Translations under genes and position numbers: made by a program | Notes under the pieces: generated by a model | What the model was told of the DNA's origin: nothing | Database searches by the model: none | The model's input: only the letters and a program-made list of their open reading frames with translations | Shown here: piece by piece, positions 1-64,000 of the stretch | Position numbering within the stretch: the first letter of the stretch is position 1 | Layout of the letters: each line of letters starts with the position of its first letter | Assembly: GCA_038087875.1 (NCBI GenBank) | Contig: JAXLNO010000831.1 | Coordinates: forward strand, 62,001 to 126,000 | Length of the DNA stretch: 64,000 nucleotides | Reading direction: 5' to 3' | Origin: Malacoraja senta | Taxonomy: Eukaryota

Positions 1-49
1 CCGCCGAGAACACATCCCGGCGGGCCAGTGAAATCAAGGACAGACCCGG

Positions 50-2180
50 CAGCCGCTGAGAACAAAGATGGACTCGGCCGGTCGCCTGCAGCCATATGTG
101 GCGGCAGGTTTGGTTCGCCGGTGTGAAGAGCAACCCGGTGGAAGCTGCTGAGCTTGGCCCCGAAACCCGGAGAGTCGTGGAGGAGGGAGCCGCTGCCGCC
201 GCTGGGCGCAAGGAGTGGGCCGCTAAGAGAGGGACTGAGGTATTACCTCCAGGAGAGGAGTTGCCTCCCGGGACACAGAGCCAGTTGGGCGACGAGAGGG
301 ACGTCTGTTGGCGGGCCGAGCTGGTCGAGGGTGACGGAGGAGGCCCCCCCAATAGCCTGGGGTTTAACTGAGCTAACCTGGATCGGGGGCGCTCCAGTAA
401 ATCCAACATACGGACCGGACATTGGACTTTTTGTTTTTCTTTTGTAAATACTGCCAAATTATGGCGACGGGAGCAAGAATTTCACTGTGCAGTGCATAAG
501 TGACAATAAAGAATCATTGACACATTGAAGTCAGAATCAATAGTGTAGAAGTGCGAGTGCTGAAGTGGGAATGGTGAAGAACTTCAAATTCCTCGGCATG
601 AACAACCTGTTGCATTTTAGTCACTGGGGCAGAACTTTGAAAATAATGGACGTTTAACAATCCATCTGCAGCACTGATTAGAAACGTAGAAAGCAGATGC
701 AGGAGTAGGTCATTAGGCCCTTCAAGCCAGCACCGTCATTCAATATGATCATGGCTGAGCATCCAGAATCAGTACCCTGTTCCTGCTTTCTCCCCATATT
801 CCTTGATTCTGTAGCCCTAAGATCTAACTCTCTCTTGAATACATCCAGTGAATTGGTCTCCACTGCCTTCTGTGGCAGAGAATTCCACAGATTCACAACT
901 TTCTGGGTGAAAATGTTTTTCCTCATCTCAGTCCTAAATGGCCTACCCTTTATTCATAAACTGTGACCCCTGGTTCTGGACTCCCCCAATATCGGGAACA
1001 TTGTTCCTGCATCTAACTGTCCAATCCCTAAAGAATTTTATGTGCGTCTATAAGATCCCATGTCATCCTAAATTCCAATGAATATAAGCCCAGTCAGTCC
1101 ATTCTTTCATCATATGTCAGTCCCGCCATAAATATTTTACTTTTTTATGAACAATATCCTTGATTTTATTGCTTTAAAAAAAAAATTCTGTTCCAGTCCC
1201 ACCACAAAGATTTTTGCTGTATAATTGTTTGGCTCCTTTCCACCTTCAATCAATTGAAAGCCAGAGTGGTAAAGAAGCCACTATTCATAGCATTGAGTAT
1301 AAGAGTCAGGAAGTCATATGCTGCTTTATGGAACTTCAAAGATAGACACAAAATGCTGGAGTAATTAGCGGGACAGGCAGCATCTCTGGATAGAAGGAAT
1401 GGCTGACATTTCTGGTTGAGTCCCTTCAGGCTGAAGAGGAAAGGGAGACACGGAGATAAGGAAGTGTAAGGTATGAAGGAATAACATCAAAGAAGATGTA
1501 GTTCAAAGAAAATGTAGAATAGATCATTGTTAGCTAGGAGAAGGTGGAACGAAGCACGCAGAGATAAATTTTAATTGGGGACAGTCAGACTGGTTGGAAA
1601 ATAGAACTTGAGATAGGCTACTTTTAGAATATTATGGGCATTTCTGGTTGCCCCAATGCAGGATGAATTTGGAAGCATGGAATTAGTGCAGAGGTGGTTT
1701 GACAGAATAAGGACTGGGAAATTATTACACGTGCATTGTCCAATTATTATTACTTAAGCAATAACAGTAAAGTGGAATAAAGACAGACACAAAAATGTTA
1801 GATAGAGCTCTAGGGGCTGGTGCAATCAAGGGATATGGGGAGAAGGCAGGTACGGGTTATTGATAGGGGACGATCAGCCATGTTCACAATGAATGGCGGT
1901 GCTGGCTCGAAGGGCCGAATGGCCTCCTCCTGCACCTATTTTCTATGCTTCTAAAAAGCTGGAGTAACTCAGCAGGTCAGACAGCACTTCTGGGAAAAAG
2001 GAAAAGGTGACGATTTGTGTCGAGACCCTTCCCGAAATGTCACCTCCTTTTCCCCAGAGATGCTGCCTGACCCGCTGAGTTACTCCAGCTTTTTGCATCT
2101 GCCTACAGTAAAACAAGCATCTGCAGTTCCTTCCTACACAGTAAAGTAGACTGTCTCGTTTATCTAAAACTGCAGTTTGT
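50..2180 (+). repeat. Duplicated block, copy 1 (paralogous to 28236-30720)
   Basis: Same order and orientation of Rex-like, CR1 and Penelope fragments with shared junctions; roughly 90% identical by eye. Confidence 0.9.
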
Positions 2181-2260
2181 GTTTATTGACACATTGCAAG
2201 TGAAAGTACTGAATTGATGGAACGTAGAGCAAGACATGCCCCAAATTTCATTACTATATA

Positions 2261-3302
2261 TAGCAATGTTACAAAATTTTGATATTTAAAAAATAAAGTC
2301 TGCAATTTATCCCATCAGATAAAGCATAAAAAGAAGTTTAATTTGACACCTAATTCACTTTCATATCTTCAGTATTAAACAAGTTATGGCCATTTTCATA
2401 CTCGGAAATTAGCATCTTGTTCGCTATTGCTTTTCCATTGACTTAACACAAAAGCTGTGATCGAGGACAGTCAAAAGCCCATAACTTTCTTAAAAATTAA
2501 GAGAACTGAAAGAAATTTTCAGTTATTATAGATTGAAGCATTCTGAAACAAATATGAAACAATCTTACTTAGAAGACATGAAATTAAAGCATTTAATTAG
2601 TTAGTTACCTAATTGTAGCTGATTACAAAATTCAATTACTAGATCTAAACATCTATCAATTTCTTAAGAATAGATTAACATTTTTAAATAGCCTAAGTGT
2701 CCAAATAACATTCACACAATAATTCACAATATAACATAATTTTTAAATCTCATTGTCATGAATTTACAGGCCAAATGGAAGGAATTGAATGTTTAATACC
2801 TGTAAATTAATGTCCATTTAAATCATCTTGTGAGTGAGGATTTCTGGAACGCGATCTTTTGGAACGTTCATTTGCGGTGAATTTAACCCCGTATCGGCAT
2901 GAAAAATACTGCCGTTAGTTCGGGGAATAAAATCACCGTTTCGCATGAAAAAATGTGAATTAAAGGCTTCTTAAGAAGCACTTTTATACATTTAAAGAAA
3001 CCACTTTCGTTTACCTGTCCCGTGTGTGAAATCCGTCCCCGTTATCGGCGTTGACGGCTTCAGGAGCTGGTTTTAAAATGACTCCAGGGCTGACATTGTC
3101 GATTTAATAAAAATAAAAAATTCACAAAATGCCCCTAGGAACAATTTGTCAGCAAACGCTTGCACTCCAACGAAATATAATTCAGCACAAGGTAGGAGAA
3201 ACCCGTGTTTTAAGCCCCCCCCTCCTTAAAGGCGCCTAAATCGCGCACACGGCCAGTGGCAGAATTACAGCGCCATTGAAGGTAAGTATTGTAACATACC
3301 TA
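2261..3302. mobile_element. Non-autonomous DNA transposon/MITE with imperfect 14-bp TIRs
   Basis: Starts TAGCAATGTTACAA, ends TTGTAACATACCTA; CTATATA on both flanks (low complexity); no ORF. Confidence 0.45.
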
Positions 3303-3309
3303 CTATATA

Positions 3310-4129
3310 TCTATATAATTAAAAGTCTCATCTTGACCACTTCCTGTTTGCACTGCAAATTGATTTTAGAAAAAACGCTACCACTTACAGTTGTGATTTT
3401 TAGTCATCTTACTCAGAGTCCCCCTCCGCTGCACAGGGCAAGAGGATTTTTCCCATCGATGACAAATAAAAGAGTTATTTGTGTTTAAAAAATGTTGAGA
3501 TTCTCTCTCCTGTCAATCACTGCCATGAAGGCCACGCCCCTTCTGGTGGGAGGGGGAGGGACTATAAAACCCGGAACTGTGGGAGTGGCTCAGTCTCTGC
3601 AAGATGGGGGAGGGAGAGGTCACCTTGGTGGCCTTGCACCCTGCTTGAAATCATAGGAAACTGCATTTGAATTTGGTGGCCTTGCACCCTGCTTGAAATG
3701 GTAGGAAACTGCATTTGAATTTGGTGGCCTTGCACCCTGCTTGAAATGGTAGGAAACTGCATTTGAATTTGGTGGCCTTGCTCTCTGCTGGAAATGGTAG
3801 GAAACTTAATTTTAATTTGGTAGCCTGCACTCTGCTTGAAATGGAATTTAAAGGAATAGCCTTGAGTCAACTGCCAGTCCACCAGCCGTGATTGAGTGAG
3901 CTGCCAGCACACCAGGCTTGAGTGACTGAGCTGCCAGCCCAAGAATCCATTCGGCCCACAATGTCCATACTAGCCCTCTGAAAACCAGTCCCTTCAGCCC
4001 ACAACACCCAGAAAGCCCCCCCCCCCCCACTGGCCACCAATATTGGAATTGGTGGAGAGGTGGAATATTGCGTTGGGGTACCAGCCCTCCCGTGTGAACA
4101 TGGGACCCAACGGGTCCCACTTAGTCTAG
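3310..4129 (+). mobile_element. Non-autonomous Helitron (820 bp)
   Basis: A|TCTATATAATT 5' end, CTAG|T 3' end, GGGACCC-AAC-GGGTCCC hairpin 7 nt before CTAG, no TSD. Confidence 0.8.
3625..3845. repeat. 48-bp minisatellite (about 4.6 copies) inside the Helitron
   Basis: Unit TTGGTGGCCTTGCACCCTGCTTGAAATGGTAGGAAACTGCATTTGAAT; explains the 16-aa repeat ORF 3562-3942. Confidence 0.95.
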
Positions 4130-4207
4130 TATTATCAATAAATTACATTTCTGAAATACAATGATGTGTTCCAGAGTTAGAGCCACTGGCTGCTTGCATG
4201 CTTGTAC

Positions 4208-4418
4208 CTTAATAATCCCTACTCTGACAGCTGCCGAGTGTGTCTCCATTGCCGGACCAGGATAAAGTGAAGCATCTGAGAGGATCTTCTTCTCCAAGCC
4301 AGCGAGGAGGGCCTCGAGTTCCTTGCGATGCACCAGCTGTGCTCTCAGTGGTTCCCATGTGCTGTCTTGTGATGAACCGAAGAGCAGCTTGTGGACGTGG
4401 GAGCAACGCCGTCCCCTT
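4208..4418 (-). CDS. SUN1/SUN2-like exon (coiled coil preceding the SUN domain)
   Basis: tttag| acceptor, AAG|GTACAA donor, 211 nt open; HVHKLLFGSSQ...LVHRKELEALLAGLEKKIL resembles SUN1 MVKLLF...FVSKGDLQTMLRDLQLQIL and SUN2 LLQREEMQAQLRELESKIL (recalled from memory, not searched). Confidence 0.6.
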
Positions 4419-5274
4419 CTAAACACACAATATCTGGATAGTCAGTGCTCCTCCTTGTAGACATTGAAATCAATGCAAAGCAGTATCTTTGTCATCTTAA
4501 AAAAATTATTATTTTACATTTGTTCATCCTTTGGCGTTCATCATTATAGCTGAAAGGATACCGAACTGTGGTGGGGAACAGAAAGATCTTGGAGAGCTTG
4601 TTGTGTAGGAAGGAAATGCAGATGCTGGTTTACACTGAAGATAGACACAAAATGCTGAAGTTACTCAGCGGACCAGGCAGCATCTAATGCTCCAGAGAAC
4701 CTGTCCATCCTGCTGAGTTACTCCAGCATTTTGTGTCTATCTTTGGAGAGCTTGTTGTGGGATCTTTGAAGGTAGTGGGACAGTCATCTTGGAACTGTGG
4801 AAAATGTTAGCTCAGCCGTACCTGTAACATTGTGTGGATTCTGGTTGCCTCCCTACAGGATTGATGGGAGTTAACTAGAGAGGCACAAGAAAGGTTTATG
4901 CCATTGGCAGGACTGGAGAAGAAAGGTTGCAAGGAGAGAGTCGTCAGGAACTGCAGCAGGTAGATTGTTTGAGTGGTTATAATATTATAGAAAAAAAGAC
5001 AAAATGCTGGAGTAACTCAGCGGGACAGGCAGCATCTCTGGGGAGAAAGAATGGATCATGTTTCGGATTGAGACCCTTCTTCAGAGTATGGTCAAGTGCA
5101 ATAGGGATCGATGTGAAAGGTGAGATGCGTAAGGAATTAAAAGTATTGTATATGAATGCGCGAAGTATAACAAGTAAAGTAGATGAGCTTGAGGCTCAGT
5201 TAGAGGTTGGTAGATTTGACATTGTGTGGTTTACAGAGACGTGGCTGCAGGAGGATCGGGCCTGGGAACTTCAA

Positions 5275-5727
5275 GTCAAGTCAAGTCAAGTGAGTTTATT
5301 GTCATGTGTCCCTGGTAGGACAATGAAATTCTTGCTTTGCTTGAGCACAACAGAACATAGTAGGCATTTACTACAAGGCATTCTATAAATATATACACAA
5401 TGGTCAATATACTGATAACGTGCAAATAACAGTATTGGCTAGTAAAGTTCAGTGTTATGTCCGAGCCAGGTTTAATAGCCTGATGGCTGTGGGGAAGTAG
5501 CTGTTCCTGAACCTGGTCGTTGCAGTCTTCAGGCTCCTGTACCTTCTACCTGAAGGTAGTAGGGAGATGAGTGTGTGGCCAGGATGGTGTGGGTCCTTGA
5601 TGATGCTGCCAGCCTTTTTGAGGCAGCGACTGTGGTAGATCCCCTCGATGGAAGGGAGGTCAGAGCCGCTGATGGACTGGGCAGTGTTTACTACTTTTTG
5701 TAGTCTTTTCCTCTCCAGGGCACTCGT
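5275..5727 (-). mobile_element. Rex1/Babar-like LINE 3' fragment inserted in CR1
   Basis: (TTGAC)n tail on minus strand; splits CR1 endonuclease between WEL and NIQG. Confidence 0.6.
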
Positions 5728-6289
5728 TGCCGAATTTCAGGGTTAATATTCAGGGTTATACATCCTATAGAAAGGACAGGCAGGTGGGCAGAGGAGGGTG
5801 GGTAGCTCTGCTGGTGAGGGATGGAATTCAGTCCCTTGCGAGGGAAGACATAGGGACTGACGAGGTAGAGTCACTGTGGATTGAGTTGAGGAATTGTAAA
5901 GGCAAGAAGACACTAATTGGTGTTATTTACAGACCCCCAAATAGTAGCCTGGATGTAGGGTGTAAGTTGCAGCAGGAGTTAAAACTGGCATGTAACAAAG
6001 GTAATGCCACTGTGGTGATGGGGGATTTCAATATGCAGGTAGACTGGGAAAATCAGGTTGGTTCAGGACCCCAAGAAAGAGAGTTTATAGAATGCCTCCG
6101 GGATGGATTCTTAGAGCAGCTTGTAATGGAGCCGACCAGAGAAAAGGCAATTCTGGATTTAGTGTTGTCCAATGAACCAGATATGATAAGAGAACTCGAG
6201 ATAAAGGAACCGCTTGGAGGTAGTGATCATAATATGATTAGTTTTAACCTGCAATTTGAGAAGGAGAACGTTAAATCGGAAGTGGCAGT

Positions 6290-9200
6290 TGTAGATCAGT
6301 GCATGTTCCTTTAACATAATGACCTTACCACTACTAACCACTCCCCATTATCTTCAGTATAATTGTAACCTTCCCACCCCCAGCTCCCTCTCTAGCTCTG
6401 GTAACGGACCACGAACAGCTAGGGCAATATGTGTGTATACGACTACAATGTATGCAATAAACTAAGAGTGAAGACATTGCGTGTTTGACAAGTCTTTACA
6501 TGGTGTCAGAAGTGGGACACCTTCATTGCATCGTTGCGTCACCTGGCTCGGCGTTGCCGCCTGGACGCGTTAACCCCTGACCAAATGGTCAGAGATGTCC
6601 TAGTTCACGGTCTACAGGACGTGAAGCTACGGGCAGAGCTTCTGAGGAAGCCAGACCTCACTTTAATCGAGGCTTTGCATGCCTCTCGCATGGCTGCTGC
6701 TGTCGACTCCGTATCTCCCCCTGAGGCTCAGGACATTCATTATGCCGGTACTGCTGAACGCCCGCGGCACGATGGCCCGCCACGCCAGCGTAGCACTCCC
6801 GCGCCCGCGAGGGACAACCCTCGTCGATGCCCAAACTGCAACTTCGTCAGTCATCAATTTAATGTTTGCCCTGTGCTGGGAAAGACTTGTAATTTCTGTA
6901 AGAAGCTTAATCACTTCTCCGCAGTGTGCCGTTCCAGGGGCCAGCCTGTCCCTGCTCAGAGAAGGAGTCTACACAACCTGACTGTGACTGATAGTGTTTA
7001 TGGCTCCCAATACCTTTCAGACGAACTCCCTGATTCTGATACCAGTTCCTCCCAGGATGAATCGCTTGTTTTTTCAGTCTTGGGTGCACATGCTTTGATA
7101 GCTGATCCATCAGTTCGAGTTACTGTGAATCGAAAGACCTTATCTGCGAAGGTAGACACGGGGGCGTTTGCAAATGTTATGGCGTTAAGCCTCTTTCAGC
7201 AGATAAGATCTGGTGAGAAGGTTACTGCTGACGACTCCGGTCTCCACGCATATGGGGGGAGTGTGCTAGTTCCAGTCGGCAAGGCAACCCTTATCTGCAC
7301 AGTTCTCAAGGCCACTCGGCCCCTCTCTTTCCTCCTGCTGGAATCTGAGAATATTACTCTGTTGGGCGCCAGTGCGTGCCAGGACCTCGGTTTGGTTTCC
7401 TTCCACCGCGATATCCACCTGGTGCAGACCCCCATGGATCCCATGTGCGAGTACCCCGACCGTTTTCACGATGTATTTGGCAAACTACCCTGCAAGTACG
7501 AAATCGAGGTGGACCCGGAGGTCCATCCGGTAGTCCGCCCGGCTCACCGCGTCTCCTTTGCTATGAAGGACAGGGTGGAGTCGACTCTGCGCCAGGTGGT
7601 GGCCGTGGGCATCATCAAGGAGGTGAGTGATCCCACCCGGTGGGTCTCCACCATGGTCGTTGCTTCCAAGAAGGACAAGAGTGAGATTCGGATCTGTATA
7701 AACCCTAAGGACCTAAACCTTGCCATCAAACGCCCGCACTACCCCATGCGAACGGTGGAGGATGTCGCTGCACAGGTTGGCCCAGCCACTGTATTCTCTG
7801 TCCTCGATGCCAAGAGCTCTTTCTGGCAGATTCCACTGGATGAACGTTCATCTTTCTTGACCACGTTTGGTACACCTTTCGGCAGGTTCCGTTTCCTCCG
7901 CATGCCTTTCGGGATCAATTCTGCCAGCGAGGTTTTCCAGCGCACCATGGAGCAGCTGTTTGCCCATCTGCCGTGTGCTATCATCGTCGATGACATCTTA
8001 GTGTACGGAAGAGACGTCGCTGAGCACGACCTCCACCTCCGCCAAGTCCTGGATCGGGCTCGTGAGATCAACCTCAAACTGAACCCCAAGAAGTGCCGCT
8101 TCCGCGTCCCGGACGTCATCTACGTGGGCCAAGTTTTTACGGCTGAGGGTCTGAAACCAGACCCACAGAAGACAGCTGCGGTCTCTGGGATGCCAGCTCC
8201 GGTCAACGTGCCCAGCCTGCAGCGCTTCTTGGGCATGGTGAACTACCTGGGGAAATTCATTCCCGACCTCAGCGAGCTGAGTGCGCCCCTGAGGGAACTG
8301 ACCAAGAAGGACACTGCCTGGGTTTGCTACCCGCTGCATCAGGCAGCCTTCGATGACCTAAAGTCCCGGCTGGTTCGCACCCCCACTCTAAAGTTCTTCG
8401 ACTTAAAGCGCCCCATCGTCCTTACCTGCGATGCCTCAAGTTTTGGTCTCGGTGCCGCCTGCCTGCAAATCTACGACCGCCTGCAACTACCTGTCTCCTA
8501 TGCCTCCCGCACTATGACCCCTACCGAGCAACGCTACGCTCAGATCGAGAAGGAGCTCCTTGCCGTGGTGTTTGCCTGCTCGAAGTTCAAGGACTACATT
8601 CTAGGTAACACTTTCACTATTGAAACCGACCACCAGCCGCTGGTCACGATCTTGAACAAACCGATCCACGTGGCTTCTTCCCGTTTGCAGCGTATGATGC
8701 TGCAGCTCCAACGCTTCACGTTTCAAATCGTGTACCGAAAGGGCAAGGACATGTTTGTGGCCGACACGCTGTCCCGCGCACCGCTGGCGTCTACTGCCCG
8801 CCACCCGTACGATTCATCCGACCTGATGGTACTAAACGTTAACTTTGTGCCTTCCCAGCAGATGCAGTCCCTGATTCACCACACTGCCAATGATCCTGCC
8901 CTGCAACAGCTTGTAGACGTCATCCGTCGTGGCTGGCCTGACCGTCGCTCATCCTTGCCGGCTGGTGCTGCGCCCTACTTCCTAGTCTGGGATGAACTTG
9001 TGCTGCATGCCGGCGTGGTGGTGAAGGGCCACAAGGTTGTGGTGCCTGCTGCACTGCGGGACCACCATTTCCAAACTGCCCACAGCGGCCAACCCGGATC
9101 CGATGCCACCCTGTCCCAGGCCCAGAGCCAATTTTATTGACCCGGCATGGCACAGGACATCCGGGATAGGGTCTCCGCCTGCTCAACCTGCAATACCCTC

Positions 9201-10637
9201 TCTCCCCACCAGCAACGCCAGCCACTCCTGCAACAGCCTGCCCCCGCCCTGGCGTGGATGGCGGTCGCTACGGACATATTTGAGTGGCGTGGCAAACATT
9301 TCCTGGTCCTTGTCGACTCCTACTCCAGCTGGTTCGAGGTGGAGCGTCTGCACTCCCTCACTTCTGCTGCTGTCATCGGGAAGCTGAAACGCAACTTTGG
9401 GACCTTTGGCATTCCTGTGACTGTGCAGTCTGACAATGGGGGCCAGTTCTCGAGTGCTGAGTTCCGCGCCTTCGCTGCCGCCTATAACTTTCGCCACATC
9501 ACCAGCAGCCCTGAATACCCGCAGAGCAACGGCCTTGCAGAGCGCGCCGTCCGCAGTGCCAAGGAGCTGTTGGAGCATTGTAGACTATCGCATTCGGATT
9601 TTTATCTGGCACTACTGAATCTCCGAAATATTTGTCGCGACCATGCCCTAGGCTCGCCTGCTCAGCGGCTCATGTCCCGCACCACACGCCCTCCGATCCC
9701 TGTCTCCCAGCGATCCCTACAGCCCGCAGTCCGCAGCCCTGCTGCTGTCCAGGAGCGCATTGCCCAGAAACAGGCCGTCCAGAAGCGCTCCCACGACAAA
9801 TCATGCCGTCCCCTTCAGCCCCTCTTCAACGGCCAGGTCGTCCGGATGCAGTCCCCCTCCGGACACCACCAACTGGCTGTTGTCATCGACTTTGCTGACT
9901 CTCCGCGCTCTTACCTAGTTGACTACGAGGGCACCATCTACCGCCAGTCCCGGCAGCATTTGCTGCCGGTTAACGAGCCCGCTCCGCCTCCCGCAGCCAC
10001 TTTTGCTCCCCCGGTTGCTACCTCTTTGCCTACCGCTCCTCCCATGCCCAGGACTCTGCCCTCTCATCCCTTGGTGCCCCATTCTCCCACTGCTCCTCCT
10101 GGCCCCCCCATCATACCTCTCCCGCTCGCGTGCCCGCTGCGGTGCCCGTTTCTCCTCCCCGGTCTCCTCGTCCTCCCTCTCCTGCTCATTCTCCTGTCAT
10201 CTCCCCCAGCACGCCTCCTGCTCCTGTACCTGCTCTTCCTTCGGAGGGGGGGAGAGGTGGGCTGCGTAACCCCTCCGGGCATCTGGTCAAGCCGCCTGAG
10301 CGTTACGGGGAGTTTGCTTGAATGTTTCAAGTTTTTTCCTGACGATGTACGCGCGGGTTTGTGTCTAGCATATGAGTCGTGGTCTCACTGACATCATTGT
10401 AATGTTTCCCTTTCCAAGGGGAAGGATGTAGATCAGTGCATGTTCCTTTAACATAATGACCTCACCACTACTAACCACTCCCCATTATCTTCAGTATAAT
10501 TGTAACCATCCCACCCCCAGCTCCCTCTCTAGCTCCGTTAACGGACCACGAACAGCTAGGGCAATATGTGTGTATACGACTACAATGTATGCAATAAACT
10601 AAGAGTGAAGACATTGCGTGTTTGACAAGTCTTTACA
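6290..10637 (+). mobile_element. Gypsy LTR retrotransposon with both LTRs and 5-bp TSD GCAGT
   Basis: 211-bp TG..CA LTRs (6290-6500, 10427-10637; 4 differences), PBS TGGTGTCAGAAGTGGGA matching tRNA-Leu 3' end, PPT AAGGGGAAGGA. Confidence 0.97.
6516..10391 (+). pseudogene. Gypsy gag-pol: N-truncated gag (CCHC), PR (VDTGA), RT (IVDD), RNase H, integrase; one TGA at 9138-9140
   Basis: ORFs 6534-9140 and 9147-10391 are in the same frame; FY*PGM corresponds to YWP (TGG>TGA). Confidence 0.93.
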
Positions 10638-13600
10638 GCAGTGATGCAGTTGAACAAAGGGGACTATGAAGGCATGAGAGGGGAGTTGGCCAAAGTAGAC
10701 TGGAAAGGGATCCTAGCAGGAATGAAGGTGGAACAGCAATGGCAGGAATTTCCGGGCATTTCTGAGACGCAGGATCATTTCATTCCAAAAAGGGTGAAAG
10801 ATTCTAAGGGGAGTAGGAGGCAACCGTGGCTGACAAGAGAAGTTAGGGATAGAATAAAACTAAAAGAAAAGATGTATAACACAGCAAAGATTAGCCGGAA
10901 GCCAGAGGATTGGGAAACTTTCATAGGACAACAGAAGGAAATAAAACGGGCAATACGGGCTGAAAAGATGAAGTACGAGGGGAAGCTGGCCAGGAATATA
11001 AAGAAGGACATTAAAAGCTTCTTTAGATATGTTAAGGGAAAAAGCGTAGCAAAGTCAAATGTGGGTCCCTTGAAGGCAGACACGGGTGAAATTATTATGT
11101 GCAACAAGGAAATGGCAGAAGAGTTGAATATGTACTTCGGATCTGTCTTCACTAAGGAAGACACAAACAATCACCCAGGTGTACTGGAGGACAGAGGATC
11201 TAAGGGTGTAGAGGAACTGAAATAAATTTTCATTAGGCGAGAAATAGTATTGGGTAGGCTAATGGGACTGAAGGATGATATATCCCCTGGGCCTGATGGT
11301 CTGCATCCCTGGGTCCTCAGGGAGGTGGCTCTAGAAATAGTGGATGCATTGGTGATCATTTTCCAATGTTCAATAGATTCAGGATCAGTTCCTGTGGATT
11401 GGAGGATAGCTAATGTTATCCCACTTTTCAAGAAAGGAGCGAGAGAGAAAACGGGGAATTACAGACCAGTTAGCCTGACTTCTGTGGTGGGAAAGATGCT
11501 GCAGTCAATTATTAAAGAGGTAATAATGGGGCATTTGGATAGCGGTAAAAGGATTAGTCCAAGTCAACATGGATTTATGAAAGGGAAATCGTGCTTGACT
11601 AATCTTCTGGAATTTTTTGAGGATGTGACAAGTAAAATGGATGAAGGGGTGCCAGTGGATATAGTGTATCTAGACTTTCAGAAAGCCTTTGATAAGGTCC
11701 CGCATGGGAGACTAGTGACTAAAATTAGAGCACATGGTATTGGGGTAGGGTGTTGATATGGATAGAAAATTGGTTGGCAGACCGGAAGCAAAGAGTAGGA
11801 GTGAACTGGTCCTTTTCAGAATGGCAGGCAGTGGCGAGTGGAGTGCCGCAAGGCTTGGTGTTGGGGCCGCAACTGTTTACCATATATATTAATGATTTGG
11901 AAGAGAGAATTAGGAGCAACACTAGCGAGTTTGTGGATGACACAAAGCTGGGTGGCAGTGTGAACTGTGAAGAGGATGTTAGGAGGTTGCAGGATGACCT
12001 GGACAGGTTGAGTGAGTGGGCAGATGCGTGGCAGATGCAGTATAATATAGATAAATGTGAGTTTATCCACTTCGGCGGTAAAAACAAGGGGGCAGATTAT
12101 TATCTCAATGGGATTAGGTTAGGTAAGGGGGAGGTACAGCGAGACCTGGGTGTCCTTGTCACTGAAAGTTGGCGTGCAGGTACAGCAGGCAGTGAAGAAA
12201 GCTAATTCAATGTTGGCCTTCATAACAAGAGGATTTCAGTATAGGAGTAAAGAGGTTCTTCTGCAGTTGTATAGGGCTCTGGTGAGACCACATCTGGAGT
12301 ATTGTGTACAGTTTTGGTCTCCTAATTTGAGGAAGGACATCCTTGTGATTGAGGCAGTGCAGCGTAGGTTCACGAGATTGATCCCTGGGATGGCGGGACT
12401 GTCATATCAGGAAAGATTGAAAAGACTAGGCTTGTATTCACTGGAGTTTAGAAGGATGAGTGGGAATCTTATAGAAACATATAAAATTATAAAAGGACTG
12501 GACAAGCTAGATGCAGGAAATTTTCCCCAATGTTGGGCAAGTCCAGAACCAGGGGCCACAGTCTTAGAATAAAGGGGAGGTCATTTAAGACTGAAGTGAG
12601 AAAAAACATTTTCACCCAGAGAGTTGTGAATTTATGGAATTCCCTGTCACAGAGGGCAGTGGAGGCCAAATCACTGGATGGATTTAAAAAAGAGTTAGAT
12701 AGAGCTCTAGGGGCTAGTGGAATCAAGGGATACGGGGAGAAGGCAGGCACGGGTTATTGATAGGGAACGATCAGCCATGATCACAATGAATGGCGGTGCT
12801 GGCTCTAAGCGCCGAATCGCATTCTCCTGCACCTATTTTCTATGTTTCAGACGTCTCGACCCGAAATGTCATCCATCCCCCCTCCCCCCAGAGATGCTGC
12901 CTGTCTCGCTGATGTCTATCTGCGGTGCAAACCAGCATCTGCAGTTCCTTCCTACACATAAGGTTATGATATTCTGACTGGTCCATTCAGAGTAAACAAG
13001 GTAACCATCTTTCCTGCACAAAGTTGGAAATGTAATTCAAGGGTTCACTGCCTGAATGGTTGTTGGAAGCAGAACTCACATTTACTGGGCACCTGGACCA
13101 GCAGTAGAAGAGGCTGTGAGTGAGATTCACCTGGCCTCCCAGCACGTAAAACAGAAGGTGGGAACTATAGGTCAATTGACAGGTACATGGATAGGACAGG
13201 TTTGGAGGAATATGGACCAAACGCAGGCAGGTGGGAACAGTGTAGCTGGGACATGTTGGTGGGTTTGGGCGAGTTGGGCCGAAGGGTCTGTTTCCACATT
13301 GTATCACTCTATGATTCTAATTCATCCAATACTCATAGTACACAAGAGGAAATAACTAATCATTTGGTAAGCTGCATCTAATCAAATGTAGCCGACATGG
13401 TTTATTGAAAATCATGTGTGACAAAACTTGACAGGATGTGATAGGGAGTTGATAAGGGAAACCTGTAAATGTAGGAGGAAGGAACTGCAAATGCTGGTTT
13501 AAACCAAAGATAGACACAATAAGCTGGTGTAACTTAGCGGCTCAGATAGCATCTCTGGAAAAAGGACTTTTCTACTTGTTTTCTCCAGAGATGCTGTCTG

Positions 13601-14399
13601 ACCCGCTGAGTTACTCCAGCTTTTTGTGTCTATCTCCTGTAAATATAGTGTGTATTTAGATCTCCAAAATGCATTTGCCACATATGAGGGCAAATGTGCT
13701 AACATGGACTGAAAGGTGGCAGTCATATAGAAAAACAAGTTAGAATAAATGCGTGAAAACTGCAGATGGAATAGATCTGAAAAACAAAATGCTGGGAGCA
13801 CTCGGGTCAGGCTGCATCTGTAGCCAGAGAAACAGAATTCATGTTTCAAGTCAAAGACCCTTCGTCACAACTGGGGAGGTGACAAAAGAAACTTGTAAAG
13901 CTGCACAGGTGGGTGGATGGCTCTGATAGTGTCAAACCAGGTGACCATGGGGATAAGCTGCACACAAAGTTATCTGGTCAAGGAGTGAATAGGAGCGGTT
14001 AGGTTCTATATAAGGAAAATAGGCAAAGATCGTAGCAGTTGCAAAATGCAGAGCAAGAAGACATGTCTAGGAAGGAATGGCAGATGCTGGTTTAAACCGA
14101 AGATAGACAACGGGACAGGCTGCATCTCTGGAGAGAAGGAATGGATGACGTTTCAGGTGGAGACGCTGTTCAGACAAGACATGTCTGGCAGGTCAGCATG
14201 GACATGCCCTCCACTTTTGGATAGAGATTTAAAAAACAAGCCAACCCAATTATCACAAATGGACAACTGATACTAACAGAGGAATCAAGTTACCAAGATT
14301 ATCAAATTCCATTCAAGCCCAGAGGACTGCCATGAGCCCAAATGGAAGGTGAGATGCCATTCCTCAAGATTGCTTTGAGCCTCATTGCAACAGTGCAGG

Positions 14400-14570
14400 A
14401 AGTCACAGACTGTTCATTCACTCCCACATCCAAGAGTCAGAATGAGATAACATGAAGCTCAGGAGTTCCCCATGGATCCAACACAGGTGATCCGCAAAGT
14501 GGAAACCTAACGCCCGTTTGGTTTCTCCAATGTAGAGGAGACCACATCGTGAACACAGGGAAAGGAGCAG
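14400..14570 (-). mobile_element. Penelope-like element GIY-YIG fragment
   Basis: CSRCGLLYIGETKR in ORF 14418-14696. Confidence 0.75.
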
Positions 14571-14778
14571 AGGGGGGAAAGGAGAGACAGTGAGAGAAAG
14601 GGAAGAACACGGTAGAGAGGGAGGGGGAGAGTGGGAGTTGAGTGTTAAAGAAGGAGAGGGAAGAGGGCAAGATACTTTCCACACTTTCCTCTTCACCTCA
14701 ATCTCATCATCTCCAAGGCAAGTTTTGCTAAGTTTTGGCCTTTTACAGTTAAATAAAAAACTATTTGGGAAAACTTAC

Positions 14779-14934
14779 ATCAGTCATATTTTAATTCTGT
14801 TTTCCAGAGCTTGCATGTTGGAGTCCATGTCCTTCTGTGCTGCACGTGCAGCCTGCAGCTCCAGCCGTGTCTGGCTGAGCTGCTCCTCCAGCAGCACCAG
14901 TGCAGTCAGTAGCCGTTTCTGTTCATCTGTCAAC
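14779..14934 (-). pseudogene. Coiled-coil exon, probably same SUN-like gene; TGA at 14784-14786
   Basis: ttatag| acceptor, GAT|GTAAGT donor; LTDEQKRLLTALVLLEEQLSQTRLELQAARAAQKDMDSNMQALENRIK heptad pattern; one missing A in an A-run would remove the stop. Confidence 0.5.
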
Positions 14935-15667
14935 CTATAATAATAATAATCAATATAATTTTATTAGCCAAGTATGCATACATACAAGAACTTGCCTTGA
15001 TGCTTTGCTTGCAAGGATAAAAACATGATATACAGTAGACAATTAAAAATAAAACATTATAATTTAAACATGTGCAAATAAAGTACCAGAGTAAAAAGAG
15101 GCTACAGATTTTTGGCTGTTGAGTCGAGCTACTGCTTGTGGAAAAATACTGTTTTTATGTCTGGCTGTGGCCCAGACCAAATCTGTCCTATACAGGACAA
15201 AGCAAGTCATCAGGGTGCAGGAGCAGAGGCAGCACGGTGGTGCAGAGTAGAGCTACGGCCTTACAGCGCCAGAGACCCGGGTTCAATCCTGACTACCGGT
15301 GTAAGGGTGATCGTTGGTCTGCACGGACTCGGTGGGCCGAAGGGCGTGTTTCCACGCTGTACCTCTAAACTAAAAACAACGTTGATCTGTTTCACGCAGC
15401 AACTGACGAAGCCCCCCTCCCCAGGTCTACTGCTACTCCACTCATGGCTGGAAACACACAGCATCAGCATTATACTGCACACAGCTCAGCCACAGGCAAA
15501 CCTGCTGCCGTGCCACACCCCAGGGGCATCTTGATGCATCTGCAGATACTGTGGCCGACAACATCAACACCAAAACATTTGTGGCGTGATGACACTGATA
15601 TGATGCCGGCAGTCACCGAAAAAATTGCCAAGTGGGACAGGGCCTTAAATGAGTTATTTATCTCTAT

Positions 15668-15762
15668 CGTTGTGAGCAGTTGATGCAGTCTGGAAACTGC
15701 CGCAGCGCAGCTCTGCACCTTTCCACAGCAGATTCCATTTCCTTCACCTTCTGCAACAACAT
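15668..15762 (-). pseudogene. Candidate upstream coiled-coil exon of the SUN-like gene with possible dead donor (AT for GT)
   Basis: ttcctag| then MLLQKVKEMESAVERCRAALRQFPDCINCSQ CG|ATAGAG; a phase-2 break here would join in frame to the 14934 exon. Confidence 0.35.
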
Positions 15763-16374
15763 CTAGGAATAGAAATTTAAACAAAGTTTATTTCAAGTTG
15801 GGAGGCTTTTTAATTCTACTCGCAGCTACTTATTTCACAACATACACGTCAAATTTATAAATATGTAATGCAGAAAAGTCACTTTTCCATACTTCATATT
15901 TCCTTATGACATAGGCCATTTCAGCCCATCAAATCAATGCCAGCTCTCAGAGAATCCCAGTCCTTCACAAATTCTCCTTGAAACTAGTTCCTCACAAATT
16001 CCCATCAATTGTCCGCAGAATCCACCATTCAATTGAAAGCAAACTTCACTGAACTTTAGCAGCTTAACACCCAGAGGATGGGAAATGCAGGGAATTCTCT
16101 GCCCAAGTGGCTACGGAGACCAGACTTGAGACCAGTTCAAGACCGAGATGACTGGCCTTAATATTACGGAATTGAGAGTATGGCCTTAAATGGTGCCGAA
16201 ACGGGTCTGACTGAAAGGCAGAGCAGCTGAGGGGCAGCATGGTGGTGCAGCGGTGGAGTTGCTGCCTCATAGCACCAGAGGCCCAGGTTCGATCCCGACT
16301 ACGGGTGCTATCTGTACGGTGTTTGTACATTCTCCCCGTGACCTGAGTGGACGTTCTCCAGGTGCTCCGGCTTT

Positions 16375-16735
16375 GGTATGGAAACGCTAAAGCCGCCTTT
16401 GGTTTGAAAATGCTAAAGCTGCCTTTGGTTTGAAAACGCTAAAGCCGCCTTTGGTTTGAAAATGCTAAAGCTGCCTTTGGTTTGAAAACGCTAAAGCCGC
16501 CTTTGGTTTGAAAACAGCTAAAGCTGTCTCGTTTGAAAACGCTAATGTTGCCTATGGTTTGAAAATGCTAAAGTTGCATAAGGTTTGAAAACGCTATGTA
16601 GACAAAAGTGCTGGAGAAACTCAGCAGGTGCAGCAGCATCTATGGAGCGAAGGAAATGGGCAACTTTCCAAAACGCTATCGTTGCCTAAGGTTTGAAAAC
16701 GCTAAAGTTGCCTCTGGTTTCGAAACGCTAAACCC
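16375..16735. repeat. 26-bp minisatellite GAAAA(C/T)GCTAAAG(C)(C/T)GCCTTTGGTTT, interrupted, resuming at about 17343-17378
   Basis: Period 26 (units at 16385, 16411, 16437); alternating variants in the first five units. Confidence 0.92.
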
Positions 16736-16739
16736 TTTT

Positions 16740-17341
16740 CTATTACTGGGCGACTAATATCAAAAACTTAATCTACTGGATGGATGACACATGCCAACAG
16801 GTAAACTGGTTAAAAATGGAGAGGGAAGATTGTTTGCCTTTTAATATACGCGCAATTCTTCTTTCTCCAACACATCTGAATAAATCAATGTATGAGCAAA
16901 ATCCGATAATACACAGTACCCTACGCATTTGGAAACAGTTGAAATCAAACCTCAAACTGAGAAATTTCTCTCTCCTTTTACCAATTGCTAATAAACCCTC
17001 GTTTAAACCGTCTACTTTAGATAAGGCGTTTGCACAATGGAAAAACTCAGGAATTAAAACAGTGGGAGATCTTTACGAGAAGGGGATTTTCCTCTCGTTT
17101 CAAGAATTACAGGAGAAATATCACTTGAAAGCAAGTAATTCTTTCAGATATCTTCTTTGGTAGCTTAGGGTCTATTTTCTAGCTTGTTCTTATTTTACTT
17201 CTCTTTCGTCATTCTTTTCTTTTTTTCCGATTTAGGTTCTAACGTTAAAAATGAAGCTGTACAATAATTGTATAAGTGTTATGTCGATCGCCTTATCCTT
17301 GTACAATCGCTTCTAATAAAAGAAATTCAAAAATAAAAAAC
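16740..17341 (+). mobile_element. Older L1 3' fragment with internal deletion, inserted in the minisatellite
   Basis: ORF 16780-17163 is similar to the C-terminal region of the 39440 L1 ORF2; A-rich tail. Confidence 0.8.
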
Positions 17342-17389
17342 CCCGCTAAAGCTGCCTTTGGTTTCAAAACGCTAAAGTCAATAGCCAAT

Positions 17390-18320
17390 AGACAAGAGAC
17401 AATAGGTGCAGGAGTAGGCCATTTGGCCCTTCGAGCCAGCACCGCCATTCTATATGATCATGGCTGATCATCCCCAATCAGTACACCGTTCCTGCCTTCT
17501 CCCCATATCCCCTGACTCCGCTATCTTTAAACCCTATCTAGCTCTCTCTTGAAAGTATCCAGAGAACCTGCCTCCACCGCCCTCTGAGTCAGAGAATTCC
17601 ACAGGCTCACCACTCTGTGAGAAATAGTGTTTCCTCGTCTCCGTTCAAATGGCTAACTCCTTATTCTTAAACTGTGGCTTCTGGACTCCCCCAACATCGG
17701 GAACATGTTTCCTGCCTCTAGCATGTCCAAGCCCTTAACAATCTTATATGTTTCAATGAGATGCCCTCTCATCCTTCTAAACTCCAGAGTGTACAAGCCC
17801 AGCTGCTCCATTCTCTCAGCATATGACAGTCCCGCCATCCCGGGAATTAACCTTGTAAACCAACGCTGCACTCCCTCAATAGCAAGAATGTCCTTCCTCA
17901 AATTAGGGGACCAAAACTGCACACAATACTCCAGGTGTGGTCTCACTAGGGCTCTGTACAACTGCAGAAGGACCTCTTTGCTCCTATATTCGATTCCTCT
18001 TGTTATAAAGGCCAACATGCCATTCGCTTTCTTCACTGCCTGCTGTACCTGCAAACTTACTTTCATAGACTGATGTACAAGGACCCCCCAGATCCCGTTG
18101 TACTTCCTTTTCCCAACTTGACGCCATTTAGATAGTAATCTGCTTTCCTGTTTTTGCTACCAAAGTGGGTAACCTCACATTTATCCGCATTAAACTTCAT
18201 CTGCCATGCATCTGCCCACTCCCCCAACCTGTCCAAGTCACCCTGCATTCTCATAGCATCCTCCTCACAGTTCACACTGCCACCCATCTTTGTGTCATCT
18301 GCAAATTTGCTAATGTTAGA
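17390..18320 (-). mobile_element. CR1 LINE 3' fragment
   Basis: FADDTK, KCEV, LVRPHLEYCVQFW motifs on the minus strand. Confidence 0.92.
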
Positions 18321-18790
18321 AACATAGAAACATAGAAAATAGGTACAGGAGGAGGCCATTCGGCCCTTCGAGCCAGCACCGCCATTCATTGTGATCATGT
18401 CCCCTATCAATAACCTGTGCCTGCCTTCTCCCTGTATCCCTTGACTCCACTAGCCCCTAGAGCTCTATCTAACTCTCTCTTAAATCCATCTAGTGACTTG
18501 GCCTCCACTGCCCTCTGTGGCAGGGAATTCCATAAATTCACAACTCTCTAGGTGAAAACTTTTTTCTCACCTCAGTCTTAAATGACCTCCCCTTTATTCT
18601 AAGACTGTGGCCCCTGTTTCTGGACTCGCCCAACATTGGGAACATTTTTCCTGCATCTAGCTTGTCCAGTCCTTTTATAATTTTATATGTTTCTATAAGT
18701 TGCCCCCTCATCCTTCTAAACTCTAGTGAATACAAGCCTAGTCTTTTAAATCTTTCCTCATATGACAATCCCGCCATCCCTGGGATCAAT

Positions 18791-19580
18791 GATACAATTT
18801 ATTTGTTGTCATTTGAACCTCATTGAGGTTCAAACGAAATTTGGTTTCTGCAGTCATACAAACAAGTAGAAGAACCAAGACACAACACAATTTACACAAA
18901 CATCCATCACAGCGAATCTCCTCCTTGCTGTGATGGAAGGCAAAGTCTTATCTCTCCCCTGCACTCCCCATTCACCTCCCGATGTCAGAGTCAAAGTCAA
19001 AGCCCCCGGCGGGCGATGCTAAATAAGTCCCGCGGCCATTAAAGCCGCGCCGGGCGATGCAAGGCCATGCTCCGGGTCTTGATGTTGGAGCCCCCGGCGG
19101 GCGCAGGCAAGTCCCACGGCCATTAAAGCCGCGCCGGGCAATGTAAGGCCCTGCTCCAGGTCATCCTCAACCCCGCAACTCTGGCGGGAGAAGTCGCCAT
19201 TGCGGAAGCTCCGAAAAACGGTCTCCCACCAGGGACCCGCGAGCTCCCGATGTTACCGTCCACCGGGCCGGCGGCTGGAGCCTCCGAATCTCTGGGGTCG
19301 GGCCGCAGCAGCGCGCCACCACAGCTCCTCCCGTTCCGAACTCGGCCAGTTCCACGATGGTGAGTAGTCCGCAGGCTCCGCGACTGGAGCCCAAGGTCGT
19401 TCCGGTTGAAGCCGCTCCACAGTGCTAGGCCCCAACGACAACGGAGACGAGACAGAGAAAAGGTTGGGTCTCCCGTACAGGGAAAAGATTTTAAAAGTTT
19501 CCCCACCCCCCGCCCCCCACACACATACCCAGTGAATTTTTTTTTTAAAAACCCACTATACCTACACTCAAACGACTACA
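18791..19580 (-). mobile_element. GC-rich non-coding retroelement (LINE 3'UTR-like); related copy at about 48050-48590
   Basis: Splits CR1 at GGGATCAAT|CTCTTGAACC; shares gtcagagtcaaagtcaaagcccccggcgggcg with 48234. Confidence 0.6.
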
Positions 19581-20120
19581 CTCTTGAACCTACGCTGCAC
19601 TGCCTCAATCACAAGGATGTCCTTCCTCAAATTAGGAGACCAAAACTGTACACAATACTCCAGATGTGGTCTCACCAGAGCCCTATACAACTGCAGAAGA
19701 ACCTCTCTACTCCTATACTGAAATCCTCTTGTTATGAAGGCCAACATTCCATTAGTTTTCTTCACTGCCTGCTGTACCTGTAAGCCAACTTTCAGTGACC
19801 GGTGTACAATGACGCCCAGGTCTCGCTGCACCTCCCCCTTACCTAACCTAACCCCATTGAGATAATAATCTGCCCCCTTGTTTTTGCTGCCAAAGTGTAT
19901 AACCTCACATTTATCTATATTATACTGCATCTGCCACGCATCTGCCCACTCACTCAACCTGTCTAGGTCACCCTGCAACCTCCTAACATCCTCTTCACAG
20001 TTCACACTGCCACCCAGCTATGTGTCATCCGCAAACTTGCTAGTGTTGCTCCTAATTCCCTCTTCCAAATCATTAATATATATGGTAAACAATTGTGGCC
20101 CCAACACCAAGCCTTGCGGC

Positions 20121-23100
20121 CAGTGGCGGACTGGCCAGGGTGTCAGCTTGCCCGATGGCAAGTGGGCCCCTGATGAAGTGGGCCCTCCCCCTATATCAAA
20201 TAAAAATGCAATAAAGAAACAAACAGACAACTGTTTTAGTAATAAAAAGGAATAAGATGTATCTGGCAGCTAGAATTACACTGAAAGTTTAATTTTTAAA
20301 AATATCCACGGTATCAACAGGGACGAACTACTTTTGAGTTAAAATGAGTCACAAAAATTTACATTCATTCAATCTCACAGGACTTATCTTATAATAATTA
20401 CTTACAATATTCTCAGATTTTACCGCTCCAGTGTGATTTTTAATTCTTTGATAAGGTTCTCCCAATACTTAAAAGGCAACAAATAATAATATACTCCCAA
20501 AAAATTTTGGTTGGCAAGTGAGAAAATGTTGTATCAAAGATTTGTCCGTATTTTTGTCACACACACTTGAAAAGCCTCAGCCTGACCCCCGCCCCCCCGC
20601 TCTTATTGAAGAGATTGTTTTAATTTTGAGTTTTTGTATATGTATAAAAGATCATTGTTGCATATAACATCTTGTTGCATCATTCACCAGGCGGCCAGAC
20701 GTGGCGTGGCTCCTTTACCATTCTTTTTATATAGTTTTTCAAGTTTCGTTACAAAAAAAATATCGATAAACAATATCCAAATTCAGCTACATGAGAGTTC
20801 AAATTTAGATATTAGAAAAACATAATTGTTACACCAGGGTAGGCTACAGTTATCCATAGTAATTATCTGGTTATCAGTGACTGCATTGAAAATATTATAT
20901 GAAAAGTTAATGAAGCCTGTTCTTCAGCATATGTGCTTAAACATAAGTTATTGTTAAAGCTATGTGAGAGGTATTATCAATATTCAGGATTTTTTCATAT
21001 ATATATTCTTGTGAATCATTGTTCTCAGTGATGAACTTTAAGTATCGTAATAGTAGTAGCCTTACGGATGAAACTAGTAGTGCTTGCATATCTCTCAAGG
21101 TTAACAAATATAAACCGGATATAAAATATTTGTCATCAGCAATGCAGCAGAAGTCTCATTGATGCTAAATGTATAAAACGTCCACAATTATTATTGGGTA
21201 TGTGCTTAAAGGTATTATCTGTGAGCGACTACTTTCAGTTGTGCCAAGTAATGATGGTACAGGACAGGGACTTTTTGATCTATTGATTGAAACATGACAG
21301 CATCTTAAAATTGACCCCCAAAAATGTTTATCCGATAGCACAGATGGCGCTGCAAGCTAATATGGCCAGTATAATGGTTTACAAAGTAAAATTGCTGATG
21401 TGGCTGATCAACATGTTCATATACAATACAATACAATACGGTTTTATTCGTCACATTGCACATAAAGTGCAAGTGAAATGGTGCTATGCCCATGTCTTGA
21501 ATTTGGTGATAACTGAAACAACTAAATGTTGTGAGCCTGCAGTTTCTTTTTTCAATTTGCTCCAGAATAGAGCAAATTTTGTGAAAGCATCATACAAGAG
21601 AATGGCTGTATGGATAGAAGTTGTTGGAAAACATCTAGGACAAGAAAAAATGAAACGATTAAAGCTAATTGGTGAGACCAGATGGTCAGGAAAATCCAAT
21701 GCAGCAACAACTATATTTGGACGTTTTGATGATGCCGCTGCCAGTACTTTCGTAAATCTATTGACATGATTATCAATGATACAAGATTCAGAAAAGTTTG
21801 ATGCAAAAACAAAACATGAAGCAAATGTTTTACTTCAAAGTCTTCTAAAGTTTGAAACCATATTGACAGCATTTCTTTACTTGTATATATTTGAAACTAC
21901 AACCCCGTTATCAAGTTATCTACAGACAAGTGGGTTAGATATGTTTACTGCATGGAGTTTGGTAGATTCAGCTACAACAAAGTTGAAGGAACAGACAAGA
22001 ACATTTAATAACGTTCACAGCAAGGCTTTGGAATTTGTAAAGAAATGTAATGACAGGATTTCACAGATGAATATGGATGAAAATCAAACATTGGAAATTG
22101 ATGCGTTGGAAACAGCATTGCTAGTTAAGAGGCAGAGGAAGAAGAAAAGAATGGCAGATGAGCTTATTGATGATGAAAGAAATTCCTCAGATTCTCTAGC
22201 TGATTTTTGAGTAAATGTGTTTAACCCAATAATGGATCGCATTGTCCAGTCACTAGAATCACGCTTTGTACAACACAAACAGTTGTATAAAGATTTGTCC
22301 TGCTTGGACCCAGCAAAGTTTAAAACTATTGCAGAGAAGGGCCTTGAAGATGAAGCATTGGAAGGTATTATTAAGCTGTTTCCACAAATCAGCAAAGATC
22401 AAGTAATATTGGAATTGTTTTCTTTTGCTTCAAACTTTGATGTATTAAAGCTATTGCTTAATGATGGTGAGAATATGGATTCCAGTTGCAACAATTGTAC
22501 AATTTGCAGCACTTGCCCATCGTGTGTACTATAAATTCTGGCATCCAACAGACTTCATGACAAGGCATATGATAACCTTCATCAACTTTATAAAGTCATC
22601 TGCACACTATCAGTTACTCAAGTCCAATGTGAGAGGACATTTTCAAAGCTAAAGATCATAAAGACAAGGTTAAGAAATTCGCTGTCTGAGGAGAATTTGG
22701 AATCATACATGTTGCTAACCATTGAAAAGGAATTGTTAGATGAATTGGATGCAGAAGCAATTATTGGCAGATTCGCACAATCATCTAGCGAACACAAACG
22801 ATTGCTCTTAATATAGTGGACTGCATGCAATGCTCTATTGTGCTTTTGAACTATCTGTTAATGTGTAAATTGTGCAGTAAACTATTTAAAAATATCAACC
22901 AATTACTTAAAATTTTAAAAAAAAATCAATTATAACATTCTGTATTTACATTCGGTATCTACTGCCAGTAATATGTACAGTACATGTACACTGTAATTAC
23001 TAAGAACCATTTTTTTTCACAAATATTTTAAATTGTACCCTTTTCTCCATATGTATTTTTTGAAAATTTTATTTATTCGTTATGAAAATTAAATGATAGC

Positions 23101-23167
23101 ATTGTAGTTGTGGGTGGGCTCCCTTTGTCTCCTGGCAACCAATATTTTTAGACCCAGTCCGCCACTG
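20121..23167 (+). mobile_element. hAT DNA transposon with decayed ZMYM1/Tip100-type transposase
   Basis: 14-bp TIR CAGTGGCGGACTGG, 8-bp TSD CTTGCGGC; CYAHVLNL, GETRWS and C-terminal dimerization motif (CERTFSKLKIIKTRLRNSL) in broken frames. Confidence 0.95.
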
Positions 23168-25330
23168 CTTGCGGCACTGCACTCGCCACTTCCTGCCATT
23201 CTGAAAAGGACCCGTTCACTCCTACTCTTTGCTTCCGGTCTGCCAACCAATTTTCTATCCATGTCAACACCCTACCCCCGATACCATGTGCTCTAATTTT
23301 TGTCACCAGTGTCCCGTGTGGGACCTTATCAAATGCTTTCTGAAAGTCTAGATGCACTACATCCACTGGCACCCCTTCATCCATTTTACTTGTCACATCC
23401 TCAAAAAATTCCAGAAGATTAGTCAAGCATGATTTCCCTTTCATAAATCCATGTTGACTTGGACTAATCCTTTCCCTGCTATCCAAATGCCCCATTATTA
23501 CCTCTTTAATAATTGACTCCAGCATCTTTCCCACCACCGAAGTCAGGCTAACTGGTCTGTAATTCCCCGTTTTCTCTCTCGCTCCTTTCTTGAAAAGTGG
23601 GATAACATTAGCTATCCTCCAATCCTGAATCTATTGAACATTGGAAAATGATCACCAATGCATCCACTATTTCTAGAGCCACCTTCCTGAGGACCCTGGG
23701 ATGCAGACCATCAGGTCCAGGGGATTTATCATCCTTCAGTCCCATTAGCTTACCCAATACTATTTCTCGCCTAATGAAAATTTCTTTCAGTTCCTCTACC
23801 CCCTTGGATCCTCTGTCCTCCAGTACATCTGGGAGATTGTTTGTGTCTTCCTTAGTGAAGACAGATCCGAAGTACCTATTCAACTCTTCTGCCATTTCCT
23901 TGTTGCCCATAATAATTTCACCCGTGTCTGCCTTCAAGGGACCCACATTTGACTTTGCTACTGTTTTTCCCTTAACATCTTTAAGCTTCTTTACTCAATA
24001 CTCTGACTGATGAAGGACAAAGTGCCAAAATACTTTTTGACCACCTGATATACCAGCGACTCAACCTTCAAGGAACCATGCAACCATCAACCATTCCTCT
24101 GCCCACCTGGCTAATTGATCGAGTTCCTGCTGCAATCTTTCACAACCATCTTCACTATTTGCAAATCCACTCACTTCTGTATCATCAGCAAACTTGCTAA
24201 TCTTGCCCTGTTCTGTGACGTTTCACAGATTGCTGGAGTAACTCAGCGGGCCAGGCTGAGTACAGAAGTTGGGAGGTCATGTTGCAGTTGTATAAGAAGT
24301 TGATGAGGCCGCATTCAGAGTATTATATTCAGTTCTGGGCACCATGTAATAGGAAAGATGTCATCAAATTGGAAATGGTACAGTGAAGATTTATGAGGAT
24401 GTTGCCTCAGGACTAGAGGGCCAGAGCTATAGGGAGAGGTTGAGTAGGCTGGGACTCTATTTCATGGAGCTCAGGAGGATGAGGGATGATCTAATAGAGG
24501 TGTATAAAATCATGATTTGAATAGATATGGTTGAGTCTTTTGCGCAGAGTAGGTGAATCGGGGAGCAGAGGACATAAGTTTAAGGTGAAGGGCAAAAGAT
24601 TTAATAGGAATCTGACGGATATATTTTTCACACAAAGGGTGGTAGGTGCATGGAACAAGCTGCCAGAGGAGGTACAGGCAGGGACTATCGCAAAATTTAA
24701 GAAACACTTAGACAGGTATATGGATAGGACAGGTTCGGAGGGATATGGATCAAATGTGGACAGGAGGGACTAGTGTAGATGGGACATGCTGGGCCGAAGG
24801 GCCTGTTTCCACACTGTATCTCTCTATGACTCTATCTATCTTTCCCTCTCAAACCCATTCTCCTGCCTTCTCCCCATTACCTCTGACACCTGTATCAATC
24901 AAGAATCTATCAATCTCCTCCTGAAAAATGTCCATTGACTTGGCCTCCACAGCTGTCTGTGGCAATGAATTCCACAGTTCACCACCTTCTGACTTAAGAA
25001 ATTCCTGCTCATCTCCTTCCTAAAGGAATGTATTTTAATTCTGAGGCTGTGGCCACTGGTCCTAGACTCTCCCACTAGTGGAAACATCCTCTCCACATCC
25101 ACTCCATCCAGGTTTTTACCAGGCTGGGACAGACGGCAACAGCTTCACACCGTGTCCCAAAGCTTGTGTCCTGTCCTGCTTCACCCAGGCAGCAGAGATG
25201 TTATAGGAGAGGGCAAGCACCGTCACAAAGTAGCTCACGATGGTTTGGGTAACATTCAGGAATGTCTATGCTTGTCACATCATGAATATTACTGAAGAAG
25301 GGTCTTGACCCGAAATATACTCTATACATT

Positions 25331-25582
25331 TTCTCCAGAGATGCTGCCTGACCCAGTGAGTTACTCCAGCACTCTGTGACATGTCACTATCCATGTTCTC
25401 CACAGATGCTGCCTGACCCGCTGAGTTACTCCAGCACTCTGTGACATGTCACCTAACCATGTTCTCCACAGATGCTGCCTGACCCAGAGTTACTCCAGCA
25501 CTGTGTGACATGTCACCTATCCATGTTCTCCACAGTTGCTGCCTGACCCGCTGAGTTACTCCAGCACTTTGTGTCTATTTTC
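25331..25582 (+). repeat. Tandem array (4 x 64-66 bp) of a Penelope-derived segment
   Basis: Units start TTCTCC at 25331, 25396, 25462, 25526. Confidence 0.9.
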
Positions 25583-27195
25583 CCTTCATCCATCTGCCCA
25601 AGCCCACTCTCCCCTCTCCTTTCCCATGTTCCTTTCCACCCATAAACCTCTCTCTGCCTTTACATTTCACTCCTCTTTCAAATCTGCTCTACTTATCTAA
25701 ATGCATTTTTCTTCTTAACTTTTTAGTCATAGAATGATGTAGTGTGGAAACAGGCCCTTCAGCCCAACTTGCCCACACCAACCAACATGTCCCATCTACA
25801 CTAGTCCCACTCACATGCATTTGGCCCATATCCATCTAAACCTGTCCTATCCATGTACGTGTCCAAATGTCTCTTAAACATTAGGATAGTCCCAGCCTTA
25901 ACTACCTCCTCTGGCAGCTTGTTCCGTACACCCACCACCCTTTGTGTGAAAAAGCTACCTCTCAGATTCCTGTTAATTTCTGAAATATTGGTCATGAATT
26001 TGATGCGAAAATGCTCCAAAATAAGGCTCAGAATGCATCAGAGAGCATCTAAAACCCCTGAGCTTCCAGGGCCCTTAAGCGGGCCCTGGACCCTGGCATC
26101 GAGGGACTTCACACTTCGCGCTCGTGATGTGCACAGCGCGCACATTATTTCACATTACAATCTTTTTGTGATCCTGTCATGCCACCCCCCTTTTTGAAAA
26201 GCTTCGTACGGGCCTGAGTTAGGAAGGCATGTTGGTGCTTTACAGGTCATCAGCCACTGTGTAGCACTGGGAGATGGTACTGATGAGTACAGTTTAGTCC
26301 TGGCACAGCAGTGTGTACTGATAGGGACAGATCTATCACTGCATAACAAAGAATGCTGGAGAAACTCAACAGTTCAGGCAGCATCTGTGGAGTGAATGGA
26401 CAGACAACATTTTTACTTGGGACTATTCTTCACACGGATTGTAGTATGGGGGAAGAAAGCTGGAAAAGAAAGCTGCCGTCCAAAAAAGAAAACTTGAATA
26501 AGCCCTTGATATAAGCCTGGCTGATTGTTTCACTGAACACCTTCACTCATTCCGCCTGGACCTACCTGATCTCCCGGTTCCCAAACACTTTACTTCCCCT
26601 TCCCATTCCCACACTGACCTTTCAGTCCTGGGCCTCCTCTTTTGTCAGAGTGAGGCCAAACGCAAATTAGAGGAACAGCATCTCATAATTCACTTGGGCA
26701 GCTTACAACCAGTGGTATGAATATTGAGTTCTCTGACTTCGTAATCCCTGCATTCCCTCTCTCTCCATCCCTCCCCCACCCAAGTCGTACCAGCTTCAAA
26801 GTCCCTTCTCACCTAACAAACAGCTAACAATGGCCTGTTTTCTTTATCATCATTACTTTTGTGCATATCTTTCATTGATTTGATCTATAGCTCTCTACAT
26901 CATCGTCTATATCTCCCGTTTCCCTTTCCCCAGTCTGAAGAAGGGTCTCAACCCGAAATGTCACCTTTTCTCCAGAGATGCTATCTGACCCGGTGAGTTA
27001 CTCCAGCTTTTTGTGTCTATCTTCAGTGTTAGTTATAGCTTGCAAAAGGGTGGTTAATAAATATTATGTGAATGCTGCAGTGGGATTAAACAATGTCGAC
27101 AATTGATGCGTAACTGACAGGAAGCAAAACCTTTTGTAAAATATCTCCTTTGTTCTGGAGGTGCATAACAATGTTGTCACTACCCCTGTAGCATC

Positions 27196-27214
27196 TGGTG
27201 CCCTCTTGTGGTCA
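27196..27214 (-). promoter_or_regulatory. Candidate CTCF site
   Basis: TGACCACAAGAGGGCACCA matches the CTCF core (TGGCCACCAGGGGGCGCTA-like) in non-repeat DNA. Confidence 0.5.
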
Positions 27215-28235
27215 AAGTGACAGTAATCTGGAGGTTGCTGTCCACAGATATATTATTACAAATTTGGAACAAACAAAACTGATGCTGGGTCTCATCCCGG
27301 AATGTCAATAATTTCCTCCCTCCCCACAGATGCTGCTCGACCGCTGAGTTCCCCTAGGCTCCAGGAGTTTGTTTGTTGCTCCACATTATGAGAGGCGTAG
27401 ACAGTCAGAACCATTTCACCAGTTTGGAAATGCTCAACTTTAGAGGCCAGAGCTAGAAAGTGAAAGGGGGAAGGTTTAATGGAGAAGTAGAGGGCATGTT
27501 TCTTTATACAGTGGGCGGGCGGGGGGGGGCTGGAACGCACTGTATGGGTGGTGGTAGTGCAGATATGATAGTAGGATTTAAGAGACTTTCAGATAGGCAC
27601 ATGGAAGTGCGGGGAATAGAGGGATATGGATCATGTACAGGCAGATAAGATCAGTTTAAGTTGGCATCATGTTGGCACAAACATTGTGGGCCAAAGTGCC
27701 ATATTGTTCTATTCTAAATTTAATTTCATTTTGTTTAGTTTTAGAGATACAGCGCTGAAATAGTCCCTTCATCCTACTGAGTCCGTGCCGACCAGCGATC
27801 CCCATAAACCAGCACCATCCGACACAGATGAGACAATTTACCATTGTTTTTACCGAAGGACAATAACTTACATACCTGTATGTCTTTGGAGTGTGCGAGG
27901 AAATGAGAGCTCCCGGAGAAATCCCATGTGATCACGGGGACAACGTACAAACTCCTTACTGACAGCACCCGTTGTCAGGATCGAACCCGGGTCTCTGGCG
28001 CTGTAAGACAGCAGCTCCACCGCTGCGCCATTGTGCCACCCCTAAATATGTTCACTATTCTATTGCAGAATCTCCAATCTCTCCCTCAATGTCAGCAAGG
28101 TGAATTTGAAGGAGCTAGTTATCGACTGCTGGAAGGAAGATGGTGTTCTAGCCATAAGCTTCTGGGATGCACCGCAGCGGCAGAAGAAAATGACCACGGA
28201 TCGCCCCACGGAACCCAACACGAATCGACCAGGCG

Positions 28236-30720
28236 GCCGCCGAGAACGAAGATGGACTCGGCCGGTCGCCTGCAGCCATATGTGGCGGCAGGTTTGGTTC
28301 GCCGGTGTGAAGAGCAACCCGGTGGAAGCTGCTGAGCTTGGCCCCGAAACCCGGAGAGTCGTGGAGGAGGGAGCCGCTGCCGCCGACGGACGCAAGGAAT
28401 GGGCCGCTAAGAGAGGGACTGAGGTATTACCTCCAGGAGAGGAGTTGCCTCCCGGGACACAGAGCCAGTTGGGCGAGGAGAGGGACGTCTGTTGGCTGGC
28501 CGAGCTGGTCGAGGGTGACGGAGGAGGCCCCCCTGGCAATAGCCTGGGGTTTAACTGAGCTTACGTGGATCGGGGGCGCTCCAGTAAATCCAACATACGG
28601 ACCGGACATTGGACTTTTTCTTTTTCTTTTGTAAATACTGCCAAATTACGGCGACGGGAGCAAGAATTTCACTGTGCAGTGCATAAGTGACAATAAAGAA
28701 TCATTGAAACATTGAAGTCAGAATCAATACTGTAGAAGTGCGAGTGCTGAAGTGGGAATGGTGAAGAACTTCAAATTCCTCGGCATGAACAACCTGTTGC
28801 ATTTTAGTCACTGGGGCAGAACTTTTAAAAGAATGGACGTTTAACAATCCATCTGCAGCAATATAGAAACAGAGAAAGCAGGTGCAGGAGTAGAAAATTA
28901 TGGCCTTCAAGCCAGCACCGTCATTCAATATGATCATGGCTGAGCATCCAGAATCAATACCCTGTTCCTGCTTTCTCCCCATATCCCTTGATTCTGTAGC
29001 CCTAAGATCTAACTCTCTCTTGAAGACATCGAGTGAATTGGCCTCCACTGCCTTCTGTGGCAGAGAATTCCACAGATTCACAACTATCTGGGTGAAAGCG
29101 TTTTTCTTCATCTCATTCCTAAATGGCCTACCCTTTACTCGTAAACTGTGACTCCTGGTTCTGGACTCCCCCCAATATCGGGAACATTTTTCCTGCATCT
29201 AACTGTCCAATCCCTTAAGAATTTTATATGCGTCTATAAGATCCCATCTCATCCTAAATTCCAGTGAATATAAGCCCAGTCAGTCCATTCTTTCATCATA
29301 TGTTAGTCCCGCCATACCGGGAAAAGAAATATTTTACTTTTTTATTGAACAATATCCTTGATTTTTTTGCTTTAAAAAAAAACATTCTGTTCCAGTCCCA
29401 CCACAGAGATTTTTTGCTATATAATTCTTTGGCTCCTTTCCGCCTTCAATCAATTGAAAGCCAGAGTGGTAAAGACACTATTCATAGCATTGAGTATAAG
29501 AGTCAGGAAGTCATATGCTGCTTTATGGAACTTCAAAGATAGACACAAAATGCTGGAGTAACTCAGTGGGACAGGCAGCATCTCTGGATAGAAGGAATGG
29601 CTGACATTTCTGGTTGAGTCCCTTCAGGCTGAAGAGGAAAGGGAGACATGGAGATAAGGAAGTGTAAGGTATGAAAGAATGACATCAAATGAGATGTAGT
29701 TCAAGGAAAATGTAGAATAGATCATTATTAGCCAGGAGTAGGTGTGAACGAAGCATACATAGATAATTTTTAATCAGGGGGACAGTCAGACTGGTCGGAG
29801 AATAGAACTTCAGATAGGCCACTTTTAGAATATTATCGGCATTTCTGGTTGCCCCAATGCAGGATGAATTTGGAAGCATGGAATTTGTGCAGAGGTGGTT
29901 TGCCAGAATGATGCACAGATTAGATATTAGCTGGAAGGAGAGGTTGGACAGACTTAGATTGTAATCGCTAGAATGCTGGAGGTTGATAAAAGTATATAAA
30001 ACTATGAGAGGCATAGATGGGATAGAGAGTCAGAATCTTTTCCACAGGGTGTAAATATAAAGTAATGGAGAGCATAGTTTTCAGGTGAGTGGGACATGGT
30101 GTAAAGGGCCATGTATTAACAGAAGGCTCAATGAGAGATTTCTGCACTGATGTTGAGACTGAGCTGCACATTTACACCTAGACACAACTTTAAACTGAGC
30201 TCATGTCTCTCCTCCCAGCTGAAAAAAAAGACGCATGGTATTACCTCAAATAAGGGCTGGGAAATTATTACACATGCATTGTCCAATTTTTATTACTTAA
30301 GCAATAACAGTAAAGTGGACTAAAGACAGACACAAAAATGTTAGATAGAGCTCTAGAGGCTGGTGGAATCAAGGGATATGGGGAGAAGGCAGGCATTGAT
30401 TGGGGACGATCAGCCATGATCACCATGAATGGCAGTGCTGGCTCGAAGGGCCGAAGGGCCTCCTCATGCACCTATTTTCTATGCTTATAAAAAGATGGAG
30501 TAACTCAGCAGGTCAGGCAGCACTTCTGGGAAAAAGGAAAAGGTGACGATTTGTGTTGAGACCCTTCCCGAAATGTCACCTATTCCTTTCCCCCAGAAAT
30601 GCTGCCTGACCCGCTGAGTTACTCCAGCTTTTTGCATCTGCCTACAGTAAAACAAGCATCTGCAGTTCCTTCCTACACAGTAAAGTAGACTATCTGGTTT
30701 ATCTAACACTGCAGTTTGTG
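28236..30720 (+). repeat. Duplicated block, copy 2, ending just upstream of the class I promoter
   Basis: Colinear with 50-2180; has an extra ~350 bp (about 29910-30255) absent from copy 1. Confidence 0.9.
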
Positions 30721-30845
30721 GAATTGACTGCATTCTGAATTGTAAAATCATTATACTTTGAGAAACATCTATTCGGCTGTAAGATGCTATGTGAAATATG
30801 ATTTTGTAATTGTTGTCCTTAAAACACCAATATAATCCCTACCAT

Positions 30846-30913
30846 AAAACCCAATCCGTAAACTGTATTCACTGGTAATTAGTGACGAGAACAAGTGGTC
30901 TCATTCCCATTGG
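30846..30913 (+). promoter_or_regulatory. MHC S-X1-X2-Y promoter module
   Basis: CTGGTAAT (X1-like) +3 nt + TGACG (30883-87), 21-nt spacer, TTCCC-ATTGG (30909-13); S-like AAAACCC about 18 nt upstream; spacing matches MHC SXY architecture. Confidence 0.65.
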
Positions 30914-31051
30914 ATCTGGTTATCAGGTTTGTGTATACATGGACCAATAATTACCTTCACACCAGAGTTCTGTTAAAAACGTACAAGAGATTATGTTACT
31001 GTTGCTGCATTTACTCTGCTGGTTAAATAGTGCTGTGGGCGGCTGTTAAAC

Positions 31052-31103
31052 ATGCTTCTTTTTACCTTACTGAACACTTACGGTGTGGCCACTGTCTCCT
31101 CTG
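31052..31103 (+). CDS. MHC class I leader (signal peptide) exon
   Basis: ATG 31052, MLLFTLLNTYGVATVSS, then G|GTAAGC phase-1 donor; G+AT gives Asp1 of alpha1; lies about 140 nt after an X2-Y box. Confidence 0.8.
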
Positions 31104-31406
31104 GTAAGCAATACTGCTTCAACCTGTGAACTTTGAGGAAACAACAAAACTGATTATATTTACTGTTGCACAGTGCCTGTGTTTGCCCTGGGTTCATTGT
31201 CTTGGATGTATTAATTGAATGATTGAATTGAATGTATTAATAATTTTGGGTAACGGTCTTTCCTTAGTTGTAAAGGCTCCTGTGGGAAGTTATATATACT
31301 ATGGTTACCTTGGCAATCCATTGAACAGAAGAACTGAATACATGTAAATAATGAACATAGAACATAGTACAATACAGCACAGGAGCAGGTCCTTCAGTCC
31401 TTCAGT

Positions 31407-31435
31407 CTGAAGAAGGGTCTCGACCCGAAACGTCA
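31407..31435 (+). ncRNA. Minimal type I hammerhead ribozyme motif in a Penelope-derived repeat (best-preserved copy)
   Basis: CTGAAGA-A-GGGTC(TC)GACCC-GAAAC-GTC|A: conserved core, helix II hairpin, palindromic ACGT helix III; helix I only about 2 bp. Confidence 0.6.
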
Positions 31436-32563
31436 CCCGTTCCTTTTCTCCAGAGATGCTGCCTGACCCGCTGTTACCTCAGCATTTTGTCTACCTTCGG
31501 CCCACAATGTCTGTGCCGAACAAACTAAACTAATCTCCTCTACCTGTATGTGATCTGTATCCGGCCATTCCCTGCCTATCTATGTACCTATCTAAAAGCC
31601 TCTGAAATGTAACTGTTATATCTGCCACCATCACCACAACCACCACTGGCAGCGCGTTACAGATGTCCACCACCCTCCACATAAAACAACTTGCTCCGCT
31701 CATCTCCTTTGAACATTGCTTCTCCAACCTTAAAGTGATGTTCTCTGGTCTTCAACATTTCCACCCTGGGAAAAAGGTTCTGGCTGTCCACTCTGTCTGT
31801 GCCTCTCACCATGTTGTGCACTTTCATCAGGTCTCCCTTCAACCTCCAGTATACAAGAGAAAACAATCCATGTTTGTCCAATCTGTCCTTGCACTAATGC
31901 CTCAGACAGAATTCAGGTGATGTGCACTTTCAATAAAGAAGTGACTTCTGCATTAGTAGGTGTTCCACCTCTCCAAGATTTCCTCAGCTGGTGTTAGACA
32001 CCCACATGATGGTAAAATTCAGCCTGCATTAAATGACCAATCAATGTTGTGTTAATGTTGTTGCCATCTTGTTGTTTGTTGCATGCTTCCTGTCCTGCAG
32101 ACCCTATCCATTACCCCATCACCACTTCCCCAGAAGACGATAATGAGATTTAAGAAGCTTGAGGATAGGCACGTGGATATGCAGGGAATTGAGGGATATG
32201 AATCATCTACAAGCATGAAGAGTTTAGTTGAACTTGACATCATGTTCGGCACAGACATTGTGGCCGAACTCCAGCCCATTACACCCTTAATGAACAAAAA
32301 TCTATCAATCTCAATCTGGAAATTTTCAAGTGGGCAACATATTCAACAGATTACAGAATCGAGAACCAGAGGACATAGGTTTAAATTGAGGGGGGAAAGA
32401 TTGAATGGGAATCTGATGAGCAATTTCTTCCCACACAATGGTACCTTTCTAACTATTCTGACATTCATCAAGGCTTGGAGATTACAAACCTACTCGTCCT
32501 GAAAGTTTAATCCCATTGTTATCAAATGAAAGTAAATATAATGGTGTTAAAGAAGGAACTGCA

Positions 32564-34576
32564 TTTTAATTCCTAGTCTATCCCATTGTGTATAAGCTTT
32601 ATCTATAATAGAAGGACTAAACGAAGGGTTATTGACTATAGGTAATAAAAGTGATAAGTTTCTTAATTTTAAATTTTGTTTTATTTGTTTCCAAATACGG
32701 ATTGTACTATGAATAATTGGGTTCTTATTATAGTTTATGTTATTCAATTTCATTGGAGAGAGGAGGATCGCTCCAATGTTTCTAGAGGAGCAATCCTCTT
32801 TCTCCATTACAATCCAGTCTACTTGCTGGGCGGAGTTATCCATCAGTTGAATCATGTTTTTAATATTTACTGACCAATAATAATACATAAAATTGGGTAG
32901 TGCTAGACCCCCCAATACTTTAGATTTATTCAAATGGGTTTTTTGTATTCTATGTGATTTATAGTCCCATATAAAATTAGTGATATCTGAGTCGAGTTTT
33001 TTAAAAAACTTCTTAGGTAAGTATATAGGAATTGATTGAAATAGGTATAAAATTTGTGGTAAAAAGATCATTTTTATTGCGTTTATTCGGCCTATTAAAG
33101 ACATCGGAAGCGTTTTCCAGAATTTAATTAATGTATTCAGTTTATTAAGTAGGGGGTCAAAATTTGCCCTGAGCATACCTTGATATGCTCTGGTAATTTC
33201 GATTCCCAAATATTTAAATTTTTCTGTAGCTATTTTAAAAGGGAATTTATCACTTTTATTACCTATAGTCAATAACCCTTCGTTTAGTCCTTCTATTATA
33301 GATAAAGCTTATACACAATGGGATAGACTAGGAATTAAAACGCTTGGTGACTTGTATGAAACTGGAAAATTACTTTCATTTCAACAATTACAAATAAAAT
33401 ATAAACTCGGAAATAATCAATATTTTAAATACTTTCAAATATGCGACTATTTGAAAAAATATATAAAAGATCATCATAATAACCCAGCAGATGTACTGGA
33501 CGAGGCAATGCAGACAAAAGCGGAATCAGCAAACTTAATATCATATTTGTACAATATTATCTTAAATGTACAAATACCATCTACGGAGGGTATCAGAAGA
33601 GACTGGGAACAAGAGTTAGCCATTAAAATTTCAAAGGAAAGTTGGAATGAATACTTATTAAAAGTACATAAATGCTCGATTAATGTAAGACACACTTTAA
33701 TACAATTTAAAATTTTACATAGATTATATTATTCGAAAACTAAAATTCATAAAATTTTCCCAAACGTATCATCTATTTGTGATAAATGTCAATCCCAAGA
33801 AGCAACTATAGCGCACTCATTTGTCTTCTGTACAAAAATTCAAAAATTTTGGAATGAAATTTTTGAAATCTTTACAAAGTTATTTAAAACAAGACTGATA
33901 CCCAAAGCAGAATGGATTATCTTCGGAATAACGGAAGATGATCCAGAACTAAATGTGTTTCAAAAGAAATTAATGGATTATGGGTTAATAACTGGAAAAA
34001 AGCTAATTCTAAAATTTTGGAAGAAGGCTCCAATACCAACTATAAATATGTGGATTTCAAATATGTTTGAAACACTACACCTTGAAGAGATAAGACTCCT
34101 CCTAGCAGGTAAACCAGATCACTTCCACCTGACGTGGTCTGCATTTATAGAATTATTACAAACATAGGGTGCAAAAGTACTTTAAAAAAATAAAAAATTG
34201 AGGTCGGGTAAGGGGGGATGATAGTTGAAGAGTTGGTATGTCCTATTTACGTGATGCTCAAAAAAAAAAAAAAAAAAACATTTGTTTTTCTTTTTTTCTC
34301 TCTCTCTTTTCTTTTCTTAGGGCCTATTTCTTAACTCCTTTTTTTTTTTGTCTTTAATTTCGCTTTCATAGGGTCCTCGTCCTTTTTTTTTTTTTTGTTT
34401 GTTGTTACATTTTCTACACTTTTCTACACTTGCACTTTTTCCTTCACTTTCTTCTCTCTTTCAATCTTTTCTTTCTTTAGCGTAAAAAAAAAATAAAGGG
34501 AGTACATTAATTGTAAGAAGATATAAATGACGAGTATTAATGTATGTGGCTGTGATGTAATGTACTTCTAATAAAT

Positions 34577-34604
<28 letters not shown>
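32564..34604 (+). mobile_element. Young 5'-truncated L1 with inverted 5' segment; 15-bp TSD AAAGAAGGAACTGCA
   Basis: 32564-33248 antisense, 33247-34604 sense with AATAAA and poly(A); TSDs 32549-63 and 34605-19; TT|AAAG target. Confidence 0.96.
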
Positions 34605-34607
<3 letters not shown>

Positions 34608-35439
34608 GAAGGAACTGCAGATGCTGGAAAATCGAAGGTACACAAAAATGCTGGAGAAACTCAGCGGGTGCAGCAGCATCTATGGAGCGAAGGAAATAGG
34701 CAACGTTTCGGGCCGAAACCATATAATGGTGATGGCCATGTTGAAATAATAACATATAAAACAAAAATCCTCGGCTGTGGAGTGTTTTGGGAAGCCACAT
34801 GGATTTTATCGTTACTGTATTCCACTCTTAGCCGTCTTATGTTTCTCCTGGTAACACTGAAACAGACACTTCTAACTCTGCCCTCGGGGCCCCTTCTCCC
34901 TTCACTTAAACACATGAACTTTGACACTGTCTGGTGTGCTGCATGTAATCTTTATCACAGAACAAATACTGCTTATGCATGTGGAAACAAGAAACTGCAC
35001 ATGCTGGTTAATACACATAAAATACTGGAGTAATTCAGCTGGTCAGGCAGTATGTCTGGAGAACATGGTTAGGTGATGTTTCAGTTGACACAAGTGTAGG
35101 AAGGAAGTGCAGATGTGTAAGAAGGAACTGCAGAAGCTGATTTAAACCGAAGATAGACAATAAAGCTGGAGTAACTCAGCGGCACAGGCAGCATCCCTAG
35201 AGAGAAGGTATGGGTGACGTTTCGGGTCGAGACCCTTCTTCTGACTGCTGATGCAGATGCTGGTTTACACCGAAGATAGATACAAAAGGCTGGAGTAACT
35301 CAGCAAGTCAGGCAGCATCGCTGGAGAAAAGGAATAGGTGGAGTTTCAGGTCAAGACACTGCATCAGACAGAGTCGGGGGTGCATATATTTCATTGTACT
35401 TTGTCATATCTCTCGGTTCTCTGTCCCCTGACTCTCATT

Positions 35440-35468
35440 CTGAAGAAGGGTCTCGACACGAAACGTCA
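35440..35468 (+). ncRNA. Second sense-strand minimal hammerhead motif (one helix II mismatch)
   Basis: CTGAAGAAGGGTCTCGACACGAAACGTCA. Confidence 0.4.
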
Positions 35469-37100
35469 CCTTTTCCTTTTCTCCGGAGATGCTGCCTGAC
35501 CCACTGAGTTACTCCAGTATTTTGTGTCGAGTTTCAATTTAGGCCCTGTTTATCTCAGTCTCCACCACCCCCCCCCCCCCCCCCCCCCATCTCTATGAGC
35601 TGTGTTGCAGCTGCCTATGAGGACCTGGACACAATCCTGATCTCTTACAACCTGGCTTTTTTTTCCCCCTGCAAACGTGTGTTTGCTATGGTTATTCCAG
35701 TTTCCCCGCACGTCCCCAAAATGCCGGGCTGAAAGGTAAATTGGCCAGTGTGAATTGGTCATGCATATGTATTAGAATTGGTGGAGGGGATGAGGGAGGT
35801 GTTAATGGGAGATTGGCAAATATTAAAAGGGTTAGCGTACCACAGGTATAAATAGGTGTTTGATGGTCACCACGAACTTGGTGGGCTAAAGGGCCTTTTA
35901 TGTGCTGTACCCAGTGGACATAAGTTTAAGATGAGGGGGGAATGATTTAATAGGAACCTGAGGCATAGCATTGTTACACAAAGGGTGGTGGGTGTACTGA
36001 ATGAACTGCCGGAGAAGGTAGTTCAGGCGCGTACTATCACGACATTTAAGAATCATTTAATCAGGTACATGGATAGGATAGGCTTATAAGGATATGGGCC
36101 TCAGTCAGCTGTAGAGCCCACATCAATGGATATTTCTCAGGTGGAGATTAACAGATTCTTGATCAGTATGGGTTTCAAGGGTTATGGGGTGCAGGCAGGA
36201 GAATGTGGTTGATAGGGAGAGATAGCTCAGCCATGATTGAATGGCCGATGGGCTGAATGGCCTAATTATTCTCCTAGAACTTATGTACTGATGAAATACA
36301 GGCAGTGTAGATGAGGCATGTTGGTTGGTGTGGCAAGTTGAGCCATAGGCCCTGATTCCCTGCTGTATGACTCTTTGACTTTACCTCTCTATGATTCTAT
36401 AAAGTCTCCTTGACATTGTCCAGTTTCTTAATATAATAAAATATTCTTCAAATTTTGGAATATTGTAACTAGTAGAACCTATCGACATGATAGACAATAA
36501 TAGATCTTTGAAGATGGGAAACAATCCAGTAGGATCATTCAATACCTCGACCATAATTGGTGGAGTAGGTATCAGAGCCCATCATGCCAACTCTTGAAGA
36601 AGGCTCAGTGGTGCAGCGGTAGACTTACTCGATTACAGCACCATAGACCCAGGTTGGATCCTGATTACGGATGCTGTCTGTACGGAGTTTGTCCATTCTC
36701 CCCATTACCGTGTGGGTTTTTCCCGAGATGTTCGGATTCTTCCCACATTCCAAAGACGTATAGGTTTGTAGGTTAATTGGCTTGGTCTAGAATGTAAATT
36801 GTCCCTAGTGTGTGTAGGATAGTGTTATTGTGTGGGGGTTGCTGGTCAGTGTGGACTCGCACGAAGGGCCTGTTTCCATGCTGTATCTCTAAGCTAAAAA
36901 CTAAACTAAAGGCTCCTGACCCAAATTGTCACCTGATCATTGATGCTGCCTGCCCCACTGAGTTCATCCAGCACTTGCATCTGCAGGTCCTTGTGACTCC
37001 CTTATTCAAAGTTATTGTATTGTTATCAGTTTTAGCATTAATAACTTAGTTATTTTCAGTGAATGATACAATCATACTTATTTTTGTTTATGCATTGCAG

Positions 37101-37361
37101 ATTTACACCATCTTGCATTTTACTACCTGTTGAACCATGGATTGAATGAGCTGCCTGAGTACAGTATGGTAGCAATGCTGGATGACGTCCAGATAGCATA
37201 TTTTGACAGCACACTAGAGCGGGCTGTTCCCAGACAGCGATGGATGGCCCAGTCTTTCCCGCAGGATCACTGGGATTCAATGGCCATCACAGTTGCAGGT
37301 TTTCATGGGATTGTCAGAGGAAATGCTGAGATAGTCTACCAACAGCAACATGGTATCTCGA
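37101..37361 (+). CDS. MHC class I alpha1 exon
   Basis: ttgcag| acceptor, A|GTAAGT donor; (D)LHHLAFYY...LPEYSMVAMLDDVQIAYFDS...RAVPRQRWM...DHWD, the class I alpha1 pattern. Confidence 0.92.
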
Positions 37362-37489
37362 GTAAGTGTCGTGAGCGGACCTGGGGTAGAGACCCAGTGA
37401 TGACACAGATGGATTTTGTTTTAGTTTTATTGTTGACACATGATTCTCTGATACACTTTTTTTGCGTTAGTCAATCACATCAAAGAAAA

Positions 37490-38050
37490 CTATTCATAAA
37501 TACAATCAAACCAAACTCGTACAATAGGTAGAGCAAAGAGTGCAGAATGTAGTTCTCAGCATTGTAATGTACCAGTGCCAGAGACAAAGTCCAGTGTCTA
37601 CAATGGGGTTGAGGTGAACCCTAGCATAAGGGAGGACTGTTCAGAAACCTGATAACATAGGGGAGGAAACAGTTACTGAGTCTGGTGGTGCACGCTTTAA
37701 TGCTTACGTACCTTCTGCAGGAAGAAGAAGGAGTGACCAGAACGGGACAAATCTTTGATTATGTTGTCTGCTTTCCTGAACCAGTTGAAATACAGATGGA
37801 TTCACTGGTGGGGAATCATGTTTGTGTGATCGACTGTGCTACATCTCCACCTCTCTGCCATTTCCAGCGGTCTTGGGCAGAACTCTTTCCAAACTAAGTT
37901 GTGATGCAACCTGTCAGTATGCTTTCTATGGCACATTTGTAGAAGTTTGTAAGAGTCATTGGAGATGCCGCATTTCCTTAGTCTCCTGAGGCAGTAGGGG
38001 AACCAGAAACTCTCAACCTTTTTCACTTCAGCACCATTGATGCTGTTTCA
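37490..38050 (-). mobile_element. Rex1/Babar-like LINE 3' fragment in class I intron 2
   Basis: CLRRLRKCGIS-like RT C-terminal remnant in ORF 37802-38026. Confidence 0.6.
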
Positions 38051-38730
38051 GACATTTACTCCATAACATTTTGATAGAGACACGGCCCATCGTCTATATT
38101 TAATGTGTCCTAACTGCTGAACACACAGTCATAACAGTTGGCTGGTGATAGTCTCTTTATGGGTTAAGCATTTGATATTCAACACCAGTAATAAGTGGAT
38201 GGATTGGATCATCTGTTTTGTTGGGCTGGAATGAGGGAGAAACCATTAGTTTATTTATAGCCTGATCATCTAGAGATGGGATCTTGATTTAAGCTGGTTG
38301 ATGGTGACTATGAGGTATTCCCTCAGTAATAATATTGTGTTAATCCAGCATCCCCTCAATATTGGCAACAATCCTCAGAGGGTGTAGCAATCCCACACAG
38401 TGCAACAGCCTTGATGTACTTCCCATCTGCATTGCCTTAACCTTCAGACTGACCTGTTGGCTCTGTAGCATTGCCCATCTGACAATGCACTTCTTCCTCT
38501 GTTCTTTATGTACGACAGTGCAGAATCTGAGTTCCACCCTTCTGACACAGCAGAACTCCTTTAGTGTTACATCCGCAACAGTAAAGCTCCCCCCCCATAA
38601 CACTTGAGGTTAGTCCATGCCCTCAGTATATAAACCATGGGTCATTGAGTCACACATCATGGAAACCGGCCCTTCTGCTCACTGAATCCACATTGATCAT
38701 CCATTGTGCTAAGATGGAGTCACAGCAAAC

Positions 38731-39008
38731 TGCAGATGCTGCCAATCTGAATTTAAAACAAACAGGAGGAACTCAACGAGTCAGGCAGCATGCTGTGGAA
38801 AAATGGACAGAAAACATATGAGACCAGGACCATTTAGAGTGATGGGGTAGAGTGGAGAAAGCTGGAAAAGAAAAGTAGTCTGTGTAGGATAGTGTTAATA
38901 TGCGGGGACCACTGGTCGGTGCGGACTCGGTGGGCCGAAGGGCCTGTTTCCGCGCTGTATCTCTGAGCTAAACCTGCTCCTGTGCTGTACAGCTCCATGT
39001 TGTGTTCT
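38731..39008 (+). repeat. 278-bp direct repeat, left copy, flanking L1
   Basis: Identical by eye to 42962-43239. Confidence 0.95.
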
Positions 39009-42000
39009 TTTTTTTTTTTTTTTTTTTTTTTAATTTTTATTTATTAGAAGTACATTACATCACAGCCACATACATTAATACTCGTCATTTATATCTTCTT
39101 ACAATTAATGTACTCCCTTTATTTTTTTTTTACGCTAAAGAAAGAAAAGATTGAAAGAGAGAAGAAAGTGAAGGAAAAAGTGCAAGTGTAGAAAAGTGTA
39201 GAAAATGTAACAACAAACAAAAAAAAAAAAAGGACGAGGACCCTATGAAAGCGAAATTAAAGACAAAAAAAAAAAGGAGTTAAGAAATAGGCCCTAAGAA
39301 AAGAAAAGAGAGAGAGAAAAAAAGAAAAACAAATGTTTTTTTTTTTTGAGCATCACGTAAATAGGACATACCAACTCTTCAACTATCATCCCCCCTTACC
39401 CGACCTCAATTTTTTATTTTTTTAAAGTACTTTTGCACCCTATGTTTGTAATAATTCTATAAATGCAGACCACGTCAGGTGGAAGTGATCTGGTTTACCT
39501 GCTAGGAGGAGTCTTATCTCTTCAAGGTGTAGTGTTTCAAACATATTTGAAATCCACATATTTATAGTTGGTATTGGAGCCTTCTTCCAAAATTTTAGAA
39601 TTAGCTTTTTTCCAGTTATTAACCCATAATCCATTAATTTCTTTTGAAACACATTTAGTTCTGGATCATCTTCCGTTATTCCGAAGATAATCCATTCTGC
39701 TTTGGGTATCAGTCTTGTTTTAAATAACTTTGTAAAGATTTCAAAAATTTCATTCCAAAATTTTTGAATTTTTGTACAGAAGACAAATGAGTGCGCTATA
39801 GTTGCTTCTTGGGATTGACATTTATCACAAATAGATGATACGTTTGGGAAAATTTTATGAATTTTAGTTTTCGAATAATATAATCTATGTAAAATTTTAA
39901 ATTGTATTAAAGTGTGTCTTACATTAATCGAGCATTTATGTACTTTTAATAAGTATTCATTCCAACTTTCCTTTGAAATTTTAATGGCTAACTCTTGTTC
40001 CCAGTCTCTTCTGATACCCTCCGTAGATGGTATTTGTACATTTAAGATAATATTGTACAAATATGATATTAAGTTTGCTGATTCCGCTTTTGTCTGCATT
40101 GCCTCGTCCAGTACATCTGCTGGGTTATTATGATGATCTTTTATATATTTTTTCAAATAGTCGCATATTTGAAAGTATTTAAAATATTGATTATTTCCGA
40201 GTTTATATTTTATTTGTAATTGTTGAAATGAAAGTAATTTTCCAGTTTCATACAAGTCACCAAGCGTTTTAATTCCTAGTCTATCCCATTGTGTATAAGC
40301 TTTATCTATAATAGAAGGACTAAACGAAGGGTTATTGACTATAGGTAATAAAAGTGATAAGTTTCTTAATTTTAAATTTTGTTTTATTTGTTTCCAAATA
40401 CGGATTGTACTATGAATAATTGGGTTCTTATTATAGTTTATGTTATTCAATTTCATTGGAGAGAGGAGGATCGCTCCAATGTTTCTAGAGGAGCAATCCT
40501 CTTTCTCCATTACAATCCAGTCTACTTGCTGGGCGGAGTTATCCATCAGTTGAATCATGTTTTTAATATTTACTGACCAATAATAATACATAAAATTGGG
40601 TAGTGCTAGACCCCCCAATACTTTAGATTTATTCAGATGGGTTTTTTGTATTCTATGTGATTTATAGTCCCATATAAAATTAGTGATATCTGAGTCGAGT
40701 TTTTTAAAAAACTTCTTAGGTAAGTATATAGGAATTGATTGAAATAGGTATAAAATTTGTGGTAAAAAGATCATTTTTATTGCGTTTATTCGGCCTATTA
40801 AAGACATCGGAAGCGTTTTCCAGAATTTAATTAATGTATTCAGTTTATTAAGTAGGGGGTCAAAATTTGCCCTGAGCATACCTTGATATGCTCTGGTAAT
40901 TTCGATTCCCAAATATTTAAATTTTTCTGTAGCTATTTTAAAAGGGAATTTTAAAAGATGTGTTGAATCTTTCGGTTTTATTGACATAATTTCACTTTTA
41001 TTCCAATTTATTCTATATCCAGAAAAAGATCCGAAGTCTTCAATTAAATTTAATATATTTGGTATAGTGATTTGAGGTTTTGTGATATACAATAATATAT
41101 CATCCGCGTATAAAGATATTTTATTATATGAGTCTTTAGTATTATATCCATGAATATCAGGGTGTATTCTAATTTTTTCTGCTAGCGGTTCAATAATGAG
41201 AGCAAACAGCTGTGGTGATAATGAGCATCCTTGTCTATTTCCCCTTGATAGTTGAAATTTCGAGGATAATATGTTATTAGTAAGTATTCTAGCTGTAGGT
41301 TTGTTATATAGTAACTTAATCCATAAAATAAAATTCTCTCCCAGTTGAAATTTTTGTAATACTTTATCCATATAATTCCATTCTACTTGATCAAATGCTT
41401 TTTCAGCATCCAGCGAAATAATTGATAATTCTTGATCTTCAGATTTGTGTGAGTGCATTATGTTGAGTAGACGTCTCATATTATTAGAAGAGTATCTCTT
41501 AGGGATAAACCCTGTCTGATCTGGGTTTATTAATTTACTAATGTATTTACTTAATCTTCTGGCTAATGTTTTCGCTAATATTTTTTGATCTGTGTTTAAC
41601 AATGCTATAGCTCTATATGAGCCAGGATCTTCTAAATCCTTATTTTTCTTAGGTATTAATGTAATCGTTGATTCCGCTAATGTATCAGGTAGTATTCGTT
41701 TTTTAAAAGCGTATTGGTACATTTTTTGTAATCTTGGTATTATTTTTTCATAAAAGTTTTTATAAAATTCATTAGTAAATCCATCAGGGCCTGGTGTTTT
41801 TCCATTTTTTAGTGAGTTTATTGTATCTTCTAATTCCTTAATTGAGATTTGTGCACCCAGTTCCTCTTGTTCCTTCAGCTCTAACTTTGGAAGATTACAG
41901 GTATCCAAGAACTTTGTGATATTATTGGAATCAATTATCGTTTTAGATGTATACAAATTCTCGTAAAATTGCGCAAATCTTTTATTAATATCCTTCGGTG

Positions 42001-42961
42001 TTGTTAATAATTCCCCTTTATCTGATTTGATCTTTGGTATAGTATGTTCCTTTTCTCGTTTTTTTAGCTGGCGAGCCAAAAGTTTATGCGGTTTATCCCC
42101 AAATTCAAAGTGCTCTTGTTTTGTAATTTGAAAAAGTCTTATAAGTTTGGCAGATAATAATTTATTTAATTTAAATTTTAAAATTATTATTTTATTATGT
42201 TTATCTATTGTTGGATCTTTAGCATTATCTATATCCATTTGTCTAATAAGTTCTTCTAACTGTCTTTGTTCATTCTTATTCTTTTTATTTTGAAAAGCTT
42301 GATATGAAATTATAATACCCCTAATGTATGCTTTAAAAGATTCCCAAAGTAAAGTAGGCGATATATCTGAAGTATCATTTGTTTGAAAAAAGACCTCCAT
42401 TTGTTCTTTTAAATATATACTCGCTTGTGGATCTTTTAAAATTTGAGAGTTAAATCTCCAGAATGAATTATTCTTAGACAATCCTTCCAGTTTTAAAAAG
42501 AAAGTTAGTGGAGAATGGTCTGAAATTGAATTTGTATGATATATTGCATTAGATGTTTGGGGGATTAATTTTGTATCCAGCAGAAAGTAGTCTATACGTG
42601 AGTATGTCTTATGTACCATTGAGTAAAACGAATATTCCCTGCCAGTTGGGTTCACAATTCTCCAAACATCTGCTATATTAGTGTTGTTTATGTAGGTATT
42701 GAGGAGTTCCCCAGTTTTCGATTTCATATTCCCTCTCTGTTTTTGACTTGATTTATCTAAGTACGGGTCTAAAACACAATTAAAGTCTCCGCCTATTATA
42801 ACATTTTGATAGTTTGACTCTGCAATTATATTAAAGATTTTATTGAAAAAGTGGGGGTTATCAAAGTTAGGGGCATATATATTTACCAAAGTAAGTGGAG
42901 TGTCATGGATTTCTCCATTAACTATTAGGTATCTCCCTTCTATATCTGTTATAATATTCTT
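39009..42961 (-). mobile_element. Young L1, 5'-truncated within the endonuclease; uninterrupted ORF2 to the stop at 39440
   Basis: GGDFN, RIDYFL, SDHSP, LDAEKAFD, RQGCSLSP, LYADD and C-terminal Cys/His motif; 3'UTR and poly(A) (poly-T at 39009). Confidence 0.98.
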
Positions 42962-43239
42962 TGCAGATGCTGCCAATCTGAATTTAAAACAAACAGGAGG
43001 AACTCAACGAGTCAGGCAGCATGCTGTGGAAAAATGGACAGAAAACATATGAGACCAGGACCATTTAGAGTGATGGGGTAGAGTGGAGAAAGCTGGAAAA
43101 GAAAAGTAGTCTGTGTAGGATAGTGTTAATATGCGGGGACCACTGGTCGGTGCGGACTCGGTGGGCCGAAGGGCCTGTTTCCGCGCTGTATCTCTGAGCT
43201 AAACCTGCTCCTGTGCTGTACAGCTCCATGTTGTGTTCT
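42962..43239 (+). repeat. 278-bp direct repeat, right copy, flanking L1
   Basis: Identical by eye to 38731-39008. Confidence 0.95.
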
Positions 43240-43340
43240 GTTATGCCTGTTTGTACCATGCTGAGAACTGATTTGTAAATTGCCTCTCCCTTCCATCCAC
43301 TCTCCCCAACACAAATCCTCCACCCCTACCTCAGCCCCAG

Positions 43341-43616
43341 CTGTTTGCTTTGTGCAGGGTTTCTGCGGCTGTGAAGTGGACAGTGACAATTCCACTGATG
43401 GGTTTGTCAGACTGGGTTATGATGGGGAGGATGCCTGTGCTTTTGACAAGGACAGAATGCGCTGGATTGCACTACGTCCAGATTTCCAGATGCTAGCAGA
43501 TCGGTGGAACGTCAACACCTTCATGAACAAGTATTTTAAAGATCTCCTGGAGAAGGACTGTGTGAAGTGGCTGCGGATATATCTGGAGTGTGGACAAGAA
43601 GCACTACAGAGGAGAG
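43341..43616 (+). CDS. MHC class I alpha2 exon
   Basis: ccccag| acceptor gives a 276-nt phase 1-1 exon: VCFVQGFCGCEV...GYDGED..FDKDRMRW...DRW...EKDCVKWLRIYLECGQEALQRR; C101/C164 present; G|GTAC donor. Confidence 0.93.
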
Positions 43617-44820
43617 GTACACGACGTAGGCACTCTGACTGATGGGCCAGAGGATATCCTCTGGATAGATCAGGTGGGAAATATCATGCACGTCAGGCTG
43701 TCACTTGAGTAATTATTTAGTTTAGTTTAGAGATACAGCGCGGAAACCCACCGAGACCGCACCGAGCAGCCATGCCCGCACACTAACACTATCCTACACA
43801 CACTAGGGACAATTTGCATTTATACCAATCCAATTAACCTACAAATTTGTACGTCTTTCGAGTGTGAGGGGAAACCGAAGATCTCGGATAAAACCCACGC
43901 AGGTCACAGGGAGAACGTACAAACTCTGTAAAGACAAGCACCCGTAGTTAGTAACAAACCCAGGTCTCTGGCGCTGTAAGGCAGTAGTTCGACCGCTTCG
44001 CCACCCTGTTCTACAACGTGGGTATCAGTAAATTGTCTGGCAACGTGCCTCTTAGATGGAACCAGTGGGTAGGAAGTGCAAGTGAAAGATAAATATTGTA
44101 CCAGTGTCCTTTATCCACAGTCATATAGATATTCAGGAAATGGAGGAATATGTATCTTGGTCTTATGTTTAGCACCGACCTTGTGGCCTGAAGGGTCTGT
44201 TGCTGAACTGATCAGAAACCCAATCAGATTCTCTATTTGCCTCTATTACTCCTTGGGATGGTGACATTCAATTTCCAACAGTTCTCTATTTGAAGAACTT
44301 CTTCCTCCCATTCCCTCTTGGAATATTTAGTGTTATTATTCAGCAGAGATTCATGAACAGGTAGAAGCAATCATGTCTACAGTATCAATCCCAATGGTGA
44401 GTTATACTCCTCCATTGGGCCTGCATTCCCCTTTCATCTGTGCTGTCAGTTAAAGTCTGGAGCTAAGATAAGGAGCATGTCAGTGATATTAAAGCTAAAT
44501 GTTTTGTTGTTTTGCCAGAAATGCAAAATGAAAAGAGAAAAGGCTGTAAACTTTGTGCAAGATAGAACTGCAGATGCTGGTTTACACTGAAGATAGAAGA
44601 TGTTGGTGTAACTCAGTGGGTCAGATAGCATCTCTGGGCATTCCTTCTCTCCAGAATGCTGCCTGACCTGCTGAGTTATTCCAGCATTTTGGGTCTAGGC
44701 TGAAAACTTAGTTCAGCCAGAGAAAAAACTCTGATTGGGAAAGTGGTGAGTTGCAGTGATCTTACAATTGAAGGCTTTTGTTCATGTCTTCACTGATTCT
44801 GACTCTTCTTACACTTGCAG

Positions 44821-45093
44821 AAACCCCTGAGGTGTTTATTGGGATTAAACGTGATGGGTCGCAATCACTGAGACTCTCCTGCCTTGTCACAGGCTTCTAG
44901 CCACGGGCCATCGATGTAACGTGGCTGAGAGATGGTGAGGGGGTCCATGAGTCTGAATCCAGTGATCTGTTGCCCAATTGGGATGGGACTTACCAGCTGA
45001 AGAATACAATTCAACTGAATAGAGAAGATGTGGCAAAATTCTCCTGTTACATCGAACATGCAACTCTGCTGCAGGGAGTCAATGTTCCACAGG
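44821..45093 (+). CDS. MHC class I alpha3 (Ig C1) exon with in-frame TAG
   Basis: ttgcag| acceptor, G|GTAAGT donor; TPEVF...LSCLVTGF*PRAIDVTWLRDG...LLPNWDGTYQL...FSCYIEH. Confidence 0.93.
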
Positions 45094-46287
45094 GTAAGTG
45101 GCAAGTCAATGAGGCTGATCACTTGAGACCATAAACCTCCTGGACTGAGATAACAGTCTCAACTCACACTCTTAACTAAGCTGTGGATTTAGACTTTAGG
45201 CTTTAGAGATATGCTGCAGATACAGGCCCCTCAGCTCACTGAGTCCTCGCTGAATAGTGATCAACCCATACATTTACACTAACCTACACAGTACGGACAA
45301 TTTACAATTTTACCTAAGCCAAGTAACCTACAAACCTGTATGTCTTTGTAGTGTGGGAGGAAACCCACGCAGTCACAGGGAGAACATACAATGTCCTTGC
45401 AGACAGCACCTGTAGTCAGGATCAAACCCAGGTCTCTGGTGCAGTAAGGCAGCAGCTCTACCGCTACGCCACTGTGCCACCCATTATTAATTTGTGGTTA
45501 TCTAATTGCTCATAATTATTGATAGTCAATGGAATGTGGTTTTAGTTTAAGAGATACAGCGCAGAAACCGGCCCTTCAGCCCACCGAGTCTGCGTCAACC
45601 AGCGATCCCTGCACACTTACATTATCTTACTTATTAGGGGACAATTTACAATTATACCAAGCCAATTAACCTACAAACCTGTATGTCTTTGGACTGAGTG
45701 AGGAAACCGGAGATCCAGGCAAAACCCACGCAAGTCCCGGGGAGAAGGTACAAAACTCTGTACAGACGGGACCCGTAGTCAGAATTGAACCGGGTCTCTG
45801 GCGCTGTAAGGCAGCAGTTCCACCTAGTGGGCAAAGCAGAGCCAAATGGAATACAGTGTAGCAAGTGTCTGGTTTTACATTTTGGCAGTCGGAATAAAGA
45901 CATAGACTATTTTCTAAATGGGGAGAGAATTGAGAAACCTGAGCTACAAAGTGGGAGTACTAGTGCAGGATTCCCAAATAGTTCATTTGCAGATTGAGTC
46001 AGTGGTAAGTAAGGCAAATGCAATGCCAGCATTCATTTCGGGGGGCGTAGAATATAAAAACAATGATATAATGCTGAGGATTTATCGGGCACTGGTGAAG
46101 ACACATTTGGAATATTGTGAGCAGTTTTGGGCTCCATATTAGAAAGGATGTGCTGGCTTTGGAGAGGGTCGAGAGGATGTATGTCCTGGGGATGATTGAT
46201 TTAACGTATGAGGAGTGTTTGAAGTCTCTGTGCCTGTGCTCATGGGATTTAGAAGGATGAGGTGGGAATCTCATTGAAACCTACCAG

Positions 46288-49200
46288 CAGGGCCGGATTT
46301 AGATGAAGAGAGGCCCTAAGCTGTTCCACTTGTGAGGCCCCCCCCCAATCCCCCACCCCCACGACCAGAGGAAGATGGTCCACCAGATTGACACCGATTT
46401 GCAGCCGAGCGTGGCCAATGAGATAAGGGGCTGGAAAGCTGGGCTTTATTTATTTATTTATTGCCACTGCTAGTGTCGAGTTATTGGCTTAAAACACTAT
46501 TATTCTGAAATGGAGGGCAAGGAAAATTACTGAAGTGTTGTTTAGAGACTACAGTGCGTTGTGACAGCATATGTAAGAAAGGCCTATGACAGTGTCAAAA
46601 ATATTATACACCTTGCAGGGCTCTCACTTAATTTTTTTTCTCTGTTGTCAGCCGGGCAACCTTGGTAGCTTTTTAAGTTGCCAAATGACAGTTTAGGTGG
46701 TTATTTAAGATGGCTTGCATGACACGTGCGATAATGTGCTCGGACGACCAGTCAGAATTATGCTCAATGAAGCATTCACATATTATTTCTGCTTCAAATA
46801 AAGCCACAAACTAAACATATTCACCAATCAGGACATGATATATACCACAATGACATGCAGCACAATTATAATACTGTATCTTAACTCTTTTTACACGTTG
46901 CAATGAATGCAATTTCTATTATTTCTTTCCACTTCCAAAAAAAAATGTGGTTGGATTATTCAGCGTATGATCAACCTCGGTGAGACCAAGTGCAGGCTTG
47001 GCGATTGCTTCGCACAACACCTCCACTCAGTTCGCAATAACCAACCTGATCTCCCGGTGGCTCAGCACTTCAACTCCCCCTCCCATTCCGAATCTGACCT
47101 TTCTGTCCTGGGCCTCCTCCATGGCCAGAGTGAGGCCCACCGCATATTGGAGGGGCAGCACCTCATATTTGCTTGGGTAGTTTACACCCCAGCGCTATGC
47201 ACATAGGCTTCTCTAATTTCAGGTAGTCCTTGCTTTCTCCCTCCTTCCCCTCCCATTCCCAGCTCTCCCACAGCCTACTGTCTCCGTCTCTTCCTTTATT
47301 TTTCATGTCATTCCCCCCCCCCCCGACATCAATCTGAAGAAGGGTCTCGACCCGAAACATCGTCTATTCCTTCGCTCCACAGGTGCTGCCTCACCCGCTG
47401 ATTTTCTACAGCTTTTTTGTCTACCAATGGGATCCCACAACTGGCCACATCTTCCCATCTCCTCCCCTGTTGGCTTTCCATAGAGACCGCTCCCTCCGTA
47501 ACTCCCTGGTCAATTCGTCCCTTCCCACCCAAACCACCCCCTCTCCTGGCACTTTCCATTGCAACTGCAGGAAATGCTACACTTGGCGTTTTAATTAAGT
47601 TCAAGACAATGGGGCTGTACATTGGCCATAAGGTTGCTGCCTAAAAGTGCCAGAGACCTGGAATTGATCCTGAATATGGGTGTTGTCTGTTTGGAGTTTG
47701 CTCCTTTTCACTTTGATCGCATGGGTTTTCTTCGGGTGCTCTTGTTTCCTTCCACATTCCAAAGGTGTGCAGGAACCTATTTCAGAACCAACCCTAAACG
47801 TAATATTTCCCTTTTGTCCAGAGATTCTGTCTGACCTGTTGAGTTACTCCAGCTTTGTGTGTCTATCTTCAATTTAAACCAGCATTTGCAGTTCCTTCCT
47901 ACACACACGATACTATACGATAGAACTTTATTAATCCCAGGAGGGAAATTGTGTGTGTGTGCGTGTGGGTATATATACTATGCACACACACACACACACA
48001 TATATATATATACAATACAATTACAATACAATTTTATTTGTCTTTTGGACAAATTTGTCATTTGGACCCCGTTGAGGTCCAAACGAAATGTCGTTTCTGC
48101 AGCCATACATTACAAAACGAAGAAGACCCGAGACACAACACAATTTACACATACATCCATCACAGCGCTGTGATGGAAGGCAAAAAAACGTATCTCTCCA
48201 CTGCACTCCCCCCCCCCCCCACCCCCCCGATGTCAGAGTCAAAGTCAAAGCCCCCGGCGGGCGATGGTGATTATCCCGCGGCCATTAAAGCCACGCCGGT
48301 TAATGCAGGGTCGCGCACTGCGTCTTGGTGTTAGAGCCCCGGCGCGCGCTCGCAAAGTCCGGCGGCCATTCCAAGCCGCGCGGGGCGGTGATGTAAAGCT
48401 CCCCTCCAGGTGCTCTTCAACCCCGCAACTCGGGCGGGAGAAGTCGCCGCTGCGGATGCCCCGAAAAGCGGTGTCCCACCAGGGGACCCACGGGCTTCCG
48501 GTGTTGCCGTCCGCCAGACCCGCGGTTGTAGCCTCCGAATCTCCGGGGGTCGGGTAGCAGCAGCGATTGTCTCCACCACAGCTATAAATATACACCGTTT
48601 TGTTTTCTCGTTTATAACATTGTTTACAGAGTACTATGTTTACATATTCTGTTGTGCTGCTGCAAGTAAGGATTTCATTGTTCTAACTGGGACGTGAGAG
48701 AATAAACTCTTGACTCTTGACTTACTTCGCTAATGTGTGGGAAAGAACTAGTGTACGGGTGATCAATAGTCGGCGTGGACTCGGAGGGCTGAAGGGCCTG
48801 TTTCCACGCTGTATCTTCAAATTAAGCTAAAGACACTAAAACCAGAGGGAGTCTAAAGAAGTGTTTCTACCCGAAACGTCACCCAATTTCTTCTATCCTG
48901 AGTTGCTGGCTGCTCCATGGAGTTCCCCCGCACAATTAAAGCATGGAATAGTCTTCACCCTACCATAGTTACCCAACCAGACGCAACTAAATTTAAGGTA
49001 CCTCTTTTTTCCCCAAGAACCCTTTTTTGCTTAAGTCCAAGTCAAGAGTCAAGAGAGTTTTATTGTCATGTGTCCCAGAGAGGACAATGAAATTCTTGCT
49101 TGCTGCAGCACAACATAATATGTGAACATAATACAGAACAGGAGATAAAAGTTCAGTGTGTTTATATACCATAGACCATATATATACACAATAAATAAAC

Positions 49201-49807
49201 AGATAAAATGCAATAGGCTGTTATTGTTCAGCCCTCTACCACCTCCAGTTTAAATTCCTTTTAGAATATTTATGGAGGATCAGGAAACCAGAAGCGAGAG
49301 TTACTCCAGGGAGATACTCCTGTTCCAGGGTCAGGGAGTGATTCTGTGTTAGTTTTCAGCGGTTGCGGCGAGGCAGCAATGGCGGCCAAATCTCCCACAA
49401 TTCAAAGCGAGGGAGAAAGTGCCCAGCCCCGACCAGTTGCCGTGGCAGTGCGCATGCGCAGGGCGGCCGATGACGTGCGGGCTGTGGTTGTGCGCATGTG
49501 CAGGGGAGGACGTGCTGGCCGTAGCAGTGTGCATGTGCAAGGCGGCCGGCCGTGCCGGCGGATGAGGAGCGAGCGGAGAACGGAGACCCGGACACGGAGA
49601 GTGACAGACGGAGATAGAGATAGAGAGGGGGGCCACCCCGCCCAGAGTTGAACGGCTGGTGTCCTGCCTTGGCCGGAGGCCCCCTATATTTCAGGGCCCC
49701 AGGCTTCAGCCTATGAAGCCTAGTGGTAAATCCGGCTCTGCGAGCCCCTCCTAGATCTCCAGGCCCTAAACTGAAGCTTGTCCATCTTATATGTAAATCC
49801 GGCCCTG
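46288..49807. mobile_element. Non-autonomous hAT element (3.5 kb) with nested Penelope, SINE and retroelement cargo
   Basis: TIR CAGGGCCGGATTTA, 8-bp TSD CCTACCAG; inserted in a CR1 fragment (45830-50180); no transposase ORF seen. Confidence 0.93.
46960..47420 (+). mobile_element. Penelope-like 3' region (GIY-YIG tail plus terminal repeat with hammerhead-like motif at 47334)
   Basis: LGETKCRLGDCFAQHL...PVAQHFNSPSH; CTGAAGAAGGGTCTCGACCCGAAACATC. Confidence 0.8.
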
Positions 49808-50952
49808 CCTACCAGATAATGAAATGCCTGGTTAGTTGATGGGAAAGGAAGTTTTCAGTAATGGGAGAGTCTAGCACAGCCTCACAATAAAAATACCTAC
49901 CTTCAATATGGAGATGAGGAGGAATCTCTTTAGTCACAGGGTGGTGAATCTGTGGAATTCATTGATACAAACAGCTGTGTGGGTCAAGTCATTGCATATT
50001 TTTCAAGCAGAGATTGATAGGTTCTTGATGAGTACGGGTGACAAAGGTTACAGGGAGAAGGCTAGAGAATGGGATTTAGCGGTAAAAAATAGATCTGCTA
50101 TGACTGAATGGTGGAGTAGACTCAATGGACTTGAAAGGCATAATTCCGCTCCAATATCTTATGGTCAAAATTATTCTTATGTCACCCTTAACTCACCCAT
50201 CCAAATGTAGGAACAGTGGAAGCAAGATAGGCTGATCCTGGACAAGGTCTCTTATCTTCTTCCTTGGGCATCTAGCTAATTTTCTGATAGTAGCTAGTTA
50301 CACAAAAGACCAATAGTGGTGCCATATTATCAGGCTGAAGTAGCAGCACCTGTTCTGTAGCTGACTTATTTGTTCCAGACAAGACCTCTGCAAAGATCTT
50401 CACACCAGGGCCAAGCTGACATGGTTAAGATTGCTGGTCAGTACAAATAGACAGTAGTGTTAATGTCTGTGTGTGCCTATGTGTGTGTGTGTGGGCTCAT
50501 GTGTGTGAGACAGTGAGGGGGAGAGAGAGAGAAAGAGAGAGCATGTGTATGTGAGAAAATTAAACTCAGATATCATTGAAATATCAGCAAAGATTAAAAC
50601 CTTTGAAGTTTTATCAACTATAAATGGGTTCACTTTTATTTGCTATAATAACAATCATCAACATAAGAAAATGGCCTTGTTGACCTCTACACTGTAAATA
50701 GTCATATATTTCTGACGTACTTGATTCTTTAAATTCTTAATTAAATGCTGCAGATAAAATCTCAATACCTCAATGCTAATATGAACTTAATGATTTTTCA
50801 TTGATCATTTTAAGCACATCCATCCTCTGTATAAATACTTAAATCTAAAACTTTATTACTTTTTAATTAGATATGAACAGTGCTACTTTAATTTAGATAA
50901 TAAAATCATTACAATGTTGTTATTGATCACTAAATGTTTAAAATGCACTATA

Positions 50953-52920
50953 CAGTGGCTTGCAAAAGTTTTCATACCCCTTGAACTTTTCCACATTTTG
51001 TCACGTTACAACCACAAACGTAAATGTATTTTATTGGGATTTTATGTGATAGACCAACACAAAGTGGTGCATAATTGTGAAGTGGAAGGAAAATGATACA
51101 TGGTTTTCAAATTTTGTTACAAATAAAAAACTGAAAAGTGTCGCGTGCAAAAGTATTCAGCCCCCCTGAGTCAATACTTTGTAGAACCACCTTTCGCTGC
51201 AATTACAGCTGCAAGTCTTTTGGGGTATATCTCTACCAGCTTTGCACATCTAGAGACTGAAATTTTTGCCCATTCTTCTTTGCAAAATAGCTCAAGCTCA
51301 GTCAGATTGGATGGAGAGCATCTGTGAACAGCAATTTTCAAGTCTTGCCAGAGATTCTCAATTGGATTTAGGTCTGGACTTTGACTGGGCCATTCTAACA
51401 CATGAATACGCTTTGATCTAAACCATTCCATTGTAGCTCTGGCTGTATGTTTAGGGTCGTTGTCCTGCTGGAAGGTGAACTTCCGCCCCGGTCTCAAGTC
51501 TTTTGCAGACTCTAACAGGTTTTCTTCCAAGATTGCCCTGTATTTGGCTCCATCCATCTTCCCCCATCAACTCTGACCAGCTTCCCTGTCCCTGCTGAAG
51601 AAAAGCATCCCCACAGCATAATGCTGCCACCACCATGTTTCACAGTGGGGATGGTGTGTTCAGGGTGATGTGCAGTGTTAGGTTTCCGCCACACATAGCG
51701 TTTTGCATTTAGGCCAAAAACTTCAATTTTGGTCTCATCTGACCAGAGCACCTTCCTCCACATGTTTGCTGTGTCCCCCACATGGCTTGTGGCAAACTGC
51801 AAACGGGACTTCTTATGGGCTTTTTTCAACAATGGCTTTCTTCTTGCCACTCTTCCATAAAGGCCCGATTTGTGGAGTGCACGACTAATAGTTTTCCTGT
51901 GGACAGATTCTCCCACCTGAGCTGTGGATCTCTGCAGCTCCTGCAGAGTTACCATGGGCCTCTTGGCTGCTTCTCTGATCAATGCTCTCCTTGCCCGGCC
52001 TGTCAGTTTAGGTGGACGGCCATGTCTTGGTAGGTTTGCAGTTGTGCCATACTCTTTCCATTTTCGGATGATGGATTGAACAGTGCTCCGTGAGATGTTC
52101 AAAGCTTGGGATATTTATTTATAACCTAACCCTGTTTTAAACTTCTCCACAACTTTATCCCTGACCTGTCTGGTGTGTTCCTTTGGCTTCATGATGTTGT
52201 TTGTTCACTAATGTTCTCTAACAAACCTCTGAGGCCTTCACAGAACAGCTGTATTTATACTGAGATTAGATTAATAATAATAATAATAATAATGGATGGG
52301 ATTTATATAGCGCCTTTCTAATACTCGGCGCTTTACATCGCATTATTCATTCACTCCTCAGTCACACTCGGTGGTGGTGAGCTACTTCTGTAGCCACAGC
52401 TGCCCTGGGGCAGACTGACGGAAGCGTGGCTGCTAATCTGCGCCTACGGCCCCTCCGACCACCACCAATCACTCACACACATTCACACGCAGGCAAAGGT
52501 GGGTGAAGTGTCTTGCCCAAGGACACAACGACAGTATGCACTCCAAGCGGGATTCGAACCGGCTACCTTCCGGTTGCCAGCCGAACACTTAGCCCATTGC
52601 GCCATCTGTCGTCCCGAGATTACACACAAGTGGACTCTATTTACTAATAAGGTGACTTCTGAAGGCAATTGGTTGCACTGGATTTTATTTAGGGGTATCA
52701 GAGTAAAGGGGGCTGAATATTTTCGCACGCGACACTTTTCAGTTTTTTATTTGTAAAAAAATTTGAAAACCATGTATAATTTTCCTTCCACTTCACAATT
52801 ATGTGCCACTTTATGTTGGTCTATCACATAAAATCCCAATAAAATACATTTACGCTTGTGGTTGTAACGTGACAAAATGTGGAAAAGTTCAAGGGGTATG
52901 AATACTTTTGCAAGCCACTG
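50953..52920 (-). mobile_element. Tc1 (IR/DR-type) transposon with defective DD34E transposase
   Basis: TA TSD, ~215-bp TIRs starting CAGTGGCTTGCAAAAG; ATG 52192 MKPKEHT..., [25 protein letters not shown]; TAA near the start and a frameshift near 51565. Confidence 0.97.
52274..52615 (-). mobile_element. tRNA-derived CORE-type SINE with L2-like tail nested in Tc1
   Basis: A/B boxes (TGGCGCAATGG, GGTTCGAATCC), GTGTCCTTGGGCAAGACACTT core, AAAGGCGCTATATAAAT tail + (ATT)n; approximate TSD AGATTA. Confidence 0.85.
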
Positions 52921-52933
52921 TATATGCCAACAG

Positions 52934-53154
52934 AGAGGGCAGTGAAAGAAGATATGAAGATTAGGATCGTGACTGGAGCTGTAATTGTTCCTCTCATTCT
53001 CCTGGGGATCATCCTTGGAATTGGTTGCTGGAAGAAGAGGAAAAAGAGAAAACCTTTCAATGAACAGGTACCAGCTGACAACAGCAGAGACCAGGAGAGG
53101 ACCATGAAGCACAATCAGCTTCCTTTGGGATGCAGAGGAGGTCTACCGGAATGA
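52934..53154 (+). CDS. MHC class I transmembrane/cytoplasmic exon (3' end uncertain: donor after 53067 or read-through to TGA 53154)
   Basis: caacag| phase-1 acceptor; IVTGAVIVPLILLGIILGIGCW followed by the stop-transfer stretch KKRKKRK. Confidence 0.8.
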
Positions 53155-56100
53155 TGCCTGGATTAGTGGGGTATTAGCCACAGGGAGAAGTTGGACAGAC
53201 TGGACAGTTGGATTGTTTTCTCTGGAATGTCGGGGATTGAGGGGAGACCTGACAGTAATATATCAAACTGGGAGGAGTAGAGATAGGGTAGACCATCAGA
53301 CTTTTTACCCAGGAAGGAAATATCAAATAAGAGCAGGTATTGCTTTACAATGAGTGGCAAAGTTAAAAAAAAGATGTGCAGGACAAGTGTTTTACGCCAA
53401 GGGTGGTGAGTGACTGGAATGTGCTGCTGGAGGTGGTGGTGGAAGCAGATATGATAGTGGCATTTAAGAGACTTTTAGATAGGCACATGTATATGCAGGG
53501 AATGGATGGATATGGATTATGTGCAAGCAGATAACAATTGGTCTTGGCATCATGTTCGGCACAAACATTGTGGGTCAAAGGGCCTGTTCTTGTGCTGTAC
53601 TGTTCTATGCTCTTTATTGTATCAATGCTGACTGATGACTTTACATTCAGCCATTAATTTTTCAAATGCTGTCTTCACTGCAGTTACCCTGTGATTCCAA
53701 AGTCATACATTGCGCCACATTTTGGAATAAAAGGTCGCCTATTTGATTGATTGATACTTTATTATCACATGTGACATGTCACAGTGAAATTCTTTGCTTT
53801 GCATAACATACACAAGGTATACATACACAAGTCACCATGTATAGGGTGTCGACACAGTTACAAAGTAATCATTACAGTCCCCAATGGTCCCTCTTTGTTC
53901 TCGGCAGCCCCTCCATGTTGGGTTCACCTGTGTTATCCGCGCCCCCTCCCCCCCCAACCCCGGGACCCTCTTTGTTATCTTTGTTCTCGGCAGTCCTCCC
54001 ATGTTGGGTCCCTCTTTAAAATAGTTACGAAGAAGATTTATTTTCCAGGAGGTGTATGATTTGCCTGAACTTTCTATTCCAGCTGTGAAGACAAGGTGAA
54101 TGAATATTTTCTAGGTTGAGATATAGAGAATTTTAGATCAGAAATGAATCAAAAATTGCAGGAATTATGCAGTAAACTGATCAAAATCAGATTGGACATA
54201 ATGTTATTGAATGATGCAGTCTGTTCAAGGGGGCTTACAGCTGATTACTAATCTTATTTTATATAAAACATAAAAATGTTCATCTCAGGAAGAGGCCCTT
54301 TGGCCCACAATGTCTGTGGTGAACATGATGAGATGCTAAACTGATCCCATCCAACTGCAACATGATCCATATCCCTCTATTTCCTGCAGATCAGTTTGTC
54401 GATCTAAAAGCCTCTCAAACATCATATACATATCTTGCCAGAGATAGACACAAAAAGTTGGAGAAACTCACCGGGTCAGTCAGCATCTCTGGATACAAGG
54501 CATAGGTGACATTTCGGGATGAGACCCTTGTTCAGACTCCAGAAATGCTGTTTGACCCGCTGAGTCACTCCAGCTTTTTGAGCCTATCTTCGGGTTAAAC
54601 CTGCATCTGCAGTTCGTTCCTAGTTATTTTGCCACTTCTCTTTGTCACATACTGTAACCTGCATTCCTTGTTCACATACCTGATGGTGTAGTGGAGAAGT
54701 AATTGCCTTTGCATTTAATGCTTCACTCAGTGCTTCAAGTATTTGATGGGCCAGTCAACAAGGATCTTTGTTTTCAATACGAACCACGCTCTACACCACA
54801 GCTTAGATAATATTGCTTAGTTTAGTTGAGTGATACAGCATGGATGCAGAGCCTTCAGCTCATCGAGTTGATACCAACCATCCAACACACCAGTTCTGTT
54901 ATCCCTCTTTCACATCCTCTTTCCATACACTGGGGCAATTTTACAAAAGCCAACTCACCTACAAACCTGTACATCACTGAGATGTGCGAGGAAACCGGAG
55001 CACCAGGAGAAATCCCACGTGGTCACAGGGAGAACATGCAAACTCCACATAGACAACATCCCAGTACCATGTCATGTGAATATTTATGGAACATGGTAAC
55101 GTATGGGGGCTGTGTTTTGTTGACCTGACAGATCACTGGGAACAATACTCATTATCAAAGCTGTGGTGTAATAGCTGTGGAAGTGTTTTATGTGCAACAG
55201 ACTGAGAATGTCATTGTATATCCACCAGTGTCATTTCTGAATTATGAGCATTTAATAAAATACTTTTGAATGAGTTTTACCAAGACGTTAGCATGCTACA
55301 CTGACCTATATACTTGTTTTGTCATTGTTAATACTACAGACAGCTATTTACTCAATCATAAGTTCATAAGATCATAAGTGATAGGAACAGAATTAGGCCA
55401 TTCGTCCCATCAATCATGGCTGATCTATCCTATCCTCCAAACCACATTTTCCTACCTTCTCCCCATAACCCCCGACACCCGTTCTATTCAAGAATCTATC
55501 TATCTCTGCCATAAAAAAATATCCATTGACGGCCTCCACAGCCTTCTGTGGCAGAATTCCACAGATTCACCACCCTCTGAATAAAGAAATTCCTCCTCAT
55601 CTCCTTCCTAAAGGAGTGTACTTTAATTGTGAGGCTTTGCCCTCTGGTGAGATGCTGACACTAGTGGAAACATCCTCTCAACATCCACTCTATCCAGGCC
55701 TTTCACTATCAGGTAAGTTTCAATGAGGTTTCCCTCATCCTTCTAAACTCCAGCGAGTAGAGGCCTAGTGCCGTCAAATGCTCATTTGAACAGAATAACA
55801 ACAACTTTACTCTTCATATAACCAATTGTCAAAACTCACACCTCCACATTCAGGGACAGTCTCTTCCCAATTGTTATCAGGTAACTGAAACCATCCTACC
55901 AACAACCAGGGTGCAGTCTTGAACTACTGTCTCCTGCATTGGAGATCCTTGGACAATCTTTGATCGGACTTTACTGCCTTTATCTTGCACCAAACGTTAT
56001 TGACGTTATTCCCTTTATCATATATCTGTACACTATGGATGGCTCGATTGTAATCATGTATTGTCTTTCCACTGACTGGTTAGCACATTTAGTTTAGTTT

Positions 56101-56934
56101 AGTTTAGAGATACAGGGCAGAAACAGGGTCCGCACCAATTCCCGCACACTAACACTATCCTACACACACTTGGAACAGGTTTACATTTATACCAACCCAA
56201 TTAACCTACATACCCATAGTCAAGATCAAACCCGGCTGTGTGGCACATAAGGCAGCAACTCCAGTGTTGCATCACCATGTTGCCCTTATTGTTGTAGGAT
56301 GTGCAGGGAATGGAGGTATATTATGTGCCGGCAGATAGGAGTTGGTCTTGGCATCATGTTCAACACAGACATTGTGGGCCAAAGGGCCTGTTCCTGTGTT
56401 GTACTGATCTATTGTGGTGATTGTGAAAACACATAATAATTACTTGATTGCTGATATCTTAAGTGTATTTACTAGGTACATTAAATATTCAGACAAAACT
56501 AAATTCCATTCCCGAGTCATCTAATTCTCACACCCTAGTCAGCATGAAACATCAACTTTCTTGATGTACTGATATTTATTTTCTGTTAATATTTAACTGT
56601 GAGTTTAATGTTACACCAAATGATAATTGGCTTGTTTCCATCAGTGTTTGCAATCTGGATGACCCTGAATTTATTGCTTAGGTGTGAGATTCATCGCAAG
56701 GACTGAGATGAGGCAGAAACCTGACTGTTACAGACTTTTTGGAGGGGTTTGCAAGATTTTGACCCAACACCTCTGAAGGCAAGACAATATATTTACAAGC
56801 AGCCTCAACCGCACCTCAGACAGTGCCATCCAGGCACTCGTCACTGTCTGTGAAAAAACATGCCCTGCACATTTCCTTTAAACATTCATCTTAAAACTAT
56901 GCCCTCTTGTATTTAATGTTTCCATCCATGTTGA

Positions 56935-57260
56935 GTTTAGTTTATTTTAGTTTAGAGATACAGCGTGGAAACAGGCCCTTCGGCCCACCGAGTCCGCACC
57001 GACTAGTGATCCCTGGGCATTAGCACTATCCTACACACACTCGGGACGATTTACACATACACCAAGCCAATTAATCTACATACCTGTACATCTTTGGAGT
57101 GTGGGAGGAAACCGAAGATCTCGGAGAAAACCCATGCTGTCATGGAGAGAACGTACAAACTCCACACGTACAGCACCCGTGGTCGGGATCGAACCTGGGT
57201 CTCCCACGCTGCAAGCGCTGTAAAGCAGCAACTCTACCGCTGCGCCACAGTGACTGCCCC
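56935..57260 (-). mobile_element. HE1-like V-SINE (representative full copy; others near 15225, 16233, 27650, 36600, 43725, 45190, 45540, 54820, 56090)
   Basis: TGGCGCAGCGG A box, GGTTCGATCCC B box, V-like body, tail gggcctgtttccacgctgtatctc(taaac)n. Confidence 0.85.
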
Positions 57261-57970
57261 TGTTCTGACTATCTATCCTATCTATACCTCTCATAGTTTT
57301 ATGTACTTCTATCCGGTGTCCCATCAAACTCCGGTATTGTAGCGGAAGCAATCCATGTCTGTCCATATGTTTCATGTAGCCAACACACCCTAGTTGAGGC
57401 ATCATTCTTGTAAACCTCTGCACCCTTTCCAATGCCTCTACATCCTTTATGTAATGGGTCAACAAAAACTACACATAATACTCCAAATGTGGACTACCCA
57501 GCCCTATAAAACTGTATTATGACTTCCTGTCTCTAGAAACCCAAGATTCAACCCCAAGATCTCTCTGTAGATTAATGCTGTTAAGGGTCTTGCCAATAAC
57601 TGTATACTTTTCCTTTACATTCGACCACTCAAAGTGTAACATACTTGCTCAAAATGAACTCCATTTTCAATTTTCTGCCCATTTCTGTATCTGATGTATT
57701 TCCCATTGTACACTTGGGCAGCCTTCTTCACTGTTCGCAACTCCATCAATGTTGGTGGCGCCTGCAAACTAACTAACCAACCCAACCACTGGGTGGCGCC
57801 AGCAATGGCTGTCTCGCCAACAGTCTGTCTGTCCCTTCCTTCTTTGTGTTTTAACAGTTTGTGTTAAATCAGGGGTTGGCAACCTACGGCCCAGATCCGG
57901 TCTGTAACTCGAAATCATCCGGCACGCAGGCGTAACACAAAACACACACAACACTTATCCGAGAGCAGTT

Positions 57971-58005
<35 letters not shown>

Positions 58006-58037
58006 CCAATTCCATATCACAATACCTGTCGACTCAA

Positions 58038-58351
58038 GGGCCTGTCCCACTGTACGAGCTAATTCAAGAGTTCTCCCGAGTTTCCCATGATTCGAACTCG
58101 GAGAATTACAGTAATAGCCGCTCGTAGGTACTCGGGGCTCTCGTGGACATTTTTCAACACGTTTAAAAATCTTCACGAGTCTTCACGAGCTTACCGCGTT
58201 TCCTGAGTACATGCCGTTAGCATTACGAGCCACTAAGAGACGACCCGAGCTCCGACGTACCCGCTACGTACATTCTACGTACTTACCACGAGTTTGATTT
58301 TTTTTAAACTCGGGAGAGCTCTTGAATTACCTCGTACAGTGGGACAGGCCC
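58038..58351. mobile_element. MITE with ~46-bp TIRs (PIF/Harbinger- or Kolobok-type flanks)
   Basis: GGGCCTGTCCCACTGTACGAG... inverted at both ends, 2 mismatches; flanks TCAA / TTAA. Confidence 0.85.
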
Positions 58352-61129
58352 TTAAATCTTTCTCCCCGTCCCTACCCTTCCACCCCCTCTTCCATCCTCC
58401 CGACCACCCGAAGTGAAAGCGCCCCCCCCCCCCCCACCTCGGTGCTGCGGCTTGTGTGAAACTGCAGCGGGATGAGAGCGACTTCGACAACGCTGTGCTG
58501 GAGCGGTTTCTTCGGGAGCCCAGCGGTGGACGGGCTGGAGGAAAACAAAGCATCAGCGAGGTCGGTGAGCAATTCCGCTCCGGCCACAGTGTTGCACTTT
58601 AGTCGTATTTGTCCCGGGGGTAATTGTCTTTTTGTTACGATTTTTTAAAACTATAATGAATTAATTATTAACTATGGTGACAGATGTGGCCCTCCATCCA
58701 CTCACAGACATGGGTCCTGGCTCCTATGCAGAACAAGGATGCTGACCCATGTGTTAAATGTATGTTTTTAGTGTTCTTTAGCTTGTTTTACGTGGGGTGG
58801 GGTGTGGGGTTGGGGGAAACCTTTTCTAATATCTTACCTCGATGGAGATGCGATTTTTTTCTGTATCGTATCTCGGTCCGCACTGCAGCCTAACATCCAG
58901 GAGTTGCCGTCCTTTGGTGGAGGCCGACTTTTGACAGCTCCACCACGGGAGCCTGCGGAGTTACCATCACGCAGCTCACAATCTCTTTGCCAGGGATCGA
59001 CCTCGGAGCTCCAACTGTGGGTGCTTGCGGACTTAACATCACGGAGCTCGCGGTCTCTCGTCAGAGACCGACCTCGGGAGCTCCAAGCCGCAGGTGCTTT
59101 GACCACCCCAACACAGGAGCTTCTATCGCCCTGACACAGGTGCTTCAACTGCCCCGACCGCGGGAGAATAAAAAGAAAGAAGATTGGACTTTATTGCCTT
59201 CCATCACAGTGAGTAATGTGGGAATCTGCCGTGGTGGATGTTTATGTTAACTTTTATGTCATTGTGTCTTGTTGCTTGTCTTGGGCCAGGGGTGGGATCC
59301 AGTACAGGCAACGCCAACAACTTTAATGACAATCAAAATAAGAATGCAAGGAAACAACAAGAGATCCAATCAGAACATAGACACAACATGCTGGAGTAAC
59401 TCGTCGGGACAGGCAGCATTTCTGAAGAGAAGGAATGGGTGACATTTTGGGTCGAGACCCTTCTTCAGGCTGATGTCAGGGGAATGGGAGGTCGATAGAT
59501 AAGGACGTGTATAGATAAGGACGTGTAAGGTGAAAACAGGACAAAGGGAATGGAGATCAAGGAAAATGTAGCAGCAAAGGAAAGAGATAAAGAAGGGAGA
59601 CTCTCGGAAAAGATTGACAAGGGGGGAGATCTGCTACATAGTGAGAAGCTGTGGTAAATATATCACCTTTATTTAACAGCAAGCTGCTTCGATAAACAAA
59701 TAAGTAACAAGCCAACAGATGGTTACACTGATAAAGTTATACCAACAAGGGTGTTTGCAGGTTCAAGTGCAACATAAACTCTGGCCTTGAAGTATGATAC
59801 TGTTTGGTTGGTTTCTGTGTGCGTACACAATGAGATTCTTTACAATGTAAATCAGAATATGAAAAACGGAGAAAAAAGTAAAATATATAGATTCATTCTT
59901 GTAAAACCTTTCACAACATTTTAAAAACATTTAGAACCACTGAGTATTTCTTGAAATGTAAACACTATTGAATGAATAAACAGAGAACATTGAGCAGGAT
60001 CACACAGGGATAAGCCCTAGCATCACAATGTCTGTGCTGGCTATGTTGCCTTTACAAACTAATCCCATCTTCCTGCACATTGTCTATCCAGACTGAAGAA
60101 GGGCATCGATCCAAAACATCACCCAGTCCTTCTCTCCTGAGATGCTGCCTTTCCCGCTGAGTTACTCAAGATTTTTGTGTCTACCTTTGGTTTAAACCGG
60201 CATCTGCTGTTCCTTTCCACACACCCCTTCATTTCCTCTCTGTTCACATGTCACGACCCAAGAGAGACAAGAGAAAGCTTCTTTAATGAAATGTCTAATT
60301 AAATGTTCCAACAACAGAACAATTACATTATTACATGCAGCAGCCTAACAGGCCCATAAACAGAGTATAAATAGATAAACAAGATAATAATAAAAATAAA
60401 AAATAAAAGAGCCACTGTGTGGCGTGACAGTCAAAATCAATTTATTAGTTAACATAAAACATAGAGCAGTACCACATACATGCCTGTTTAAATGCCTTTA
60501 AACATTGCTATCATATCTGTTTCCACTACTTCCTCTGACAGCATGCTCCAAGCACCCACCACTCTCTGTGTAAAAAATCATTTAAGATTTACTCCTCTCT
60601 ACTCTGTGTCTCTCATAATTATATATACTTCCATCAGGTGTCCCCCACCCCCTTCATATTCCAACTCCACAAGAGCAAATGATCTAAGTTTGTCCAACCT
60701 GTCCTCACCGCTGACACTCTCAAACACTGCTTTCAATTTTCATTCAAAGGGAAATGTGATGAGCGACAGATGATCTGTGTTCTTCGGTGGTATCAACTGC
60801 AAGATAAATATCAATGAGGATTCTGGGATTAACCTGTATTCCTTAAATAACGTTTTGGGATTATTTTTTAGAGGGCTGAAATATATATCAGTCCATTCAG
60901 CCCAGCGAATCCACACCAGTCATTGACCATCCGTTCACACCAGTTCAGAGTTATCACATTTATGCATCACATTTTGACTTCACGGAGGCCAATTAAGCAA
61001 CAAGCCAGCATGTGGTGTACGAGGAAGCTGGACCACCTGGAGGTAGCCAGCGCAGTCACAGGGGGAAGGTGCAAACTCCACACGGACAGTACTTGAGGGC
61101 AGGATCAAGGCCAGGTCATAAGGAATGGG

Positions 61130-61660
61130 TGTAGAATTAGGCCATTCGGCCCATCTAGTTCACTCCACCATTCAATCATTACTGATCTATCTCTCCCTCC
61201 TCACCCCAATTCTCCTGCCTTCTCCCCATAACCTCGGACACTTGTACCAATCAAGAATCTATCTATCTTCGACTTAAAAATATCCAGACGGCCTCCACAG
61301 CCTTCTGTGGCAACAAATTCCATGGATTTGCCACCCTCTGCCTTAAGAAATTTCTCCTCATCTTCCTAAAAGAACGTCCTTTAAATCTGAGGCTATGGCC
61401 TCCAGTCCTAGACTCTCTCACTAGTGGATACATCCTCTCCACATCCACTCTATCCAAACCATTCACTATTCTGTAGGTTTTAATGAGGTCCCCCCTCATT
61501 CTTCTAAACTCCAGAGAGTACAGACCCAGTGCTAACAAATGTTCATGATAGGTTAATCTACTCATTTCTGGGATCATTGTTGTAAACCTCCTCTGGACCC
61601 TCTCCAGAGCCAGGACATCCTTTCTCAGATATAGTGCCCAAAATTGCTCACAATATTCTC
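61130..61660 (-). mobile_element. CR1 LINE 3' fragment (similar fragments near 24250, 24830, 25720, 53130, 55340, 57260)
   Basis: EYCEQFW...LERVQRRFT...LYSLEFRRMRGDLI in ORF 61263-61748. Confidence 0.9.
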
Positions 61661-64000
61661 TAGCACTGAGGGAGCAGCTCTGCCAGTTGTGCCATTGTGC
61701 CGGCCTGGTAGTATTTTGTTTTAACATGTGGTTGTAAAATTGCATCACAAACTCTGCAGAACGTCCCGTATAGCACTAGATTCCACTGGTGTTTCTTTGG
61801 TGGGATATTGACCCGTGGCTCTCTGACTGAGAATGGAGATATGCTGTGGCTGACACCGCATGAAAAAAATGTTTTGCACACAACTCACAGTTACTTCTTG
61901 CCTGGGTGGATGGAGCCCGCAGCGGGGGCTTGGGTCAGTGCCACAAAGGTGTCCGGAGAGGACCCGGCAGCGTTAATGAAAAGGCCAGTGTGGCGGTCGA
62001 TGATGGCGCCGACCAATGGACGAGAACGGACTCGTGGAATTGAGGACGCTGCTGCTGAGGGAAGGAGCAAAGGAGGACCCGGCGTGGGGGACGGAGATTT
62101 GTAACTTTGTAAACGCCCTTTATGAGCAAATATTTCCATACCTTGTGTGTGCAAGCAAAGAATGTCACTGAGACTTGTCACATGTGACAATAAAGTATTC
62201 AATTCAATTCAATCAACAGCCACCTCTCATAATCTATTGATAACAGGCCTTTTGTTACAAGATGGCATTCTCTGGAAAGGCGTAGGTTATTTAAAAATGT
62301 TTTAATCAATTTCTCTGATACAAGTGCACTGACCTCTTGTTCTGCTTTAGCTGTAAGTAGACACACTCTCTACAATACCTTTCTCACACGACCGAACTTT
62401 GAGGATCAGTTTGCACATGGTATGTTTGAGAGCTATTTCCATTTACTGGGAGACATCACAGCCTAGCCTGAACTAGACTGCATGCTACTCTATAGTTAAT
62501 GGTGAGATCAAGGCTTTTTGTCTGTCAGTCTGATATTGATTACAGTTGAATTCAGGAAACCCAATACCAAACACAGCCTTTCACAAGGAAAAGCAAACAA
62601 ATTGTGGCATTTACTTCAAGAAATACTCACACTCCCTATTGGACAATGTTAATGAATTCTGCTTTCAAACAATGAGTTCAAACCATGCTAAACAAGTCCA
62701 AGGAATTCTTAATGTAAACAAAGGAACTGCAGATGCTGGTTTAAGCTGAAGATAGACACAAAATGTTGTAGTAACTCAGAGGCACAGGCAGCAGCTCTGG
62801 ATAGAAGGAATGGGTGATGTTTTGGGTTGAGATCCTTTGGGGAAAAAATCATCCTGGCCTATGTGTAAATCGCATGTCAATGAGAATGGAGATGTTGACT
62901 GAAATGTGAGTCAGTGGGATTTGGATGGAAATGTGAATGCACAGAATTTAAAAGTAGTCTATTGGATCTGAACACATCTTGGTCTGAAGTAGGGTCTCGA
63001 CCCACAATGTCACCCATTCCTTCTCTCCAGAGATGCTGCCTGTGAGTTACTCCAGCATTTTGTGTCTCTCTCCCGTGTAAACTGGCATCTGCAGTTCCTT
63101 CCTACACATTTGGTATGTGAATCAGTATTGTGTGAATGGATAATTTTTTGAATGGGTATAAGCTTCAGAATGGTGTTGGTGGGGGCATTTTTGAATGGGG
63201 TATGTGATTCAGAATGGTGTGAATGGAGGAATTTTTGAACGGGCATGTGATTCAAAATGGTGTGAACAGATCAAGTTTATCAATGACAGATACATTTATG
63301 CAATTAATCTATATTTATCATATCTAATTTTATAACATAAATATGAACCAAATTGAATTAATTACGTTCCACCCTGTTACTTGATCTTTTAGATAGTTGA
63401 GAAGGTATTGAAAGAGTTCCTTGTTCACTCAAGAACCCAGGCAATAGTGGACAGTTTATCAGCAAACACTTGGCCCAGTGCCTGAGGTGCTCCAGTCACT
63501 AAGTGATGGAAATGTATTTGTCATTCCACAAATCTCACATTGTGTAAGAGGTTGGGGTTGGAGTCTCAGCCCAACAGATCAGTCAGAAGAGGTACAGGAA
63601 CAGAGGCAGGGTGAATGTGTGATTTGTAGACTATCAGATACAGAATATTACAGGTCAGGAACTCACCCTTTGGCCCACAATGTATATGCTGAATGTAATG
63701 CCAAGATAAACTGACCTAGTCGAATGCAAACAGAAATTTTACATTCGATGAACACTTTCACATCATACAACCCATCTCCAATGAAAATTATCTCCTTCCT
63801 TCCATGACTTTTAGTTATGGAGTCATAGAGTGATACAGTTTGGGAACAGGCCCTTCAGCCCAACTTGTCCACACTGGGCAACATGTCCCAGCTACACTAG
63901 TCCCACCTGCCTGCCTTTGGTCCATATCCCTCCAAACCTGTCATATCCATGTACATGTCTAACTGTTTCTTAAACGAGGGGATTGTCCCAGCCTCAATTA

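Follow-up and report, generated by a model that had tools for sequence, protein, structure and literature searches.

A skate class I-like gene with a premature stop and its elasmobranch lineage, sister to UGA and with a conserved apolar groove

Whether the presentation of lipids and other non-peptide ligands is as old as the presentation of peptides is a question in MHC evolution, and UFA and UGA have recently been proposed as the shark counterparts of CD1. Both are reported to bind lipids by personal communication, and for UGA the communication cited in a 2025 review refers to crystal and mass-spectrometry data that suggest lipid binding (PMC12562908). For UFA, the wording used in PMC10751288 is "very similar to CD1". 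A class I-like gene in a stretch of 64,000 nucleotides from the skate Malacoraja senta (the window) brings this question up again. A preliminary description of its alpha1 and alpha2 exons proposed a CD1-like lipid or non-peptide binder, possibly of an undescribed lineage. Here the gene model, its relatives, the groove and the state of this copy are analyzed.

Gene model and orthology with Leucoraja

The gene is complete, with five exons on the + strand and good splice sites throughout (Table 1). An ab initio scan did not recover the leader exon, which was located only with shark leader peptides (tblastn, 76% identity over 17 aa). The leader peptide is identical in the orthologous Leucoraja locus, and exon 1 joins exon 2 in phase 1 to give Asp1. 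The alpha1 exon is 96.6% identical to its Leucoraja orthologue. The acceptor of the alpha2 exon is ambiguous by 6 nt, and the upstream alternative adds Pro-Ala, as in the NCBI model of Leucoraja. Exon 5 aligns to the transmembrane segment and tail of other members of the lineage, and the tail contains no tyrosine. Pfam MHC_I (PF00129) matched alpha2 clearly and alpha1 weakly (1.4e-5, which alone is under the curated cut-off), and the C1-set family matched alpha3 at 6.9e-9. The layout is that of the MHC class I superfamily, i.e., an MHC_I platform, a C1-set Ig domain, a transmembrane segment and a tail, encoded by five exons in phase 1. The best PDB match was 9ch4_A for both alpha1 (2.4e-22) and alpha3 (6.9e-15), and alpha2 matched MR1 at 6e-17 and 9ch4 at 2e-13. 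By their entry titles, 9CH4 is "shark nonclassical MHC class I, UGA" (released 2026-03-18) and 8GM8 is UFA. No paralogue of the gene was found within the window by tblastn with the exon pieces.

Table 1. Coordinates of the class I-like gene and of the repeats in its introns, as positions in the window; a slash marks the exon boundary.
Feature	Position	Strand	Details
Exon 1, leader	31052-31103	+	17 codons plus 1 base; donor G/GTAAGC
L1 fragment, intron 1	33244-34610		Repeats the 3' part of the intron-2 L1 in inverted orientation
Exon 2, alpha1	37101-37361	+	Acceptor cag/AT; donor A/GTAAGT
281-bp perfect direct repeat, left copy	38731-39011		100% identity
L1-type LINE, intron 2	39012-42961	-	Intact 1178-aa ORF2 (39440-42976)
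281-bp direct repeat, right copy	42962-43242		
Exon 3, alpha2	43341-43616	+	Pfam MHC_I 2e-16; 96.7% identical to Leucoraja
Exon 4, alpha3 (C1-set)	44821-45093	+	Acceptor cag/AA; donor G/GTAAGT; stop-interrupted
In-frame TAG in exon 4	44898-44900	+	In place of Tyr of the GFYP motif
Tc1/mariner transposase remnant, intron 4	51171-52102	-	ORFs; Pfam HTH_Tnp_Tc3_2 7.9e-26
Exon 5, connecting peptide, transmembrane segment and cytoplasmic tail	52934-53154	+	Acceptor acag/AG, in phase with exon 4; ends TGA

The window is colinear from 30955 to 60040 with the Leucoraja erinacea locus of XP_055486430.1, and the two proteins are 92% identical over 268 columns. Divergence between the two skates is 7.9% outside the exons versus 4.9% within them (Fisher p 1.5e-4). 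The dN/dS ratio is 0.52 overall and 0.40 for alpha1-alpha2, with only 33 differences behind both values. A second Leucoraja locus was considered as the true orthologue and rejected, as it matches only 37529-45816 of the window and is less similar. It was instead found to be a decayed partial duplicate, in which the alpha1, leader and transmembrane exons are missing and the Cys164 codon is replaced by a stop.

A lineage sister to UGA in sharks and rays

Intact orthologues of the skate gene were found in 12 sharks and rays, all of them auto-named "MR1-like" by NCBI, and the clade which they form with the skate gene is called group A here. These orthologues are 54-72% identical, whereas the lineages that follow are only 33-36% identical. 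Group A and UGA are each supported at 100/100 and their sister relation at 89/68. Both clades include batoids as well as sharks, members of group A were found in every elasmobranch order sampled, and at least five species carry both group A and UGA. In Leucoraja the two genes share one contig and strand, with about 42 kb between them. Group A is not placed inside the UGA clade but is separate from it, and the match to 9ch4 is 4e-132 for a member of the UGA clade versus 4e-66 for a member of group A. The lineage is sister to UGA and present in both sharks and rays. Nor is it part of a lineage with peptide anchors, of which it keeps 2 of 9 (see below). The tree also shows a candidate clade with 8 of the 9 anchors; UDA keeps 8 of the 9 peptide anchors.

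The suggestion of an undescribed lineage holds as far as the clade is separate from UGA and UFA, but its members are already annotated as "MR1-like" in at least 12 genomes, and the lineage is unnamed in the accessible literature rather than unseen. No author-named sequence falls in the group A clade, and the supplement of PMC10751288 labels its genes as "MHC-Ib" only, with no lineage. Identity with UCA, a Squalus sequence, was considered and set aside because a squalomorph group A query gave no Squalus or author-named match, which is negative evidence only. The locus points to a further conserved lineage beside UGA, with a groove that is even more apolar.

The groove, its predicted fold and its putative ligand

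Alpha1 and alpha2 were translated from 37103-37360 and 43343-43615, and HLA numbering was carried over from class I chains through phmmer alignments without gaps, with the loop before residue 15 shorter by 2 residues. All residues listed in the preliminary description were recovered. The nine peptide-terminus anchor positions are occupied by F7, H59, Q84, A123, L143, R146, W147, L159 and Y171, so that two anchors (W147 and Y171) are kept and seven are lost (Y7F, Y59H, Y84Q, Y123A, T143L, K146R and Y159L). The glycosylation sequon is absent at 86, and an N-S-T is found at 107. The groove is lined by the apolar residues M63, V67, F70, I73, V74, I80, V81, V95, V114, L116 and F156, and small residues (G97, C99, A123 and C124) are located on the floor. 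With the exception of C93, these unusual groove residues are common to the intact orthologues in 12 species.

On a sequence-level metric that maps the HLA pocket positions onto each sequence by alignment, the 37 pocket positions of group A exceed those of every other sampled lineage in hydrophobicity, with a hydrophobic fraction of 0.62-0.70 and a mean Kyte-Doolittle value of 1.1-1.44. The values for comparison are 0.50 for UGA, 0.16 for UFA and 0.20 for the UAA/UBA type (maximum 0.94). Identity within group A is 0.83 in the groove versus 0.72 in the rest of alpha1-alpha2, and the UAA/UBA-type clade shows the reverse (0.44 versus 0.62). Unlike in the classical UAA type, which has the seven anchors missing here, the groove is not the more variable part in group A. 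The apolar groove of the preliminary description is supported, and it is strongly conserved.

The six alpha2 cysteines that had been pointed out (93, 99, 101, 124, 164 and 174) are all present, but only three of them are features of the lineage. C99, C101 and C164 occur throughout, C124 is found in batoids only, C174 is patchy, and C93 is private to the skate copy, where the relatives have a conserved Phe. The proposed unusual disulfide or dimer potential did not find support. The invariant and putatively unpaired Cys99 of the groove floor might take part in ligand binding, or even in covalent capture of the ligand as a thiol counterpart to Lys43 of MR1.

Since the skate protein contains a stop, alpha1-alpha2 of the 92%-identical Leucoraja orthologue was folded with AF2 as a stand-in. 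The model (pLDDT 94.2) has 4+4 strands and two helices. Its best structural match was UGA (9CH4), with a Z of 25.2 and an rmsd of 1.7 Å over 179 residues. MR1 (Z about 24, TM 0.87-0.88), classical class I of fish and birds (about 24) and YF1*7.1 (23.8-24.0) were also close to the model. Lower values were obtained for chicken CD1-1 (22.4), HFE (22.3), ZAG (22.2), FcRn (21.6), CD1d (20.1) and UFA (19.5), and none of the 50 best entries in the PDB rescoring was a CD1. The label "CD1-like" did not hold for the backbone, which is nearer to UGA, MR1 and classical class I than to CD1.

UGA is the closest known system. It is the best sequence match for alpha1 and alpha3, the best structural match, the sister clade and the genomic neighbor in Leucoraja. 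The two have G97, L116, A123, W147, M152, Y155, F156, L159, L160, D163 and Y171 in common in the groove, and an AGFHG motif in the alpha1 helix. However, alpha1-alpha2 identity is only 37-45%, UGA has Y7, Y59, K146 and F99 where group A has F7, H59, R146 and C99, and the alpha1 helix of group A is more apolar (M63, V67, I80 and V81). UFA (8GM8) is likewise an elasmobranch MHC-linked nonclassical class I molecule, but it is distant, with an alpha1 E-value of 2.6e-12, an alpha2 that has diverged strongly and a long branch of its own in the tree. MR1 resembles group A in being a conserved single-copy nonclassical gene, in its high fold match and as the best sequence match of alpha2; in a tree built without MR1, however, group A joins elasmobranch UGA and does not stand as an orthologue of MR1. 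Lys43 of MR1 forms a Schiff base with the ligand. At this position, the residue before V-P-R-Q in the phmmer alignment, the skate has Ala and the shark Hemiscyllium has Cys. CD1 has also lost the peptide anchors, and the mean Kyte-Doolittle value of about 1.3 for group A compares with 1.19 for a CD1b-like sequence, which aligns poorly. On the other hand, sequence identity to CD1 is about 16-20%, Z values of 20-22 are below those of MR1 and classical class I, Pfam MHC_I_3 scored the skate gene at 22.8 bits (cut-off 35), and the group A tail has no YxxPhi sorting motif.

The product of the lineage would be a type I membrane glycoprotein with a leader, an alpha1-alpha2 platform, a C1-set alpha3, a transmembrane segment and a short tail. 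The groove, in which most terminus anchors are lost and an invariant apolar lining is combined with the invariant Cys99, would hold a conserved hydrophobic, lipid-like, non-peptide ligand in the intact members. Presentation would presumably take place with beta2-microglobulin, for recognition by lymphocytes, as paralleled by UGA and CD1. The conserved C1-set alpha3 suggests the pairing with beta2-microglobulin, and we infer a lipid ligand and T-cell recognition. The earlier proposal of a lipid or non-peptide binder is hence favored for the lineage by the lost anchors, the conserved apolar groove and the sister relation to UGA, but the skate copy itself is probably non-functional. Altogether, we consider it probable that group A is a conserved apolar-groove lineage sister to UGA whose intact members are lipid-type binders, and that the skate copy was recently broken by the TAG. 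Going further, group A may tentatively be seen as a third, unnamed elasmobranch MHC-Ib lineage with a hydrophobic groove, which originated together with UGA before sharks and rays diverged and presents a single conserved lipid-like ligand, possibly bound by Cys99, with the skate copy as a recent loss; this fuller picture is doubtful as a whole. The intact orthologues offer a concrete set for expression and testing.

Two other uses of the groove were weighed. N-acylated peptides are bound by chicken YF1*7.1 or Mamu-B*098, and the lineage could likewise bind hydrophobic peptides or lipopeptides (N-acylated or leader-type) and not lipids. The predicted platform is as near to such presenters as to anything except UGA, and W147 and Y171 are kept, but the loss of the other seven anchors, together with a groove that is invariant over the shark-ray split and so fits one conserved ligand class, makes peptide or lipopeptide binding distinctly unlikely. 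A receptor- or chaperone-type molecule like FcRn, HFE or ZAG, in which the apolar residues pack a closed groove that holds no ligand, appears very unlikely. These three are good structural matches, and conservation of the groove residues would be expected for a packed core as well; however, the small floor residues G97, C99 and A123 enlarge the groove and do not fill it, no helix-breaking proline is found within the alpha2 helix sequence, and UGA, its nearest relative, reportedly carries lipid (PMC12562908).

The premature stop and the surroundings of the skate copy

The preliminary description ended at 43616, short of the in-frame TAG in the alpha3 exon. F-Y-P of the motif at this site is invariant across all 17 aligned relatives, and the Leucoraja codon at the stop position is TAC, so that a single base change (TAC to TAG) separates the stop from an otherwise intact gene. 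Because the truncated product would miss most of alpha3 and the membrane anchor, a young pseudogene or a null allele is the likeliest status of the skate copy; we infer that the stop is real and inactivating. The window lineage and Leucoraja have 7 derived changes each, and the terminal branches are near equal (0.045 and 0.042), suggesting that constraint lasted until recently.

It could be argued that the gene is functional in this species and that the TAG is a null allele of the sequenced individual or a base error. The leader, splice sites, Ig cysteines, transmembrane segment and final stop codon are all intact, the exons are better conserved than the flanks, the rate is no faster than in Leucoraja, and the stop might be heterozygous or, in rare cases, stem from an erroneous base call. 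However, 100%-identical repeats of at least 1 kb are perfectly resolved in the window, which suggests an accurate long-read assembly, and window-derived changes fell at conserved sites as well (F2L, F93C and L166R). Protein databases contained no group A protein at least 97% identical to the window, which fits a non-coding annotation here, and the Leucoraja duplicate shows that decay of such copies occurs. A gene functional in this species is thus unlikely. Conversely, the odd residues could be ascribed merely to the decay of an ordinary class I gene into a pseudogene, as the copy has a stop codon and the private F93C; with the exons under constraint and the groove residues other than C93 common to the intact orthologues, the orthologue alignment refutes this explanation and we regard it as virtually excluded. 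A young pseudogene or null allele of a conserved lineage is the reading retained.

The window itself is more ordinary, holding what is probably a recently broken copy in an MHC-Ib region that is rich in transposons and marked by the birth and death of genes. The L1 in intron 2, with Pfam matches to RVT_1 (1.3e-39), Exo_endo_phos_2 and zf-RVT, is missing from the orthologous Leucoraja intron. The 281-bp repeats flank this element and are single-copy in the orthologous Leucoraja locus (its positions 12349-12601). The L1 fragment in intron 1 forms inverted repeats that are 100% complementary to 39005-40363, and zf-RVT matched an ORF at 33352-34164 within it.

Gene model and orthologue in Leucoraja

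The splice sites and phases of the class I gene in the window are all compatible. Once spliced, the gene encodes an ordinary class I heavy chain but for a single defect, an in-frame TAG where the Leucoraja codon is TAC. The leader exon was not recovered by an ab initio scan of the window; the 17-residue leader peptide is identical in Leucoraja. The tail lacks a tyrosine sorting motif. No second class I gene was found in the 64-kb window by tblastn with exon pieces. The range described earlier (37101-43616) ends upstream of the alpha3 exon with the TAG. The window copy most likely represents either a recent inactivation of the gene or a null allele.

Class I exons and transposable elements in the window
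Feature	Position	Strand	Evidence or remark
Exon 1, leader	31052-31103	+	tblastn with leaders of shark relatives; phase-1 GTAAGC donor
alpha1 exon	37101-37361	+	Acceptor cag/AT, donor A/GTAAGT; Pfam MHC_I 1.4e-5 (weak)
alpha2 exon	43341-43616	+	Pfam MHC_I 2e-16
alpha3 exon	44821-45093	+	Pfam C1-set 6.9e-9
Premature in-frame stop TAG	44898-44900	+	Replaces Tyr of the alpha3 GFYP motif
Connecting peptide, TM and tail exon	52934-53154	+	Terminates in TGA
Endonuclease fragment of another LINE	5727-6314		
Ty3/gypsy-type retroelement, long open pol frames	6534-10391		RVT_1, RNase H, integrase
L1 piece, 300 bp	32561-32860		Identical to 40264-40563
L1 fragment, ~1.37 kb, inverted	33244-34610 (intron 1)		100% identical to 39005-40363
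L1-type LINE, 3.95 kb, intact 1178-aa ORF2	Intron 2, within 38731-43242	-	Pfam; 281-bp perfect direct repeat on both flanks
Tc1/mariner remnant	Intron 4	-	ORFs and Pfam

An exhaustive phmmer search returned one close protein for alpha1, P0001 (XP_055486430.1, 95% identity) of the little skate Leucoraja erinacea, annotated as 'MHC class I-related gene protein-like, partial'. Its locus (L001) is colinear with 30955-60040 of the window at 87-92% identity, which makes the window the DNA of another skate. The exon identities are 96.6%, 96.7% and 94.5% for alpha1, alpha2 and alpha3, respectively. Substitutions amount to 7.9% outside exons (14.1 kb aligned) versus 4.9% in exons (Fisher p 1.5e-4). The Nei-Gojobori dN/dS is 0.034/0.066 = 0.52 overall, 0.40 for alpha1-alpha2 and 0.78 for alpha3. 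When the 22 protein differences were polarised with other members of the lineage, 7 were derived in the window and 7 in Leucoraja, and the end branches of the two are equal in the tree. Taken together, these values place the gene under moderate purifying selection over most of the period after the two skates diverged, and make the stop a young one. Changes derived in the window at conserved sites include, besides the stop, F93C (Phe in 10 of 11 relatives), L166R and F2L. The NCBI model of the Leucoraja gene extends into intron 3 by 12 residues, and the gene's true leader exon is at L001:100-150, roughly 9.9 kb upstream of alpha1.

Lineage of the gene among elasmobranch class I molecules

Searches with P0001 and one sawshark member as queries identified a single orthologue per species in twelve genera (Leucoraja, Pristis, Mobula, Hypanus, Pristiophorus, Heptranchias, Scyliorhinus, Stegostoma, Hemiscyllium, Mustelus, Cetorhinus and Chiloscyllium), hereafter group A. 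They share 54-72% identity with the skate protein and 64-81% with the sawshark query, and all other matches fall to 33-45%. All carry the NCBI automatic name 'MR1-like', and no author-named group A sequence was present among the matches to the two queries. A careful IQ-TREE analysis of 49 rows and 270 columns recovered group A as a clade (100/100) divided into batoid and shark subclades. A second clade with 100/100 support is its sister (89/68); as both contain batoids and sharks, their duplication is older than the shark-ray split. Genes of both clades occur together in Leucoraja, Pristiophorus, Heptranchias, S. torazame and Cetorhinus. A separate elasmobranch clade with 8/9 peptide anchors (P0182, P0220, P0226) may be the published UDA lineage.

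The sister clade matched PDB 9CH4 ('Crystal structure of shark nonclassical MHC CLASS I, UGA') at 4e-132, whereas group A members reached only 4e-66, and phmmer against the PDB found no solved structure closer to group A. A very divergent third group, that of P0021, matched 8GM8 ('... UFA') at 4e-90. In Leucoraja, the group A gene and the UGA-lineage gene P0157 share one strand of JAMYXN010000384.1 (L001, L002), separated by about 42 kb. The group A genes of each shark share chromosome-sized records with its other class I genes, which fits the MHC linkage reported for all elasmobranch MHC-Ib genes (PMC10751288). Veríssimo et al. 2023, drawing on unpublished data, described UFA as 'very similar to CD1' (PMC10751288). 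A 2025 review called UFA and UGA single- or low-copy and CD1-like and, citing a personal communication, stated that crystal and mass-spectrometry data suggest that both bind lipids (PMC12562908). A possibly undescribed lineage had been proposed for the window gene; its clade is indeed separate from UGA, but it is the sister of this already solved lineage, already appears in public annotations and may already bear a name among the authors of the UGA work. It fits better as an addition to a known kind of molecule than as a new kind.

Most public group A models lack a proper signal peptide (P0164, P0165, P0167 and P0169-P0172 in alignment A1, of 17 relatives), and begin within alpha1 or bear unrelated N-termini. 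The leader exon is short and lies 6-10 kb upstream in two skates, and was probably missed by annotation pipelines.

Groove, cysteines and predicted structure

HLA numbering was transferred via ungapped phmmer alignments. The preliminary description of the residues was confirmed, because every listed feature was found in the window translation: anchor-position residues F7, H59, Q84, A123, L143, R146, W147, L159 and Y171; no sequon at 86 and N-S-T at 107; apolar residues at 63, 67, 70, 73, 74, 80, 81, 95, 114, 116 and 156; small residues G97, C99 and A123; and cysteines at 93, 99, 101, 124, 164 and 174. In alignment A1, all group A members have C99, C101 and C164; C174 is found in batoids and some sharks, C124 in batoids only (Tyr or Phe in sharks) and C93 in the window only. 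Since sharks such as Heptranchias hold just C99, C101 and C164, C99 lacks an evident partner and probably contributes a free thiol to the floor of the groove. Extra disulfides or dimerisation are speculation.

Across 37 textbook pocket positions, group A had the highest apolar fraction (0.62-0.70) and mean Kyte-Doolittle value (1.1-1.44) of the lineages scored, versus means of 0.50 for UGA, 0.16 for UFA and 0.20 for UAA/UBA-type sequences (maximum 0.94; n=54 sequences); a CD1b-like sequence scored 1.19 on a poor alignment. Identity within group A is 0.83 at pocket positions versus 0.72 in the rest of alpha1-alpha2, the reverse of the UAA/UBA-type clade (0.44 versus 0.62). This is the pattern of a monomorphic molecule that binds a single, conserved class of ligand. 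Many alpha2-helix pocket residues are common to UGA and group A, but group A differs in F7, H59, R146, C99 and a more apolar alpha1 helix. The Schiff-base Lys43 of MR1 aligns to Ala in the skate.

The AF2 model of Leucoraja alpha1-alpha2 (56-row alignment) has a canonical platform with pLDDT 94.2. Against all PDB cluster representatives, UGA ranked first (Z 25.2, rmsd 1.7 Å over 179 residues), followed by chicken CD1-1 (22.4), HFE (22.3), ZAG (22.2) and classical class I (~21-22), with CD1d (20.1), UFA (19.5) and EPCR (19.1) lower. MR1 and bird and fish classical molecules scored ~24 in a separate rescoring of the top Foldseek PDB hits. Because the scores favour UGA, MR1 and classical molecules, the likeness to CD1 lies in groove chemistry and not in the backbone. 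The earlier proposal of a non-peptide, hydrophobic-ligand binder is reasonable for the lineage, but the window copy itself is most likely inactivated or a null allele.

Transposable elements and a partial duplicate

The remainder of the window consists of retroelements. The intron-1 and intron-2 L1 copies bracket the alpha1 exon, and their family is very young. The orthologous intron of Leucoraja has neither the intron-2 L1 nor the 281-bp duplication. Since the repeated segment is single-copy there, the duplication either arose with the L1 insertion or is an assembly artefact. Its length greatly exceeds that of typical L1 target-site duplications.

Skates show birth and death of this class I gene. 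Leucoraja has a second, partial group A copy, P0177 (L003, JAMYXN010000412.1 10226-14271), spanning only intron 2 to just beyond alpha3, without leader, alpha1 and TM exons, and with a stop on the Cys164 codon of alpha2.

NCBI annotates P0177 as a 263-aa 'MR1-like' protein despite the stop and missing exons.
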